Translations under genes and position numbers: made by a program
Origin: Kiritimatiellia bacterium
GTDB lineage: Bacteria; Verrucomicrobiota; Kiritimatiellia; RFP12; UBA1067
Reading direction: 5' to 3'
NCBI GenBank assembly: GCA_017395505.1
Contig: JAFPUH010000005.1
Span: 11,851 to 75,850 of the forward strand
DNA length: 64,000 nt
Shown here: piece by piece, positions 1 to 64,000 of the stretch
How the letters are laid out: every line of letters starts with the position of its first letter
Numbering within the stretch: position 1 is the stretch's first letter
The notes under the pieces: model-generated
The model's database searches: none
Told to the model about the DNA's origin: nothing
Seen by the model: only the letters and a program-made list of their open reading frames with translations

Positions 1-1010
1 CCGCAGCTTGCGGTGTCGCAGTGCCGTCGTTGACCGGTCGCGGACTAGGCCTTACCGGCGGAACGGCAGACAAGCTCGAGACGATTCCTGGCTATAGCTG
101 CTCGCAGACGCTGGAGAGATTTCAGGAGATCGCCAAGACCGTCGGTGTGTCGATGGCAGTGCAGACGGACGAGATATGCCCGGCCGACAAGAAGCTCTAC
201 GCGCTTCGCGATGTGACGGGCACAGTGGCGTCTATACCCCTCATAACGGGCTCGATACTTTCGAAGAAGCTCGCAGAAGGCGCAGGAACCCTCGTGTTCG
301 ACGTCAAGTGCGGCAGGGGGACTTTCATGAAGACCCCTGACGAGGCAAGGGCCCTCGCCGCCTCGCTTGTCGGCGGCTCCCGCGCCGCGGGACGCAAGGC
401 TACGGCCCTCGTCACCGATATGGATGAGCCGCTCGGCTTTGCCGTCGGCAACGCGAACGAAGTCGCCGAATCGCTGGCGATACTCTCGTGCGCCGATCCG
501 CGGCTGGACGACATCGCGGAGCTTTGCATAGAGTTCGCCGCGCGAATGGTTGCGCTCGAGAAGGGTATGCCTGTCGACGCGGCACGCGCTATGTGCCGCG
601 AGAAGCTTCGCGACGGTTCGGCCAAGGAGCGCTTCGTCGCCATGGTGGAGGCCCATGGCGGAGATCTCGCCCGGTTCGAGACGCTGCTTGCGTCGCCGAC
701 CTTCAAGTTCCGCGTACAGTCGATGAAGTCAGGCTATATAGCGGACATCGACGCGGAGAAGGTGGCGAAGGTCGCATTTGCCCTGGGCGCGGGACGCGAG
801 AAGGCAGGCGACAGGATAGACCCGCTGGCCGGGGTGACGCTCGCCGTGAAGCATGGCGACAAGGTGTCGGTCGGAGCGCCGCTCGCAACCCTCGAGACGA
901 CTCGCGAACCTGACGAACTCGAGCGTCTCGCGGCTGATCTGCTGAAGGCCTTCACGATAACCCAGGAGCCCGTTTCCCCCAGGCGCCTCGTGATCGAGGC
1001 GATAGACTGA
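1..1010 (+). CDS. pdp: Pyrimidine-nucleoside/thymidine phosphorylase, 5'-partial (start lies upstream of the window)
   Basis: Motifs SLTGRGLGLTGGTADKLE, ADKKLYALRDVTGTV, SKKLAEG, DVKCGRGTF and the C-terminal LGAGREKAGDRIDPLAG domain. Confidence 0.9.
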   Translation, partial: AACGVAVPSLTGRGLGLTGGTADKLETIPGYSCSQTLERFQEIAKTVGVSMAVQTDEICPADKKLYALRDVTGTVASIPLITGSILSKKLAEGAGTLVFDVKCGRGTFMKTPDEARALAASLVGGSRAAGRKATALVTDMDEPLGFAVGNANEVAESLAILSCADPRLDDIAELCIEFAARMVALEKGMPVDAARAMCREKLRDGSAKERFVAMVEAHGGDLARFETLLASPTFKFRVQSMKSGYIADIDAEKVAKVAFALGAGREKAGDRIDPLAGVTLAVKHGDKVSVGAPLATLETTREPDELERLAADLLKAFTITQEPVSPRRLVIEAID

Positions 1011-1021
1011 AAGGACTTGCG

Positions 1022-1702
1022 ATGGTAAACCTGAACGAAATGCGCCGGCGCTTCAAGCCGAAGGATCCAAAGAAGGGCGAGGAGCGCGCCAAGGTCCAGG
1101 CGGCAGTGAAAAGGATTGCCCGCGAGTACGAGATGAAGCGCGCGTCGCTCGGCTTAGACAAGCCGCCGCTGAAGCGCGGTCCCCTCTACTATGCGATCGT
1201 AATCTGCGTGATGATATTCATCGCGGGACTCTTCATCGGCGTCATGTCGGGCGCCGTGCCTATCGGCAAGAAGCGCATCTCGAAGGCCGACATTCAGGTG
1301 CGCAAGTCGATTGATGCGCTGGCCCAGGCGTGCGGCAGGTACAAGTTCCACGTTGGCCGCTACCCGACCACGGCGGAAGGTCTTGAGGAACTGGCCGAGC
1401 TTCGTCCGAAACTGCCGGGTTGGTTCGGACCGTACATAAAGAAGGTCGTGCCGGATCCTTGGGGCCACGCATATGTCTATGAGGAGCGTGAGGGCGGGGG
1501 GCATCCCGTGCTGTACTCGAAAGGGCCAGACGGACGCGCCGGAACGACCGACGACGTGCTGCCGGACCAGGCCCTGTTCGATTTGCCGTTCCGCGACACC
1601 ACCTGGACAAACCACTGGGTCCCCTACCAGCTTCGCGGTATACTCGTCGCGCCCGACGAGAAGACTAAGCGCGAGTGGGAGGAGGCCGTAAAGAAATACT
1701 GA
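1022..1702 (+). CDS. GspG-like pseudopilin-domain membrane protein (atypical N-terminus)
   Basis: One TM helix, then ALAQACGRYKFHVGRYPT...WFGPYIKKVVPDPWGHAYVY...LYSKGPDGRAGTTDD, the T2SS GspG globular-domain signature. Confidence 0.7.
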   Translation: MVNLNEMRRRFKPKDPKKGEERAKVQAAVKRIAREYEMKRASLGLDKPPLKRGPLYYAIVICVMIFIAGLFIGVMSGAVPIGKKRISKADIQVRKSIDALAQACGRYKFHVGRYPTTAEGLEELAELRPKLPGWFGPYIKKVVPDPWGHAYVYEEREGGGHPVLYSKGPDGRAGTTDDVLPDQALFDLPFRDTTWTNHWVPYQLRGILVAPDEKTKREWEEAVKKY

Positions 1703-1704
1703 CC

Positions 1705-2388
1705 ATGCTTCACGTAATCGCGACACCTATCGGAAACCTCTCCGACCTTTCGCCTCGTGCGCGCGATGCCTTTCGCTCCGCTACCCTTATAGCGTGCGAA
1801 GACACTCGCCGCACATGGCAGCTCCTCACCCACTTCGGCATTCCGCGTCCCGAGATGATATCCTACCGTCAGGGCAACGAAGACCGCATAACCGAGCGGA
1901 TAATCGGCGAGCTGTCCTTGGGCAAGGAGGTCGCTCTCTGCTCCGACGGCGGCTACCCTGGCATATCTGATCCAGGCTATCGCCTGATCCGAACTTGCGC
2001 AAAAGAGGGTGTCGCATACGAGGTCATACCGGGTGCCAGCGCGGTCAATGTGGCTCTGCTGATGAGCGGTCTTTCGACCAGCTCCTTCACATTCCGTGGC
2101 TTCCCGCCTCGCGGACCCGGCGCCCTTCGGAACTGGTTCGCCGAAGACGCCGACAAGGAGCATACCCTCATCTGCTACGAGTCGCCTTTCCGCATAGCCG
2201 CAACCCTCGAGGCCGCCCTGGATGTCCTGGGCGACAGGGAAGCCGCCGTGTGCATCGAGCTCACAAAGCTCCACGAGCGCGTCAGCCGAGGCTATCTCTC
2301 AGATCTCGTCGCCGAATACCGCGATGCGAAGGTGAAGGGCGAAGTCGCGCTTGTGATCGCCGGCAACAATCCGAAGTTCCGCAGATGA
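1705..2388 (+). CDS. rsmI: 16S rRNA (cytidine1402-2'-O)-methyltransferase
   Basis: MLHVIATPIGNLSDLSPRA, CEDTRRT, SDGGYPGISDPG, YESPFRI, ELTKLHE; start set at ATG 1705. Confidence 0.93.
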   Translation: MLHVIATPIGNLSDLSPRARDAFRSATLIACEDTRRTWQLLTHFGIPRPEMISYRQGNEDRITERIIGELSLGKEVALCSDGGYPGISDPGYRLIRTCAKEGVAYEVIPGASAVNVALLMSGLSTSSFTFRGFPPRGPGALRNWFAEDADKEHTLICYESPFRIAATLEAALDVLGDREAAVCIELTKLHERVSRGYLSDLVAEYRDAKVKGEVALVIAGNNPKFRR

Positions 2389-3266
2389 ATGTTTGCGAGC
2401 TTTGTCCCAGACGCTGCAGGGCCGACCGCTTTCGTGTGGACGGACGCCCCGGCTTTTGCGGCGCCGGCGACAAGGTAAGGATATTTCGCTGGGGTCCACA
2501 CTTCGGCGAAGAGCCACCGATAACAGGCGAACGAGGTAGCGGTTGCATCTTCTTCTCGAGATGCACGATGAAGTGCCTGTACTGCCAGAACTCCCCCTGG
2601 AGCTGGCGCGGAGAAGGGCAGGATAAGTCCGTCGGCGAGCTAGCCGCCATAATGCGCGACCTGGCTCTCAAGGACCGCATCGAAAACTGGAATCTCGTGT
2701 CGCCCACACCATATCTTCCGTTCATTCGCGAGGCCGCCGCCAGCCTGCGCGGCGAGGGCATCGTGCTGCCGTTCGTCTGGAACTCGTCGGGCTTCGAGCG
2801 AGTAGAGACTCTTGAGGAATATGCAGAGCTGTGCGATTGGGCGCTTTTCGACCTGCGCTATTCGAGCGACGAGACGGCGGTGAAGGTCAGTGCGTCTCAA
2901 GGCTATGTCGCGGCTGCGCGATCCGCCGTAAAGTGGGCGTGGAACCGTCGCCCCGACAGGTTGATCGTCCGCCTGCTGGTGCTGCCGGGCCATGCGGACG
3001 AAGCGATCGAGAACCTTGCTTGGCTGGCCACCGAAGTTTCGAGCGAAGTGCCTGTTTCTATAATGAGCCAGTTCACGCCGGCATACAAGGCGCTCAATAC
3101 GCCGCCTTTCGACCGATGCGTGACGGAGGAAGAATACGAATCAGTCGTCGAGGCTGCGGATGATTTCGGCTTCAACAACGGCTGGACACAGGGTTTCGGC
3201 GCGGCCGACCCGAAACTGGCCCTGCTTGGCGAAAACATGTCGCCCGATCACGGCACTGTCGCCTGA
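2385..3266 (+). CDS. PflX-like radical SAM protein (PFL-activase family)
   Basis: ATGA overlap with the rsmI stop; N-terminal CELCPRRC...R; HFGEEPPITG..GSGCIFFSRCTMKCLYCQN (CxxxCxxC); VRLLVLPG; SIMSQFTP. Confidence 0.8.
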   Translation: MNVCELCPRRCRADRFRVDGRPGFCGAGDKVRIFRWGPHFGEEPPITGERGSGCIFFSRCTMKCLYCQNSPWSWRGEGQDKSVGELAAIMRDLALKDRIENWNLVSPTPYLPFIREAAASLRGEGIVLPFVWNSSGFERVETLEEYAELCDWALFDLRYSSDETAVKVSASQGYVAAARSAVKWAWNRRPDRLIVRLLVLPGHADEAIENLAWLATEVSSEVPVSIMSQFTPAYKALNTPPFDRCVTEEEYESVVEAADDFGFNNGWTQGFGAADPKLALLGENMSPDHGTVA

Positions 3267-4138
3267 GCGATCTTTTCGCCGCATTTGACGAGTGTCTCCA
3301 CGCCTTCGGACGAATTTTTCACGATGTCGCCGTCAAACTTGAGCGCACCTGCTTTCGTGATGACCACTACCGTAGATCCGCCGAACTTGAAGTATCCGCG
3401 TTCCTCCCCCTTGGCGTGCGATTCGCCCTTGAAGGTCTGCACGATTGTGCCGACGCCAAAAGCCCCGACGTCGATCATCCAAAAGCGTCCAAAGTCCGCC
3501 TCGCACGCGATGACATGGCGCTCGTTGTCGATATACACGTCTGGACGCCGCAAAAGCGCAATCGGATTTACCGAATGGTATTCGCCTGGTATGACCAGCG
3601 CAGGCTCTGGGGTGCGGCATTCGCACGGAAAGTGGAAGCGGTGGTAGTCGACTGGCGCGAGCCGCACGACGGCGATGTCGTAGAGTCCGTCCTCGAAATC
3701 CGGCGCATTGTCGCTGCCTACGATCAGCCTGAGGCTCTTTGTCGCGCCCTTGAGCGGAAACGGCGAATTGGCGTCGGCGTTGAGGTATAGCATGAGCCGT
3801 CCGTCGGAAGGACTCGTAAAGCCATCTCCGGCCGGCCTCGCCCCGGGTTTCAGGCGCCGGGTGAAGAAAGCGTTGAAGCTCTCGTATTCGCCGGGTTCCT
3901 TTTCGGCCTCCTCGACGCGGCAGCCGGGAATGTTCGCGAGTCGCGCAATCGCCTTCTGGGAATATTTCGAATCGTAATAGAGCCCCATTATCGCGGACAC
4001 AGCCTTAGACCCGAACAGCACGGGCCAGAGCGTGCGGCCAAGGAGCGTCTCGTAGGCGAAGCGCAGCGCGCCGTCGCCCATGACGGATTCGACAACTCTT
4101 TCACCGCTTGCGCGGTCGACATATTCTATAGGCTTCAT
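3248..4138 (-). CDS. psd: Phosphatidylserine decarboxylase proenzyme
   Basis: SFNAFFTRRLKPGARP, SPSDGR, RLAPVDYHRFHFP, YHSVNP, KGEERGYFKFGGSTVV (GGST self-cleavage); start MKPIEY at 4138. Confidence 0.93.
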   Translation of the reverse strand: MKPIEYVDRASGERVVESVMGDGALRFAYETLLGRTLWPVLFGSKAVSAIMGLYYDSKYSQKAIARLANIPGCRVEEAEKEPGEYESFNAFFTRRLKPGARPAGDGFTSPSDGRLMLYLNADANSPFPLKGATKSLRLIVGSDNAPDFEDGLYDIAVVRLAPVDYHRFHFPCECRTPEPALVIPGEYHSVNPIALLRRPDVYIDNERHVIACEADFGRFWMIDVGAFGVGTIVQTFKGESHAKGEERGYFKFGGSTVVVITKAGALKFDGDIVKNSSEGVETLVKCGEKIAQATVP

Positions 4139-4147
4139 TATGCTATA

Positions 4148-4177
4148 ATTATATCTAAATCCAGCCCCAAATGTCAA
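4148..4177 (-). promoter_or_regulatory. sigma70-type promoter for psd
   Basis: Minus strand TTGACA-18 nt-TATAAT, ending 9 nt before the ATG. Confidence 0.6.
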
Positions 4178-4251
4178 CTACATGGTGGCATGGATCGGAG
4201 ATTTATGGTATACTATCTTTCCAATGGCACAACAACGAAAGGGCTGATGAC

Positions 4252-5730
4252 ATGAAAAGGATGGTTATGGGTGCTATGGCAGGAGCTTTGGCCATATCCG
4301 CAAACGCTGCGGTAAACGTCATCCCGAAACCGAGTTTCGTCGATGAGCGCGAAGGCTTTTTTCAGATTCAGGGGCGCATAACCGACAATGTGCGCTTCGT
4401 TCAGGAGGCTAATATACCCGCCGAAAGCTACAGGCTCATAGTCGCTCCGGCGGGAATCTACATCGCCTCGTCCGATGAAGCCGGCAAGTTCTATGCCATG
4501 CAGACCCTCCGTCAGCTCATCAGCGAAGACGGCAAGGTGCCTTGCGTCACGATCGACGACACGCCCCGCTTCAAATGGCGCGGGATTCTTTTCGACGACT
4601 GCCGCCATTTCTTCGGCAAGGAGGAGCTTAAGAAGACCATAAACGCGATGGCCCTCAACAAGCTCAATGTGCTTCACTGGCACCTTACCGAGGATCAGGG
4701 CTGGCGAATCGAGATCAAGAAGTATCCCCGCCTGACCGACATAGGCTCGGTCCGTCCCGGCAGCCCCCTGCCTGTCGTACTCAAGACCCCCGGCAACGAG
4801 GACCACTGGGAGAACAACAACATTCCGTATGGTCCCTGCTACTACACGCAGGAGGACGTGAAGGAGATTGTTGAATACGCCGCAAAGCGCCACATCACGG
4901 TAGTCCCCGAGATCGAGCTGCCGGGCCACGCTCTGGCCGCAATCTCCGCCTATCCCGAACTTGGCTGCACCGGCGAGCAGTTCGAGCCGTGGTGTCGCTG
5001 GGGCGTCAGCGAGCACATCTACTGCGGCGGCAACGACGCGACGATTAAGTTCCTTGAGGACGTTCTGGACGAAGTGTGCGAGCTGTTCCCCGGTCCGTTC
5101 ATCCATATCGGCGGAGACGAGGCCCCGAAGACCGTCTGGGCCACGTGCCCGAAGTGCCAGAAGCGCATCGCCGACCTAGGCCTCAAGGGCGAAGAGGGTC
5201 TGCAGGGCTGGATGACCGACCACTTCACCAAGTATCTCGCCGCCAAGGGCAAGCGTGCGATCGGTTGGGACGAAGTTCTCGACGGCGAGCCCGGCAAGGA
5301 TACGATCATCATGAGCTGGCGCGGTCCGCAAGGCGGCATCAAGGCCGCGGCCCGCGGAAACGACGCCGTCATGTGTCCGGTGGATCCATGCTATATCGAC
5401 AATCCGCAGGGTTTGAAGGATGATCCATACGAATACATCAACTACGGCTTCCAGGCGACGCTCGAGCGCTGCTACTCGTTCAATCCCACTGCAGGCATCC
5501 CAGACGATCAGGCTGGCCACATACTCGGCGGTCAGGGCAACAACTGGAGCGAATACACCTGGAACGGCAGCGAACTGGAGTGGAAGATGTGGCCCAGGAT
5601 GTGCGCTCTCGCCGAATGTCTCTGGACCCAGCCCGAGAACAAATCGTGGGAGTGCTTCAAGGCCCGCATCCCGGCGATGCGCCAGCGGCTCATCCGCGAG
5701 CTGCACATAAACTGCGCACCTGTTGAATAA
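4252..5730 (+). CDS. Beta-N-acetylhexosaminidase, GH20, with signal peptide
   Basis: PRFKWRGILFDDCRHFF, LHWHLTEDQGWR, PEIELPGH, HIGGDE catalytic pair, WSEY, WPR. Confidence 0.92.
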   Translation: MKRMVMGAMAGALAISANAAVNVIPKPSFVDEREGFFQIQGRITDNVRFVQEANIPAESYRLIVAPAGIYIASSDEAGKFYAMQTLRQLISEDGKVPCVTIDDTPRFKWRGILFDDCRHFFGKEELKKTINAMALNKLNVLHWHLTEDQGWRIEIKKYPRLTDIGSVRPGSPLPVVLKTPGNEDHWENNNIPYGPCYYTQEDVKEIVEYAAKRHITVVPEIELPGHALAAISAYPELGCTGEQFEPWCRWGVSEHIYCGGNDATIKFLEDVLDEVCELFPGPFIHIGGDEAPKTVWATCPKCQKRIADLGLKGEEGLQGWMTDHFTKYLAAKGKRAIGWDEVLDGEPGKDTIIMSWRGPQGGIKAAARGNDAVMCPVDPCYIDNPQGLKDDPYEYINYGFQATLERCYSFNPTAGIPDDQAGHILGGQGNNWSEYTWNGSELEWKMWPRMCALAECLWTQPENKSWECFKARIPAMRQRLIRELHINCAPVE

Positions 5731-6961
5731 GCGTCCCGAGATACTCGCGCCTGCAGGCGACTTCACTTGCCTCCAGGCTGCGATAGATGCAGGTGCCGAC
5801 GCCGTTTATTTCGGCCTCGGAACCTTCAATATGCGCGCGAGAAGCGGCGTCAACTTCAAGGTGGACGACTTGCCCGAGATATCACGCCGGTGCAGGGCGA
5901 GCGGGGCCAGGGCCTATCTCGCCCTGAACGCGATAATGTTCGAGGGCGAGATCGAGACTGTCGAAAATACGATAATAGCAGCCAAGCCGTATGTGGATGC
6001 GTTCATCGTGGCGGACTGGGGGGTTGTCGATCTCTGCCGCAAGCATGGAGTAGAGTTTCACGTCTCGACCCAGATGTCGACCTCGAACTCCGCCGCGGCG
6101 AACTTTCTTGCATCGCAGGGCGCATCGCGGGTCGTGCTGGCAAGGGAATGCACTCTTGCGGAGGTGGCCGAGATCGTCCGAAAGATTCCGATCGAGGTCG
6201 AATGCTTCGTGCACGGCGCGCAGTGCGTTGCTGAGTCGGGACGCTGTTTCATGAGCCATGACGCCTTCGGCAAGAGCGCCTGTCGAGGAGAGTGCAACCA
6301 GCCGTGCAGGCGGCGCTATCTCGTAAAGGCTGTGGACTTCTTCTCTGACGACGAGGGCAACCCGATACACGAGAGCGATACCGCATTCTGGGTCGAGCCG
6401 CACACGGTGATGTCGGCAAAAGACCTCTGCTCGCTCGGGTTCATCGACAAGCTCGTCGCTGCCGGCATCAGCAGCTTCAAGATCGAAGGGCGCGCCAGGA
6501 ACGCGGAGTATGTCAAGACTGTCGTTGCGGCCTACAGGCGAGCAGTCGACGCCGTAATGTCCTGCGGGTACACGCCGGCGCTCGTCGCTGAGCTGACAGA
6601 AGAAGTAAAGAAGGTTTTCCACCGCGAATTCGCCCACGGTCTCTACTTCGGCCGGCCGGGCGCAGGACAGTTCACCGATAGTGAAAATTCGCTTTCGTCC
6701 ACCGTCAAACGTCACATCGGCATTGTGATCGACTATTTCATAAAGGCGGGAATCGCCCAGGTGAAGGTTCAGGACCATGAGCTGCGGCGGGGCGACACGA
6801 TACAGATACACGGCTCGACGACAGGCGTTGTCGAACTTGAGGCCGGCGAGCTGCGCCGCGACGATGAAGTGCTTGAATCTGCCGGACGCGGAACGTGGGC
6901 CACGCTGAAGACTCCGCGCTGCCGCGTGGGCGACAAGGTTTTCTACATTGAGAGGAGATGA
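5723..6961 (+). CDS. Peptidase U32 family protein (tRNA/rRNA hydroxylation-type Fe-S family)
   Basis: PEILAPAG, GADAVYFG, HVSTQMS, LARE, FVHGAQCVAESGRC...CNQPCR, SFKIEGR; TTG start. Confidence 0.85.
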   Translation: MNKRPEILAPAGDFTCLQAAIDAGADAVYFGLGTFNMRARSGVNFKVDDLPEISRRCRASGARAYLALNAIMFEGEIETVENTIIAAKPYVDAFIVADWGVVDLCRKHGVEFHVSTQMSTSNSAAANFLASQGASRVVLARECTLAEVAEIVRKIPIEVECFVHGAQCVAESGRCFMSHDAFGKSACRGECNQPCRRRYLVKAVDFFSDDEGNPIHESDTAFWVEPHTVMSAKDLCSLGFIDKLVAAGISSFKIEGRARNAEYVKTVVAAYRRAVDAVMSCGYTPALVAELTEEVKKVFHREFAHGLYFGRPGAGQFTDSENSLSSTVKRHIGIVIDYFIKAGIAQVKVQDHELRRGDTIQIHGSTTGVVELEAGELRRDDEVLESAGRGTWATLKTPRCRVGDKVFYIERR

Positions 6962-7842
6962 CGATGACTACGTTTGCCGCGATAGCCTTGCTCGCACAGA
7001 GCATGATGCCGGTTCAAGGCGCAGAAGGCGACCCTTTTTGGTCTGCAACAGCGCCGACGAATGAGGTGCGTGTGGCCATGATGGTGCTCGAAGAGCGCAA
7101 CATGCCGTTCGTTCAGGCGAAGCTTGGCGGGGTCGACTGCACGTTGCTGCTCGACACCGGCGCTACGCACACCACATTCGACCTGGCGTTCGTGAAGAGT
7201 GCTCTGCCCGACGTCAAGCTGCAGCCTGTAATGCTCATGGGCGATTCGAACGTGGAGGGCTCTCCGGCCTTCTTCCGTGTGGAGTCGCTCGACATCGGCG
7301 GCGCAAAGTTCGGCGATTTCGGCGCGATGGCCCTCAACCTTTCGCATCTCCCCGCATCGATGGGCGTGAGGGTGGATGGCATACTCGGCATGAGCACTAT
7401 AGGACGTGTCCCGTTCGTACTGTCGCTTTCAAGGGGCGAGGTCGTGTTCTGCCCCGGCGATGAGGCCCGCAAGGGTTTCGACAAATGGACGACGCGCTTT
7501 CCCGGAGATCCGATGAGCATAGTGCTCAAGGCGGTGAACGGCGACAAGGCATTCGGCATGATTGTCGATTCGGGCGCTTCGATGACGTTCCTGCTTTCGG
7601 CGACAGGTTGGCCGGCGACGGGCGAGAAGGCGGACTTCTCGGCCATAGACATAAACGGCTCGACCGATCTTGCGCCGCAGAGAGGCGAGAGCGGGCGGCT
7701 CATCGTTGGACGCGACCTCGCGCTTGAGATAAGTCCTCTGGTTGTCGACTCGCGCGATCCTACAATGAACAGGATCGGCTCCGACACCCTGCGCCGCTAC
7801 GACATGATCGTAGACGGCTTCAAGGTGTCGTTCCGTCCTTAA
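6958..7842 (+). CDS. Secreted aspartyl protease with two retropepsin-like domains
   Basis: Signal peptide; two catalytic-type motifs LLDTGA and IVDSGA; DGILG and RIG motifs. Confidence 0.75.
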   Translation: MTMTTFAAIALLAQSMMPVQGAEGDPFWSATAPTNEVRVAMMVLEERNMPFVQAKLGGVDCTLLLDTGATHTTFDLAFVKSALPDVKLQPVMLMGDSNVEGSPAFFRVESLDIGGAKFGDFGAMALNLSHLPASMGVRVDGILGMSTIGRVPFVLSLSRGEVVFCPGDEARKGFDKWTTRFPGDPMSIVLKAVNGDKAFGMIVDSGASMTFLLSATGWPATGEKADFSAIDINGSTDLAPQRGESGRLIVGRDLALEISPLVVDSRDPTMNRIGSDTLRRYDMIVDGFKVSFRP

Positions 7843-7887
7843 TTGTCGCGTTCGAATCTGGTGTTTGAAGTATTACGGAGAATAGAT

Positions 7888-9084
7888 ATGAAAATGAAAG
7901 TTGTTCTTCTGACTGCGCTGGCTGTTTCGCTGGCTGTCTGTGGCGCCCCCAAGAAGAAGGGCGGCGACAAGCCGAAACAGGTAAAATCCGCCGCCTCCAA
8001 GCAGGTCGTGCTCTGGAAGGCGGGCGATTCCGGAATCAACACCTACCGGATACCTGCGCTCTGCATGGCGCCGGACGGCAAGACTCTCGTTGCGGCGTGT
8101 GACGCTCGCGAGGACCACATCTACGACCTCAACCGAAAAGGCGGTCCTAAGAATGACTACCAGCGGATCAATATCGCGATACGCACGAGCAAGGACGGAG
8201 GTAGGAACTGGGCGCCGTCCAAATACTCGCATGAATGGAAGTGGTCCGACGAAGAGAAGTGGGCCGGTAGCGACCCTAGCTTCATCGTCGACGCGAAAGC
8301 CAGGAAGATTTTCCTTTTCTATAACGTGGCCGAGTATGTCAAGGCGGCTGGCATATACAAGCAGTATGTGCAGGTTTCGTCAGACAACGGCAAAACCTGG
8401 GGCGAGCCGAAGGATATAACCGACGCGATACGTCCGGCAGGATGGCCGCAGAAGGGTTTCGTGTTCATCACCTCCGGCTCAGGCATGCAGACCAAGGACG
8501 GCACCCTGCTTCACACAATCGTGTGGGTAGGCAAGAAGGTTGCGCTGTTCGGCAGCGAAGATGGCGGCGAGACCTGGAAGGCGTACGGAAAGCCGACGGA
8601 CGGTCCAGGCGATGAATGCAAGGTGGCTGAGCTCTCGAGCGGTGCTCTGATGATCAACTCGCGCAAGGCGGCTGGAGCGCGTGAGATATTCGAGAGCAGG
8701 GATAAGGGCGAGACTTGGACGCACTGGACAGACATGAACTTGAAGGACGGCGCATGCAACGCGCAGCTTATGACTTACCCGGTGGGCAGAAACTTCGCCG
8801 GGCGCAAGGTAGGATCGAAGACGTATCCGAAGGAGATGCTCGTATTCTCCAACTGCAATGCGGGCGGCAGAAGCAACCTCACGCTGCGCACGAGCTGGGA
8901 CGACGGACAGAGCTGGAACGAAGGGCTTGTCATCGAGCCTGGCCGCGCATCTTACAGCGACCTCTGCCTAATCGCCGGCAGAAGCAAAGACGATCCGCCG
9001 GATGTCGGAGTGATATTCGAGGGCTCCGGCGAGAAAGATATCCGCTTCTGCACGCTGAAGGGCAAGGATGTCATAAAGCCGTGA
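7888..9084 (+). CDS. Exo-alpha-sialidase, GH33
   Basis: YRIP motif; five Asp-boxes (SKDGGRNW, SSDNGKTW, SEDGGETW, SRDKGETW, SWDDGQSW); SYS Tyr; start at ATG 7888. Confidence 0.88.
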   Translation: MKMKVVLLTALAVSLAVCGAPKKKGGDKPKQVKSAASKQVVLWKAGDSGINTYRIPALCMAPDGKTLVAACDAREDHIYDLNRKGGPKNDYQRINIAIRTSKDGGRNWAPSKYSHEWKWSDEEKWAGSDPSFIVDAKARKIFLFYNVAEYVKAAGIYKQYVQVSSDNGKTWGEPKDITDAIRPAGWPQKGFVFITSGSGMQTKDGTLLHTIVWVGKKVALFGSEDGGETWKAYGKPTDGPGDECKVAELSSGALMINSRKAAGAREIFESRDKGETWTHWTDMNLKDGACNAQLMTYPVGRNFAGRKVGSKTYPKEMLVFSNCNAGGRSNLTLRTSWDDGQSWNEGLVIEPGRASYSDLCLIAGRSKDDPPDVGVIFEGSGEKDIRFCTLKGKDVIKP

Positions 9085-9104
9085 AGCCGCGCCGCCCGTG
9101 GCAC

Positions 9105-9133
9105 TTGCACGTCGCGGCGCATTATGATATACT
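9105..9133 (+). promoter_or_regulatory. sigma70 promoter for tRNA-Val
   Basis: TTGCAC-17 nt-TATACT with extended -10 TG. Confidence 0.6.
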
Positions 9134-9153
9134 ATTCACCGTTTTGGCACCCC

Positions 9154-9230
9154 GGGCGATTAGCTCAGTTGGTTAGAGCATTACCTTCACACGGTAGGGG
9201 TCACTGGTCCGAGTCCAGTATCGCCCACCA
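9154..9230 (+). tRNA. tRNA-Val (anticodon CAC)
   Basis: Acceptor GGGCGAT/ATCGCCC, D arm GCTC/GAGC, anticodon arm TTACC-TTCACAC-GGTAG, T arm ACTGG-TCCGAGT-CCAGT, encoded CCA. Confidence 0.96.
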
Positions 9231-9251
9231 TTTTTTCGGGGTTGCGATGCG

Positions 9252-9280
9252 TTGCGAACGCGCGTGATATATGATATAAT
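9252..9280 (+). promoter_or_regulatory. sigma70 promoter for ilvC
   Basis: TTGCGA-17 nt-TATAAT with extended TG; AGGAG Shine-Dalgarno before ATG 9324. Confidence 0.6.
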
Positions 9281-9323
9281 ACACGAAAGTCGCAAAGGCG
9301 GCCAAATTCACAGGAGCAAGACA

Positions 9324-10430
9324 ATGAAGATAAAGTTCGGCAACGTAGTCGAAAACGTGGTTACCCGCAAGGAGTTTCCCCTCAAGAAGGCGCAGAAGAT
9401 CCTAAAGAACAGGACAGTCGCCGTTCTTGGCTATGGCATCCAGGGCCCTGCGCAGGCTCTGAACATGCGCGACAACGGCATAAACGTGATTATCGGCCAG
9501 CGCAAGGGCAAGGGTGCGAACTCCAGCTGGAACCGTGCGATCAAGGATGGCTGGGTTCCCGGTGAGACGCTCTTTTCAATCGAGGAGGCCGCAGAGAAGG
9601 GCGACATTATCATGATGCTCACCTCCGACGGCTCCGTCGCCGAGGTTTGGAAGAAGATCGAGAAGTATGTGACCGCCGGCAAGGCTCTCTACTTCAGCCA
9701 CGGCTTCGCCTACGTCTACAACAAGCTCACGGGCGTCAAGCCGAAGGTTGGCGTCGATGTGATCATGGTAGCTCCCAAGGGTTCCGGCACGAACGTCCGC
9801 CGCAACTTCCTTAACGGCGCCGGAATCAACAGCTCCTACGCTGTCGCCCGCGACGCTACCGGCAAGGCTCTCGACCTCACGCTCGCCATTGGCATTGCGG
9901 TCGGCTCCGGCTATCTCTTCCCGACGACCTTCGAGAAGGAGGTTACCAGCGATCTCGTCGGCGAACGCGGCATACTGATGGGTGCGCTCTGCGGCGTGAT
10001 GGAGGCTCAGTACTATACTCTTCGCGCCAACGGCCACAGCCCGAGCGAGGCTTTCAACGAGACCTGCGAGGAGCTTACGCAGTCGCTGGCCCGCCTCGTG
10101 GACGAGAACGGAATGGACTGGATGTACTCCAACTGCTCGCAGACGGCGCAGCATGGTGCGCTCAAGTGGCGTCCGATCTTCCGCAAGGTCAACGAGCCGA
10201 TCTTCAAACGCCTCTATGCCTCGACGAAGAAGATGCAGGAGGCCCGCGAGGTCATCCGAGACACCGGTCGCCCAGACTACAAGGAATTCATGGCCAAGAA
10301 GCTGCAGGATATGCACGACAGCGAGATGTGGAAGGCCGGCGAAGCCGTCCGCTCGCTCCGTCCGCGCGAGAAGGCCAAGGCCAACGCGGCGACTGCCGCC
10401 GGCGTTCAGGGCCGTAAGGTCACCAAGTAA
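9324..10430 (+). CDS. ilvC: Ketol-acid reductoisomerase
   Basis: VAVLGYGIQGPAQALNMRDNG, LYFSHGF, MVAPKGSG, SDLVGERGILMG, AFNETCEE, MYSNCSQTAQHG. Confidence 0.93.
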   Translation: MKIKFGNVVENVVTRKEFPLKKAQKILKNRTVAVLGYGIQGPAQALNMRDNGINVIIGQRKGKGANSSWNRAIKDGWVPGETLFSIEEAAEKGDIIMMLTSDGSVAEVWKKIEKYVTAGKALYFSHGFAYVYNKLTGVKPKVGVDVIMVAPKGSGTNVRRNFLNGAGINSSYAVARDATGKALDLTLAIGIAVGSGYLFPTTFEKEVTSDLVGERGILMGALCGVMEAQYYTLRANGHSPSEAFNETCEELTQSLARLVDENGMDWMYSNCSQTAQHGALKWRPIFRKVNEPIFKRLYASTKKMQEAREVIRDTGRPDYKEFMAKKLQDMHDSEMWKAGEAVRSLRPREKAKANAATAAGVQGRKVTK

Positions 10431-10457
10431 TCCGTCCAAGGGCGGGATAGGTATGAA

Positions 10458-12482
10458 ATGAGCGAAGGTGCGTTCTTCCAAGACCTTGCGATGCTTATGG
10501 CAGCCGCGGGTCTCGCGTCGATCATCTTCGCCAAGCTTAAGTTCCCCAAGGTTGTCGGCTACATACTGGCCGGCATTCTCTTGGGGAAATACACATGGGG
10601 CGGCAGCTTCCTCGCGGATGAGCAGTCCGTAAGGACGATCGGGCAGCTCGGCGTCGTTTTCCTCATGTTCACGATGGGTCTGGGGTTCTCGACGTCGCAG
10701 ATGAAGCGTATAAGGGGCGTCGCCGTCCCGGCCGCGATAATCGATACGATAGTCATGACGTGGGTCGGCTACACGATAGGCCGCCACGTCTTCGGATGGA
10801 CTTCGGTACCTTCCCTCTTTCTGGGAGCGGCCATATGCGACTCGGCGACCACCATGCTTGCGAAGGTGATCGACGAGATGAAGTGGAGCGACAGGCCGTT
10901 CGTAAAGTATGCGCTCGGAACATCAGTCTGCGAAGACATAGCAACCGTCGGCATACTCGCGCTTGTGACGGGCGTCGCGCAGAGCGGGCAGCTTTCGCTG
11001 CTTGCGGCAGGCGCGTCTCTGGGCGGGCTCTTCGTATTCTTCCTTGTGGTGATCGTCGCCGGTTTCGTGCTTGTGCCGAGGCTTCTGAAATCCGTCTCGA
11101 AGCGGCATGACGACGAGGCTCTTCTCCTCACAATTCTCGGATGCTGTTTCCTGGTCTCCTGGGTTGCCTTCAAGTTCGACTTCTCGCTGGCTCTAGGCGC
11201 GTTTCTTGTCGGATTGCTCGGCGCGGCGAGCGATGTGCGTCACCGCCTTTCCGAGCTGGCCGAGCCGCTTAAGTCGATGTTCGCCGCCGTGTTTTTCGTG
11301 TCGATCGGCCTCTTGCTCGATCCGACGGCGTGTCTGCGTCACTGGCCGGCGATTCTGCTCGTTTCTGCGGCTGTGATTGTCGGCAAGACGCTAAACTGCA
11401 CTTTCGGCGCGCTCTTCGGAGGCGAGAGCCTCAAGAACGCCATTCAGATGGGGCTTGGGCTCGCGCAGACAGGCGAGTTCGCATTTCTCGTCGGCATGCT
11501 CTACGTCACCGTGACCGGCGACACGGAAAGTCCGATGTTCAACATCGTCATCGCCGTCTCGCTTCTGACGACGCTGCTGAATCCTCTGCTAATCAAGGTG
11601 TCGAACGGCGCGAGCGACTGGGTCGTCGCGCATACTCCTGCCAAGGTGATGTCTGCCCTAGAGGCGTATCGCACGTTCATCGCGAAGTACAACGGCGAGC
11701 GCAAGGAGGCGAGGATCCACCGTCTCGTCAGGCACTGCTTCGTGCAGCTCGGCGTGATAGCCGTATTGAACTTCGCTGTCGCTCTGATCTTCTCGATACT
11801 TAACGGCAAGGACTGGTCGAACTTCTCGTTCTTCTTCGATGCCCACAAGCGCATATTCTTCTGCCTAACGGTCAACCTTTTCATAGTGTCGATGCTCGCC
11901 CCCGCCGTTCGAATCGCCGGAACCCTCGGCAACATGCTCGCGACAGTTCTGACTGGAGCCGGCGACGCGAAGTGGCAGCAGGCCGTACGCCACTTCGTGA
12001 CCGTCGTCGTTCAGATCGCGGTCGCCGCGCTCTTCTTCTTTGAGGCGGTGATGATCAACGTGAACCTCACGCCCGACGAGAGGTGGGCTCGCTGGATGAT
12101 CAACTGCGTGCTGCTTCTGGTCGGCGCGCTCGGGTGGAAGTCGTTCCAGAAGGCCGGACGCCGCGCGGCAACCCGCTTCGACGAGGCCCTTACAGCGGAC
12201 GAGCGCCGCGCAAAGCTGGGCGCGATGCTCACCTTCAAGCTTCCGGAAGGGGTCGTGCACAAGCTCAAGCTGGAGATGGATTCCCCTGCGATCGGCGGCA
12301 CTGTCGTCTCTCTCAACATAAGGGCCAAGACTGGCGCTTCTGTCGTCTCGCTCGAGCGTGACGGAGAGATGATACGCAACGTGGGCCCCGAGACGGAATT
12401 CAAGGTTGGCGATGTGCTCTACACGATAGGCAACGGATCACAGATCGCCGCCTTGAAGGACTTGTTGGGCATCATTGCATGA
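10458..12482 (+). CDS. CPA2 cation:proton antiporter with C-terminal TrkA-C (RCK_C) domain
   Basis: Multi-TM with GQLGVVFLMFTMGL, EDIATV, SLALGAFLVG, LAQTGEFAF; C-terminus IRAKTGASVVSLERDG...FKVGDVL. Confidence 0.88.
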   Translation: MSEGAFFQDLAMLMAAAGLASIIFAKLKFPKVVGYILAGILLGKYTWGGSFLADEQSVRTIGQLGVVFLMFTMGLGFSTSQMKRIRGVAVPAAIIDTIVMTWVGYTIGRHVFGWTSVPSLFLGAAICDSATTMLAKVIDEMKWSDRPFVKYALGTSVCEDIATVGILALVTGVAQSGQLSLLAAGASLGGLFVFFLVVIVAGFVLVPRLLKSVSKRHDDEALLLTILGCCFLVSWVAFKFDFSLALGAFLVGLLGAASDVRHRLSELAEPLKSMFAAVFFVSIGLLLDPTACLRHWPAILLVSAAVIVGKTLNCTFGALFGGESLKNAIQMGLGLAQTGEFAFLVGMLYVTVTGDTESPMFNIVIAVSLLTTLLNPLLIKVSNGASDWVVAHTPAKVMSALEAYRTFIAKYNGERKEARIHRLVRHCFVQLGVIAVLNFAVALIFSILNGKDWSNFSFFFDAHKRIFFCLTVNLFIVSMLAPAVRIAGTLGNMLATVLTGAGDAKWQQAVRHFVTVVVQIAVAALFFFEAVMINVNLTPDERWARWMINCVLLLVGALGWKSFQKAGRRAATRFDEALTADERRAKLGAMLTFKLPEGVVHKLKLEMDSPAIGGTVVSLNIRAKTGASVVSLERDGEMIRNVGPETEFKVGDVLYTIGNGSQIAALKDLLGIIA

Positions 12483-12497
12483 CGCGCCGACTGCGCA

Positions 12498-13529
12498 TCA
12501 GTCGTTCGACATGCGCGAGAGCACCTGATCAACTATATCCTGCCAGCGAATCGGCCAAAGGCGCGAAGGCAGTTCGGATTCGAGGGGGCTCTGAATGAAT
12601 TCGGGCAGCTCCGGCAGAAAGTCGAATCCCGAAAGCTTCTCAAGTTCGTCGATGGAAATCAAATGGCGCGCGGCGTATGCGCCGTATGGCACATCCTGCG
12701 GCAGCAGAATCGCGAGCGCCCTTACGTCCATTCCCTCCTGAGCCACTATCACCTGATAGAACTGCTGCGGCACGTCGACATCAGTTCCGCTAACCGTCTC
12801 AAGGCTGTCGGGCGAAGATATGCAGCCGACGATTACCCATATCTCGCCGTACCTCGCCGTCCACAGCTGGGCGATGCGATGCTCGACGTCGCGCCATGCT
12901 CCGCGGTTCAGCGCCGGACGCTGTGGCGCTATGTTCGACATCATGAAAGTCTGCCGCTGGTCGTCGTCGCCGTAGCGGGTCTTTATCGCGAAGTTGGGGA
13001 CCATGTGTCCACGGTCGTAGCCCGAATGTTCGTAGTCGGAAGGTGCCGGCGCGCTCGGAACGCTCCTGTCGCGGCTGAAGTTGGGGCGCTGCCCGACGGG
13101 ATATTTCGCCTCCTTTGCGACATGGTATGCGCACCACACCGGATGGCGCAGCTTGGGCGACCAGCCAATCTTGAACTCGCCGCGGTCGAGCACCACTATG
13201 TCGTTGGGCGCAGGCGAGCCCGTGCGCCTGGGAGCGCCCGCGAAGAGCACTTCGCCCTCTGGCGCCTCGACGTCGTATTCGTAGATCGCGTCGTGGCCCG
13301 TCCAGCCAAGTCCGTCGGTTATGTCGCCTACCGCGTTGCCGACCGAAAGAAGGGGAGCCGTTACGATCGAGGGATACTCGAGGCACATGCGCTCCACCCA
13401 ACGGCGGGGATGGTGCACGAACCAGACGGATGCGGCGGAGAAGAGAGCCAAAAACAGAAGAAGGGCGATCCCGCCCAAGAGCGAGATTCGCCTGCTTCCG
13501 CGTTTGGCTTTTCTCCGCCTGGAGCTCAC
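12498..13529 (-). CDS. Membrane-anchored DNA/RNA non-specific endonuclease (NucA-like)
   Basis: SGYDRGHMVP active site, TFMMSNIAPQRPALNRGAW; N-terminal TM. Confidence 0.88.
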   Translation of the reverse strand: MSSRRRKAKRGSRRISLLGGIALLLFLALFSAASVWFVHHPRRWVERMCLEYPSIVTAPLLSVGNAVGDITDGLGWTGHDAIYEYDVEAPEGEVLFAGAPRRTGSPAPNDIVVLDRGEFKIGWSPKLRHPVWCAYHVAKEAKYPVGQRPNFSRDRSVPSAPAPSDYEHSGYDRGHMVPNFAIKTRYGDDDQRQTFMMSNIAPQRPALNRGAWRDVEHRIAQLWTARYGEIWVIVGCISSPDSLETVSGTDVDVPQQFYQVIVAQEGMDVRALAILLPQDVPYGAYAARHLISIDELEKLSGFDFLPELPEFIQSPLESELPSRLWPIRWQDIVDQVLSRMSND

Positions 13530-13774
13530 AACCCCAGATCCCCGAGCTCGATGCGGATCGTACGGCTCTTCAGGGCCTTTTTCGCCGCATCGTCAAGCTC
13601 GCCCTCCTCGTGGCGGACGACTGGTGTCTCCTCCACGGGTTTGGGCGGCTCGGGTACAATGAGCCTGGCGCCGCACGCCGGACATTCGGTCTCTTCGCCG
13701 ACCATGTCCAGCGTGGCCTCAAGCTCTGTGCGGCAGTTGCCGCAGAGAAAGCTTACAAATGCCTCTTCGCTCAT
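13526..13774 (-). CDS. Small zinc-ribbon protein
   Basis: CGNC...CPAC; 4-nt overlaps with both neighbours. Confidence 0.65.
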   Translation of the reverse strand: MSEEAFVSFLCGNCRTELEATLDMVGEETECPACGARLIVPEPPKPVEETPVVRHEEGELDDAAKKALKSRTIRIELGDLGL

Positions 13775-14550
13775 AGACCGAGCTTAGTCGCGCTGCGCCA
13801 CGCGTAGTAGTTGCGGAGTTTGAGCTTCGAAGCCGACTCTTCGTCGCAGAAGATCCAAGCGTCATTGTGCTCCTGAAGAGCCGAGGCGGTGCAGAACTGG
13901 CTGATGCCGCCCTCGACCATTCCCTTCACCGCATCGGCCTTGTTCTTGCCGAAAGCGAGCAGGATGATCTTCTTGGCTTCGCAGATCGTGCCGACGCCCA
14001 TCGAAAGCGCGCGGGTGGGAACCTCGTCCTCCTTGCCCTTGAAGAAGAGGCGGGCGTTGTCCTTGATCGTCGAAGGCGTGAGGTAGACGACGCCAGTGCG
14101 GCTCTTGAGCGAGGTGCCGGGCTCGTTGAACGCGATGTGGCCGTCCGACCCGATTCCGAGCACCTGGATGTCGATGCCGCCGGCCTTCTTGATCTGGGCC
14201 TCGTACTTCTCGCACTCCTTGACGGGATCCTTCGCCATGCCATTGAGAACATGCGTGTTGGAGATCTTGATGTCGATCTTCTCGAACAGGTTCTTGTTCA
14301 TGAAATAGCGGTAGCTCTGGTCGTGCGTTCCGGGAAGGCCGACATACTCGTCAAGGTTCCACGTCTTGACGTCCTTGTAGGAGACCTTCTTCGCCTTGAC
14401 AGCCTTGGCCATCTCGGTATACATCGGGACAGGCGTCGAGCCCGTCGCGAGGCCTAGCACGGTCTTAGGATTCTTCTTGACTGCGGCGGTGATCATGTCA
14501 GCCGCGAGCTTGGAGGCTTCCTCTTTTGTCTTGCAGATAACTATTTCCAT
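13771..14550 (-). CDS. nagB: Glucosamine-6-phosphate deaminase
   Basis: LGLATGSTP, NLDEYVGL, LGIGSDGHIAFNEPG, ALSMGVGTI, TASALQEH. Confidence 0.95.
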   Translation of the reverse strand: MEIVICKTKEEASKLAADMITAAVKKNPKTVLGLATGSTPVPMYTEMAKAVKAKKVSYKDVKTWNLDEYVGLPGTHDQSYRYFMNKNLFEKIDIKISNTHVLNGMAKDPVKECEKYEAQIKKAGGIDIQVLGIGSDGHIAFNEPGTSLKSRTGVVYLTPSTIKDNARLFFKGKEDEVPTRALSMGVGTICEAKKIILLAFGKNKADAVKGMVEGGISQFCTASALQEHNDAWIFCDEESASKLKLRNYYAWRSATKLGL

Positions 14551-14595
14551 GGTTAGGTTGATCCTTTCGATTATGTGATAATTATACGCTAAATT

Positions 14596-15393
14596 TCAGT
14601 CGATGTAAAGCGGGGGTATTTCGATTGGCGTTCTGGGCCCCGTCTGCGGAGTTTCCACGACAGGCGCAGGAGCCTCTATTTTTGGGGCTTCTGCGGCATC
14701 TGCAGGCTGGTCGGGCGGAGTCATCGTCGCACGGTACAGCGCCTTTACCCCGAGCGCCGCAACCCACAGCACCGCAATCGCAACGCCCGCGACGAGCAGG
14801 ACGCGCCATGTGTTGCTCGGCAGCGACGGCATCTGCGCCGACTTGGGATCTGGCAATGGTGACGGCGGGCGGAGCGGTGCAAGGCGCTTGCGAGGCGCGG
14901 CCAACGGAACTTCTGCCGGCGTCGGCTCAGGCTCCGGAGCGTAGACTGGTGCCGGTGGCTTCGGCGCAAACACAGGCGCGGGCTTCGACTCGAACACAGG
15001 CGCTGCGACCGGCCTGGGCTGTGGCTCTGGCTGCGGCTCGTCGAAAAGCGAGACGACCCTCGGCTGCGGCTCGGGCTCGGGGGCCGGCGGCGGAGGGGGC
15101 GGCGGAGTGGGCGGCGGCGTCGCCGGCCTTGGGCGAACGTGTATCGCAACCTCTCGGTCTCCGTTCAAAATCGCCATGTATTCCGCAATCAGCGGCTTGG
15201 GGTCGAGCCCGACCGCCTCGCAGTACAGCTTTACGAAGCCGCGGCCGTAGATCGGCGCCGCTATCCTGGAAAAGTTCTCCTCCTCCAGATCAGCCACGAT
15301 CTGGTGCATCAGGTTAGTCGCGTTGGCCAGCTGGTTTATCGTAAGGCCTTTGGCCTCTCTGGCCTCGCGCAATGTCTTTCCGAATTCTATCAT
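14596..15393 (-). CDS. RodZ-like HTH membrane protein with Pro-rich linker
   Basis: FGKTLREAREAKGLT...LEEENF...YGRGFVKLYCEAVGLD (HTH_25), one TM near the C-terminus. Confidence 0.78.
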   Translation of the reverse strand: MIEFGKTLREAREAKGLTINQLANATNLMHQIVADLEEENFSRIAAPIYGRGFVKLYCEAVGLDPKPLIAEYMAILNGDREVAIHVRPRPATPPPTPPPPPPPAPEPEPQPRVVSLFDEPQPEPQPRPVAAPVFESKPAPVFAPKPPAPVYAPEPEPTPAEVPLAAPRKRLAPLRPPSPLPDPKSAQMPSLPSNTWRVLLVAGVAIAVLWVAALGVKALYRATMTPPDQPADAAEAPKIEAPAPVVETPQTGPRTPIEIPPLYID

Positions 15394-17888
15394 TGTTCCT
15401 CCTCAGTGCTGAATAGGTCTCCCGTTGTGTCCGCATCGTCGGTAGCGGCGCCATTGTCCGCAACATCTCCCGCTCCGCCGTTTCCGGACTCGTTGAATAT
15501 CGCAAGCAGCTGGTCCTGGTCCATGAGTATGTCGCGCGGACCTGCGCCTTTCTGCGGACCGATCACCCCCGCGTCCTCGAGCTTGTCGCAGAGCTTCGCC
15601 GCATGGTTGTAGCCGATGCCGAGGCGACGCTGGAAATGCGACGTCGAGGCGCGCTTCGTGTTGATGATGCATTCGAGCGCGCGCTTGTAGAGGTCGGCAT
15701 CCTCGGCCGCCTTGACCATCTCGCGCGAACTCGGCATGCTGTCGCCTCCGCCCTGCTGGTTGTCGGGATCGTCCTCGTTCGACGCGAACGGATCGTCGAT
15801 CGCCGCCTCCTTGACCCTGCCGAGCTTCTTCGCGAACGTGTCGTCGAACTGCACGTCGGCGTGCTGCTCGATGAACTGCGTGATGCGCCCGATCTCGTCA
15901 TCGCTGATCCATGCGCCCTGTGCGCGGATGAGAAGCCCATCCTTCGTCTTGAAGAGCATGTCGCCCTTGCCGATGAGGTTCTCCGCCCCGGTGTCGTCGA
16001 GGATCGTGCGCGAGTCGATCGATGTCGCGGTCTTGAACGCGACGCGCCCCGGTATGTTCGCCTTGATCGTGCCGGTGATTATCTTCGCGTCGGGACGCTG
16101 CGTCGCGAGTATGAGGTGTATGCCAGCCGCACGTGCCTTCGCAGTAAGGCGCGAGATGTCGGGTGTCACCTCCTTCGAAGCCGCCGCCATGAGGTCCGCA
16201 ACCTCGTCGATGATGATCACGATGTATGGCACTGTACGTGGTATGTCGCCGTTGATCGTGTCGTCCGACCCGAACATGTCGGTCTGCGTGAAGGTCTTGC
16301 GGTGGTTGAAGTCGTAGATGTTCTTGACCTTCGCCCTCGCGAAGAGCTTCAGGCGCTTCTCCATCTCCGCTACGGCCCAATGCAGCGCGAAGACCACCTT
16401 GCGGTTGTCGGTGATGACCGGCACGAGCAAGTGCGGAATCGTCGCGTACCACGTGAACTCGACGCTCTTGGGGTCCACCATGATGAGCTTCAGCTGCTCC
16501 GGCGTGCGCGTCATGAGAAGTCCGTTTATGAGCGAGTTGAGGCAGACCGACTTGCCTTGTCCCGTGGCGCCTGCGACGAGCATGTGCGGCATCGACGCGA
16601 GGTCGGCGACTAGTTCCCTGCCCGCCGCATCCTTTCCGAAGAGCAGCGGCAGCTCAGCCCTCGAATTCCTCCACGCGTCCGACTCGAATATCTCGCGGAA
16701 GCTTATGCCGACCGCCTTCCTGTTCGGAACCTCGATGCCGACGAGATCCTCGCCGGGTATCGGCGCCTCGATTCGGAGCGACTTTGCGTGCAGCGCGCCC
16801 ATCAGGTTGTCGGACAGGCTCGTCACCGCGTTGTATCTCGTTCCCGGGGCGAGGGCGATCTTGTACTTCGTGACCACCGGACCCTCCACCGTGCCGTCCA
16901 TCGTAGCGTCGATGCCGAAGATCTGCAGCGTCTTTATGAGGCGCTCGCTCATCTCGCCGACGTCGCCGTGGTCCGCGGTCGTCCGCGGCAGCGGATTCAG
17001 CAGGCTGACAGGCGGCAGCATGTATGGCCCCTTGTCCGTCGTCTCCGCCTCGCCGGCCTGCATCTGAGCCCTCGCGGCCGCGTTCTGCTTCTCGATCAGC
17101 GCCTGCCCCTTCGCCTGCTCCTTGGCGAGGCGCTTCTCCTCCTTGACCCTGATCTTCTCTTCCCTTGCAAGGCGCTTCTCCTCTTCGCGCTGGCGCTTCG
17201 CGGCCTCCTTCGCCCTGAGCGCCGCCATATACTTCTCCTGCTCTGCGTCGTAGGCCGGCGACGAGCCGCTCTCGGGCTCGGCTGGCATTTCGCCGGCGCT
17301 GCGTCCGCCGCCAGCGAGCATCCAGCGCAGCACGGCCTTGAAGATCTTCGCGAGGTTTCCTATGCCGACGACGCAGACCATCGACGCGCAAAGGACTATC
17401 GCCATCAGTATCACCGCCCCGAAGTCGCCGATCAGCGGCGCGAGAAGCCTCGTCATCAGAAGGTAGCCCACGACACCGCCAGCGTCCGATATGTTGAGCG
17501 ACGAGAGAAGGGCATCCATGCCGGGCGCGTTGCCCTGGACGGACTGCATGAGGCACGCGGCGCTCGTGACGAACGCGAGCAGCCAGAGTTTGCGCATTCC
17601 GGTATGGAGCCGCCGCCCAGTGATGCGGCATAGCCCCGCCACGATGCAAAGCGCCGGCACTACCCAGATCGCGAGGCCGACCGCCGAGTAGCCGATGTAT
17701 GCGAAGCCGTCGCCCAGTGCGCCGATCCAGTTGCTGCTCGGCCGTGGCGGAGTCTGAAGCGCCTCGATCGAATGCCAGTCGTATGTCAGAAGCGCGACCA
17801 GCGGAAAGAGCGCTATGGGAAAGAGAATCCAGCCCAGGGCGTGGCGTTCGGATTTTCTGTTATCTGTATTGGAAGAGCTGCCTGTCAT
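15390..17888 (-). CDS. ftsK: DNA translocase FtsK
   Basis: N-terminal 4TM region (NWIGALG), PHMLVAGATGQGKS, IIIDEVADLM, ARAAGIHLILATQRP, gamma domain ASTSHFQRRLGIGYNHA. Confidence 0.95.
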   Translation of the reverse strand: MTGSSSNTDNRKSERHALGWILFPIALFPLVALLTYDWHSIEALQTPPRPSSNWIGALGDGFAYIGYSAVGLAIWVVPALCIVAGLCRITGRRLHTGMRKLWLLAFVTSAACLMQSVQGNAPGMDALLSSLNISDAGGVVGYLLMTRLLAPLIGDFGAVILMAIVLCASMVCVVGIGNLAKIFKAVLRWMLAGGGRSAGEMPAEPESGSSPAYDAEQEKYMAALRAKEAAKRQREEEKRLAREEKIRVKEEKRLAKEQAKGQALIEKQNAAARAQMQAGEAETTDKGPYMLPPVSLLNPLPRTTADHGDVGEMSERLIKTLQIFGIDATMDGTVEGPVVTKYKIALAPGTRYNAVTSLSDNLMGALHAKSLRIEAPIPGEDLVGIEVPNRKAVGISFREIFESDAWRNSRAELPLLFGKDAAGRELVADLASMPHMLVAGATGQGKSVCLNSLINGLLMTRTPEQLKLIMVDPKSVEFTWYATIPHLLVPVITDNRKVVFALHWAVAEMEKRLKLFARAKVKNIYDFNHRKTFTQTDMFGSDDTINGDIPRTVPYIVIIIDEVADLMAAASKEVTPDISRLTAKARAAGIHLILATQRPDAKIITGTIKANIPGRVAFKTATSIDSRTILDDTGAENLIGKGDMLFKTKDGLLIRAQGAWISDDEIGRITQFIEQHADVQFDDTFAKKLGRVKEAAIDDPFASNEDDPDNQQGGGDSMPSSREMVKAAEDADLYKRALECIINTKRASTSHFQRRLGIGYNHAAKLCDKLEDAGVIGPQKGAGPRDILMDQDQLLAIFNESGNGGAGDVADNGAATDDADTTGDLFSTEEEQ

Positions 17889-18042
17889 TGTTCGGGTGAT
17901 AGTAGTAACCGTCGCCTGTCTTGAGTGAATGGTATATGATTATCGCGAGCATTAGCGCCAGAAGCTTCAGCCCCCAGTTCTCGGTGAAGAGCTTGAGGAT
18001 GTTGCGCAGAAAGTTGAGCACGGGGCGTTTCTTGTCTTTCAT
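17860..18042 (-). CDS. Miniature CdaR-like protein (60 aa, TM anchor only)
   Basis: ATG overlaps the cdaA stop (TGATG); MKDKK...FTENWGLKLLALMLAIIIY resembles the CdaR/YbbR N-terminal anchor; TAA at 17860-17862. Not listed separately in the ORF track. Confidence 0.65.
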   Translation of the reverse strand: MKDKKRPVLNFLRNILKLFTENWGLKLLALMLAIIIYHSLKTGDGYYYHPNNDRQLFQYR

Positions 18043-18896
18043 CACTTGGCCTCCTCTTTCGCGGCCTCTTTCTTGGCCTTGGCCTTGCGGCGCTCGACGA
18101 TCCAGTCGTAGACGCGAGCCGCGAAGCTGACGCCGACCTCGCCCTCGCGCATGGCCTTGTTGACCCAGCGCCTCAATGCGGCCTCGCGCATGTCGCCGTA
18201 GTACCTGAAGAGCCTGCCGTTGTGCGCGATCGAAACTGCGCCCGACTCCTCCGACACGACCACTACGAGCGCATCGGTCTCCTCGGAGAGCCCGACAGCC
18301 GCACGGTGCCGCATGCCGCTCGCCAGAAGGTCGGGATTGTTCGACACCGGGAAGATGCAGTGCGCGGAGGATATGCGCCCGTACCTGAGAGTCATGCCGC
18401 CGTCGTGCAGCGGAAGCGGCGGGGTGAATATGCTCTGCACCAGCTCGCGCGAGAAGAGGGCGTCGAGCCTGACGCCAGTCGCCTCGTAGCCGCGTAGCGA
18501 TATGCCGCGCTCGAAGGCGAGAAGCGCGCCGATCTTCCTGTCGGCCAGCGCGAGAAGCGTCGACACGACGAACTCCGGCTCGGCCGCACCGTCCGACGTG
18601 TACTTCGGCTTGTCGAACGCTCCGAACGCACCGACCGTCGCGAGGATGCGGCGTATCTCCGGCTGGAAGATCACGACCGTCGAAAGCGCGAGGTAGATGA
18701 GTATCCACTGCACTATCCTCGACAGCACGTCGAAGTGCAGCACGAAGGTGAAGATCGCCGACAGCGCCGCCAGCAGGCCGACGCCCAGCAGAGCCTGTCC
18801 GAAGCGCGAGCCTTTCGCGCTCTTGAGTATCGCGTATATCGCCAGATAGAGTATCGCTATCTGGATTATCGCCGATGTGCTGACGTTGATTTCCAT
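18042..18896 (-). CDS. cdaA: Diadenylate cyclase CdaA/DacA
   Basis: Three N-terminal TMs, VIFQPEIRRIL, IGALLAFER, PLHDGG (DGA-like), GMRHRAAVGLSEETDA, VSEESG; ATG overlaps the ftsH TAA. Confidence 0.92.
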   Translation of the reverse strand: MEINVSTSAIIQIAILYLAIYAILKSAKGSRFGQALLGVGLLAALSAIFTFVLHFDVLSRIVQWILIYLALSTVVIFQPEIRRILATVGAFGAFDKPKYTSDGAAEPEFVVSTLLALADRKIGALLAFERGISLRGYEATGVRLDALFSRELVQSIFTPPLPLHDGGMTLRYGRISSAHCIFPVSNNPDLLASGMRHRAAVGLSEETDALVVVVSEESGAVSIAHNGRLFRYYGDMREAALRRWVNKAMREGEVGVSFAARVYDWIVERRKAKAKKEAAKEEAK

Positions 18897-20743
18897 TACG
18901 CCTCCTCGCTTGAAGTTTCGGCTGCGGCCTCTTCGAGCCCCAGGAGCGCCCTGACTTCGGCGCCGTCCATGGTTTCCTTCTCGATAAGGGTAGTGGCGAG
19001 CTTCTCGAGCTTCTCCCTGTTTTCGCCGATGAGCTTCTCGGCTATCTTGTAGGCCTCCGAGACAAGGCGCGACACCTCTTCGTCTATCGCGCGGCTCGTC
19101 TCTTCGCTGAACGCCGGAGGCAGCGGCTCGGCCGTCCAGCGGCTCTCTTCCGCAAACGCCTGGAAGCCGAACTTGTCGCTCATGCCGTAGCGGCACACCA
19201 TCTCGCGGGCGATCTCGGTGACCTGCCTTATGTCCTGCGAAGCGCCTGTCGAGATGTCGCCCGTGAAAAGCTGCTCCGCGATGCGCCCGCCGCAGCATAC
19301 TACCATCTGGTCTAGGAAGTAGCTTCTGGTGCGGTTTAGTATGTCCTTCTCGGGCAGTGACATCGTCGCGCCGAGGGCGCGCCCGCGAGGAATTATCGTA
19401 ACCTTGTGCAGAGGGTCGGCGTGCTTCACCAGAAGCTGCAGCAGCGCATGGCCCGACTCGTGCCAGGCCGTCGTCTCGCGCTCCTTCTGCGAATAGCCGG
19501 CCGACTTCCTCTCGCGTCCCCAGAGCACCTTGTCGCGCGCCTCCTCGAGCGTCGCCATGTCTACCGCCTCAAGCTTCTTTCTTACGGCGAGCAGCGCCGC
19601 CTCGTTCAGGAGGTTCGCGAGATCTGCGCCCGAGAAGCCGGGCGTGCCGCGCGCGATCTGGTTGAGGTCGGTGCCTTCAGCGAACTTGATCTTCTTGCCG
19701 TGCAGCTCGAGAATCTCGGTGCGCCCCTTGAGCGTCGGCAGCTCGACGACCACCTGACGGTCGAAGCGTCCCGGCCTCAGTAGCGCCGCATCTAGCGTGT
19801 CTGGCCTGTTGGTCGCCGCGATCACGATGACTCCCTCGTTCGCGTCGAACCCGTCCATCTCCACAAGCATCGTGTTGAGCGTCTGCTCGTAGGCGTGGCT
19901 GCCGCCCATCGCGCCGGCCCCCGTGCGCTTCATGCCGATGGAATCTATCTCGTCGATGAAGACTATGCACGGCGCGCGCTTCTTGGCCTCGGCGAACATG
20001 TCGCGCATTCTGCTCGCGCCGACTCCGACGAACATCTCTTCGAAATCGCTGCCCGACATCGCGAAGAAGGGCACGTTGGCCTCGCCCGCGATGGCCTTGG
20101 CGAGAAGGGTCTTGCCAGTGCCGGGCGGCCCCACGAGCAGCACGCCCTTCGGAATTCGCCCGCCTAGCTTCTTGAACGCCGCGGGCTCCTTCAGGAACTC
20201 CACGATCTCCTGCACCTCTTCGCGCGCCTCGTCGACGCCGGCGACATCCGCAAACGTCACCTTCTTCATGTCGGCCTTGACGTTCAGTATCTTCGCCTTG
20301 GACTTGCCGAAGCCGAACGGCCCCCCCTCGCCGCCGACCTTGCGGTAGAAGAACCAGTACATCAGCCCCATCATGCCGACGAAGAAAAGCGTCTGCATTA
20401 TGAAGGGCGATATCGCGCTCTTGTGCTCGCGTATCTCGACCTTGACTCCCGCGGCGAGAAGATCGTCCATAAGCCGCTCATTCTCGCCCGGCACGAGGCG
20501 CACGACGAACTTGTCGCCGCCCTCCAGCTCGCCCGTCAGATACGTCTCGCCCGCCTCCCGGTCGAGGTGGCGCACGACCGGCTCCATCACCTTGTGTTCG
20601 TCGAGGGCGCTGTAGAACTCGAGCTGCGTAAGATCGCGCAACCTGGAGGCGTTTGGGTTTGCCCTGACCATGGCAAAGAACACGGCCGCGACAAGCGCGA
20701 TAGTGAGCCACGAGCGTAGGGCGTTGTTTTTCAATTTAGGCAT
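18896..20743 (-). CDS. ftsH: ATP-dependent zinc metalloprotease FtsH
   Basis: [44 protein letters not shown]. Confidence 0.96.
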
Positions 20744-20750
20744 GCTACAT

Positions 20751-20798
20751 ATTATACCATAAAAGGCGTTGCCGCGGCGGCCGATCTTTTGGTATAAT
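20751..20798. promoter_or_regulatory. Divergent extended -10 promoters for ftsH and the GH20 gene (both apparently leaderless)
   Basis: TGGTATAAT on each strand, each followed after exactly 7 nt by the ATG; no Shine-Dalgarno. Confidence 0.65.
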
Positions 20799-20805
20799 TA
20801 ACATC

Positions 20806-22611
20806 ATGAAACGATTTGCGATTGCCGCCGCCGCCGCTCTGGCGGCGACCATGCTGCATGCTGCAGTGCTGGACGAGCTGATGCCCCGTCCGCGAATCGT
20901 GCTGCCAGGCGCGGGCGCCGTCGCGAAGCTTGCCGCGCACGATCTCCCGGGCGCATACTGCCTGAGGGTGAAGGGCGGCCGACCGAAGGTGACGGGCGAC
21001 GCGGATGGGCGGCGCTATGCGCTGGCGACCTTCCGCCAGCTGACGAAACTCGCCGAGGCCGATGGCGTCGCCATTCCCGACTGCACCATCTACGACTGGC
21101 CGGAGTTCAGGTATCGCGGCCTCATGCTCGATTGCGGACGCAACTACCAGAGCGTAGCGTCGATAAAGGACGTTATCTCAATGCTCGCGGCCTACAAGTA
21201 CAACGTATTCCACTGGCATCTGACGGACAACTACGGCTGGCGCCTCGAGTCGAAGATCCATCCCGAACTTCAGAAGAAGGAGGCGTTTTCGCGCAATGTC
21301 GGCAAGTTCTACACGCAGGCAGAATTCAAGGATGTCGTCGCGTTCGCGAGAAAGCGCGGCGTAACGGTCATACCCGAGCTCGACATGCCCGGCCACACGC
21401 TCGCCTTCCGCAAGGCGACGGGTATCGGAAATCTCGCGGACGACAAGGCCAAGGTGATTCTAGGCGAGCTTATCGACGAACTCTGCTCGCTCGTCCCGGA
21501 GAGCGAGATGCCGATAATCCATTTAGGCACCGACGAAGCCAGAGAGCGCGGCGAAAAAGTGCCGCAGAGCCACCTCGACTACTGGGCGAAGAAGGTCACC
21601 GACAACCGGCGCACCCTGATGGGCTGGTCGCCGGGGCTCAAGCTGCCCGGACAGTCGATAAAGCAGCTTTGGATGGGCGCGAACGATCCGCGCGGCGACA
21701 AGACGCCTTATATCGACTCGCAGAACAGCTACTACATCAACCATGTCGACCCCGAGGAACTGCTTTCGGTCGCCGCCTACCAGCAGCCCTGCCGGTGGGG
21801 AGACAAGTCGGAGCACCTCGGCGCAATTATCGGCGTCTGGCATGACGACGCGATCGCCGATACCGAGGATGTTGTCAGGATGAATGCCGTGTATCCGGCG
21901 ATAGTGCTTATTTCGGACAATTTTTGGCGCGGACGCGAAAAGGACGAGCCGGAGCTCTATGCGCGGCTCCCCGCGCCGGACGATCCGCGCTTCGCCTTGG
22001 CCGCCGACCTCGAGCGCCGCACCATCGCCCAGCGCGACAAGGTTCTCGCCGGAATGAGGCATCCTTTCCCCTATGTCGCCCAGACGCAGATGCGCTGGAC
22101 CATGACTGACGCTGACGGCAAGGTGCTCGCGCGGGATATTCCGCAGGCGACGGTGTATCCAAGGCACTTCTGGTTTCCGAAGGCGGCGTATGTCTCCGGA
22201 AACGACGGCAAGGTCGTGCTCGAGACTGTCATAACGAGCGAACGCGACATGGAATGCGGCGCATGGATCGGCATGACCGGCTTTTCGCGTTCCGACGGAC
22301 GCAGCCGCGACGCGCCGACGCCGAAGATCGGCGAATGGAACAAGCATGGCGCAACAATCGAGCTGAACGGAGAGAAGATTGCCCCACCGAAGTGGACTCA
22401 TCCCGCTACGGGCGGCAATCCGAAGGAGATTCCGCTGGTCGATGAGGACTACTGGTATCGCGAACCTGCGCGGATCAAGCTTAGAAAAGGCGAGAACCGC
22501 GTGAAGATGACATTGCCCAAGCGCGGCGGCTGGAAGTGGATCGGCACTTTCGTGCCAGTCTCCGGCACAAGCGATCATCCTCGCGAAGTTTCCGGCCTCA
22601 CCTACCGCTAA
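20806..22611 (+). CDS. GH20 family glycoside hydrolase with C-terminal accessory domain
   Basis: WPEFRYRGLMLDCGRNY, FHWHLTDNYGWR, PELDMPGH, IHLGTDE. Confidence 0.85.
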   Translation: MKRFAIAAAAALAATMLHAAVLDELMPRPRIVLPGAGAVAKLAAHDLPGAYCLRVKGGRPKVTGDADGRRYALATFRQLTKLAEADGVAIPDCTIYDWPEFRYRGLMLDCGRNYQSVASIKDVISMLAAYKYNVFHWHLTDNYGWRLESKIHPELQKKEAFSRNVGKFYTQAEFKDVVAFARKRGVTVIPELDMPGHTLAFRKATGIGNLADDKAKVILGELIDELCSLVPESEMPIIHLGTDEARERGEKVPQSHLDYWAKKVTDNRRTLMGWSPGLKLPGQSIKQLWMGANDPRGDKTPYIDSQNSYYINHVDPEELLSVAAYQQPCRWGDKSEHLGAIIGVWHDDAIADTEDVVRMNAVYPAIVLISDNFWRGREKDEPELYARLPAPDDPRFALAADLERRTIAQRDKVLAGMRHPFPYVAQTQMRWTMTDADGKVLARDIPQATVYPRHFWFPKAAYVSGNDGKVVLETVITSERDMECGAWIGMTGFSRSDGRSRDAPTPKIGEWNKHGATIELNGEKIAPPKWTHPATGGNPKEIPLVDEDYWYREPARIKLRKGENRVKMTLPKRGGWKWIGTFVPVSGTSDHPREVSGLTYR

Positions 22612-22690
22612 GTTGCGAGCCTCCCCCAATTAATCCGCCCCCTGCTGCCGCTTCATGTCGGCCCTGGCTACCTGCGCCCCTAGCCTCAGC

Positions 22691-22759
22691 GCGACAAATA
22701 TTGCCGCAAATATTGTCGCAAAAAGGGCACTTGCGCGACGCAAGAATTTTTGGTAAACT
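22691..22759 (+). promoter_or_regulatory. Promoter for the giant protein, with an upstream 12-bp-period quasi-palindromic operator-like site
   Basis: TTGCGC(22731)-17 nt-TAAACT with extended TG; GCGACAAATATTGCCGCAAATATTGTCGC at 22691-22719. Confidence 0.45.
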
Positions 22760-22867
22760 TATATCATCAACTGAAAAGCGGATCTGTCCCGCGATCAGAA
22801 AAATTGGGTTAGGTGTCAAAGGTCCCGCGCCGAGCCCAACACAACAAGGGGCCGAGGTGTGTGTGGT

Positions 22868-25800
22868 ATGCAAAGTATTGTTCGCAAGGCAGTGCGTCCC
22901 TTCACGGTGGTATTGAAGGGCATTATCCTAGTTCTCATCATATGCGCGACAGGCGGCGCATGGGCGGCGGTAGTTAAGCCGGTTGCCGTTTGGAACAGAG
23001 ACTTTGCCAACAATGCTGTTCGAGGTGGGTTTACATTCTATCAGTCGGGGACAAGTTCAGCTACGGCGAATAGCGTTTCAAACGGCATTGGCACAGTAAA
23101 GGGGCAGGGCTTTGTATTCAAGCGCAGCTCTGCGAAATCGTTCCCTGTAACTGCTATTGTTGGCACATCACACGCCGCATACGATAGTGATTCGATTCGA
23201 TGCTTAATGTCTTTTTGGGGAAATAATCAGAATCCCCGCTATGGAGTGTCCCTGTCAACGAATAACTACTACGTAGGCTCTTATAATGGCACTATGCAGA
23301 CCACATCAGGCACCTGGGGCATTAAATCTAGTAGCACATCCACGCTCGAAGATACTGATGATGTGCATTATCTTGCCATGTCCCACGAGAGAAACTCAAC
23401 AAGCGGGACAACAAGATTGCAGGGAACGCGGTTTTATCTAGACGGGGCATCTGTTTATGAGGCAACTGGATTGCATGATTCTTACGATGGAAACGGATAT
23501 CAGGCAATAACGGTCGGCGGTTTGTATTGTTCCGCGAATAACTACATTCCTGAAATGCAAATGCATTATCTGGCAATTCTTGATTCAAGCAGTTCCGATG
23601 ACATATACTATTGGTCCAACACAGGCGTTACCTCCGCGGAGACGGTGGCGACTGGTGCGACGATTACCGGCGGTTCGGGCGTCGGCGTGAACTTGAACAC
23701 GGCGAACATGACGGCGACCGTTGATGGCGAAAAGACGGTGGCAGCGCTTTTCGTCCAGGCGAATGCGACGCTTTCGTTCGCAAGCGAGTCTTCCAAGTTG
23801 ATTGTGAACGGCCCGCTTTACATAGCAGATGGCGTGACGCTGACAATCCGGGTGCCGACGTTCTCCGGCGAGACGAAGAGCGACTTCATCGAGTTCGGCG
23901 CGACCAACGGCAAGCTTTTCGCCGACAGCTCCACAATCGCAGTTTCTTCCTCGGCGAGCGAAGACGTTTCTATTGACTATACCACCACAGAGAATACGAT
24001 CACGTTTACGCGCAAACCTTTCTCCTTCATGGGGACGGTAGGTGCGACGCCTGGCGGCTGGTTCTCTACCTGGCAGTGGAATGGATTTTCGTCGAATCTG
24101 CGTCCTGGGCCTAAATCATCCATGGGCATGGTCTATGAAGTAAAGAGCGGAGAGCATCCCGGAAGTGCATGTGAAAAAACATCGTCCTTCTCGATTGCTT
24201 TCTACGCCGATGTTTCGCGGATGGCATCCGACGGAACGACAAAGGCGGTAATGGTTTCGCTTGGCAGCGGCTCGACGGGAGACAAGATGCTTGTCATGTA
24301 CCGCCAGGGCGATTACGTCAAACTCGGAAACTGGTCTAGCGGTGGTTTTACGGGCGATTGGGCTGCCAGCGTGCCCGTGACGGCAGGCTACCATCTCTAC
24401 ACTGCGACGTTCGACTTCGACACTGGCGCTATGTCGCTTTACCGCGATGACGGCACGGCAGAGGGGTGCATATCGTCGGGGACGCCGGCGAGCTCGTTTT
24501 CGCTCCCTGCATCCGCAAACGGACTTCAGATTGGCAATGTGTGGACGGGCGTTCCCTCATCCGGCAATTTTGCGATTGGCACTGGCATGGCGTTTGCGGG
24601 CATGCTTGGTTTCGATCGCGTCCTCTCCGCTTCGGATGTCGCTGCCCTGGCCGCAGAATATCCTGCTACAGACGGCTTGACCGCTGCAACAACGATAGAC
24701 AACCGCACAAGCGATTCCACTGTAAGCGGAACGCAAATCTCGCTTTATTCCGTGAACACGACTGATGGCTTTACCGTGCCAGATGGAAATTATCTCGGCA
24801 TTTCCAATGGAACGCTTGATATACCAACGGGCAACGTCGTCAAGGCGCCTATGTTGAAAACGTTGAACACGAATCAGACAGGCAACAATGTCACGGTGAA
24901 CATTGCGGGCGAGCTCGATGTGACAGGCGCTACGTCAAGCCATGATATCTATACCAATCGCGCGCAGAACAAGGGCATTTTGCTTGGCCATTGGTATGGC
25001 TCTGGAACATACAACATCACCGGGTCGCTTATCGCTCGCGATTCGTATATGCAGGCAGTTTACACTGCCGGAAACCAGACAATCAACGTCAATGGCGGCA
25101 CCATGGCCGTAAAGGGATACTGGGGATCGTATGCAAACAAGGTGACGGTCAATCTGTCCAACAACGGTGTAATCGAAGTGAAGGACATCATGACTGCCGG
25201 AGGCGCGCCGACACAGAATTTCGGATATGGCACATTCAGGCTCGCAACAGCGACCGACGGCGACCGCACGGTGGCATTCCCGATCAATTTCACAGGGACG
25301 GCCAGCGAACCGACGACGCTTGATCCATATGGCCACACGCTGACGATTGGCGACGCAAATCTGACTGGTTCTGGCTATGTCACCGTGGCGGATTCCTCGG
25401 GGAACAATGGCATTGTCAAGTTCGTTGGCGGTTCTTCGTTCACTGGACGTATAATATTGACCGACACCAACTATGCTTGGGTTGACGTGCGCGAATACAC
25501 CGGCATTGTGGAGTGCCAGGGGACGGCGTCGGCGACGCTGGCGAAACTCGACGGTTTTGGCGGCACGGTCTATTTCACGTCAAACGTAGATGTCTCGGCA
25601 ATCGATCTCTCCCGTGCGACGGTGAATGTCGCCGACGATTGCACATATACGGCTACGGCTGGCAACGAAGGAACGATGGTTCTCGGTTCCGGAGCGGTTG
25701 CGACGCTGAACGTCACGACCGACATCGTGAACTACGAAGGTCATGTACCAAGCGTCTCCGGCAGTGGTTCCGTCGCGTACTTCAACACGGATACGTCAGC

Positions 25801-28618
25801 CGCCGTTACGGGTGCCGAGTACATCAACGGCAACAACCTTTTGCCATACTACTACGTGTGGGAGGCGTCCGAGACGGCGAGCGAGAATACGCTGAGCTCT
25901 AACGCGGCATCCCGCTGGAAAGGCGGTACGCTGCCGGCGACCGGCAAGAACGTCGCGTTCAAGATTTCTGGCAACACGACATTGCTTGTCGATGCCACGG
26001 TTTCCTATGGCGACATACAGGTCTATGGAACGGGTACTCTCGTATTCCAGGCTTCTGATGGCGGCGTCCTCACCGTCGCTGACAAACTGCAGACGACCTC
26101 GACAACCGCAGTGCAGATCGATTCCGGCCTCGCATTCGATACGGGCGCTTCCCTCGAAGCGGTGAGCACGTTGCCGGCGTACATGACAGCAGTGAATTGC
26201 GGAACGTCCGAGACGCCGTTCGCCATCCCATCGATTGTTGGCGCAGGAACCGTTTATGTGGCGGAAGGCAAGGTGCTTTCCCTTGGCGGAGCCGACATGG
26301 GCACACTGATGGCTCTCGGCGAAATTTCGTTGTCGGGCGACGCCACGGTCAGCAGCCTTTCCGTGTTCGACACTGGCTCTATGACGTTGAGTGAGGCAAC
26401 GCTGACGGTAGAGACAACTGCATCGATTGAAGGCGAAGTCGCCCTGGACAGCACTTCGCACCTTTTAGTGACGACATCCATCAGTGGTGCTGGCCGCGTT
26501 GAATACACCGGCGCACTTCCCGACGGGTCGCTCTGGGCGACCGGCACGGCGACGACCGGTTGGCGCGGAACAGTGGCGATCAAGAGCTATTCTTCGTCTG
26601 GCTCTAATCCGTGGTATATAGCCAACTATGGCAACGCTAATTCGTTCCTGGAAGTAGATGGCTGCACGGCGTACTATACAGTGGCTTCGACTTCAGGTCC
26701 GACGCTCGTTCTTGTCGGCAGCGGCCTGACGATTGCCAACGGTAACAGCAACGATGTCACGACATATGCGGGCATATCCGGTTCTGCGACATTGACGGCG
26801 CAAGGTGCGCCGACGCACGCTTACAAGTTCGGAACCGCCTCCGGCTTCACGGGAAGCATAAGCAACAACGGTCGTCGCATCGTTTTCGGCTCTTCCACGC
26901 CGGATAAGGATACGCAGTCCAAGTCCATCACCATCGATTCCGGTATCGAGGCGACTCTTGGAGATGGCGCCATGTGGACATCGGAAAAGATTTATCTCAA
27001 CGGCACACTGAATGTCGCAGGTTCAGGAACGCTTGCCGGCGCTGTCACGGCGGCGGGAAGCGCGAAAATCGTGCTGAGCAGCGCATCGCTTGCAATCAGC
27101 GGAACGCTGACGGCCACGGCGCTTGAAATCGATACCGGCGCAATTTCGCTCTCCACGACTCCGACGGCCATCATCACAGGCCTGACGGCGGAGCCGGACG
27201 TTGCGGGCATTACGGTGGAGAATTGCAATGTCACGACCGGCCAAGCCGATGGCAAGTATGTCGTCTATGCCGCCTACAAGGATACCGCATGGAGCGGAGA
27301 AAGCGGCGACTGGACGGAATCCTCGTTCAATGGTGGAACGCTTGCGACCGACGGCGAGGACATTTCGTTTGTGGCGGGTGCAAACGGTGCTGTTGCGGTG
27401 ACGCTGACGGGGACTCGCGCACCGGCGAATGTCGTGTTCAACGGCGGCAGCACTTCCACATACACCCTCACGGGCGGCACATTCAGCCCGTCGGAGACGG
27501 TCACGGTCGAGAACGGCTCGGTGACGATCGAATCCGCTGCGACGGGCACGTATGTAGTGAAAGACGGAGCTACGCTTTCACTCACAAATGCGACGGTCAC
27601 GAGTGTAAGCGGTGCTGGAACTCTCAACATTCCTGCCGGCGGCGTCGTCACGCTCGCAAGCGCAACAGCGCTCGACAGCCTCGCGTATATCACTGGCGAG
27701 GGCGAACTCCATGTCGGCGCGAACATCCCTGCTACGACGTTGAACACCCTACTCAAGAAGTCATATACTGAAAACGATGCCACTGCGTACTATTGGCGGG
27801 GTACTGTGGTTATCGAAGACTTCGTGCAGACAAATGATAGTACCGTGGGTGGCACTACACTTGATTGCGGCAACGCCAGTTCAATCATACAGTTGAAGAA
27901 TTGCACGATTCGGTACTTCAACCAATTCACGACTAGAGCTGACCTTGAAATCGTCGGAACCGTCAAAACCTTGAATGGAAGTGGAACTACGTACACTGAG
28001 TTTGGTAAGCTCAAGGGGACAGGATCGTTTATCCATGAAAACGATGTGCGGCAACTCTATAGATTCACTTCTGGAACAGACTTCACTGGGACAATTGAAG
28101 TGAGAGGACGCCGCATCGTCTTTGGCACGGATGGAACAGGCAATGATACGACAGACCGTGATACGTACGGTAATACAATCAGGATAAGTTCTGGATATAC
28201 TGCGACCCTTGGTGCGGGATCTCACTGGACGGCATACAATGGCGTGATTGTTTACGGGACTATGGTAGTGAAAGGCGCGAACAGTTATATTGAACATAAC
28301 GATCAAGCCTCGAAAGGCATTGTGTTCAATGATGGCGCGACGATTCGCTTCGATTCGCTTTCCACTCTGAAGTTCGGCAATAGCACCTTGCGCACTCCCT
28401 CTGTTGCTTCTGGCTCGACGGTCAATATAGCCTTTGGCGATGGCGTAGTGCTCGGAACTGAGCCGGGGACAGAAATGCAACTGATCTCTTGGGGCGGGGC
28501 GCCCGAGGGCGACTTCGAGTTCGCCGACGTCACTACGCCAAAGTGCTACAGGCTTGAGAAGCGCGAAAATGGACTTTATCTTGTTGTAAAGCCCGGCACG
28601 ATTTTCTCGGTGTACTAA
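22868..28618 (+). CDS. Giant secreted/surface protein (~1916 aa): LamG-like domains plus beta-helix passenger-like repeats, no autotransporter barrel
   Basis: Signal peptide ending ..GGAWA; LamG-like segments (YTATFDFDTGAMSLYRDDG...FDRVLSASDVAAL); G/T/S-rich repeats; an internal duplicated ~140-aa module; ends KPGTIFSVY. Confidence 0.75.
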   Translation: MQSIVRKAVRPFTVVLKGIILVLIICATGGAWAAVVKPVAVWNRDFANNAVRGGFTFYQSGTSSATANSVSNGIGTVKGQGFVFKRSSAKSFPVTAIVGTSHAAYDSDSIRCLMSFWGNNQNPRYGVSLSTNNYYVGSYNGTMQTTSGTWGIKSSSTSTLEDTDDVHYLAMSHERNSTSGTTRLQGTRFYLDGASVYEATGLHDSYDGNGYQAITVGGLYCSANNYIPEMQMHYLAILDSSSSDDIYYWSNTGVTSAETVATGATITGGSGVGVNLNTANMTATVDGEKTVAALFVQANATLSFASESSKLIVNGPLYIADGVTLTIRVPTFSGETKSDFIEFGATNGKLFADSSTIAVSSSASEDVSIDYTTTENTITFTRKPFSFMGTVGATPGGWFSTWQWNGFSSNLRPGPKSSMGMVYEVKSGEHPGSACEKTSSFSIAFYADVSRMASDGTTKAVMVSLGSGSTGDKMLVMYRQGDYVKLGNWSSGGFTGDWAASVPVTAGYHLYTATFDFDTGAMSLYRDDGTAEGCISSGTPASSFSLPASANGLQIGNVWTGVPSSGNFAIGTGMAFAGMLGFDRVLSASDVAALAAEYPATDGLTAATTIDNRTSDSTVSGTQISLYSVNTTDGFTVPDGNYLGISNGTLDIPTGNVVKAPMLKTLNTNQTGNNVTVNIAGELDVTGATSSHDIYTNRAQNKGILLGHWYGSGTYNITGSLIARDSYMQAVYTAGNQTINVNGGTMAVKGYWGSYANKVTVNLSNNGVIEVKDIMTAGGAPTQNFGYGTFRLATATDGDRTVAFPINFTGTASEPTTLDPYGHTLTIGDANLTGSGYVTVADSSGNNGIVKFVGGSSFTGRIILTDTNYAWVDVREYTGIVECQGTASATLAKLDGFGGTVYFTSNVDVSAIDLSRATVNVADDCTYTATAGNEGTMVLGSGAVATLNVTTDIVNYEGHVPSVSGSGSVAYFNTDTSAAVTGAEYINGNNLLPYYYVWEASETASENTLSSNAASRWKGGTLPATGKNVAFKISGNTTLLVDATVSYGDIQVYGTGTLVFQASDGGVLTVADKLQTTSTTAVQIDSGLAFDTGASLEAVSTLPAYMTAVNCGTSETPFAIPSIVGAGTVYVAEGKVLSLGGADMGTLMALGEISLSGDATVSSLSVFDTGSMTLSEATLTVETTASIEGEVALDSTSHLLVTTSISGAGRVEYTGALPDGSLWATGTATTGWRGTVAIKSYSSSGSNPWYIANYGNANSFLEVDGCTAYYTVASTSGPTLVLVGSGLTIANGNSNDVTTYAGISGSATLTAQGAPTHAYKFGTASGFTGSISNNGRRIVFGSSTPDKDTQSKSITIDSGIEATLGDGAMWTSEKIYLNGTLNVAGSGTLAGAVTAAGSAKIVLSSASLAISGTLTATALEIDTGAISLSTTPTAIITGLTAEPDVAGITVENCNVTTGQADGKYVVYAAYKDTAWSGESGDWTESSFNGGTLATDGEDISFVAGANGAVAVTLTGTRAPANVVFNGGSTSTYTLTGGTFSPSETVTVENGSVTIESAATGTYVVKDGATLSLTNATVTSVSGAGTLNIPAGGVVTLASATALDSLAYITGEGELHVGANIPATTLNTLLKKSYTENDATAYYWRGTVVIEDFVQTNDSTVGGTTLDCGNASSIIQLKNCTIRYFNQFTTRADLEIVGTVKTLNGSGTTYTEFGKLKGTGSFIHENDVRQLYRFTSGTDFTGTIEVRGRRIVFGTDGTGNDTTDRDTYGNTIRISSGYTATLGAGSHWTAYNGVIVYGTMVVKGANSYIEHNDQASKGIVFNDGATIRFDSLSTLKFGNSTLRTPSVASGSTVNIAFGDGVVLGTEPGTEMQLISWGGAPEGDFEFADVTTPKCYRLEKRENGLYLVVKPGTIFSVY

Positions 28619-28652
28619 AGTTCAATGGTTAGTTAGACAGAAAGGCGGCGCT

Positions 28653-30188
28653 ATGCATAAGAGAATAGTGATACCATTGCTGGTCGCGGCGGTAGTCGCT
28701 GGGTGCGAGTCGGTCAAATCGACGCTTGCGCCCGTCGGCGTCGCCCTCAAGCCAGTGACGGACCTAGTCTCCAACGGCAGCGCCGCCGAACTGTATGTGT
28801 CTGTATCATCCGTCGCCATCAATGAAAAGCCTTCGGGCTCTTCTGCGGTGGTGACGAATGTTGGCTATGCCTCAGCTGTCCGCGTACTTAATTATGCGAG
28901 TGTGCTCCCGGCCAGGGTCGAAGGCGGCTCGGCCGCAAGCAATTCCGTGCCGCGCTGGGTGCGGGTTGCCTATTGCGGCACCGAGGGCTATATTCCAGAA
29001 CGTGCGCTTGTCAGCAAGAACCAACTGAGAAGCCAGGATATTTCCTCAATGGAGGAGATGATGGCCATAGCGAGCATTGCGAGCGAGAGGAATTTCTCGG
29101 ATATAGAGGATCCATTCGCCCCAGCCGCAGTCATGGGGGCCTTTGGCAAGGTCGAGGCCTCGCCCAAGGCCGACTTGGACAGGATGACCAATATTGTTGC
29201 CGAAATAAAGTCTCCGAGTCTAGCCGAACTTGAGGCGTTTCGCGCCGATGGGCTTCTCGTAAGCCGGCTCAATGTTGTTGTTGAGGATATTCCCTTCGAG
29301 GAGGAAACGAATGCATGGTCATATGTGAAGGGGACGACCGTGAATACGTTATCCACAGCTGTTGATTTTGGTTCGCAATTCCTCAATAACGAAAACAAGT
29401 TGGTGAGCAGCGCAAAGAGCCTTTATTCTACCATAGGCCCTCTGCAGGAGTTCCAGCTAGGGCAGGCCGTCGGCTCGCGCATGATAGTCGGCAAGACAAT
29501 ACTGTCGCCGAACGACCCGCGCACTCTCTATGTCAACAAGGTCGGTGGCGTATTGGCCCTCGCGTCCAACTCCCCGAGCGCATTCGACGGATGCAAGTTC
29601 CTTGTGATGGAGGATGACAGGGCCAATGCCTGCTGTCTCTCCGGCGGACTGATGATTGTCACTACAGGCATGCTGCGGCTTGTCAGAGACGAAGACGAGC
29701 TAGCGGCTGTGTTTGCGCACGAAATGGCTCATCAGGAATTGCGCCACGGGGCGCAAAACCTCAAGCAGACGAGCTTCCTCACCCTTATGGGGCTTGCAAA
29801 GGCCTTTGAGAAGCACAAAAAGTCGCCAAAGCACGGTAAGGATGTCGCAATGGAACTTCTTTATGCGTATGTCAACGAGATATACGACGATATCCTTTCG
29901 CAAACCCTCAACGGTTACGGTAAAGAGGCCGAGGCCGAAGCCGATATACGCGCCTCGGAGATATGCGCGCTTGCGGGTTACGAGCCTACGGCTGTTCTGG
30001 ATATAGTTGAGAGATTCAAAGCGGAATTCGGCACCTACGGCGGAGAGGCGTATTCGCAAGCGCGAGGGGAGGAGCTCGCGGCTCGGCTCAAGGACTACGA
30101 GTTTGTTTCGGTCGAGAATGAGGGCCGCTTGCGGCGCGCCGAAAGATTTGCGGTCGCTGTCAACGGCACTGTGCATAAAGGCGTATAA
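28653..30188 (+). CDS. Lipoprotein M48-family zinc metalloprotease with N-terminal SH3-like domain
   Basis: Lipobox-like VVAGC; WVRVAYCGTEGYIP (SH3-like); NACCLSGG, DELAAVFAHEMAH, EAEAD. Confidence 0.8.
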   Translation: MHKRIVIPLLVAAVVAGCESVKSTLAPVGVALKPVTDLVSNGSAAELYVSVSSVAINEKPSGSSAVVTNVGYASAVRVLNYASVLPARVEGGSAASNSVPRWVRVAYCGTEGYIPERALVSKNQLRSQDISSMEEMMAIASIASERNFSDIEDPFAPAAVMGAFGKVEASPKADLDRMTNIVAEIKSPSLAELEAFRADGLLVSRLNVVVEDIPFEEETNAWSYVKGTTVNTLSTAVDFGSQFLNNENKLVSSAKSLYSTIGPLQEFQLGQAVGSRMIVGKTILSPNDPRTLYVNKVGGVLALASNSPSAFDGCKFLVMEDDRANACCLSGGLMIVTTGMLRLVRDEDELAAVFAHEMAHQELRHGAQNLKQTSFLTLMGLAKAFEKHKKSPKHGKDVAMELLYAYVNEIYDDILSQTLNGYGKEAEAEADIRASEICALAGYEPTAVLDIVERFKAEFGTYGGEAYSQARGEELAARLKDYEFVSVENEGRLRRAERFAVAVNGTVHKGV

Positions 30189-30193
30189 AGGGA

Positions 30194-32434
30194 ATGGATA
30201 GAAACAGTTCTGAGTTCGTTGAAGAGCTTGTCTTTGCGGCGGCGATAGGCGGCGCAGGGGTGATTTTTTTCAAATTCCGCAATGTGACATGTCTAGCCGT
30301 TCTTATTGTGCTGAATATCGTGCTCCTGTTGAGATGCACCGATACAAAAGGGTCGTGGATTCAGGCCTTGCATGAGCCATGCAAAAAGTTGTTTGTGAGC
30401 TTACGAGACGCATCATATTGCATGCTGGAGATTCTTTTGGGAGTCAAGAGGAGATTTGGCGGGCAACTTTTCTGGCCCTTCGCCAAGGTTTTCGCCATTA
30501 TTGCGCTAGCCATGTGTTTCGTATATGCGGTTGCCGGTTGGCGCACTATGGCAGGGGTGTTGCTTTGCATGGCGTTCATTCTGCTTGTCATGCGTGTGGC
30601 GAAGGCGAAAGATGTTGGCAACATTTCGAACGTTATAGCGATAGTTGGCTTTTGCGTGTCGTTTTCGGCACTGTGGCCGTGGATATATGAGCAATACACT
30701 TCCGCGAAAGAGGCCGAGGAGTTTTACAAGACCTCGGTTATGATGGACCAGCAGGAGTACGATCCCGAGACGGCCCTCTATTATGCGAAAAAGGCGCAGA
30801 GAAAACTTCCTGTCCTCAATGCGTTTTTCCCGAAAATCCCGAAAGCCGAGGATATCTCGCACCAGGTCGCTTATCTTAAGGGTATGGTGTCTGTGAAGGA
30901 ACTGCTGAATCTTGACAGGCCCCTCAAGCAGTCCGAGAAGACTAGGGCGATGAGGGCGTTGGGAGAGGCGAACATATTGGAGGAGATAGAGAAGAACGGC
31001 AAGACATACTACCGTCCGTGCACGCTGAAGGCGCAGATATACACCGCCCTCGGACAGTACGATGAAGCCCAAAAGTGGATAGATAAGTCGATCCCGGACG
31101 TTGATCGCGGTTTCTCGTGCATAAGAGCGGCCACGCTCAACATATGCATTGCGAAGAACCGCCATGAAAGGCGTGAGGAGGCGTTGTCGAACGCCTCCAA
31201 TTATCTCGAGAGGGCGGAGACGGCTCTGGCAAGGAAGTACAGCAAGAGGTGCGATTTCAGGGAAAGATTAGCCAAGGTCGCCAATGTGACGACAAACTTG
31301 ATGGATGCGGCGACGCTTCGCAATAATATGGAGAAAGTTTGGCAGGGTTGCGACGGAGATGAATGGCTGAAGGCGAGGTCCGAGGCCAGATGGCTCTATT
31401 TCTGGAAAGGCATTTGGCACCTTGAGTGCGATGGCAGAAAGTGGGACGGTGAAAGGGCGGTCGCCGCGATATCAAATCTAAATAGGGCGCTCCTCTGTGA
31501 CAGCAATTTCTATCTGGCGAAGTACAATATGGGCCTTTGTGCACAAAAGAGCAAAGACCGAGAACTTGCGAAGAAGTGGATTTTGAGCGCAATCGACAAT
31601 TCGCCCGAATTCTCCAAGGCGCTGGCTACCATCGGCTGGCTTTACGGCCTTGACGACAAGTATGCCGTGGCCGAGGGCTATTTGCGCAAAGCGGTCAAGA
31701 TTGACGGTGATTCCGTGGATTGCAGGTTGAAACTGGGCATGGTGTTGTATGAGATGGAGAAATACAAAGAGGCGATAGACGAGTATACCCATGCGATAAC
31801 CCTCAATCCCGACAATTCGGAACTGTATGCCAGAAAGGCGCTTTGCGAGATTGAGATACCCGAAGGCTATCGCACGGCGGAGCATTCGCTGTACATTGCG
31901 AAGGATGTTTGGGAGCGTCAGTCCGATATCCGATGCGGAACGAACGAGTTCTACGCGATCTCCGGCGAGGTTTCGAAGCGATTTTCGATGTCCGTTGTGG
32001 GAGACAGGGAGGTTCGGGCGGCATACCACAGAATCTGCATGGCTTGCGGAACTGTCGCCATGAAGGCGCATGATTTTGCTCGAGCTCAGCGCTACTATGA
32101 GGCGGCCGAGAGCCAGATGCCCGGGCTTCGCGATGCTACGCTCAAGAGACTTGATGCCATGCTTCATAGAGCTGGTGAGCCAGGAATGGAAAATGTGCAC
32201 GAGAAAGTCAAATTGGCTCTCGCTGAGATCATGAGCGATAAAGAGATCATGAGCACTATGACAGATGACATGAGAATAAGAATGGGTGATCTTTATGACA
32301 AGGTAGGCGATTTTTTCAACGCTGGATTCATGTATGATTCTGTGTCTGACGGTCGCTGGCTCAAAAGCAAGGCAAAAGAGAGGAAAGCGATCATGGAACG
32401 TAGATTGAGTCAATCCGCTCCTGAAGCCGGCTAA
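30194..32434 (+). CDS. Multi-TM membrane protein with C-terminal TPR repeats
   Basis: About six hydrophobic segments in the first 160 aa; TPR-like units such as AKYNMGLCAQ, ALATIGWLY, LKLGMVLYEMEKYKEAIDEYTHAITLNP. Confidence 0.75.
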   Translation: MDRNSSEFVEELVFAAAIGGAGVIFFKFRNVTCLAVLIVLNIVLLLRCTDTKGSWIQALHEPCKKLFVSLRDASYCMLEILLGVKRRFGGQLFWPFAKVFAIIALAMCFVYAVAGWRTMAGVLLCMAFILLVMRVAKAKDVGNISNVIAIVGFCVSFSALWPWIYEQYTSAKEAEEFYKTSVMMDQQEYDPETALYYAKKAQRKLPVLNAFFPKIPKAEDISHQVAYLKGMVSVKELLNLDRPLKQSEKTRAMRALGEANILEEIEKNGKTYYRPCTLKAQIYTALGQYDEAQKWIDKSIPDVDRGFSCIRAATLNICIAKNRHERREEALSNASNYLERAETALARKYSKRCDFRERLAKVANVTTNLMDAATLRNNMEKVWQGCDGDEWLKARSEARWLYFWKGIWHLECDGRKWDGERAVAAISNLNRALLCDSNFYLAKYNMGLCAQKSKDRELAKKWILSAIDNSPEFSKALATIGWLYGLDDKYAVAEGYLRKAVKIDGDSVDCRLKLGMVLYEMEKYKEAIDEYTHAITLNPDNSELYARKALCEIEIPEGYRTAEHSLYIAKDVWERQSDIRCGTNEFYAISGEVSKRFSMSVVGDREVRAAYHRICMACGTVAMKAHDFARAQRYYEAAESQMPGLRDATLKRLDAMLHRAGEPGMENVHEKVKLALAEIMSDKEIMSTMTDDMRIRMGDLYDKVGDFFNAGFMYDSVSDGRWLKSKAKERKAIMERRLSQSAPEAG

Positions 32435-32846
32435 GTCTAGATTTTAGGGACCCCACAATATGGGCACGTTGCACTCCCTGCCGTGCGAGTCGCAACGTCG
32501 CAAAACCTGCCCCCAAGCGCCTATGTCTCGCTTCGCTCGGGGAAACTACAACTCGCAAGAGGAATTCCGCACCATATTTGCAGCGCTCCTATGAGAACAA
32601 TTGTCAATAGGCTTAATCGCTTGGTTGGTTGCGGTGCCTTTCGGTAGGGGTTTTGTCCAGTAGGGCAACCGAAAAAGACCCTAGCGCGGGAGTTATGAGA
32701 CCCTATGGCAAACGACATTTGATCCTATGGCGAGATGCTTTTGCCGGGAGAGGTTAAGCTCTTGGTCCCTGCTCTATATGGAGACATACCGCAGGTGGTA
32801 AGACGCCGTGCCTGGTGTTTTGAGCATTACCCCAGCACGACTTGAG

Positions 32847-33000
32847 AAGTCTACCACGGTAGACTGGGAAATTAGGCGCGGTAGGCTGGGAAGTCTGGCG
32901 CGGTAGATTATGAAGTCTACCGCGGTAGATTTGTCAGTCTGGCGCGGTAGACTTGCCAGTTAGGCGCGGTAGACTTGCCAGTCTACCGTGGTAGACTTCC
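32847..33000. repeat. Tandem array of 7 x 22-bp degenerate palindromic units
   Basis: Units begin at 32847, 32869, 32891, 32913, 32935, 32957, 32979; consensus (A/C)AGTCT(AC/GG)CGCGGTAGACT(T/G)GN; idealised core AGTCTACCGCGGTAGACT is self-complementary. Confidence 0.9.
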
Positions 33001-33136
33001 CAATAGGTGCAGGAGGGGTGGTTTTTACGCCTCAATTGATGGTAGGGCGCTGATTGCCAAGTCGATAATTTCATGGCAGTGCTCATATAGTTCCTGTAAT
33101 GATAAAACAGGACCGATTTTATCATTTGAGTTGTCT

Positions 33137-33180
33137 GAACCTTAAGAAATCTTAAGGTTCGCTTAAGATTCGCTTAAGGT
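33137..33180. repeat. Four phased CTTAAG hexamers including a perfect inverted repeat
   Basis: CTTAAG at 33141, 33151, 33162, 33173; GAACCTTAAG and CTTAAGGTTC form a 10-bp perfect inverted repeat. Confidence 0.75.
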
Positions 33181-33234
33181 ACATTTTCGAGTAATATGGG
33201 ATAATATCCCCGTCAACACGAAAGGAGAGACGTT

Positions 33235-34176
33235 ATGAAAGGACAAAGCACTAATGCCCTGGTAGGTCCACTTGATTCCGATGTCGCCATAAAGTCGCGG
33301 ATATTCACAATCCGCGGGGTGCAGGTAATGCTGTCTAGGGATCTGGCGGAACTGTATGATGTTGAGGTCAAGAATTTGCATCGACAGGTCAAGCGCAACC
33401 CATCAAGATTCCCGGCAGATTTCGTTATTCATATTGCGCCTGGCGAAATTGAAGGTTTGAGGTGCCAAAATGTCACCTCAAAGCGAGGTGGCGATAGATA
33501 TGGTCTTTTGGCTTTTACCGAACAAGGTGTGGCTATGCTCTCAAGTGTTTTGAAAAGCGAACGTGCGGCAGCGGTGAATGTCGCCATCATGCGAGCTTTT
33601 GTGGCAATGCGACAGGCTTTGATGTCGCTGGGATCAGTTTTGGCAAGAGTTGAATCGTTGGAATGCAGGCAAATAGAGTACAGGATGAAGCAGATTGCCG
33701 ACCAATCGCGCAATGAGGAGAATCAGCAACGTAACGAAGAGCGGTTCGATACGATATTCAAGGCTATGGACGGCGGGGAGTTCCCGCCGCAGAAGGTGTT
33801 TTTCGACGGACGGCACTACGAGGCGTATTCGTTTGCGAAGAAGCTTGTCGGCAAGGCGGCAAAGAGCATATTGCTCGTCGATGGCTATTGCGACGATGTT
33901 ACGCTCGACATCCTGTCTGCCAAGCGCTGCGGTGTGAAGGTCACTGTTGCGACTGTCGAGAAGACGCCTATTTCAGAAACGGCCATAGCGAAGTTCAACA
34001 AGCAGAATCCGACGCTTGAGGTGAGGCATACCGGCAAATTCCACGACCGCTTCCTTGTCATCGACGGCAAGGAGCTTTACCACTTCGGCGCATCGCTGAA
34101 GGACCTTGGACGTCACTACTGTGCTGTGTCGAGAATGGATGCCGCGTTCATTCCGTCAATCATGCAAAGGATGTGA
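33235..34176 (+). CDS. ORF6N-domain DNA-binding protein with C-terminal PLD-like domain
   Basis: IFTIRGVQVMLSRDLAELY..E...L...VKRN..RFPADF and AFTEQGVAMLSSVLKS (ORF6N); FHDRFLVIDGKELYHFGASLKDLG; AAAGGAG Shine-Dalgarno. Confidence 0.85.
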   Translation: MKGQSTNALVGPLDSDVAIKSRIFTIRGVQVMLSRDLAELYDVEVKNLHRQVKRNPSRFPADFVIHIAPGEIEGLRCQNVTSKRGGDRYGLLAFTEQGVAMLSSVLKSERAAAVNVAIMRAFVAMRQALMSLGSVLARVESLECRQIEYRMKQIADQSRNEENQQRNEERFDTIFKAMDGGEFPPQKVFFDGRHYEAYSFAKKLVGKAAKSILLVDGYCDDVTLDILSAKRCGVKVTVATVEKTPISETAIAKFNKQNPTLEVRHTGKFHDRFLVIDGKELYHFGASLKDLGRHYCAVSRMDAAFIPSIMQRM

Positions 34177-34231
34177 AGCTTGCCGTTGCGGCTGAAGGTG
34201 AGGTGCGGCATTGGGAAAACAGGTCAGCTTA

Positions 34232-34261
34232 TTGATACAGTAGCCGAATTTTTGGTATAAT
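34232..34261 (+). promoter_or_regulatory. sigma70 promoter upstream of the arylsulfatase
   Basis: TTGATA-18 nt-TATAAT with extended TG. Confidence 0.55.
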
Positions 34262-34369
34262 ATCCACATCTTCATCTGCGTGCCCAGCGCGGAGGAGACC
34301 GGCGAAGGGGAGATTCTGCGCCGCATACGCGTTCTCTACCCTTTTGCCCCCTTAATAGGAATTGTGTAA

Positions 34370-35863
34370 GTGTTGAAAAGGATAATTCTAATATTCATTC
34401 TATGCCTTGTGGCGCCGGCATTCGCCGCGAAGCCAAGGGCCGTCGTTATATTCTACGCCGACGATCTCGGTTACGGCGACACATCGGTTTATGGGCAGCC
34501 GAAGGTGCCGACGGCCAATCTGGAGGCTCTCGCACGCGAGGGCTGCCGGTTCATGGACGCCCACTCGGCGACGCCGATCTGCACGCCGTCGCGCTTCTCG
34601 CTTCTCACCGGCCGCTATGCCTTCCGGCGGCCGGGGACGCGCATCCTCGACGGCGACGCGAAGCTTATACTGCCCGTCGAGGGTTCAGGCGAGGAGAACG
34701 TGACGTTGCCTGTGCTCATGAAGCGCGCGGGCTACCGCACAGCCGCGATAGGCAAGTGGCACCTCGGCCTTGGCGACGGAGAAGGCGCGATCGACTGGAA
34801 CGGCGAGATCAAGCCCTCGCCGCGTGAAACAGGCTTCGACCATTCGTTCGTCATGGCGGCCACGGCAGATCGCGTGCCTTGCGTGTTCATAGAAAACGGC
34901 ACTGTCGCCGGCCTCGACAAGGACGATCCGATCGAGGTCAGCTACGATGCGGTCGAAAGAAAGTGGTCCGACGAGATCACCGCCCACACCAACCCCGAGC
35001 TGCTCAAGGAGTGGGGCCGCCCTTCTGACCGCCAGCACGACAAGACGATAATCGACGGAATCTCGCGCATAGGCCACATGCGCGGCGGCGAGGCGGCGCG
35101 ATGGAAAGACCAAGACCTCGCAGACCGCATCACAGCCGAGGCGGAGGCGTTCATCCGCGAGGCTGCAGGAGAGCCGATATTCCTCTACTTTGCGACGAAC
35201 GACATACATGTGCCGCGCGACCCCAATATGCGGTTCAGGGGCAAAAGCGAACTCGGCATCCGCGGCGACGCGACGGTGCAGATGGACGATTCGCTTGGCC
35301 GAATTCGCAAGGCGCTGAAGGAGAACGGCTACGAAGACGCGCTTTTCATATTCACGAGCGACAATGGACCGAAAGTCTCGGACGGCTATGAGGACGGCGC
35401 TCGCGACGCATGGGCCGAGGAGAACCCCGCCGCGCCTTTCACCGGCGGCAAGTACACTGTGCGCGAGGGCGGCACGAGAATACCTATGATAGTCGCCTGG
35501 CCTGGCCATGTAAGGCCGGGCACGGTCAACCGCGCGCTCATATCCCAGACGGACTTCGCCCGCTCGCTGGCGAAGATAGTCGGGGCAGACGTGCCCGATG
35601 GCGCGTGCAGCGACAGCCAGGAACTCTCCTGTGTCATTCTCGGCGAGAGCGAAAAGGGCCGCGAAAGCCTTGTCGAACAGCCTGCCTGGGGGCCATGGGG
35701 CTACAGAAAGGGCGCATGGAAGCTCATCGACACCCCGGAACCCCAGCTGTACTTCCTTGACGACGACCCCGCAGAGAGCCGCAACCTTGCCGCCGAACAC
35801 CCCGCGAAGGCGGATGAACTCCGTAGCGAACTGCGAGGCTTGACCCGCGGCGCACGGCTATAG
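34370..35863 (+). CDS. Arylsulfatase (S1 formylglycine-dependent sulfatase)
   Basis: ADDLGYGD, CTPSR (CxPxR), GKWHLG, TSDNG, GGKYTVREGGTRIP; GTG start. Confidence 0.92.
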   Translation: MLKRIILIFILCLVAPAFAAKPRAVVIFYADDLGYGDTSVYGQPKVPTANLEALAREGCRFMDAHSATPICTPSRFSLLTGRYAFRRPGTRILDGDAKLILPVEGSGEENVTLPVLMKRAGYRTAAIGKWHLGLGDGEGAIDWNGEIKPSPRETGFDHSFVMAATADRVPCVFIENGTVAGLDKDDPIEVSYDAVERKWSDEITAHTNPELLKEWGRPSDRQHDKTIIDGISRIGHMRGGEAARWKDQDLADRITAEAEAFIREAAGEPIFLYFATNDIHVPRDPNMRFRGKSELGIRGDATVQMDDSLGRIRKALKENGYEDALFIFTSDNGPKVSDGYEDGARDAWAEENPAAPFTGGKYTVREGGTRIPMIVAWPGHVRPGTVNRALISQTDFARSLAKIVGADVPDGACSDSQELSCVILGESEKGRESLVEQPAWGPWGYRKGAWKLIDTPEPQLYFLDDDPAESRNLAAEHPAKADELRSELRGLTRGARL

Positions 35864-36025
35864 GCCGGCATCCTTGGCCTCCGGCCGGTTCCAGACGCAC
35901 TTCGCGGGAATAAGCCTGAAGAGCTCGAGACCTGCTTGCGGCAGGTCTGCAGAAATGATACAATAGTCACAACTGATTCTTTGTCAATCACTTCTTTCTT
36001 TAGATTCGATATAAAGGACTAGGCA

Positions 36026-37618
36026 ATGAAGACATCGAGAAGGGATTTTCTGGCCGGTGCGGCTGCGATGGCTGCGTTCGCGGGGCTTAGGGGCGGCAAT
36101 CTGCTTGCGGCTGCGAAGGCGAAGCGCCTCAATATTCTCTATATCATGACCGACGACCATGCCGCGCATGCGATCGGGTGCTACGGTTCACGCATCAACA
36201 AGACTCCGCATATGGACGAGATGGCCAGAAGCGGAATGATTCTCTCGAACTGCTTCTGCACGAATCCGATCTGCACCCCGAGCCGCGGCGGAATCCTCAC
36301 GGGTGAATACAGCCACAAGAACGGCGTGCCGGTGTTCAACGACATCTCGCGCGACAAGAAGACGATCGGCGGCTATATGAGAGACGCAGGCTACTACTCT
36401 GCATTCATCGGCAAGTGGCACCTCGGCGGACCGGAAAGCGTGCGAGATGAGGATTGGGACCGCTGGATGGTCTACGCCAACCAGGGCGTTTACTTCGATC
36501 CGTGGTTCTGGGAGAAGAAGGACGGCCAGATCGTCCGCACCACATATCCCGGCGAATATGCGACCGAGAACATAACCCGCGTCACCGAGGGCGTCATCGA
36601 CGCCGCGCTCGCGACAGGCAAGCCTTTCTTCGTGATGATGCACCACAAGGCGCCCCACCGCAACTGGCTGCCGAGCGACAAGTATCGCGCGAAGTTCAGG
36701 GCGATGACGCTGAAGGACATCCCGATACCCGAGACGCTCTTCGACGACTGGAAGGGGCGCGCCTCGCCGATCAAGACCACCGCGATGACGCTTCTCAAGC
36801 ACATGCGTCCGGGTATGGACCTCAAGCTCGCCGAATACTTCTCCGGCGGCGGCAAGTTCGAGTTCGAGGGCAAGACATACGAGGGCAAGAAGAACGCCGA
36901 GGGCAAGTTCGTCGACGACTGGCCGGACGGTATGGACGACCGCGCAAAGACAGCTCTCTCGTACCTCAGGTACATGCAGGACTATCTCGCCTGCGTGCAG
37001 TCGGTTGACGATTCGGTCGGCGACATGAGGGCTTACCTCAAGGAGAAGGGCGTTCTCGACGATACGCTTGTCGTCTACACTTCGGATCAGGGGTTCTTCC
37101 TCGGAGACCACGGTCTCTACGACAAGCGCTTCATGATGGAGGAAGTCATCAAGATGCCTTTCATCGTGAGCTGTCCGAGCCTGATCAAGCCTGGAACTGT
37201 GAATGAGGATATCGTAACCAACATCGACTTCGCGCCGACCTTCCTCGACATTGCCGAGGCCCCGAAGCCGCCGCAGATGCAGGGCGAGAGCTTTTTGAGG
37301 AATCTCGAGGGCGCGACGCCCGACGGCTGGCGCAAAGACTGCTACCTGCGCTACTACGTCGAGGGCGGCGAACATGCGACCAGTGCGTGGTACGGCATCC
37401 GCACAAAGACCGACAAGCTGATGTACTACTACAAGCGCGACGAGTGGGAGTATTTCGACCTTGTCGCCGATCCGGAGGAGTGGAAGAACGAGTATTCCAA
37501 CCCCGCATATGCCGACAGGATAGCCGAACTCAAGGCGAGGCTTTACGAGCTCAAGGCCGAACTGGGCGATAACGACCAGTACAAAGACGCAAAGGAATAC
37601 GGCCAGCCAACCCCTTGA
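36026..37618 (+). CDS. Tat-exported S1 sulfatase (GlcNAc-6-sulfatase-like)
   Basis: SRRDFL Tat signal, MTDDH, ICTPSRGGILTG, GKWHL, HKAPHRNW, YTSDQGFFLGDHG..DKRFM. Confidence 0.9.
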   Translation: MKTSRRDFLAGAAAMAAFAGLRGGNLLAAAKAKRLNILYIMTDDHAAHAIGCYGSRINKTPHMDEMARSGMILSNCFCTNPICTPSRGGILTGEYSHKNGVPVFNDISRDKKTIGGYMRDAGYYSAFIGKWHLGGPESVRDEDWDRWMVYANQGVYFDPWFWEKKDGQIVRTTYPGEYATENITRVTEGVIDAALATGKPFFVMMHHKAPHRNWLPSDKYRAKFRAMTLKDIPIPETLFDDWKGRASPIKTTAMTLLKHMRPGMDLKLAEYFSGGGKFEFEGKTYEGKKNAEGKFVDDWPDGMDDRAKTALSYLRYMQDYLACVQSVDDSVGDMRAYLKEKGVLDDTLVVYTSDQGFFLGDHGLYDKRFMMEEVIKMPFIVSCPSLIKPGTVNEDIVTNIDFAPTFLDIAEAPKPPQMQGESFLRNLEGATPDGWRKDCYLRYYVEGGEHATSAWYGIRTKTDKLMYYYKRDEWEYFDLVADPEEWKNEYSNPAYADRIAELKARLYELKAELGDNDQYKDAKEYGQPTP

Positions 37619-37972
37619 TGGTGGAGGTGAGGGGAGTCGAACCCCTGTCCGAAACAGCTCTAGCCAAACTTCTACGCGTGTATTGCGCCATTGATCTCGG
37701 ACGCGGTACGCCGACGCACGGGCTTATCCGCATCCATCCGCTCGATTCGGCTCCCTTAAGCGGGCGAGCGGAGCTCCCTTAAGCGAGACCTGCTGAATGA
37801 TGTCTTGCCGCTTAGCAGGTGTCTGCGGTTCGACATCGCGGCCGTTATTTAGGCGGCGAGAGCATAATCGCTGTTCGCAATTATAGTTTGTTCCCGTTTT
37901 TTTACGTGGCCAACGAGAATCCACGACGCGCGATCTGACCTCGGCATATCCCGTCGAAACCGGATCACCCCC
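37619..37972 (-). ncRNA. ssrA: tmRNA; tag peptide ANSDYALAA* at 37878-37849
   Basis: 5' GGGGGTGATCCGGTTTCGAC; 3' GGGGTTCGACTCCCCTCACCTCCACCA tRNA-Ala-like end; ATAATT upstream of the resume codon GCG; TGGTATACT promoter just upstream. Confidence 0.96.
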
Positions 37973-38049
37973 ATCAGGGTTGTTGTTTCGTAGTATACCA
38001 TATTTTGCCCCTCGATGTATAGTGGCGCAATTTTTGATATAATACGCCT

Positions 38050-38976
38050 ATGATTGTAGCAATTTGTCTATTGGCGGCGGTCACGTTTGCGGAGAGCAAG
38101 ACTCTCGCCTTGCAGGTGTGCCTCGACCGCGAGGGGTATTCGTGCAACACGATCGACGGACAGTGGGGGCGCAAGTCGCAGTCCGCGCTGGAGAAATACT
38201 GCGCCGAACGCTCGCTTGCGGTTCCGGAAACGCCTGAAGAGGCGTATGATGCGCTTTTCTCCGGAAAGACGCCGCCCCTCTTTCGCGAAGACACCGTGAC
38301 ACAAGACGACATCGACGCGCTTGTCGACATGCCGGAAGATCCGGCCGCAAAGGCGCAGCTCGAAGTCATGGGCTACCAGACCATAAAGGAGATGTTCGCC
38401 GAGCGCGGCCACCTCAGCCGCAGGGCGCTGGAGAGGCTGAACCCAAAGGTGGATTTCGAGAACATCACGCCGGGGGTGAAGATAAGACTGCCGGATTTTC
38501 CGTCTATGGATGAAGAGCTCGCCGTATGGCCCAAGGACAGGCCGAACGCTCCGAAGCGTCCCGAGGCGGCGCAGGTCAGGGTGAGTCTGTCGCGTTTCGA
38601 GGTCGCGGCCTACGACAGGTCCGGGCGGATGATCGCGCTTTTCCCTTGCTCGATAGCGAAGAACAAGGCAAAGCTGCCGCCGCATGGAGAGCTGAAGATA
38701 GTGAACCAGATCGCAAGGCCGAACTACACCTACACGCCCGACTACACCCCGCCAGGCAAGAAGGTTTCGCGCTACATATGGCCGTCCGGCCCGAGGTGTC
38801 CTGTCGGAATGGCCTGGCTCGGGCTCGACATGCCTGGCTACGGAATGCACGGCACGCCGAAGCCGGAATCGATAGGCAACGCCGAGTCGCACGGATGCTT
38901 CCGGCTGGCGAACTGGAATGCGGCGAGGCTATATGCGCTTTGCCCTATCGGCACGCCTGTGATCGTCGAGCCTTGA
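38050..38976 (+). CDS. L,D-transpeptidase (YkuD) with N-terminal peptidoglycan-binding-like domain
   Basis: LQVCLDREGYSCNTIDGQWGRKSQSAL; GYGMHGT...SHGCFRLANW (HxxC catalytic motif). Confidence 0.88.
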   Translation: MIVAICLLAAVTFAESKTLALQVCLDREGYSCNTIDGQWGRKSQSALEKYCAERSLAVPETPEEAYDALFSGKTPPLFREDTVTQDDIDALVDMPEDPAAKAQLEVMGYQTIKEMFAERGHLSRRALERLNPKVDFENITPGVKIRLPDFPSMDEELAVWPKDRPNAPKRPEAAQVRVSLSRFEVAAYDRSGRMIALFPCSIAKNKAKLPPHGELKIVNQIARPNYTYTPDYTPPGKKVSRYIWPSGPRCPVGMAWLGLDMPGYGMHGTPKPESIGNAESHGCFRLANWNAARLYALCPIGTPVIVEP

Positions 38977-39012
38977 GTGCAGTAAAATGAGAATTTTGGT
39001 ATAATGCGCCAT

Positions 39013-42000
39013 ATGAAGATTGATTCCGAGGAGCGGTTTTTCACGAAGCTCGACTGGGCGGCGTTCTGGACGGCTACACTTCTGACTTTCGCCGTCTACT
39101 TCTTCACGCTTGGTCCGTCCGTCGGGCTTGAAGACTCCGGTGAGCTTGCCACGGCCGGGGCGCATCTTGGAGTGCCGCATCCGCCGGGGTATCCTTTCTG
39201 GACGCTCTGCAGCTGGATATTCTGCAAGCTGTTCTTCTGGGTCACATACATGGGCCATCCGACGCCGGCGTGGGCGATAAGCTGCTTTTCGGCGGTGGCC
39301 GGGGCCTTGGCAGCCGGCTGCACGGCCATGCTGATATGCAGGTCGGCGCACGATTTCGCGGGTGGCGACGGCGAAGGCTGCAGCGGGGTGCTTTCGTTCG
39401 GCGGCGCGGTGGCCGGTGCGCTGACGTTCGCGCTTTCGCCGGTCGAGTGGTCGCAGTCCACGATAGTCGAGATATATTCGCTCAACGCGCTGTTCCTGAT
39501 GTGGGTATTCCTGCTGTCCTACAGGTGGATGCGCAAGCCGTCCGACAAGATACTCTTCTTCACCGCGTTCGTGTTCGGGCTGGGGCTCACGAACTATCAG
39601 GTGCTGCTGTTCGCCATAGTGCCGCTGGCGATAATAATACTGATGACGAACATCGCGCTGTTCAGGGATGTCTTCATCTACCTCATACCGGTCGCGCTGA
39701 CCTATCAGGTGCTGCAGATCGGGCAGCTCGTTCGTGCGGACAGGTTCATGCAGTCGGATGCGATAAACAAGCATGTCGCGCTTGTTGCGACATCGACGTG
39801 TCCTTCGACGTTCTTCATAATACTCGGTCTCGTCGTACTCGTCGGCGCTCTCGTGGCGGCGGCGGTTCTGAGGGAACGCGGCGACGGCGCACGCGCGAAG
39901 AAGGCCGTGCTTTCGTTCGGCGGCGGCGGTGCGGCGGTGATATTGCTCTCGGCTTTCGTGTTCACCGGAAAGAACTCGTGGACGGGCATATTCGCGCCTG
40001 TCGCGCCGCTCATCGAGCCGTGGCGCTATGCGTTCATAGCCGCGCTCGTGGCGGGGTCGGTTGTCGCGGCGGTGCTTGCGGCGCTTGAGGACGCAGACCG
40101 CATAACCGAGCCGAAGGTGCTAAAGCCGCTCGGCGTCTCGGCGGCTCTCGCTCTGCTCGCCATACTTTTCGCGATCGCGGTGCCAGAGGCGGGAAGCGGC
40201 GGATACCTGGGCCCGAAGTATCCGTGGGCCAAGTCGATCACGGTGTTCTGGCTTCTCATGCTGACGCTCTTCGGGCTTTGCGGCATGACGAAGAAGGGGC
40301 TTTGCTTCGCGATACCTGTCGCCGGAATGCAGATTGCGGTGTTCGCGCTTCTCAGGAACGGCGCGATGAACGGGCTGACGCATCCGCAGAGCTGGTGGTT
40401 CGGCTGGCCGATCGCCTGGAACTTCGTGCTGCTCGCTCTCGCGTGGCTTACGCTGCCGCACGGCAGGAGCGTGGCGGGGGCGGCGTTCTTCGCGCAGCTC
40501 GGCGTCTCGTTCTACGCGTACATGCCCATCGTAAGCGATCTCCGCAATCCGCCGATGAACTGGGGCTACCCGAGAACTTGGGAGGGCTTCAAGCACGCCA
40601 TCATGCGCGGACAGTACGAGGCGATCGGCGTTCCGACGTTCACCGGCGCGGGGCAGTTCTTCGATTTCATCGGCAAGCAGATGGTTCACTACTTCGAGGA
40701 TGTGAAGGTCCAGTTCACGGATCTGCTGCTGCTGTTCGCGCCCGTGCCGTTCATCGCGGGCCACTGGGTGGTTCGCAAGGAGCACAAGAAGACGTTCTGG
40801 CAGTGGATGGGCGCGGCGGCGGCATGCTTCCTGATGATGAGCTTCCTGCTGATACTGCTCGCCAACGTGAAGGGCGACGTGCAGGACGGGTTCATCCAGA
40901 AGGTGAAGTTCATATCGTCGCACGCCATGATAGCGCTTTGGATCGGCTACGGCCTCGTCTTCGCCGGGGTGCTGCTTGTGCGCTTCCTGCCGTCTGCGAC
41001 GTGGCTGAGATTCGGGAAGTTCTCTTCGGAGTCCGTTACGCCGCGCCGAGTAGCGTATGCGTTTGCAGGGGTTTCGCTGCTCGTCGCGTTCATATATCCG
41101 ATAGTCCAGAACTACACGGATGACCGCATGGTGTTCGAGCTTGGCGGCTGCGAGCAGAACGGCCACACCTTCGGCTGGCAGTTCGGCGCGTACCAGCTTG
41201 ACGGCGCGAAGGCCATCAAGGACCAGCTCGTCGCGGACGAGGAGCCTCTGCCCGATCCGGACTGGCCGGAGGCGATGGAACCTTTCTCGATATTCTTCGG
41301 CGGAACCGATCCGGGCAGGTTCGTGCCGACATACATGATATATGCGGCGGACTACCGTCCCGACGTCTACCTCATAACGCAGAACGCGTTGGCTGACGAC
41401 ACCTACATGAGCGTCGAGCGCGACCTCTACGGCGACGAGATATGGATACCCTCCAAGGAGGACAGCGGCGAGGCCTTCAACATATACGTCGACGAGGTGC
41501 AGCGCGGCGTCAGGCCGGCGAACGGCGATCTCAGGATAGAGAACGGCAAGGTTCAGGTGACTGGCGCGCTGGGCGTGATGGAGATCAACGGCATACTGAC
41601 GAAGATGATGTTCGACCACGACAGGCTGAGGCATTCGTTCTACGTCGAGGAGAGCTACGTAATAAAGTGGATGTATCCATACCTTTCGCCGCACGGGCTG
41701 ATCATGAAGATCAACCGCGACGAGACTCCCTACGACGCGAGCACGGCGGCCAAGGATCAAGACTTCTGGGACTGGTACACGAGGCGGCTGCTGAAGGATC
41801 CGATGTACAGGCGAGACTTCGCCGGACAGAAGTCGTTCTCGAAGCTCAGGGCGGCGATCGCGGGGCTCTACGCCAACCAGGGTCGCCACGCCGAGGCGGC
41901 TCAGGCTTTCCGCGAGGCTTGCATGCTGTATCCGGCGTCGCCCGAGGCGGCGTTCAGGTATGCGCAGGAGTGTTTGCTGCCGTTCAAGAAGTGGGACATC

Positions 42001-42525
42001 GCGCTTGAGCTGATGGACTATACGGATCTGATCGATCCGCGCAACAAGAGGACGGCCACACTGCGCGATTTCGTGAAGCGCATACGCGAACTTGCGGCGC
42101 AGGTCGAGGTGCTCGAGATGAAACTGCGCAGGAATGGGAAACTCTCCACGCAGGAGACGTTCGCCCTGGCCCACGCATACTATGGCATGGGCCGCACGAT
42201 GGAGGCGGCTCAGCTTGTGCGTCCGCTGATAGACGAGACGTCTGAGCCGCTTGTGCTGAAGGTGATGTCCACCATGTTCATCGATGCGAGGCTCGACTCC
42301 GATGCCGAGCGCTGCCTCGAGAAGTATCTGAGGGCGTCGCCGAACAAGGACGCTCCTGCGTGGCTCGAGCTGGCGAAGCTTCAGCACCGCACCGGACGCA
42401 GACAGGCCGCGCAGAGGAGCTTCATGGCGGGCTACAGGCTGGAGCCGCAGATGGTTTTCGAGAAGCTGCAGCGCGATCAGGAGCTGTATGAGATAGCCAT
42501 ACCGCTGCTCAAGAGGCGACAATGA
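39013..42525 (+). CDS. DUF2723 / TMEM260-like GT-C membrane glycosyltransferase with C-terminal TPRs
   Basis: EDSGELATAGAHLGVPHPPGYP, QSTIVEIYSLN, GLGLTN, PPMNWGYPRTWEGF; start reassigned to ATG 39013, 7 nt after TGGTATAAT. Confidence 0.82.
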   Translation: MKIDSEERFFTKLDWAAFWTATLLTFAVYFFTLGPSVGLEDSGELATAGAHLGVPHPPGYPFWTLCSWIFCKLFFWVTYMGHPTPAWAISCFSAVAGALAAGCTAMLICRSAHDFAGGDGEGCSGVLSFGGAVAGALTFALSPVEWSQSTIVEIYSLNALFLMWVFLLSYRWMRKPSDKILFFTAFVFGLGLTNYQVLLFAIVPLAIIILMTNIALFRDVFIYLIPVALTYQVLQIGQLVRADRFMQSDAINKHVALVATSTCPSTFFIILGLVVLVGALVAAAVLRERGDGARAKKAVLSFGGGGAAVILLSAFVFTGKNSWTGIFAPVAPLIEPWRYAFIAALVAGSVVAAVLAALEDADRITEPKVLKPLGVSAALALLAILFAIAVPEAGSGGYLGPKYPWAKSITVFWLLMLTLFGLCGMTKKGLCFAIPVAGMQIAVFALLRNGAMNGLTHPQSWWFGWPIAWNFVLLALAWLTLPHGRSVAGAAFFAQLGVSFYAYMPIVSDLRNPPMNWGYPRTWEGFKHAIMRGQYEAIGVPTFTGAGQFFDFIGKQMVHYFEDVKVQFTDLLLLFAPVPFIAGHWVVRKEHKKTFWQWMGAAAACFLMMSFLLILLANVKGDVQDGFIQKVKFISSHAMIALWIGYGLVFAGVLLVRFLPSATWLRFGKFSSESVTPRRVAYAFAGVSLLVAFIYPIVQNYTDDRMVFELGGCEQNGHTFGWQFGAYQLDGAKAIKDQLVADEEPLPDPDWPEAMEPFSIFFGGTDPGRFVPTYMIYAADYRPDVYLITQNALADDTYMSVERDLYGDEIWIPSKEDSGEAFNIYVDEVQRGVRPANGDLRIENGKVQVTGALGVMEINGILTKMMFDHDRLRHSFYVEESYVIKWMYPYLSPHGLIMKINRDETPYDASTAAKDQDFWDWYTRRLLKDPMYRRDFAGQKSFSKLRAAIAGLYANQGRHAEAAQAFREACMLYPASPEAAFRYAQECLLPFKKWDIALELMDYTDLIDPRNKRTATLRDFVKRIRELAAQVEVLEMKLRRNGKLSTQETFALAHAYYGMGRTMEAAQLVRPLIDETSEPLVLKVMSTMFIDARLDSDAERCLEKYLRASPNKDAPAWLELAKLQHRTGRRQAAQRSFMAGYRLEPQMVFEKLQRDQELYEIAIPLLKRRQ

Positions 42526-43253
42526 AATACCAGTACTTCTATCAGACGAAGACCAACGAAAACAGGTCGGGCTGGATATCAGCCCGAAACCGCGAGTCGG
42601 CCTACACCATTCTGAGGAAGCAGGGCATACGGCCTTACAGGATAATAGGCGACGATCCTGTGAACTGGCGGCCGTGGGCGATCGGCGCTCTGATCGCGCT
42701 GCTCGCGGTATCGCTGGTCGTGGCCGTATTCGTGGCGGTCCGCGCCGGTGACGACAGGCGGCCCATGCCCAGAGGCCAGATCTACGGCGATGTATCGGTC
42801 ATAGCGTCGGGAGTGTTCTCCGATTGGGCGGACGTGCTGGAGAGTCCCCTCGACAGGTTTCTCGCCGCCTACGCCCAGCCCGGTTCTGCGGCGCTGCCGC
42901 CACTAATGTCAGCAGACGAAATCGCCTCGTTCGAGGCCGAGCTTCAGAACGGCGTGAAGTATGTCGACGGAGAGCCCACGGAGCATCGCCAGCTCAAGAA
43001 CATCGTCGCATTCCTTCGCGAAGAGATGAGGGAGCATCTGGCGTCCGGAGAGACCGTAGGGCAGTACATGGATTTTCTCGAGGAGCGTCAGCAGGGCGAG
43101 CGCGAGTTCCGCGACCATGCCGTGGAGAGCCTCGGCAAGGTGCCGGCGAGCCACCTGCACCAGGCGTGGCTCGGCGTGAACGCGAGGCTTCGCGAGCGTG
43201 GCATGGCGACGCTCGAGATGCCGCGGCAGCTTGGGGAGGAGGGCGACAGGTAG
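42522..43253 (+). CDS. Single-pass membrane protein of unknown function; N-terminus resembles the PilC/GspF N-terminal segment
   Basis: YQYFYQTKTNENRSGWISARNRESAYTILRKQGIRPYRI, then one TM; ATGA overlap with the upstream gene. Confidence 0.6.
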   Translation: MKYQYFYQTKTNENRSGWISARNRESAYTILRKQGIRPYRIIGDDPVNWRPWAIGALIALLAVSLVVAVFVAVRAGDDRRPMPRGQIYGDVSVIASGVFSDWADVLESPLDRFLAAYAQPGSAALPPLMSADEIASFEAELQNGVKYVDGEPTEHRQLKNIVAFLREEMREHLASGETVGQYMDFLEERQQGEREFRDHAVESLGKVPASHLHQAWLGVNARLRERGMATLEMPRQLGEEGDR

Positions 43254-43256
43254 GTT

Positions 43257-44660
43257 ATGGAGAACGCAATAGCCATAGTCGGCATGAGCTGCCGCTTCGC
43301 AGGTTGTGCGAACATATCCGCGTTCTGGGATGCCATAATGAAGCAGCGCTGCATGCTGACGCTGCCCGGACAGGACGTCGAGCTGCCTTTCGGGCAGCGC
43401 AACGTGTTCGAAAGGACGTATCCTACGCGGGTGGGCCAGCTCGGCGAACTGTATTCCTGCGTGCCCACGATGCAGAACTTTCCGCGACAGGTAAACGCCG
43501 GCGAGAACCAAGACCTCTATTTCGCGACTCAGCTTGCGTTCGACGCGCTGGCTGACGCTTCCATGCGCCCTCACGCGAGGGAGCATGTCAACGGATCGAT
43601 CCGCTTCGGCTATGCGCCGGCGTTCAACTCGTCGACGGTCAACTGGCTGCAGCACACGTTCGTGCTGGACCAGACGATCGACGTCATACGCAGGTTCTTC
43701 CCGACGGCGCGCGAGGATTCGTTGGAGGAGGTGAAGGCGAAGCTGCTCGAGTCGCTGCCTGCGCCGGATGCAGCGTCTTTCCTGCTCGGCACGGGGTACC
43801 GCTTTGCGTCGTGGCTGGCGCGCGAATGTTCGTTCGGCGGCGTTGCGACGATAATGGATGCGGGAGTGCTGACGGGTGCGGTGACGCTCATGGATGCCGC
43901 GAGCGACCTTCTTTCGCGCAAGGTCGATGTGGCGTTGGCCGGCGCGCTGACGCCGCCGCTGAGCCGCGCGTATCTGGAAGGGCTTTCTGGCGAGGTGGAC
44001 TTCACCGACAAGCCTGAGCTGCATCCGTTCTCCCAGGATTCGGACGGCACCATACCAGGGGAGGGCGGGGCGTTCTTCGTGCTCAAGCGCAGGGAAGACG
44101 CGCTCCGCGACCATGACAGGATATACGCCCTCATTCGGGCCGTGTCGGTCGGGCACAATCCGTCGGACGATCCGTCGGCGATCCTTTCGAAGGCGACGAT
44201 GGTTGCCGGAGTGCCGCCGAAGACCGTTGGCCTGATCGAAGCGGACGGCAACGGCATCTCAGCAGGGGAGCGGCGAGAGGTCGCGGCGATACAGAGGATA
44301 TGGGGCGAGCACAAGCCTGGCACTCCGCTCGTCGGCGTAGGATCGGTCAAGGGCAACATCGGGCACACGATGCGCGCGGCTATGGCGGCAGGCGTCGTAA
44401 AGGCCGCGCTCGCCCTGCACAAGAAGGTGCTGCCGCCGCAAGTCGCGACGGAGCGTCCCCTCGAAGCGATGTCGAACCTGTCGTCCAGCGTATACCTGCT
44501 GCGGCAGCCGAGGCCGTGGATAAAGGGCGAGGCGTCGAATCCAAGAAGGGCGGCCGTGCTCGGGGCGAACTTCGATCCCGTAAGGCCAATAGGCTCCGCA
44601 TCGCCGGGCGGACGTTCCGCAGTCGTGATACTTGAGGAAGAGCCGGAGGTCAGGGGATGA
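43257..44660 (+). CDS. Stand-alone PKS ketosynthase-fold protein, catalytically degenerate (CLF-like)
   Basis: AIAIVGMSCRFAG, PFSQDSDGTIPGEG, VLKRREDALRDHDRIYA, SVKGNIGH; DAGV in place of DAAC and EADG in place of EAHG. Confidence 0.85.
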   Translation: MENAIAIVGMSCRFAGCANISAFWDAIMKQRCMLTLPGQDVELPFGQRNVFERTYPTRVGQLGELYSCVPTMQNFPRQVNAGENQDLYFATQLAFDALADASMRPHAREHVNGSIRFGYAPAFNSSTVNWLQHTFVLDQTIDVIRRFFPTAREDSLEEVKAKLLESLPAPDAASFLLGTGYRFASWLARECSFGGVATIMDAGVLTGAVTLMDAASDLLSRKVDVALAGALTPPLSRAYLEGLSGEVDFTDKPELHPFSQDSDGTIPGEGGAFFVLKRREDALRDHDRIYALIRAVSVGHNPSDDPSAILSKATMVAGVPPKTVGLIEADGNGISAGERREVAAIQRIWGEHKPGTPLVGVGSVKGNIGHTMRAAMAAGVVKAALALHKKVLPPQVATERPLEAMSNLSSSVYLLRQPRPWIKGEASNPRRAAVLGANFDPVRPIGSASPGGRSAVVILEEEPEVRG

Positions 44661-47600
44661 GCGAACTTGTCATTGTCCGGGCTGAGGATACGAGGGCTCT
44701 GGTCTCCGAGATGGAGCGGATAGCCGGGTTTATCGACAGGGTGCCGACGGCATCGCTTCTCGACGTGGCCTACACGTGCGCGCTTTCGACAGGCGACTCT
44801 GTGATAGCATTTGTCGTCGACGGACTGCAAGACCTCCGCACGCGTCTAGGCTCGGCGATTACGAGGATAGGCGGCGGATCTCTCAAGCGGCTCAGGGACA
44901 AGAGCGGAACCTACTGGTACGGCAGCCATCTGCTGGGCGAAGGCGGCGGAAAGCTGGCTTTCGTCTTTCCGGGGGTGATGTCGTTCTACCCGGACATGAT
45001 GAGCGATCTTGCCATCAAGAGCGAGTCTTGCCGCAGCGCATTCGAAGAGCTTGAGGAGGCCATTGTGCATGAGGGGGCAGGCGATTTCACGCCCTCTAGC
45101 TTTGTGTTCCCTCCGGCGCCGTACTACAGGCATGACGCCGACATATTCAGCTCCGGCGCGTACGCCCAGGCACTGGTCGCGACGTATGCCGGATGCGAGG
45201 CCGTGGCGCGTGTGCTTGATGGTATGGGCCTCAAGCCGGACGGAGTCGTAGGCTTCGCCGGCGGAGATCTCGCCTCGGTCGTAAGGGCCGGAATGACGGG
45301 GCGCGACATCAAGAGGCATGACAGGATACGCTTTCTCAGGGAGATATACGACATCGTCGACAAGGCGGTTGACCACGCGGGACTGCCGAAGATGGCGATG
45401 GTTTCGCTGCTGCTGAGGCACGAGGGTGAGGCGGACGAGGTGCTGGCTTCATTCCCGGAAGGCAAGGTTACGCTCGCGATAGACCTTTCGCCAAGGCAGA
45501 AGACGTATGCGATAGAGAGCGATTTCGCCGAGGAGGCCATGCGAGCGTTTTCCGCAGCTGGCGTAAGGGCGATGAAGCTGGCTCTAGACAGGCCGTTCAA
45601 TACGCCGATGTGCTCGCGCCTCGTGCCGGCGATCAGGAAGCTGGCCGACGCGTGGATACGCAAAGATCCAGTCTGCCCAGTGTATTCGTGCGCGAACGCC
45701 GCAACGATGGAAGGCCGCCTCAAGAAGATAAGGGTTGCCGTCGCAGAACGGTGGGCGAGCCCAGTAAGGTTTGGCGAGACGGTCAGGCACATGTACGCTG
45801 ACGGCTACAAGGTATTCCTCGAGGTGGGGCCACGCGGGCTGATGACGACGGCGGTCGACGATGCGCTGCGCGATGTCGAGCATGCGGCGATAGCCACCAA
45901 CTCCATACACAGACGCGGAATACCGCAGATGCAGCATGCGCTTACGCAGCTGGCCGCTCTCGGCGCCAAGCTGGACATAGTGTCGTGGATGAAGCGTTAC
46001 GGTGCGAAGGAGCTGGATTTCGACTCGACTTTCGTCGCCGCCACGAGGCGTGAGACCGAGATGAAGCTTTCGCGCGAGTTTCCGAGACTGACGTTGCTTT
46101 CGGACGATACGCCGCTCAGTGTGGCAGCCGCTTTCTCGGAGCCGAAGGGTCGTGGCGCAAAGGCGGCGGCGAGAGCTGCGGCTGTCGCGGCGCAGGCGAG
46201 GAAGCTGAGGCAGTTCGACTTCGGGGCGCTGAATCCGCTGGTGTCCGACGCCGATACGCTGAACCACAGCCCTGGGGTGTCCATCGAGCTGAAGAAGCGC
46301 TTCAGCGTGAAGGAGGCGCCGTTCATAGGCGACTTTGCGCTCGGCGGCACGCAGCTTTCGTATTCCGAGCCGACGCTTAAGGGTCTGATGCAGATGACGA
46401 TGCCTCTCGCGGCCGAGATAATGGGCGAGACGGCTTTGATGCTTGTGCCGAACAGGACTCTCGTTGCCATCGAGGATCTGTCCTGCAGACGGTCGGTCGC
46501 GTTCGAGGATGGAGCGCTCACCGTTCTCATACGCGCGGAGAGGGTCGCATCTAGCAGTCCGGAGCTCGCGGCGGTAAAGGTACAGTTGAGGGACGATTCG
46601 CCCGGAAGCGCCTATACCTGGCCTGTCATGGAGGCTACATTCGTGCTGGCGAAGGCTCTGCCGGAGCCGCAGCCCGTGACTGTGGTGCCGCAGTTCAAGC
46701 CGAGGACGGTGCACTGGTCAGGACGCGACATATATCCGTCGAGACTTTCCTGCGGACACAGGTTGCGCGGCATAACGTTCGCCGAGACGTGGAGCGAAAC
46801 TGGAATCGACTACGAGGTTGAGGTTCCGCAGCTTTCGGGGTGCGTCACATACACTCGCTTCCCGCTCTGGGTCGTCAATCCGCTGCTACTTGCGATAATC
46901 GTGAGCGGCTATTCGCTATGGCACAGCCATGAGAGGTTCTCCCGCTGGATAGGCAACGAGAGGATGGACGACGCCTATTCGTCGCCTTTCAGGATGCGCA
47001 GGCTCGACATCATCGCGCCAATCCCGAAGGAGGGCTCGAAGATCAAGTGCTACCTGCGTCTTACCGGCGTTACGCCGAAGAGCCACCTTTGCGACATAAC
47101 GGTGTCCGACGGCGACGGCGGCGCGCTGGCCGTCATAAGTGGATGGGAGGAGCGGGTCGAGCATGTGAGGCGCGAGTATCGCGATCTGATAATGCAGCCG
47201 GCTACGAGCTTCATAACGAAGCCGGTGTCGGCAGAACAGCTTGGCAATCCGTCGCTCGACGTGTCTTCTGCGTTCGTCACCGACGTTCCGTATCCTGTGT
47301 TCGAGCGGGACGACGAGGTTTGGCTGCAGACGTTTTCGCATATCGTGCTAGGGGCGAAGGAGCGCAAGGACTTCCGTCTGATGCCTGGCTCGACGGCGCG
47401 CCGGACGGAGTGGCTGTTCGGAAGGATCGCCGTAAAGGAGGCTGTGCGCAGGTTCCTGAAGGACTACTATCAGGCTAGATGGAGTGATGCGGATGTCACG
47501 ATATTCGCAGACGGCATGGGCAAGCCGTATGCGGTCGGCGCATGGATGGACCAGCTGCCGGTAAAGCTAGACATAGCCATCGCCCACACTTCGCAGTTCG

Positions 47601-47998
47601 TGATAGGGCTTGCCGCGGCGAACGCGAGGATAGGCGTAGATGTCGAGTCGGTGTCGCGCGACCTCTCGCAAGAGTTTACGGATGGCGTGTTCATGCCTGA
47701 CGAGCTTGAGCTTGCGGCCGGCGCGGCAAACGCGTCGCTTGCGATAATACGGTTCTGGTGCGCAAAGGAGGCTGTATCTAAAGCTCTCGGCACGGGCATA
47801 AGGTACAGTCCGAAAGAGATGACCGTAAGCGGCTACGAGCCTGATACCGGAAGGCTCTTCATGCGGCTCAACGGTGCCTGGGGAGAGGCTTTTAGATCGT
47901 TGAAGGGCAGAGACCTGCCCGTAACCGTAAGGACAATGAACGACCATGCGCTGGCGTTCTGCTTCCTGCCGGCTTCCATGTTCACGGATGAGTCGTAA
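44657..47998 (+). CDS. Fusion of degenerate acyltransferase, degenerate PKS dehydratase and 4'-phosphopantetheinyl transferase
   Basis: KLAFVFPG, PDGVVGFAGG, PVRFGETVRHMYADGYKVFLEVGP (AT fold); hot-dog DH-like region; EWLFGRIAVKEA, IGVDVE, FWCAKEAVSKALGTG (PPTase). Confidence 0.82.
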   Translation: MSELVIVRAEDTRALVSEMERIAGFIDRVPTASLLDVAYTCALSTGDSVIAFVVDGLQDLRTRLGSAITRIGGGSLKRLRDKSGTYWYGSHLLGEGGGKLAFVFPGVMSFYPDMMSDLAIKSESCRSAFEELEEAIVHEGAGDFTPSSFVFPPAPYYRHDADIFSSGAYAQALVATYAGCEAVARVLDGMGLKPDGVVGFAGGDLASVVRAGMTGRDIKRHDRIRFLREIYDIVDKAVDHAGLPKMAMVSLLLRHEGEADEVLASFPEGKVTLAIDLSPRQKTYAIESDFAEEAMRAFSAAGVRAMKLALDRPFNTPMCSRLVPAIRKLADAWIRKDPVCPVYSCANAATMEGRLKKIRVAVAERWASPVRFGETVRHMYADGYKVFLEVGPRGLMTTAVDDALRDVEHAAIATNSIHRRGIPQMQHALTQLAALGAKLDIVSWMKRYGAKELDFDSTFVAATRRETEMKLSREFPRLTLLSDDTPLSVAAAFSEPKGRGAKAAARAAAVAAQARKLRQFDFGALNPLVSDADTLNHSPGVSIELKKRFSVKEAPFIGDFALGGTQLSYSEPTLKGLMQMTMPLAAEIMGETALMLVPNRTLVAIEDLSCRRSVAFEDGALTVLIRAERVASSSPELAAVKVQLRDDSPGSAYTWPVMEATFVLAKALPEPQPVTVVPQFKPRTVHWSGRDIYPSRLSCGHRLRGITFAETWSETGIDYEVEVPQLSGCVTYTRFPLWVVNPLLLAIIVSGYSLWHSHERFSRWIGNERMDDAYSSPFRMRRLDIIAPIPKEGSKIKCYLRLTGVTPKSHLCDITVSDGDGGALAVISGWEERVEHVRREYRDLIMQPATSFITKPVSAEQLGNPSLDVSSAFVTDVPYPVFERDDEVWLQTFSHIVLGAKERKDFRLMPGSTARRTEWLFGRIAVKEAVRRFLKDYYQARWSDADVTIFADGMGKPYAVGAWMDQLPVKLDIAIAHTSQFVIGLAAANARIGVDVESVSRDLSQEFTDGVFMPDELELAAGAANASLAIIRFWCAKEAVSKALGTGIRYSPKEMTVSGYEPDTGRLFMRLNGAWGEAFRSLKGRDLPVTVRTMNDHALAFCFLPASMFTDES

Positions 47999-48863
47999 CT
48001 TTCCAGAGTACGCGTGCGATTACGCACTGAAGCTGGCCGCACGCTCGCCCAGGTTCGCAAGGCAGGTCTTCGATCCAAAGACATCGTGCGAGCGATGTCG
48101 CGGCGAGGATGTCTTCGGCGCCGATCCGTTCGGAGAGCTCGCCGGTGCCGCCAAGGTGAAGGGGTTGAAGCAGAGGTTCCCGGACAGGGTTCTTGTAATG
48201 ACGACCGAAAGATGTTTCGTCAACTGCAGGCACTGCACACGGCAGGGCATATTCGGGCGGACGAAGACGGTCGAGAGCGCCGATGACCTTGCAAGATGCG
48301 TTGACTACGTAAAGGCGCATCCGAAGGTGCGCGACGTGCTGCTCTCGGGCGGAGATGTTCTGACGCTCAACGACGGAAGGGTCATGGAGTTCGTCGACGC
48401 CTTCGCTAAGCTTGGGCAGATTGACATTGTGAGGGTATGCACCCGTGCGCTATGTGCAAATCCGGCAAGGGTGACGGCGAAGCTCGCAAGGTTGCTTGGA
48501 AGGTCCAGGAAGGTTTGGGTCAACACCCAGTTCAACTGTGCGGACGAAGTTACGGACGAAGCGTGTGCGGCGGCGGCCAGGCTTGTAGATGCTGGCATAC
48601 CCGTGAGCTGCCAGACGGTTCTGCTCAAGGGGGTGAATGATTCGGCGGACCAGATGCTCAAGCTGTTCAGGGCACTTTCTGCGGCCCGAATCAGGCCCTA
48701 CTACGTATTCATGTGCGATCCTGTGGCGGGCATAGGCAGGTTCAGGGTTCCGGTCGATAAGGCCAGAGCCATCGAGCGGAGGTGCGCCGAAGCGATAGGC
48801 GGCCTCTCGCTGCCGCGGTTCGTCATGGATGTGCCAGGTGCAAGGAGGAAGATGCCTATATGA
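47988..48863 (+). CDS. KamA-family radical SAM/PLP aminomutase (lysine 2,3-aminomutase-like), compact 291 aa
   Basis: RFPDRVL...CFVNCRHCTR, VRDVLLSGGD, NTQFN, QTVLLKGVNDS, YVFMCD, RFVMDVPGARRK; start overlaps the PPTase stop. Confidence 0.85.
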   Translation: MSRNFPEYACDYALKLAARSPRFARQVFDPKTSCERCRGEDVFGADPFGELAGAAKVKGLKQRFPDRVLVMTTERCFVNCRHCTRQGIFGRTKTVESADDLARCVDYVKAHPKVRDVLLSGGDVLTLNDGRVMEFVDAFAKLGQIDIVRVCTRALCANPARVTAKLARLLGRSRKVWVNTQFNCADEVTDEACAAAARLVDAGIPVSCQTVLLKGVNDSADQMLKLFRALSAARIRPYYVFMCDPVAGIGRFRVPVDKARAIERRCAEAIGGLSLPRFVMDVPGARRKMPI

Positions 48864-50368
48864 ACAAGATAGATCTGTTTAAAGAGTTCAAGCGCGCGCG
48901 CGATGAGCGTCCGCTATCCCCTGCGTTCCTTGTGGCGAGTGGCGACAGGTATCTGCCCATATCATGGCGGCAGTTCACTGACGACATAGCCGTAATCGCT
49001 TTCATAATCGAGGCGAACGTAAAGCATGGCGCGATAGGAATACTCGGCGAAAATTCGTACGAGTGGATGGTTGTGCATGCGGCATGCCTGTTCTCAGGAT
49101 CGGTAGCAGTGCCGGTTGACGTGAACCTCAACGCCGACGAGATTGCGCAGCGGCTCAAATCTGTAAAAGCGCGTGTGCTGGTTCATTCGTCGCTGTTCTC
49201 GGTCAAGTCGCACGATGTCGCGGCAAGAATGCCTGGCCTGATAACAGGAAGCTTCGGTTCTCGCAAGACGGACTTTTTCCTCAACGCCAGCAAGAAGGCC
49301 ATCGAACTTGGTCTCAAGACAATATGGTCGCGTGATTCGGTCGATGTCGAGCGCACCTCCGCCATCGTATTCACCAGTGGCACGACGTCTGAGCCTCGCG
49401 GTGCGGAGCTGACGATACGTGGAATAGAGACGTTCTGCGAGTGCGCGGCATCGGTCTTGCCGATGTCGCCGTCGGACAGGTCGCTCATGCTTCTGCCGCT
49501 CCACCACATATTCGGAATCGCAACTACGTATCTCATGCTGGTGCGAGGCGTCGCGCTCGGCGTGTGCCCAGACTTCCGCCGTATATACGACGCCGTCGAA
49601 CGGTTCAGGGCTAACTTCCTGTTTCTGGTGCCGGCTTTGGCCGAGATACTGGCGGCTAAGATATCGCAGCATGGAGACTCGGCAGCCGAAGCGCTCGGCA
49701 GCCCGATCGACTGGATATTGACTGGCGGCGCCCCGCAGCCGAGCTGTACGTATGAGAAGATGAAGAGGCTCGGCGTAAAGCTCATCACAGGCTATGGACT
49801 AACGGAGACGACCTCGCTTTACTCGCTTTCGTCGTCCAGTGGACTTTACAAGCCGGGCAGTGCAGGTTTGGTGGCGCGCCATCCGGAGGTTGAGACGGCG
49901 GTTTCGGAGGATGGAGAGCTCCTCATACGCGGACCAAGCGTCATGAAGGGCTACTACAAGATGCCAGAGCGTACGGCAAAGGCGATAGACAAGGACGGCT
50001 GGTATCACACCGGCGACATGGGCAGAATAGACGACGACGGCTTTGTGTGGGTTACCGGAAGAATCTCAAGAACGATTGTTCTCTCATCAGGCAAGAAAAT
50101 CGCGCCTGAGGAGCTTGAGGCGAAGCTACTGGCCCTGCCTGGCGTACTGGAGACGATAGTTTCCGGGGATGGCGCGAAGAGGGAGGTCGTCGCGACCATA
50201 TACGGCGATGCTCCGGAGGAAGCCCTGCGACGGGAGGTGGTGGAGCTGAACAAGACCTTGCCTGTATACAAGAGGATTTCGCGCGTGAATGTGCGTACAT
50301 CGCCGTTCCCTAAGACGGCTTCAGGCAAGATAAAGCTCAATCCGCCGGATGAGATACAGACTCGCTGA
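48860..50368 (+). CDS. AMP-binding long-chain acyl-CoA synthetase-like enzyme
   Basis: IVFTSGTT, GYGLTET, GELLIRGPSVMKGYY, WYHTGDMG, KTASGKIK; ATGA overlap. Confidence 0.88.
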   Translation: MNKIDLFKEFKRARDERPLSPAFLVASGDRYLPISWRQFTDDIAVIAFIIEANVKHGAIGILGENSYEWMVVHAACLFSGSVAVPVDVNLNADEIAQRLKSVKARVLVHSSLFSVKSHDVAARMPGLITGSFGSRKTDFFLNASKKAIELGLKTIWSRDSVDVERTSAIVFTSGTTSEPRGAELTIRGIETFCECAASVLPMSPSDRSLMLLPLHHIFGIATTYLMLVRGVALGVCPDFRRIYDAVERFRANFLFLVPALAEILAAKISQHGDSAAEALGSPIDWILTGGAPQPSCTYEKMKRLGVKLITGYGLTETTSLYSLSSSSGLYKPGSAGLVARHPEVETAVSEDGELLIRGPSVMKGYYKMPERTAKAIDKDGWYHTGDMGRIDDDGFVWVTGRISRTIVLSSGKKIAPEELEAKLLALPGVLETIVSGDGAKREVVATIYGDAPEEALRREVVELNKTLPVYKRISRVNVRTSPFPKTASGKIKLNPPDEIQTR

Positions 50369-50391
50369 GAGGAGAAAAAAACATGTCCCTA

Positions 50392-50421
50392 TTGACAAGC
50401 GGGGGTAATTTTAGGTAAAAT
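50392..50421 (+). promoter_or_regulatory. sigma70 promoter for the polysaccharide export locus
   Basis: TTGACA-18 nt-TAAAAT, ending 11 nt before ATG 50433. Confidence 0.6.
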
Positions 50422-50432
50422 ACACGCCAAAC

Positions 50433-51110
50433 ATGGACGAACTATATACTAGATTCGTGACGGCCACGTTCATAGCGATGGTTGTCTGCACTGTAGCCGG
50501 CGGATGCCGCACTATTGGGAAGCTCTTCGAACAGGAAGATCCCATTGATGCGGCAGCTGTCGCGAAGTATTGGGATGGGCCGCGGATTGGCCCTGGCATG
50601 GCGCTTGAGATTCAGGTTGGCTCGGCCAGCACTGCGCCCAAGGAGATGAGCGTGCTTGTGGACCAGAACGGCGAAATCACGTTGCCTTACCTCCTGCAGC
50701 AACCGGTAGCATGCGATGGCTTGGGCCTTGAGGCTTTGAAGCAGAGGCTTGTTAAGGAGTATTCGGTCTACATACGTCAGCCGCAGATTACCGTTACGTT
50801 CGGCAGGTATGACGAGCGCAGCGGCGTAAGTCCGTGGGGCACGGTCACCGTGCTGGGCGAGGTCGGCAACCCGGGGCCCGTCAACATGCCCGCCACGATG
50901 GACATGACAGTCACTAAGGTTCTTCAGGTCGCAGGTGGCGTCAAGCCGTTCGCCAACAAGTCCAAGATCATTGTGACTCGTTGCGACAAAGACGGCAACC
51001 AAACGCGTACGCGCGTCGACCTGCACGAGATCGGCGAGGATGGCCGTTTCGACAAGGATATGATTTTGAAGGCCGGTGACGTGATATACGTGCCGGAAAC
51101 ATGGTATTGA
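50433..51110 (+). CDS. Wza-like polysaccharide export lipoprotein (Poly_export + SLBB)
   Basis: Lipobox AGGC; VDQNGEITLPYL; YIRQPQITV; VTVLGEVGNPG; AGGVKPFA; LKAGDVIYVPE. Confidence 0.85.
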   Translation: MDELYTRFVTATFIAMVVCTVAGGCRTIGKLFEQEDPIDAAAVAKYWDGPRIGPGMALEIQVGSASTAPKEMSVLVDQNGEITLPYLLQQPVACDGLGLEALKQRLVKEYSVYIRQPQITVTFGRYDERSGVSPWGTVTVLGEVGNPGPVNMPATMDMTVTKVLQVAGGVKPFANKSKIIVTRCDKDGNQTRTRVDLHEIGEDGRFDKDMILKAGDVIYVPETWY

Positions 51111-51133
51111 CAATCGTTGGAGGTATTACAACA

Positions 51134-52108
51134 ATGAACAAGATAGTCAAGTGTGCAATTGCGATGGTCGCCGCGGCGCTGGCGGTTTCGTCTTTCGCTC
51201 AAGAGCCGGCAGAGACGAGGTACATGCCTTTGGCCGAGGCCCGCTCGACAATCAGCGAGGCGGTGAAGGATCCTGAGGTCATGACTGAGACCATGAGGCA
51301 GCTCTCACCCGAAGACCAGGTTATATACGTTGCCGAAGTCAATGCGGCGATTGCGAAGATGCCTGGATCGGCCGAGGAGAGGACGGCCGCGGCACTCAAC
51401 GCCAACAAGGCTGCTCTGAGGAGCGCCGCGCCAGGGAATGTGGCGAACGTGCTCGCCGAAGTCTATGCGACTGCTCCGGTTGAATCGCTTGGCGTAATAA
51501 GCGAGAACTTCGGCAAAGACCTGTTCAACCGTGAAGCCGACCAGGCGCACACCTACTCAGACGCGCAGTTCACTGCGATTGCGGAGGCTGTCGTGAAGAA
51601 GATCGCCGATCGCACCGCAAACAGCGATGACGGTGGTGTTCGTAGCGCGTTCGGAATGATGATGATGGTCAGCGCATCGAACGGGTCTATCGAAAACCTG
51701 TCCGATACTCTCATAGAGTCTCTTCCGGTTGAGGTCCGCGAAGTCGCCAAGAACGAGTGGGTTCCCGCCGCAACGGGTGAAGACAAGAGCTACGAGAGCA
51801 TGATTGCCTATTCGACCGAGGCCACGACGACCACTTCCGAACCGAGCGCGACGCTTGCGCTTCAGCTCGCCGGTCCGCAGATGCTCGACGCAATGCTTTC
51901 CGACGTGGCTGCTGGCGTTCTGGTCAACAGCGAGTCTGCGACTCCTATTCTCGACCAGTCGTTCGGTGGCTTCGGCGAGACTGTTGTCAATAACACGACT
52001 ACGGCTGGCGGAACGACAATATCCGATACTACCGAGACCGCCAAGCAGCCTGATCCTGAAGAACCATGGAATCCGGTGAATCCTGGACCGTATCCGTGGG
52101 CTGACTGA
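51134..52108 (+). CDS. Secreted helical hypothetical protein with Thr/Pro-rich tail
   Basis: Signal peptide ..SSFA; co-oriented within the export locus; no family recognised. Confidence 0.6.
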   Translation: MNKIVKCAIAMVAAALAVSSFAQEPAETRYMPLAEARSTISEAVKDPEVMTETMRQLSPEDQVIYVAEVNAAIAKMPGSAEERTAAALNANKAALRSAAPGNVANVLAEVYATAPVESLGVISENFGKDLFNREADQAHTYSDAQFTAIAEAVVKKIADRTANSDDGGVRSAFGMMMMVSASNGSIENLSDTLIESLPVEVREVAKNEWVPAATGEDKSYESMIAYSTEATTTTSEPSATLALQLAGPQMLDAMLSDVAAGVLVNSESATPILDQSFGGFGETVVNNTTTAGGTTISDTTETAKQPDPEEPWNPVNPGPYPWAD

Positions 52109-52130
52109 TTTTCAACGAAAGAGTGCTCTT

Positions 52131-53387
52131 ATGAAGAAGTTAATGATTGTCGCGGCGCTTGCCTCCTCATTCGCCGCCCAAGCAGAGATAATGGATCGTC
52201 CTACCGGCTTCAAAGTCGGTCAGCGCATGACGGTTCGCCCATATGTTTCGATGTCATACACTTATGACTCAAACGTAGCCTCCACCGAGAAGTCGAAGGA
52301 TGGATCCTCATGGAACATCGTACCTGGCTTCACGGCCGACTATCAGGGTGAGAACTGGAACCTGGAAGGCGGCGCGTTCTACCAATATCACGCCTATGCG
52401 AAAAACTCTAACAATCTCAACCAGCACAGCTACGGTCAGAACCTCGCCTACAACTGGGCGAACTCGAAGCCCGGCGAGCGCGGCTGGTCGTTGACGTTGC
52501 GTGAAAGCTTCCAGCAGATTTCACAGGATGACGATATGTCCAACCACGGTGGCCGTGGCGCGGGGCGTGATCGCAAGCAGTTCCAGTTTGCTGCGGCTGT
52601 CCAGCGCCGCATCACCGAGCGCTTGCATGGCGACGTCGAGGCGACATACTACTACCTCGATTACGACAACAGCGACCAGAAGTATGCGCCTATGTATGGC
52701 TGGCGTCGTTGGACGGCTGGCGGTCAGGTTGGCTATGCCGCATCCAAGTGGACCGATTTGCTTATTGCTGCCAACTATCAGGGCTATACGCAGGATAACG
52801 ACGTCGATCGTGGTGGCGAGGATGCGTCGAAGGGCAGACGCAATGGCCACTACACTTCGGAGTCTAAGGGCTTTACGCTCCAGACTGGTATCGGAACCCA
52901 TGCGACCGAGCGTATCAGCTACCGTTTGACAGGTGGCTGGAGCCGCTTCGAATATGCCGGTGGCGCCAAGGAGCTTGATGGCTTTACGTATCAGGCATCC
53001 TCGAGCTGGCAGATGAACAACCGCTGGACGATGATGCTTTTGGCGTCCAGCTACTATCAGCCTTCGGAGCAGGAATACGGTAGCGCCGTCCGCGTCGACT
53101 CGATTGGTTGGGGCCTCGGCCACACGATGGTTCGCGGCAAGTTGAACGCCACCTTGGATTTGAACTTCCGCCATGAGACTCGTGAATACACCGAGTATTA
53201 TGCCAGCGAGTACGATCAAGACATCCTTACTGGCCGTATTGGTTTTAACTACACGATCAACCGCTTCCTCTCGGCGTTTACGAGCCTTGAGTACCAAGTC
53301 GACTGGGTTGGCGGCAACAGCTACGGCAGGGCTTCGTATGACTATGATCGCTGGCGTTGGACCGTCGGCATGCGCTTGACATACTAA
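52131..53387 (+). CDS. Outer-membrane beta-barrel of polysaccharide export loci (BBP2/EpsL-like)
   Basis: Signal peptide; YTYDSNV; Tyr/Trp-rich amphipathic strands; ends VGMRLTY. Confidence 0.75.
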   Translation: MKKLMIVAALASSFAAQAEIMDRPTGFKVGQRMTVRPYVSMSYTYDSNVASTEKSKDGSSWNIVPGFTADYQGENWNLEGGAFYQYHAYAKNSNNLNQHSYGQNLAYNWANSKPGERGWSLTLRESFQQISQDDDMSNHGGRGAGRDRKQFQFAAAVQRRITERLHGDVEATYYYLDYDNSDQKYAPMYGWRRWTAGGQVGYAASKWTDLLIAANYQGYTQDNDVDRGGEDASKGRRNGHYTSESKGFTLQTGIGTHATERISYRLTGGWSRFEYAGGAKELDGFTYQASSSWQMNNRWTMMLLASSYYQPSEQEYGSAVRVDSIGWGLGHTMVRGKLNATLDLNFRHETREYTEYYASEYDQDILTGRIGFNYTINRFLSAFTSLEYQVDWVGGNSYGRASYDYDRWRWTVGMRLTY

Positions 53388-53388
53388 C

Positions 53389-54792
53389 GTGCTTACATTC
53401 GTGTCCAAATACGCTACGGCGGCGCACCTCGCATTGATGACGGTTGCGCCGCTCTTCCTATTCCCGTTCTGCGGGGAGGAAGCGATTGCCAAAGTTCTGC
53501 TTTGGTTTTCTCTTCTTGGGGCTGTTTGGATTGTGATGAGCCCCTCTGTGAAGGGGGATGAACGGCCTCATGATGCGCGTATGCGCTTTGCGTATGAAGT
53601 CATACGCGACCCGCTTTTTTGGGCTGGACTGGTGCTTGTGGCGTTTGCTGGCGTCCGTTCGCTGAATGGAGGCGTTGCGTTCGTCTACGATGCCGAGACG
53701 TATTCATGGTCGCTATCCCTGCCGACGATCGAGATACTGCCGGGCTGCGTCGACGGTGCCGGCACCTTGCCGTTTTCGATGAGCGTAGCGCTTCTTGTGC
53801 TGTTGCAGGGGTTCAGGCACGCCCTCGATCGCAGGGCTGTTGTTGGTTACCTTGTGTCGGCCTCTGTCCTGGCAGGCTTCTCCGCCATAGTCGCCGTTGC
53901 GGCGATGTCGTACGGCAGCAAAAGCGTACTTTCGCTGGTCGAATGCAGCTACCACACCCCATATTTCATAGGCACGGCATACGGCATCCATTTCATTTGC
54001 GGTTTCGCGGCGCTCTTCTGCTGCGTTGAGGAGAAGATGGTGGCCGCGGAACTGTTGACTGTTGTGTCTCTTGTGGCGATGGTTCTTGGGCTCGTCCTGT
54101 TCTCTCCGCCTGCGACCCTTGCCGTCTTCGCCTTGGCTTTCATTGTTGTAGCGCCGCTTTCGTTTGTCTTGCACAGGAAGGACGTCTCTGGTGCCGGAAG
54201 CCTCCGCTGCATGCTCGCTGTGGCGCTTATACTGCTATCGGCAGTTTCTCCGTTTTTCCTTTGCGACGAATCGCAGGCAATGGTTGACAGGCGTGACGCC
54301 ATCATAGCCGTCAAGATGCTGCCGGACGGGTTTATGGCTACACGTCGAGCGCTTTCCGGTATTGCCCTTAATGTCTGGAAGGAAAATCCTTGGCTGGGCA
54401 GCGGACTGGGCTCGTTTCAGCTCGACATAAAGTATTTCGCGACCCCCGAGAGCTGGTCCGTTATCTCTCCGCTGCAAACTTCTGCTACATTCGGCTGGTG
54501 GCAGCTTTTGGCCGAGCGAGGCATACTGGGTCTGCTCATGCTCGCCATGACTTGCGGATTTCTGATTTTTACGTATGTGCGCCGGTTGGTGCTTTCGTTC
54601 GAGGCAGCGCACTTCAGAAGCGTTCACATCCTTGGGCCGCTTGTTTTTCTGGTACTTGCGGCAATGGCTTTTGTAGATTGCTCTTTCCTGCGTGTCGATG
54701 TGCTCCTTGCCGGAGCCGCCGCAATGTCCTTGTCTGCGGCGGCCCTGCCTGAAGCCAGACGCGCCGATTCCAATGCAAAGGGGGTAAGGTAA
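53389..54792 (+). CDS. O-antigen ligase/polymerase-like (Wzy_C) membrane protein
   Basis: Polytopic; WKENPWLGSGLGSF; QLLAERGILG; GTG start. Confidence 0.7.
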   Translation: MLTFVSKYATAAHLALMTVAPLFLFPFCGEEAIAKVLLWFSLLGAVWIVMSPSVKGDERPHDARMRFAYEVIRDPLFWAGLVLVAFAGVRSLNGGVAFVYDAETYSWSLSLPTIEILPGCVDGAGTLPFSMSVALLVLLQGFRHALDRRAVVGYLVSASVLAGFSAIVAVAAMSYGSKSVLSLVECSYHTPYFIGTAYGIHFICGFAALFCCVEEKMVAAELLTVVSLVAMVLGLVLFSPPATLAVFALAFIVVAPLSFVLHRKDVSGAGSLRCMLAVALILLSAVSPFFLCDESQAMVDRRDAIIAVKMLPDGFMATRRALSGIALNVWKENPWLGSGLGSFQLDIKYFATPESWSVISPLQTSATFGWWQLLAERGILGLLMLAMTCGFLIFTYVRRLVLSFEAAHFRSVHILGPLVFLVLAAMAFVDCSFLRVDVLLAGAAAMSLSAAALPEARRADSNAKGVR

Positions 54793-54793
54793 A

Positions 54794-57256
54794 ATGGCAA
54801 GCGATAAGCCACTTTATTACGGTTCTTCATCTTCGTCGCCTTCCTATGGCGGTTCGCCCACGTACTACGGCAAGGGGCCGACCTATTACGGCGGCAAGAG
54901 CCCCGCATACTATGGCGGCGGACAGTATGGCGGCGGTCCGCAGTATGGCGGCGGCGGTGGTGCTGACGACGGCTCAATCGTAGGCACGATCACAATCGGA
55001 CGAATGCTTAGGGTCATTTCGCAGCGCTGGCTGTCGGTATTCGTGTTTCTTCTCGTGGGTCTTGTGATCGCATTTGCGGTGTACCGCATTTCCCCGACCA
55101 TCTACGAAGCCTCGAGCGAGTTCACGATGGATATTCGCCGCAGTTCTGGCGGCGCCGCAGGCCGAGGCGCCTTGGCCGAGGCCATGCCTGACTTCGGCAA
55201 CAACTATGCGGAAATCTTCAATACGCGCATATCCGCATGGCGCAGCGACAAGATAGTCACCAAGATCGTTCAGCAGTATCGAGCCAACCATCCAGCGTCC
55301 ACGGTTTCCGACGAGGAGATAATAGGCACTCTAGGCGGCTCGAAGCTCGAGCTTCAGCGCAATTCGCGAATAATCACGATAACGGTGCGTTCAAAGACGC
55401 CCGCCTTGGCTGCAGCGCTCGCCAATGCGTATGCCGAGGCAATTGAGGCTTTCACCGACGAGGAGAACAAGGTGCGTTGCGACAAGGCCGTCGCCAACAT
55501 CCACAGCAACGTCGAGAAGAAGCGCCGTGAGGTCGATAAGATTGCCAAGCAGCTGCTTGACTTCCGGACGGCCAACAAGGTGGACAATCTTCATTCGAGC
55601 CGCGATACGGTTCAGCAGGGTCTTCAGAAGACGACAACGGACATACTGGCGCTAGAGACGGAGGAGACCCAGCTTATAGAGTGGGAGAAGATGCTCGCCG
55701 CCGTCCAGCAAGATCCGGAGTCTTACGGCAACCTCTCAACCGGCGTTCCGCGCGCACAGGAGATTGCCACCGAATATCGTGCGTTCCAGGATGCCTCCAG
55801 TGAATATCAGAGTATTCTCGTTGCATTCACCGAAAACCATCCTGAGGTGATCGGCAAGAAGAAAACCCTCGAAATCGCCCGTCAGCGCTTCCTCGATGCG
55901 GCGCAGCGAGCTCTTCTTACAGGTCGCTCGATGCTCCAGGTCACGCGCAACCAGCTCGCGAACCTAAAGGCCAAGCAGGAGGATCTGCGCAATGAACTTG
56001 CGAGCGTTGAACAGAGAATCGTATTGGCAGAGTCCGGTCTTGGACAGCTTGATGCGGAGTTCGGAGTCGCGAACCGGGTTCTCGAAGGGCTGATAATGGA
56101 CGAGAACAAGGCTCGACTTGACGCCGAGTCGATAAACGAAATCATCACAGTCGGTCGCCCGGCGAACATTCCGACGAAGCCCGTGCTGCCCAACCCCGCG
56201 ATCATATTCGGCGCTGGTGTTGTGCTTTCGATTGCCTTTGGACTTCTCTTCGTGCTCGTCCTTGACAACCTCGAGGACACGGTCATCAACCTCGCCGACA
56301 TCGAGGGACGTCTTGCCCTCAAGGTTCTGGCCGTTCTGCCGCACGTTCGTCGCAAGAAGCGCGAGCAGGTGGCAAAGTTTCTTGTCGAAGACAAGTATTC
56401 GCAGTTCTCAGAGGCGGTTGCGGGACTTCGCAATCTGCTCGAGTCTCCACGCTACGAGTCGCTTTCGCGCTGCATGCTGGTGATTTCTACACAGCCTGGC
56501 GAAGGCAAGACGATCACATCGACCTCGATAGCCATCTCCTACGCGCAAACGGGCAAGAAGACGCTTCTTGCCGACTTCGACCTTCGCCGCCCCCGCGGAC
56601 TTAAGGTCTGGAATCTTGCGCTCACCAAGGAAAAGAGCCTTTCGCACGCATTGCAGCGAGCCAACGACGGCGAAGATATCGACTTCTCGTCGCTCGTCAA
56701 CAAGGTGGAGATCGACAATCTTGACGTGCTCTCCTCTCTGCCTCCCGAGGGGATCTCGCCCGCGACGATTCTTGGCTCCAGAATAGTGCCGGAGTTCTTC
56801 GAATGGGCCAGGGCGAACTACGACAAGATAATCATCGACTCGCCGCCGTTCGGTCTGGTGGGCGATGTGGTGTCTCTCGCGGTACTGGCGGATTCCGCCA
56901 TCATCATGTGCTGCCCCGACCGCACCCACTTCAAGCCTATCCAGTACTGCTCGCGCAGCCTTACCGAGGCCGGAGCCAACATACTTGGTGTGATCGTAAA
57001 CGACGTCGAGGTATCGACGGCTTCCGCGTTCAGCCCGTCTTCACATCGCCATCGTCACAAATATGGCTATGGCGGAGGTTACGGCTACGGAAAGGGCTAT
57101 GGTTATGGTTACGGCTATGGCTATGGTTATGGATATGGGTATGGATCAGGCTATGGTCCGCGCCGCAACAAGAAGAAGGATGATTCCACTACCGAGAAGA
57201 AGACGGATGAAGCTCATGCCGCCCAGGAAGCGGGGGGGGGGGGGACAACCCTCTGA
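54794..57256 (+). CDS. wzc: Wzc-type polysaccharide co-polymerase / tyrosine autokinase
   Basis: Two TMs, coiled coil, Walker A STQPGEGKT, A' LADFDLRRP, Walker B IIIDSPP, C-terminal (GY)n cluster. Confidence 0.88.
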   Translation: MASDKPLYYGSSSSSPSYGGSPTYYGKGPTYYGGKSPAYYGGGQYGGGPQYGGGGGADDGSIVGTITIGRMLRVISQRWLSVFVFLLVGLVIAFAVYRISPTIYEASSEFTMDIRRSSGGAAGRGALAEAMPDFGNNYAEIFNTRISAWRSDKIVTKIVQQYRANHPASTVSDEEIIGTLGGSKLELQRNSRIITITVRSKTPALAAALANAYAEAIEAFTDEENKVRCDKAVANIHSNVEKKRREVDKIAKQLLDFRTANKVDNLHSSRDTVQQGLQKTTTDILALETEETQLIEWEKMLAAVQQDPESYGNLSTGVPRAQEIATEYRAFQDASSEYQSILVAFTENHPEVIGKKKTLEIARQRFLDAAQRALLTGRSMLQVTRNQLANLKAKQEDLRNELASVEQRIVLAESGLGQLDAEFGVANRVLEGLIMDENKARLDAESINEIITVGRPANIPTKPVLPNPAIIFGAGVVLSIAFGLLFVLVLDNLEDTVINLADIEGRLALKVLAVLPHVRRKKREQVAKFLVEDKYSQFSEAVAGLRNLLESPRYESLSRCMLVISTQPGEGKTITSTSIAISYAQTGKKTLLADFDLRRPRGLKVWNLALTKEKSLSHALQRANDGEDIDFSSLVNKVEIDNLDVLSSLPPEGISPATILGSRIVPEFFEWARANYDKIIIDSPPFGLVGDVVSLAVLADSAIIMCCPDRTHFKPIQYCSRSLTEAGANILGVIVNDVEVSTASAFSPSSHRHRHKYGYGGGYGYGKGYGYGYGYGYGYGYGYGSGYGPRRNKKKDDSTTEKKTDEAHAAQEAGGGGTTL
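57232..57244 (+). repeat. Poly-G tract (G13) inside the wzc 3' end
   Basis: Thirteen consecutive G between GAAGC and ACAACC. Confidence 0.85.
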
Positions 57257-57318
57257 CGACAACGCCATGACGAGCAATCAAACGCCGCTTTTAGGATAAT
57301 CAAGAAAGGATCATTGTT

Positions 57319-58314
57319 ATGAATCAAGCAGAGAAGGAGCGCCTTGCCAAGGTCGGTAAGGTATTCAACGCCAAGAAGTACATACAGAACGAGATCGAAG
57401 CGATTCGCGCTCAGGTCGGCGACAAGAAGGTGTTGCTCGCGATGTCAGGCGGCGTCGACAGCTCCGTCTGCGCTGTGCTGCTGCATAAGGCGATAGGCAA
57501 GCAGCTTACGTGCGTCTTTGTAGATCATGGTTGCATGCGTCTCAACGAGGCGAAGGAAGTCAAGGCGGTGTTCAAGGGCAAGTTCGGCATCAACCTCATA
57601 CAGATCGACGCCGAGAAGCGCTTTCTCGACAAGGCGAAGGGCATTGTAGACCCCGAGCTGAAGCGCAAGTGCATCGGCGGTGAGTTCATCCGCGTCTTCG
57701 AGGAGGAGGCGAAGAAGCTTGGCAAGATCGAGTTCCTCGGACAGGGTACGATCTATCCGGACATCATAGAGTCCGGCGTTGGCGGACACAAGGCCGTCAA
57801 GGCACACCACAACGTTGGCGGGTTGCCCAAGGATATCGGCTTTGAGGGTCTGGTCGAGCCCGTGAAGTATCTCTACAAGGACGAGGTTCGCAAGGTCGGC
57901 AAGCTTCTCGGCATCCCCGAGGCGATGGTCATGCGCCAGCCGTTCCCCGGCCCTGGCCTCGCAGTCCGTTGTCTTGGCGAACTGACCAAGGAGAAGCTTG
58001 ATATCCTGCGCAAGGCCGATTTCATCTTCCGCGACGAGATGGCCAAGGCCAAGCTTGACAAGAAGGCGCAACAGTTCTTCGCCATCATGACGAACGTGAA
58101 GTCCGTAGGCGTGAAGAACGGCGCCCGCACCTTCGGCTATGTCATTGCCATTCGTGCAGTCTCCACGGCTCAGTTCGTAAAAGCTGGCATCGTAGAGCTG
58201 CCTTTCAAGTTCGTAACGATGGTCGCAGAGAAGATAGCGACCAAGGTTCCTGGCGTGAACCGCGTCGTCTGGGACATCACACCCAAGCCGCCTGCCACAA
58301 TCGAGTGGGAATGA
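57319..58314 (+). CDS. guaA: GMP synthase ATP-pyrophosphatase subunit only (no glutamine amidotransferase domain)
   Basis: AMSGGVDSSV, FVDHGCMR, PELKRKCIG, QGTIYPDIIES, KAHHNVGG, RQPFPGPGL, DITPKPPATIEWE; only ~35 aa precede the ATPPase core. Confidence 0.88.
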   Translation: MNQAEKERLAKVGKVFNAKKYIQNEIEAIRAQVGDKKVLLAMSGGVDSSVCAVLLHKAIGKQLTCVFVDHGCMRLNEAKEVKAVFKGKFGINLIQIDAEKRFLDKAKGIVDPELKRKCIGGEFIRVFEEEAKKLGKIEFLGQGTIYPDIIESGVGGHKAVKAHHNVGGLPKDIGFEGLVEPVKYLYKDEVRKVGKLLGIPEAMVMRQPFPGPGLAVRCLGELTKEKLDILRKADFIFRDEMAKAKLDKKAQQFFAIMTNVKSVGVKNGARTFGYVIAIRAVSTAQFVKAGIVELPFKFVTMVAEKIATKVPGVNRVVWDITPKPPATIEWE

Positions 58315-58318
58315 TGGC

Positions 58319-59254
58319 GTGAAGCGCGTCTTCATAGACGGCTCGGCCGGTACGACCGGACTCAGGATTCGCGAGCGGATTTCGGCCCGCTCTGACCTTG
58401 AGCCGGTCGTCCTGCCAGAAGAACTTCGCAAGGACGTCTCTGCCCGTAGAGACGCGCTCAACTCTGCCGACATAGCCTTTCTTTGCCTGCCAGATGCAGC
58501 CGCAATCGAGGCCGTTTCCCTCGTTGAGAACCCGGATACCGTAATAATCGATACCTCTACAGCCCATCGTACAGCCGACGGCTGGGAGTACGGCTTTCCT
58601 GAGCTTGCTGGGCGGCGCGAGCGGATCGCATCCGCCAGGCGTATCGCAAATCCCGGATGCCATGCAAGCGGGTTTATTGCACTGGTGGAGCCGCTTGTAC
58701 GTGCGGGTCTCATTTCCTCGGATGTTACACTTTCCGCCTTTTCGCTAACCGGATATTCCGGTGGCGGAAAGAAGATGATTGCCGATTACGATTCGCGACT
58801 GGCGGTCAAGGATCAGGTCTACCTTGGTGGTCGCCAATATGCCCTTGGCCAGACGCACAAGCACCTTCCTGAGATGCTAAAGGTCTGCAATCTTAATGTT
58901 TCGCCTGCGTTTTGTCCCATAATTGTGCCGCACTTCAGCGGCATGGAGACTACCGTCACGCTTTTCGCCCGCGACTTGAATGGATCTCCGACCGACGTTC
59001 GCAGGGTGTATTCTGAACTTTACCGCAACAACGGGCTCGTCCGTTATGTTGATGATCCTTCGGAATCCGGCGTGCTCTCATCCGCCGCGCTTTCCGGTCG
59101 CGACGACATGGAGGTGTCCGTCTACGGCAATGACGAGAGGATCCTGCTTGTAGCCCGATTCGACAATCTTGGCAAGGGTGCCAGTGGCGCAGCCATCCAG
59201 AACATGAACCTTGCGCTAGGCAGCTCTGAAACCTCTGGCCTCGTCAGTAGCTAG
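58319..59254 (+). CDS. argC: N-acetyl-gamma-glutamyl-phosphate reductase (type 2)
   Basis: VFIDGSAGTTGL, IDTSTAHR, IANPGCHASGF, GYSGGGK, DNLGKGASGAAIQNMN. Confidence 0.93.
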   Translation: MKRVFIDGSAGTTGLRIRERISARSDLEPVVLPEELRKDVSARRDALNSADIAFLCLPDAAAIEAVSLVENPDTVIIDTSTAHRTADGWEYGFPELAGRRERIASARRIANPGCHASGFIALVEPLVRAGLISSDVTLSAFSLTGYSGGGKKMIADYDSRLAVKDQVYLGGRQYALGQTHKHLPEMLKVCNLNVSPAFCPIIVPHFSGMETTVTLFARDLNGSPTDVRRVYSELYRNNGLVRYVDDPSESGVLSSAALSGRDDMEVSVYGNDERILLVARFDNLGKGASGAAIQNMNLALGSSETSGLVSS

Positions 59255-59319
59255 AGAATCCTTATTGCGGCCTGTGCGGCGAATATGGTATAATATCGCC
59301 AGTTCAACAGGAGGAACGA

Positions 59320-60456
59320 ATGATGAAACGACTGATTGCATTTGCGGCAGCCGTGCTTTCGGGCATGGCTTTCGCACAGCAGACATATACGACCACATCT
59401 ACGACTGTGGTGAAAAATGTCGTCACGACAATCGTTGAGCAGGTGACTTGGGAAGAGCCAAACACCGATCTCAAGACAATTGCGGTGTTCGTGCAGAACC
59501 GCACCAACGTGCCGGGCATGGACGATGAGGTCGATGGCGTGCGCGATCGTCTCGCGGCAGCCTTTGCAGAGATTGATGGCTTCGCTGTGATGGATTCCGC
59601 GCAGGTGGCGGATACGTTCCGTCGCTACAAGGTGACGGTCGCTGAGGAGAAGGCCGATGTCTATTCAGGTATCTTCAGCGGCGGCTCAGTGCCGCGCGTC
59701 GCCCAGATGCTCAACTGCGACTATGTTGCCGCCGCGACGATCGTCAACGCGGGATCAATGCGCCGCAACATGGGCGGACGGCTCAGCACCGTATACACGC
59801 TTCGCATGACGCTGAAGATAATGGATTCCACTGGCGCTAGCGTGGACGGCATGCCTACGTGGGTTCGCCAGTATCCCGTGCTTGATGCGGGCGACGACCC
59901 GATGAACTTTTATCAGATCCTATTTGACCAGTGGGCGGGCGAGGTGACGTCCATCGTGGCGCAGAAGTCCGTCAAATGGCGCAAGCCCAAGTCGCTGGCC
60001 TCGAACCTCGTTAATTTCCACGTGTCGACGACAATCGACGAGACTATCGCCGAACTTGAGAGCCAGACGAAGGGCACAAGCGGCGAAATGCTTCTGGAAT
60101 TGCGCAGGGTTGTTGGCGGCGCTACCGTCGAAATCGATGGTGCCGTCATAGGTTCGGCACCCGGCGACTTCCAGGTTTCTCCTGGACTGCACCAGCTTCG
60201 CGTTACACGCGAGTGGATGACGCCCTACACGGCCACTGTCAACATTCAGGACGGCACGTCCCTCAAGGTCGCGCTTGAGATGAGCGATGATGGCCTTGCG
60301 AAGTGGGGTAGCACCGAGGCTCTCAGGGCCGACCTCGCACGCCGTTACGCAGACGCCGCCCGTGAGCGCAACGTAAAGATGAACGTGAACGTCGATACCA
60401 CCAACTGGCGCGATGTCGGCTCAGGCGCTTCAACGCTGCGCGTGATAAAGGAGTGA
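59320..60456 (+). CDS. Secreted PEGA-domain protein with N-terminal CsgG/TolB-N-like domain
   Basis: Signal peptide; IAVFVQN; ATVEIDGAVIGSAPGDFQVSPGLHQLRVTREW (PEGA); AGGAGG Shine-Dalgarno. Confidence 0.65.
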   Translation: MMKRLIAFAAAVLSGMAFAQQTYTTTSTTVVKNVVTTIVEQVTWEEPNTDLKTIAVFVQNRTNVPGMDDEVDGVRDRLAAAFAEIDGFAVMDSAQVADTFRRYKVTVAEEKADVYSGIFSGGSVPRVAQMLNCDYVAAATIVNAGSMRRNMGGRLSTVYTLRMTLKIMDSTGASVDGMPTWVRQYPVLDAGDDPMNFYQILFDQWAGEVTSIVAQKSVKWRKPKSLASNLVNFHVSTTIDETIAELESQTKGTSGEMLLELRRVVGGATVEIDGAVIGSAPGDFQVSPGLHQLRVTREWMTPYTATVNIQDGTSLKVALEMSDDGLAKWGSTEALRADLARRYADAARERNVKMNVNVDTTNWRDVGSGASTLRVIKE

Positions 60457-60463
60457 CCCGGCG

Positions 60464-61849
60464 TTGCGTCGTTTCGGTATAGCGCTGATCGGATTTGCCG
60501 CCCTCGCTGTGGGTGGATGCGTCACCGTCGACGAGGATGCCCGCGACGCAATCAATGCGCTCAACTCAGGCAACGACGCCAAGGCGGTCGAGTGGAGCGG
60601 CGAGCTTGCCGACAAGAGCCACTATTCGCGCAACCTTGGTGCGGTCGAAGCTGGCCGCGTCAACATGCTAGCCGGCAACTACTCCGTCAGTGAGGTTCGC
60701 TTCAGGAACGCCGTCGACTCTGCCGTCGACCGCAGCGAGGCAGCGCCTAAGATGAAGGCGAGCGACCTTGCCAACACGGCGCTCGCCTCTACGGTAACCG
60801 ACGATCGTACCCGCCAATACTACCTGCCGCCGTATGAGATCAACCTTGCGATAGAGTACGGAATCGTCGTACAGGCTCTGAATGGCAAGGTAGACGACGC
60901 TCTCGTCGACGCCAGACTCGCGGTGTATGTGCAGGACACTATCGCCGAGACGTATGGCGCCGATCTTGCGAAAGATGGCGAAGGTGGCACCGCCACAACC
61001 CGTAAGGTGATTGACGAGCAAGGCAAGGCGCTGGAGGAGATGATCGCAGCCACGCGCAATTCGTGGGAGAATCCCGTGTTGTGGTGGCTGACCGGCGTCC
61101 TGTTCGAGGCCGACGGCCAGGTGGACATGGCGCTTCAGAGCTACCGCAAGGCGGCTGCAATAAGGCCCGACAATGCTGTCTTCAAGTCAGATTCAGCCAG
61201 AAGCGAGCAGCAGCTTGCGCTGTCGCCTGGCAAGGCCAAGCTCGTGATAGTCTACGAACAGGGCTTCGTTCCCCGTCGCGAGTCGCTGAAGGTTCTTATT
61301 CCGCTGTATACAGGCTTCACCATCGACATTCCGCAGTATCCCGAAAACAGCTTTGCGTACGACAACGTATCCGTGAGCGGCAGCTCGAACGCTCCCGTGG
61401 CGGCGTCGCCCGCGCTTGACGTGAGGTCTCTCGCCGCGAGGGATCTCAAGGAAAAGCTGCCTGGCGTGATTATACGCAACGTGACGCGCGCTGCTGTTCA
61501 GGCCGGAGCCCAAGCCGCCGTCAACGCATCCGGCAACGACTATGCGAAGATTGGGGTCTTTGCCGCCAATCTCGTCGTATCCGCCCTGCGTCGCGCCGAT
61601 ACCAGGAGCTGGGTTACGCTGCCTGTTGCGCAGCAGGTCTGGCGCGACGGTGAAATGGCTCCCGGGGTGTATGACGTCGCAATCCACGTCAACGGAAGAA
61701 AGACGGTGGCTCGTGTTCCGCTGGCTGCGGGCGAGACGCGTCTTCTCTGGCTCGCCAACACAGGCGGTACATTGCGCGGCGCTTCCGCGTCCGTGGGCGG
61801 CAGGGGTTCGGCGCCGACCGATTTGAATGGCAAGGAGATAAACAGATGA
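60464..61849 (+). CDS. COG3014-like TPR lipoprotein
   Basis: Lipobox VGGC; YYLPPYE; VYEQGFVPRR; ADTRSWVTLP; lies upstream of ycfL/lpoB-like genes. Confidence 0.75.
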   Translation: MRRFGIALIGFAALAVGGCVTVDEDARDAINALNSGNDAKAVEWSGELADKSHYSRNLGAVEAGRVNMLAGNYSVSEVRFRNAVDSAVDRSEAAPKMKASDLANTALASTVTDDRTRQYYLPPYEINLAIEYGIVVQALNGKVDDALVDARLAVYVQDTIAETYGADLAKDGEGGTATTRKVIDEQGKALEEMIAATRNSWENPVLWWLTGVLFEADGQVDMALQSYRKAAAIRPDNAVFKSDSARSEQQLALSPGKAKLVIVYEQGFVPRRESLKVLIPLYTGFTIDIPQYPENSFAYDNVSVSGSSNAPVAASPALDVRSLAARDLKEKLPGVIIRNVTRAAVQAGAQAAVNASGNDYAKIGVFAANLVVSALRRADTRSWVTLPVAQQVWRDGEMAPGVYDVAIHVNGRKTVARVPLAAGETRLLWLANTGGTLRGASASVGGRGSAPTDLNGKEINR

Positions 61850-62253
61850 AACTGAAAACAATCATGCTCGCGGCGATCGCCGCCGCTTTCGCAGGATGCG
61901 TCGAAACAGCCGGCACTCGCGTGTCGATAGATACCCGCACTGGAGACGCTTCGGTGCTCGAGAGCTCGACAAGGCTCGCCAACCGAGTCAGGGTCGTCGG
62001 AGTCTCGTATGACGATGTATCCGGCATAAAGAAGGCCACGGTCACGCTTGAGTCGCTCAGCCATAAGCGCCAGGAGCTTCAGGCGCGCATGGTGTGGATG
62101 GACGCAGACGGCGCAGAGGTAGACGCCGACGGCAAGCCGTTCCGCGCTATAGTGCTTGATGGCATGGATGTGACGACATTTACCGGCATGGCACCGAATC
62201 CCAAGTGCGTCAAGGCGAGGCTGCAGCTTCGCGAGACTGACACAGCACAGTAA
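61846..62253 (+). CDS. YcfL/DUF1425-like lipoprotein
   Basis: Lipobox FAGC; WMDADGAEV; APNPKCVKARL. Confidence 0.75.
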   Translation: MKLKTIMLAAIAAAFAGCVETAGTRVSIDTRTGDASVLESSTRLANRVRVVGVSYDDVSGIKKATVTLESLSHKRQELQARMVWMDADGAEVDADGKPFRAIVLDGMDVTTFTGMAPNPKCVKARLQLRETDTAQ

Positions 62254-62277
62254 CGATTTAGTGAAAGGACACAGATA

Positions 62278-62868
62278 ATGAAGTACATGGCAATTGGCTG
62301 CGCCGCTATGGCGGCGATGCTCTGCGGATGCGCCACCACGGTCGCCCGCGAAACCCAGCTCGACCGCAAGGCTATGACGGCTGCGCTTGAACCCCAGGAC
62401 GTGCGCCGCACGGTTGAGAAGATGGTTGATTCGATGCTGCAGGATCAGGAGTTCATCGCTGAAGTCGGCGGTGACCGTCCCGTGTTGGATATCTCCGGCA
62501 TCAAGAACCGCTCGTCGATGCACCTGGACATGGCCTCGATAACGGACTCGATCCGCACGAAGCTCATTCGCTCGCGCAAGTTCCGCTTCATGGATCGCAC
62601 GACGTCGGCCGACGATCTCGAGTTCATGAACGACCAGGCGCTGAACGGTCTCACCGATCAGTCGAAGGCGATACAAGCCGGCCAGCAGTCCGCTGCCCAG
62701 ATGTATCTCTATGGCGCTCTGAGCGAGATGCGTCAGCAGTCGAACGGAGTCACCGACCGCTACTACAAGTTCACGCTGAACCTGAAGGATCTCCGCACGG
62801 GCGAGATAATCTGGACCGACGAGCAGGAGATCCGCAAGCAGCAGGAGCGCTCGACATTTGGTCTCTGA
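62278..62868 (+). CDS. lpoB: Penicillin-binding protein activator LpoB-like lipoprotein
   Basis: Lipobox LCGC; IKNRSSMHLD; ITDSIRTKLIRSRKFRF; LKDLRTGEIIWTDEQEIRK. Confidence 0.78.
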   Translation: MKYMAIGCAAMAAMLCGCATTVARETQLDRKAMTAALEPQDVRRTVEKMVDSMLQDQEFIAEVGGDRPVLDISGIKNRSSMHLDMASITDSIRTKLIRSRKFRFMDRTTSADDLEFMNDQALNGLTDQSKAIQAGQQSAAQMYLYGALSEMRQQSNGVTDRYYKFTLNLKDLRTGEIIWTDEQEIRKQQERSTFGL

Positions 62869-62869
62869 T

Positions 62870-63304
62870 ATGGAAAACCGCCTAGTAGTGCATACCGCCA
62901 GGCTTGACCAGGAAGGTGAGACGCTCGAAGGCGAGGTCGATATCATCGACCTCGACGAGGAGTTCGTCAAGCCGTTTGGCGGGGTGCGCTACCGTCTGAC
63001 CGCGCAGCTGTTCGGCACCGAACTGCTTGTGCGCGGGCGCCTCGAGCAGGATTTCGACCTTGTATGCAGCCGTTGTGGCAAGGATTTCGACACCACGGTA
63101 AAGGTGGACGATTTCACCTTTTCAGCGGCTGTCGAGGAAAATCAGCAGGAGGTCGATTTGACGGCGGACGCAAGAGAGAGTATAATACTTACCTTACCGA
63201 CTTACCCGGTCTGTGATGAAGCATGTCCAGGAATCGAGCAGAAGGCGGATGACAAGCCGCATTTTGACGATCGTTGGGGGGCTTTGGACGGGTTGAAGGT
63301 ATAA
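62870..63304 (+). CDS. yceD: YceD/DUF177 family protein
   Basis: CSRCGK, VDLTADARESIIL, PVCDEACPG, DDRWGALDGL; directly upstream of rpmF. Confidence 0.85.
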   Translation: MENRLVVHTARLDQEGETLEGEVDIIDLDEEFVKPFGGVRYRLTAQLFGTELLVRGRLEQDFDLVCSRCGKDFDTTVKVDDFTFSAAVEENQQEVDLTADARESIILTLPTYPVCDEACPGIEQKADDKPHFDDRWGALDGLKV

Positions 63305-63339
63305 CTTTGAACGAAAAAGAAAGCTGAAGGAGAAGAAAC

Positions 63340-63522
63340 ATGGCAAGTCCTAAGAACAGAGTGTCGAAGATGCGCAAGCGCCAGCGTGTGGCCTCGCTCG
63401 AGAAGCCCATTCTCGCGCAGGTTTCCACATGCCCTGCCTGCGGTGCGGCCGTCCGCTCGCACCGTGCGTGCCCGAAGTGCGGCACGTACAAAGGCCGTAA
63501 GGTTGCAGCCGCCGCGGAGTGA
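63340..63522 (+). CDS. rpmF: 50S ribosomal protein L32
   Basis: MASPKNRVSKMRKRQR...CPACG...HRACPKCGTYKG. Confidence 0.95.
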   Translation: MASPKNRVSKMRKRQRVASLEKPILAQVSTCPACGAAVRSHRACPKCGTYKGRKVAAAAE

Positions 63523-63602
63523 TTCCGCGCGGTTGCACTCTAAGTCCGGCGGCGTGTCCGCCTTGTTCCGAACCAACTGACTGAAGATGGGAGGTTTACA
63601 AA

Positions 63603-64000
63603 ATGACACGTATTGCACTTGATGCGATGGGTGGCGACAACGCGCCCGGAGAAATCGTCGTGGGTGCGGTGGAGTCTGCCGCCATGATCCCTGACGTGAA
63701 GATCCTGCTTGTCGGCCAGCTCGCGCCGATTCAAGCGGAGCTCGACAAGCTACCTCGCGATCTCAAGGCGGCCGCGCAGAAGGCTATGGAGAACGGCACT
63801 CTCGAAATTGTGCACGCTCCCGACATCGCCGAGATGGATGAGACACCTGTTGATGCCGTCCGCAAGAAAAAGGACTGCTCGATCAACGTTGCGATGCGCC
63901 TCGTCAAAGAGGGCCGTGCCGATGCTTTCGTCTCGGCCGGCAACTCGGGTGCAGTCGCCACAAGCGCGATACTCAATTTGGGCCGCATACCGGGCGTTAA
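63603..64000 (+). CDS. plsX: Phosphate acyltransferase PlsX, 3'-partial
   Basis: Read by hand (absent from the ORF track): MTRIALDAMGGDNAP...AVRKKKDCSINVAMRLVKEGRADAFVSAGNSGA. Confidence 0.92.
   Translation, partial: MTRIALDAMGGDNAPGEIVVGAVESAAMIPDVKILLVGQLAPIQAELDKLPRDLKAAAQKAMENGTLEIVHAPDIAEMDETPVDAVRKKKDCSINVAMRLVKEGRADAFVSAGNSGAVATSAILNLGRIPGV

Follow-up and report, generated by a model that had tools for sequence, protein, structure and literature searches.

The window analyzed here is a stretch of 64,000 nucleotides (64 kb) from a gut Kiritimatiellia bacterium, in which a Pfam scan took in the ORFs between 33 and 62 kb. It contains a pair of overlapping ORFs that together encode 1,580 residues: the first encodes KSx, a protein with a ketosynthase (KS) fold, and the second (positions 44657–47998) a 1113-aa protein with acyltransferase (AT), dehydratase (DH) and phosphopantetheinyl transferase (PPTase) domains (Table 1). 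Both ORFs are open throughout, in agreement with the first-pass annotation, which had reported neither stops nor frameshifts over 4.7 kb. It had also described the genes as coupled by ATGA overlaps. Such overlaps do occur at 44657, where the KSx stop codon meets the start of the AT gene, and at 42522, between the GT-C gene and the hypothetical gene, but KSx follows its upstream neighbor after a spacer of 3 nt, and the KamA-like gene, whose most likely start is 47988, overlaps the 1113-aa gene by 11 nt.

Table 1. The gene pair, its domains and the adjoining genes (positions in the window).
Feature	Position	Strand	Basis
TMEM260-like GT-C glycosyltransferase with TPR repeats, then 243-aa hypothetical	39004..43253	+	Pfam
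KSx, ketosynthase-fold protein, 467 aa	43257..44660	+	Pfam KS N- and C-terminal domains; alignment to PKS KS structures
KS–AT linker domain, residues 1–95 of the 1113-aa protein	44657..44941	+	Relatives match Pfam CurL-like_PKS_C, RhiE-like linker
Dead acyltransferase, residues 96–455	44942..46021	+	Pfam Acyl_transf_1; PDB alignments; Foldseek PKS AT matches
Inter-domain linker, residues 456–540	46022..46276	+	Low pLDDT, no carrier motif, no ACP match
Dead double-hotdog dehydratase, PKS-type, residues 541–880	46277..47296	+	Profile alignment to active relatives; AF2 and Foldseek
Intact Sfp-type (W/KEA) PPTase, residues 881–1113, and stop codon	47297..47998	+	Pfam ACPS; NCBIfam pantethn_trn
Minimal KamA-type radical SAM protein, 291 aa	47988..48863	+	Alignment to lysine 2,3-aminomutase 2A5H
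AMP-binding (acyl-CoA-ligase-like) enzyme	48782..50368	+	Pfam AMP-binding, E 1e-54

KSx has both the N- and the C-terminal domain of a thiolase-fold KS (Pfam PF00109 and PF02801; PDB matches, E 6e-43), and its catalytic Cys-His-His triad is incomplete. Residue-by-residue alignment to solved PKS KS domains placed DTACSAS on D201-A-G-V204-L-T-G, with V204 at the position of the catalytic Cys, and EAHGTG on E328-A-D330-G-N-G, with D330 at that of the first His; only the second His is kept, KSNIGH aligning with K-G-N-I-G-H370. Among 27 close relatives, position 204 was occupied by V, I, L, M or N, and D330 and H370 were invariant. A check for intact Cys, Ser or His at shifted positions found none: there is no conserved Cys or Ser near the former catalytic sites in the window's protein and its close relatives, and the conserved residues C125 and C345 are structural Cys common to the active relatives.

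The AT fold, with its KS–AT linker, is likewise present (Pfam PF00698; high pLDDT; Foldseek matches to PKS ATs with TM up to 0.79). In PDB alignments the nucleophile motif GHSxGE fell on G199-F-A201-G-G-D, which lacks the Ser, FHSP fell on P313-F-N315-T-P, with N315 in place of the catalytic His, and GQGSQ fell on G106-V-M-S-F. The protein's own active relatives read PGEGS rather than GQGSQ at this last motif, where the window's protein reads PGVMS. Column counts showed that the nucleophile position varies between A, G and V across relatives.

The DH of the window's protein gave no Pfam match; that of its relatives matches PF14765. Profile alignment to active relatives placed FLxDHTLG on F-I-G-D559-F560-A-L-G and DPVLLD(AAGQ) on N-P-L-L-L-A746, so that the catalytic His corresponds to F560 and the catalytic Asp of DxxxQ to A746. 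An AF2 model of the full 1113-aa protein was weak in the DH and PPTase (pLDDT 69), and a DH–PPTase model was therefore built on a deeper alignment (pLDDT 91.9, pTM 0.90); its DH shows the double-hotdog fold and matched the PKS dehydratases MlnB, CurH, CurJ and a MAS-like one (Foldseek E ~1e-14, TM up to 0.76). The dehydratase mutants of CurJ and CurK, whose PDB entries are titled "inactive", carry the same His-to-Phe substitution. The losses that had been read from motifs in the first-pass annotation (DAGV and EAD with H370 retained in the KS; GVM, GFAGG and PFN in the AT; F560 and LLA in the DH) are thus all borne out by alignment. Between AT and DH, residues 456–540 occupy the place that an ACP domain takes in some active relatives (PF00550 in P0150, P0159 and P0151); other active relatives have no ACP there and have a stand-alone ACP-like gene instead.

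The PPTase domain matches Pfam ACPS (E 5e-15) and NCBIfam pantethn_trn, and is pseudo-dimeric, residues 911–983 and 981–1103 each aligning to AcpS structures. Its motifs had been called complete, and they are all there: G993-V-D995-V-E997, F1033-W-C-A-K1037-E1038-A with K1042 following, H977 and G955-K-P. Every catalytic and CoA-binding residue checked is invariant, H977, D995, E997, E1038 and K1042 being conserved in 102 of 102 unique loci.

To place the pair, we compared it with its parent family, which comprises 2,901 representatives at E ≤ 1e-10; most among the matches listed keep GHSxG, YHT, DHTLG and LLD, and the Pfam order in active members is KS-AT-ACP-DH-ACPS. The window's proteins are homologous to this family over their full length, at 27–32% identity. 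The family, (KS-)AT-(ACP)-DH-PPTase, is the widespread pfaBC-like subunit of uncharacterized "secondary lipid" synthases, and the gene pair is what remains of one such subunit, from a polyketide synthase of the lipid type. The tree makes the dead clade monophyletic, with support 1.0, and places it within a group of active split forms, and the combination of a dead module with a PPTase is conserved class-wide across Kiritimatiellia. Within the clade the DH His is kept in 0 of 102 unique loci. The AT Ser persists in 44 of the 102, 11 of which have the full His-Ser-His set, and in the KS the Cys is kept in 9 of 91 loci, the first His in 45 and the residue equivalent to H370 in all 91; locus L111 has a Cys two residues ahead of the canonical KS position. 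With the KS Cys and the AT Ser kept in some loci and lost from others, the catalytic decay is mosaic and repeated. The full KS triad is intact in one sublineage and the full AT triad in a second, and some catalysis may therefore remain beyond the gut subclade. Orthologues of the L113 type have an intact KS triad, and in those of the L149 type both the KS and the AT triad are intact. Four motifs, PDMM, FPPAPYYRHDAD, GGDLA and RPFNT, are invariant and family-specific.

Selection on the pair was measured against a 99%-identical strain (dS ~0.08, unsaturated), because an earlier comparison with L001 was saturated (dS 1.5–2). The dN/dS was 0.084 for KSx and 0.04 for the AT-DH-PPTase protein; by domain, it was 0.092 for linker and AT, 0.027 for the DH and 0.024 for the PPTase, the lowest value of the 1113-aa protein. 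An 86%-identical relative gave the same picture of purifying selection in every domain, and selection on AT and DH was as strong as on the neighboring enzymes. We found the pair in at least 403 species-level genomes, with at least 594 close homologues of the same length; bar a few, which are probable mis-binnings, the host genomes are labelled Kiritimatiellia or PVC-type MAGs. Contigs from a sheep-gut metatranscriptome cover both genes and span the KSx/AT junction, at low depth and in assembled data that can contain DNA. The values of 0.03–0.09 are far from the dN/dS near 1 of neutral decay, and the description of the three PKS-type domains as pseudoenzymes, catalytically dead yet under selection and fused to a PPTase with invariant residues, holds.

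The neighborhood of the pair was then surveyed. As had been noted, the 64-kb window contains neither an ACP nor an active KS: tblastn detected no ACP, and no KS or PPTase beyond those of the pair. Queries with E. coli AcpP, a DSL-motif regular expression and two ACP-like proteins of active relatives retrieved no ACP from the window or the dead-clade loci. None of 112 dead-clade loci has an ACP-like gene, and no second KS gene that could belong to a partner synthase was found, the loci examined for it giving one KS match each. Active members of the parent family have an ER-KS-AT-KR partner and a small ACP next to the subunit. A Pfa-like synthase has at least one ACP, in cis or adjacent, at least one KR and an active KS. 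Since the protein, the window and the 112 loci have no ACP, and the pair no active KS, we file the pair as a derivative of a Pfa-like synthase and not as such a synthase.

The neighbors of the pair are housekeeping genes (dapB, dapF, smpB, era, panB), most often panB, which in 34 loci, all of them non-gut, immediately precedes the pair on the same strand. PanB serves the supply of pantothenate, and hence of CoA. In 1.49 Mb of Kiritimatiellia DNA, at most about half a genome-equivalent and hence a low-power sample, tblastn with the B. subtilis and E. coli AcpS returned only the PPTase domain. Downstream of the pair, the KamA-like gene is present in 29 of 95 loci, all belonging to the window's gut subclade, in which the first KS His is Asp; its product aligns to residues 104–340 of 2A5H and has CxxxCxxC and the equivalents of R134, D293, D330 and K337. 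The AMP-binding gene is restricted to the window, the 99%-identical strain and L001, and is lineage-specific context outside the conserved core. The same holds for the GT-C and 243-aa hypothetical genes, which, outside the window, precede the pair in L001 and L195 alone; L011 has a partial GT-C homologue ~8 kb downstream of the pair.

The pair is a dead pfaBC-like descendant, and the best reading of these sequences, to which we assign a probability of about 60%, is that strong selection retains in it a working Sfp-type PPTase on a non-catalytic KS/AT/DH frame. An ancestor within the lineage now called Kiritimatiellia lost the dehydratase His. The carrier protein and the partner subunit were probably lost too, because none adjoins the pair in any descendant examined. 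The KS and AT residues then eroded repeatedly and independently in different sublineages, while strong purifying selection held the folds, the split KS and AT-DH-PPTase architecture and every PPTase residue. What selection maintains would be the ability to take 4′-phosphopantetheine from CoA and load it onto apo-carrier proteins whose genes lie elsewhere, the FAS II ACP and other carriers being the most plausible recipients. KS, AT and DH would remain as a frame devoid of catalysis: the model predicts that DH and PPTase are rigidly joined in a single unit, and KS-AT probably contributes a dimerization interface and what were once ACP-docking surfaces. In the gut subclade, the pair would be co-transcribed with the minimal lysine-2,3-aminomutase-type enzyme.

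A bare PPTase needs only ~230 residues. The 1,350 further residues, at a dN/dS of 0.03–0.09, therefore suggest that the dead domains do more than hold the PPTase. Two observations sit awkwardly with a plain PPTase role: the conserved, translationally coupled KamA-like gene lies outside its reach, and the second KS His is retained in every locus. A bolder extension, which we advance tentatively, is that Kiritimatiellia have no AcpS and that this ~1,580-residue, two-protein pseudo-synthase is their only PPTase, an essential housekeeping holo-ACP synthase made from a fossil lipid megasynthase, whose former ACP-binding KS, AT and DH bodies recruit or select carrier proteins and which many lineages co-regulate with pantothenate synthesis through a panB-KSx-AT-DH-PPTase operon.

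The retained His and the coupled KamA-like gene would find a place if at least one dead domain had acquired a new ligand-binding, regulatory or non-canonical catalytic role, the PPTase being only part of the function; the domains could, for example, sense acyl- or malonyl-thioesters, or take part in beta-lysine work with the KamA-like and adenylating enzymes. The selection on AT and DH, equal to that on the neighboring enzymes, the four invariant motifs specific to the family, the invariance of D330 in the gut subclade and the 11-nt overlap of the KamA-like gene across its 29 loci are all consistent with such a role. However, the former nucleophile positions vary freely (V, I, L, M or N in the KS; A, G or V in the AT) and therefore do not form a new active site, the KamA-like and AMP-ligase genes occur in certain sublineages only although the pair is class-wide, and the sequence names no candidate ligand or reaction. 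We consider neofunctionalization rather unlikely.

In the proposal of the first-pass annotation, the dead module serves as an adaptor through which the PPTase docks onto a partner whose genes lie elsewhere, be it an iterative PKS, a PUFA-type synthase or a multi-ACP protein, and has no role outside that pathway. The homologous subunit of the active parent family does work with two neighbors, an ER-KS-AT-KR subunit and a small ACP. The surveyed loci, 112 from ~100 genomes, speak against docking of this kind: they have no ACP-like gene and, in those examined for it, a single KS match each, and their neighborhoods are housekeeping ones and not biosynthetic clusters. The mosaic erosion of catalytic residues, moreover, is what is expected if the synthase pathway itself is gone. 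An adaptor of this type is unlikely to a greater degree than a new domain function.

That the pair is a still-active synthase, with shifted or alternative catalytic residues that motif alignment missed, is highly improbable. Some sublineages do keep the KS Cys-His-His or the AT His-Ser-His triad, and the displaced Cys of L111 could be read in the same way; yet the window's protein and its close relatives have no conserved Cys or Ser near the former sites other than structural Cys shared with active relatives, all three domain types are hit, the DH His is gone from every locus, its substitution is the one carried by the "inactive" CurJ and CurK mutants, and there is no ACP. A neutral relic, a pseudogene in slow decay, would account for the loss of catalytic residues from three domains and can be dismissed because of the dN/dS values in every domain and because 4.7 kb of coding sequence stays open in over 100 genomes; transcription can be added to these.

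If the preferred reading of a PPTase on a dead frame is correct, the pair would be a clear example from nature of an entire megasynthase module that has become a pseudoenzyme frame, with a single accessory activity left. Intermediate stages survive in related lineages (a live KS next to dead AT and DH; a live AT next to a dead KS; all three dead), so that it can be studied how multi-domain enzymes lose catalysis and keep structure, and the same lineages open to study what PKS domains contribute apart from chemistry, namely docking, dimerization and carrier selection. When run on Kiritimatiellia of gut and rumen, genome-mining tools are likely to score such loci as type I PKS clusters; the dead-clade loci are almost certainly not natural-product genes. 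Kiritimatiellia are abundant glycan degraders of gut and rumen, and a sole PPTase of the class, if that is what the pair is, would be an essential and structurally unusual enzyme of this group.

The closest known system is the pfaBC-like subunit of the secondary lipid synthases, whose products are uncharacterized (PMC3098273, PMC13291983). Fused pfaDA and pfaBC-PPTase clusters have been described and likened to the Renibacterium cluster (PMC13291983), which Shulse & Allen 2011 (PMC3098273) list under Type M; every cluster analyzed in the latter study has a KS, an ACP and a KR domain. The window's proteins share with this subunit the domain order (KS-)AT-(ACP)-DH-PPTase, including a natural split between KS and AT-DH-PPTase. 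By contrast, the known members keep KS Cys-His-His, AT GHSxG and YHT, and the DH His and Asp, have an internal ACP or an adjacent ~100-aa ACP gene, and sit beside an ER-KS-AT-KR subunit, none of which applies to the window. The arrangement had been called undescribed: literature searches found no description of the dead form, but the active parent architecture is already in PMC3098273 and PMC13291983. With Sfp-type PPTases, the C-terminal domain shares the two AcpS-like halves, GxDxE, WxxKEAxxK and the CoA-binding His; Sfp, however, is free-standing, with ~230 aa. Weak sequence matches connect the domain with AcpS structures and with the PPT domain in the alpha subunit of fungal FAS, likewise a megasynthase polypeptide that includes a PPTase; the fungal synthase, however, works, and its PPT acts on an ACP of the same synthase, whereas the host in the window is dead and lacks an ACP. 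The enediyne PKSE (KS-AT-ACP-KR-DH-PPTase), an iterative type I PKS described as a relative of PfaA, likewise has a C-terminal PPTase after the DH, but is active and has ACP and KR domains. It was rejected as the closest relative: PfaA was the best NCBIfam match, the matches included no family specific to PKSE, and the ACP sits differently, that of the active relatives lying ~290 residues after the AT and not directly after it. Finally, single inactive domains are familiar in synthases, including CLF/KS-beta, KS0, KSQ, AT docking remnants and the pseudo-KR and pseudo-ME of animal FAS. These too are dead copies retained for structural or auxiliary roles, but they lie in a working synthase, whereas in the Kiritimatiellia pair three domain types are dead and only the accessory PPTase appears to be alive.

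The interval 43257-47998 on the forward strand is filled by two ORFs, KSx, a ketosynthase-fold protein, and AT-DH-PPT, which carries a linker followed by AT, DH and PPTase domains; the two genes overlap at an ATGA (44657), with GGAGG just ahead of it. PfaA was the top NCBIfam match for both proteins, at scores far under the family cut-off. The first-pass annotation had described the KS, AT and DH sites as having lost catalytic residues next to an intact PPTase. Residue-by-residue alignment to solved PKS ketosynthases placed V204 at the catalytic Cys and D330 at the first His, and the second His was retained (H370). In the AT domain, comparison with acyltransferases of known structure matched GHSxG to G199-F-A-G-G and placed N315 at the catalytic His, showing that both Ser and His were lost. 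Because Pfam recognized no dehydratase in AT-DH-PPT, a family profile served to align the DH region with active relatives; their FLxDHTLG fell on F-I-G-D-F560-A-L-G and their DPVLLDAAGQ on N-P-L-L-L-A746, with loss of the His and the acid. An AF2 model of residues 536-1113 (pLDDT 91.9, pTM 0.90) matched PKS dehydratase domains (E ~1e-14, TM up to 0.76), including the CurJ and CurK His-to-Phe mutants, which are titled "inactive" in the PDB and bear the same substitution as F560. The PPTase domain consists of two AcpS-like halves with every expected motif present, and no ACP, second KS or second PPTase was detectable within the 64-kb window. The alignments, the model and the window searches therefore uphold all of the residue claims of the first-pass annotation, as well as its remark that neither an ACP nor an active KS lies in the window.

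Features at the locus and at homologous loci (L-numbers) in other genomes
Feature	Position	Strand	Description
Sulfatase genes and L,D-transpeptidase gene	34-39 kb of window		
TMEM260-like GT-C glycosyltransferase	39004-42525	+	1173 aa; C-terminal TPR repeats; upstream of the pair; Pfam
Hypothetical protein	upstream of KSx	+	243 aa
KSx	43257-44660	+	ORF, 467 aa; both Pfam KS domains
AT-DH-PPT	44657-47998	+	ORF, 1113 aa; Pfam acyltransferase domain and C-terminal ACPS (PPTase) domain
KamA-type radical SAM protein	47988-48863	+	291 aa; minimal; downstream of the pair
AMP-binding enzyme	48782-50368	+	acyl-CoA-ligase-like; between KamA-like gene and Wza export cluster
Wza / beta-barrel / Wzy-like / Wzc-like export cluster	50433-57256	+	downstream of the pair
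panB, examples	L111:1970-2791; L129:3672-4562; L140:3520-4608	same as pair	31 further loci
AT-DH-PPT of L149	6001-9270		KS gene upstream
ACP-like proteins after active relatives	L030:15384-15674; L116:8272-8583; L117:3882-4178		stand-alone, ~100 aa

Both genes are under purifying selection. Omega was computed against L195, a 99%-identical strain, a comparison that is unsaturated because dS is ~0.08. KSx differed by 27 synonymous and 7 non-synonymous changes (omega 0.084) and AT-DH-PPT by 56 and 8 (omega 0.044), with regional values of 0.092 for the linker and AT, 0.027 for DH and 0.024 for PPT. The proposal that the ORFs are preserved rather than decaying neutrally was thus borne out. An 86%-identical relative gave the same selection picture, but with saturated dS. 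The pair is covered by contigs assembled from four metatranscriptome runs, of which at least two are sheep gut; many match at 99% identity or more, and two span the KSx/AT junction. Coverage depth is low, and DNA carry-over in these libraries is possible.

At least 594 proteins equal in length show 54-99% identity, and a profile of the dead clade, i.e. the Kiritimatiellia-type homologues with degenerate catalytic sites, found relatives in 403 species-level genomes. Of the 80 genomes listed, nearly all were MAGs carrying the label Kiritimatiellia, "Lentisphaerae" or "Verrucomicrobia"; the few exceptions had no label or were probably mis-binned. The sources were guts, rumen, groundwater, biofilm and sediment. 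MAGs under the titles Barnesiella intestinihominis, Gemmiger sp. and Akkermansia (L002, L003, L149, L155, L157, L160, L162) also bear a Kiritimatiellia-type pair, probably because the public records were binned or labelled wrongly. In the window, the sulfatase genes near the pair agree with an origin in Kiritimatiellia.

The pair has its ancestry in an active (KS-)AT-(ACP)-DH-PPTase family. An exhaustive HMMER search yielded 2,901 representative proteins (E<=1e-10), and most of the 150 matches listed were active-looking proteins of 1,100-1,990 aa with this architecture, retaining GHSxG, YHT, DHTLG and LLD, from Bryobacteraceae, Planctomycetes, Frankia, Streptomyces, Chryseobacterium, Pedobacter and many other groups. 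The 13 degenerate representatives grouped as a single clade (support 1.0) in a maximum-likelihood tree, branching from within the active split forms. One fused active member adjoins a 2,450-aa ER-KS-AT-KR protein, a 96-aa ACP-like gene and a phosphodiesterase-family gene; the locus of one split member comprises two SDR genes, KS, AT-DH-PPT, a 103-aa ACP-like gene and a gene of the same phosphodiesterase family. A small ACP-like gene recurs near many active loci. In those listed in the table, the attachment motif reads LGFES(I/T)D, not LGxDSL, and in L030 and L116 a phosphodiesterase/nucleotide-pyrophosphatase-family gene comes next. The arrangement appears to be a conserved, uncharacterized cassette. 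The active family matches a published architecture in which a fused pfaDA stands beside a pfaBC homologue with a PPTase domain, and which was compared to an uncharacterized Renibacterium cluster (PMC13291983); Renibacterium has been placed under Type M secondary lipid synthases (PMC3098273).

We tabulated catalytic residues in 102 unique dead-clade loci, 91 of which supplied KS columns. PPTase residues H977, D995, E997, E1038 and K1042 were all retained in 102/102 loci. No locus (0/102) retained the DH His, and 44 retained the DH Asp. In the AT, Ser was present in 44 loci and the full His-Ser-His in 11. The KS Cys survived in 9/91 loci and the first KS His in 45/91, with Asp in 40/91, which make up the window's subclade, but the second KS His (NIGH motif) was retained in 91/91 despite free loss of the other two. 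One lineage (L113, L115, L118, L119 and others) has an intact KS triad and an AT without Ser, and another (L112, L140, L143-L147 and others) an intact AT triad and a KS without Cys. In L149, KS Cys-His-His and AT His-Ser-His are both intact and the DH His and Asp are lost, making it a natural intermediate for residual-activity tests. These retention counts indicate that the entire clade shares the loss of the DH His, but that the KS and AT sites disappeared repeatedly and independently, as expected if synthase chemistry became dispensable early while the fold and the PPTase stayed essential.

KSx adjoins AT-DH-PPT in 96 of the 104 loci with room upstream, and the other surroundings are variable housekeeping genes (dapB, dapF, era, smpB, glycosyltransferases). 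Clustering of all flanking ORFs revealed two recurrent partners, panB and the KamA-like gene, which never occurred together. The ketopantoate hydroxymethyltransferase gene panB (Pfam E 4e-111) immediately precedes the pair, on the same strand, in 34 loci, all from non-gut Kiritimatiellia. PanB opens pantothenate synthesis, feeding CoA, the donor substrate of PPTases. The panB link is the sole functional association across deep branches and suggests that selection acts on the PPTase activity. The second partner, the minimal KamA-like gene, immediately follows the pair in 29 loci, every one belonging to the window's subclade; the copy in the window overlaps the PPTase gene by 11 nt. Its product corresponds to the stretch 104-340 of clostridial lysine 2,3-aminomutase. 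It retains the cluster Cys residues (CxxxCxxC), the lysine-binding residues, counterparts of R134, D293 and D330, and the PLP-binding Lys, and ends 3 residues past that Lys; a 305-aa ORF call scored 195.3 bits against a KamA family cut-off of 199.2. In L026 and L027 (9198-10004), dapF (DAP epimerase), instead of KSx, overlaps the start of AT-DH-PPT, the KamA-like gene follows, and no KS homologue was found within the 23 kb searched. The GT-C gene stands upstream of the pair only in the window's nearest relatives, and an AMP-binding gene right after the KamA-like gene occurs only in the window, the 99%-identical strain and L001. For this gene, the call in the sister strain has a later start and gives 502 aa; the longest ORF in the window has 528 aa.

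We favor, at a probability of about 0.6, the reading that the pair is a PPTase on a dead scaffold, in which the KS, AT and DH bodies would form a non-catalytic frame. The pTM of the DH-PPT model suggests a rigid packing of the PPTase against the DH, which would be a reason why the DH, at least, has to be kept. Mere support does not account for 1,350 further residues at omega 0.03-0.09, and the dead domains are plausible candidates for docking or selecting carrier proteins, or for binding a new ligand. Neofunctionalization of these domains, to which the same constrained residues could be credited, seems unlikely to us. Less likely still is the proposal of the first-pass annotation that a dead PKS scaffold docks the PPTase, whose motifs are indeed complete, onto a partner synthase: the ACP-like gene was absent from 112/112 dead-clade loci, and those examined had a single KS match each and therefore no partner synthase nearby. 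Within the reading of a PPTase on a dead scaffold, the stronger version, that the pair is the only PPTase of the class Kiritimatiellia, is tentative and takes about half of that probability; in a weak test, a tblastn search for AcpS in 1.49 Mb of Kiritimatiellia DNA matched solely the PPT domain itself. The first-pass annotation considered the arrangement undescribed, in agreement with our literature search, which found no paper on a KS/AT/DH module that is dead throughout and yet kept together with a live PPTase. Integrated PPTases are already known, and so are single dead PKS domains.
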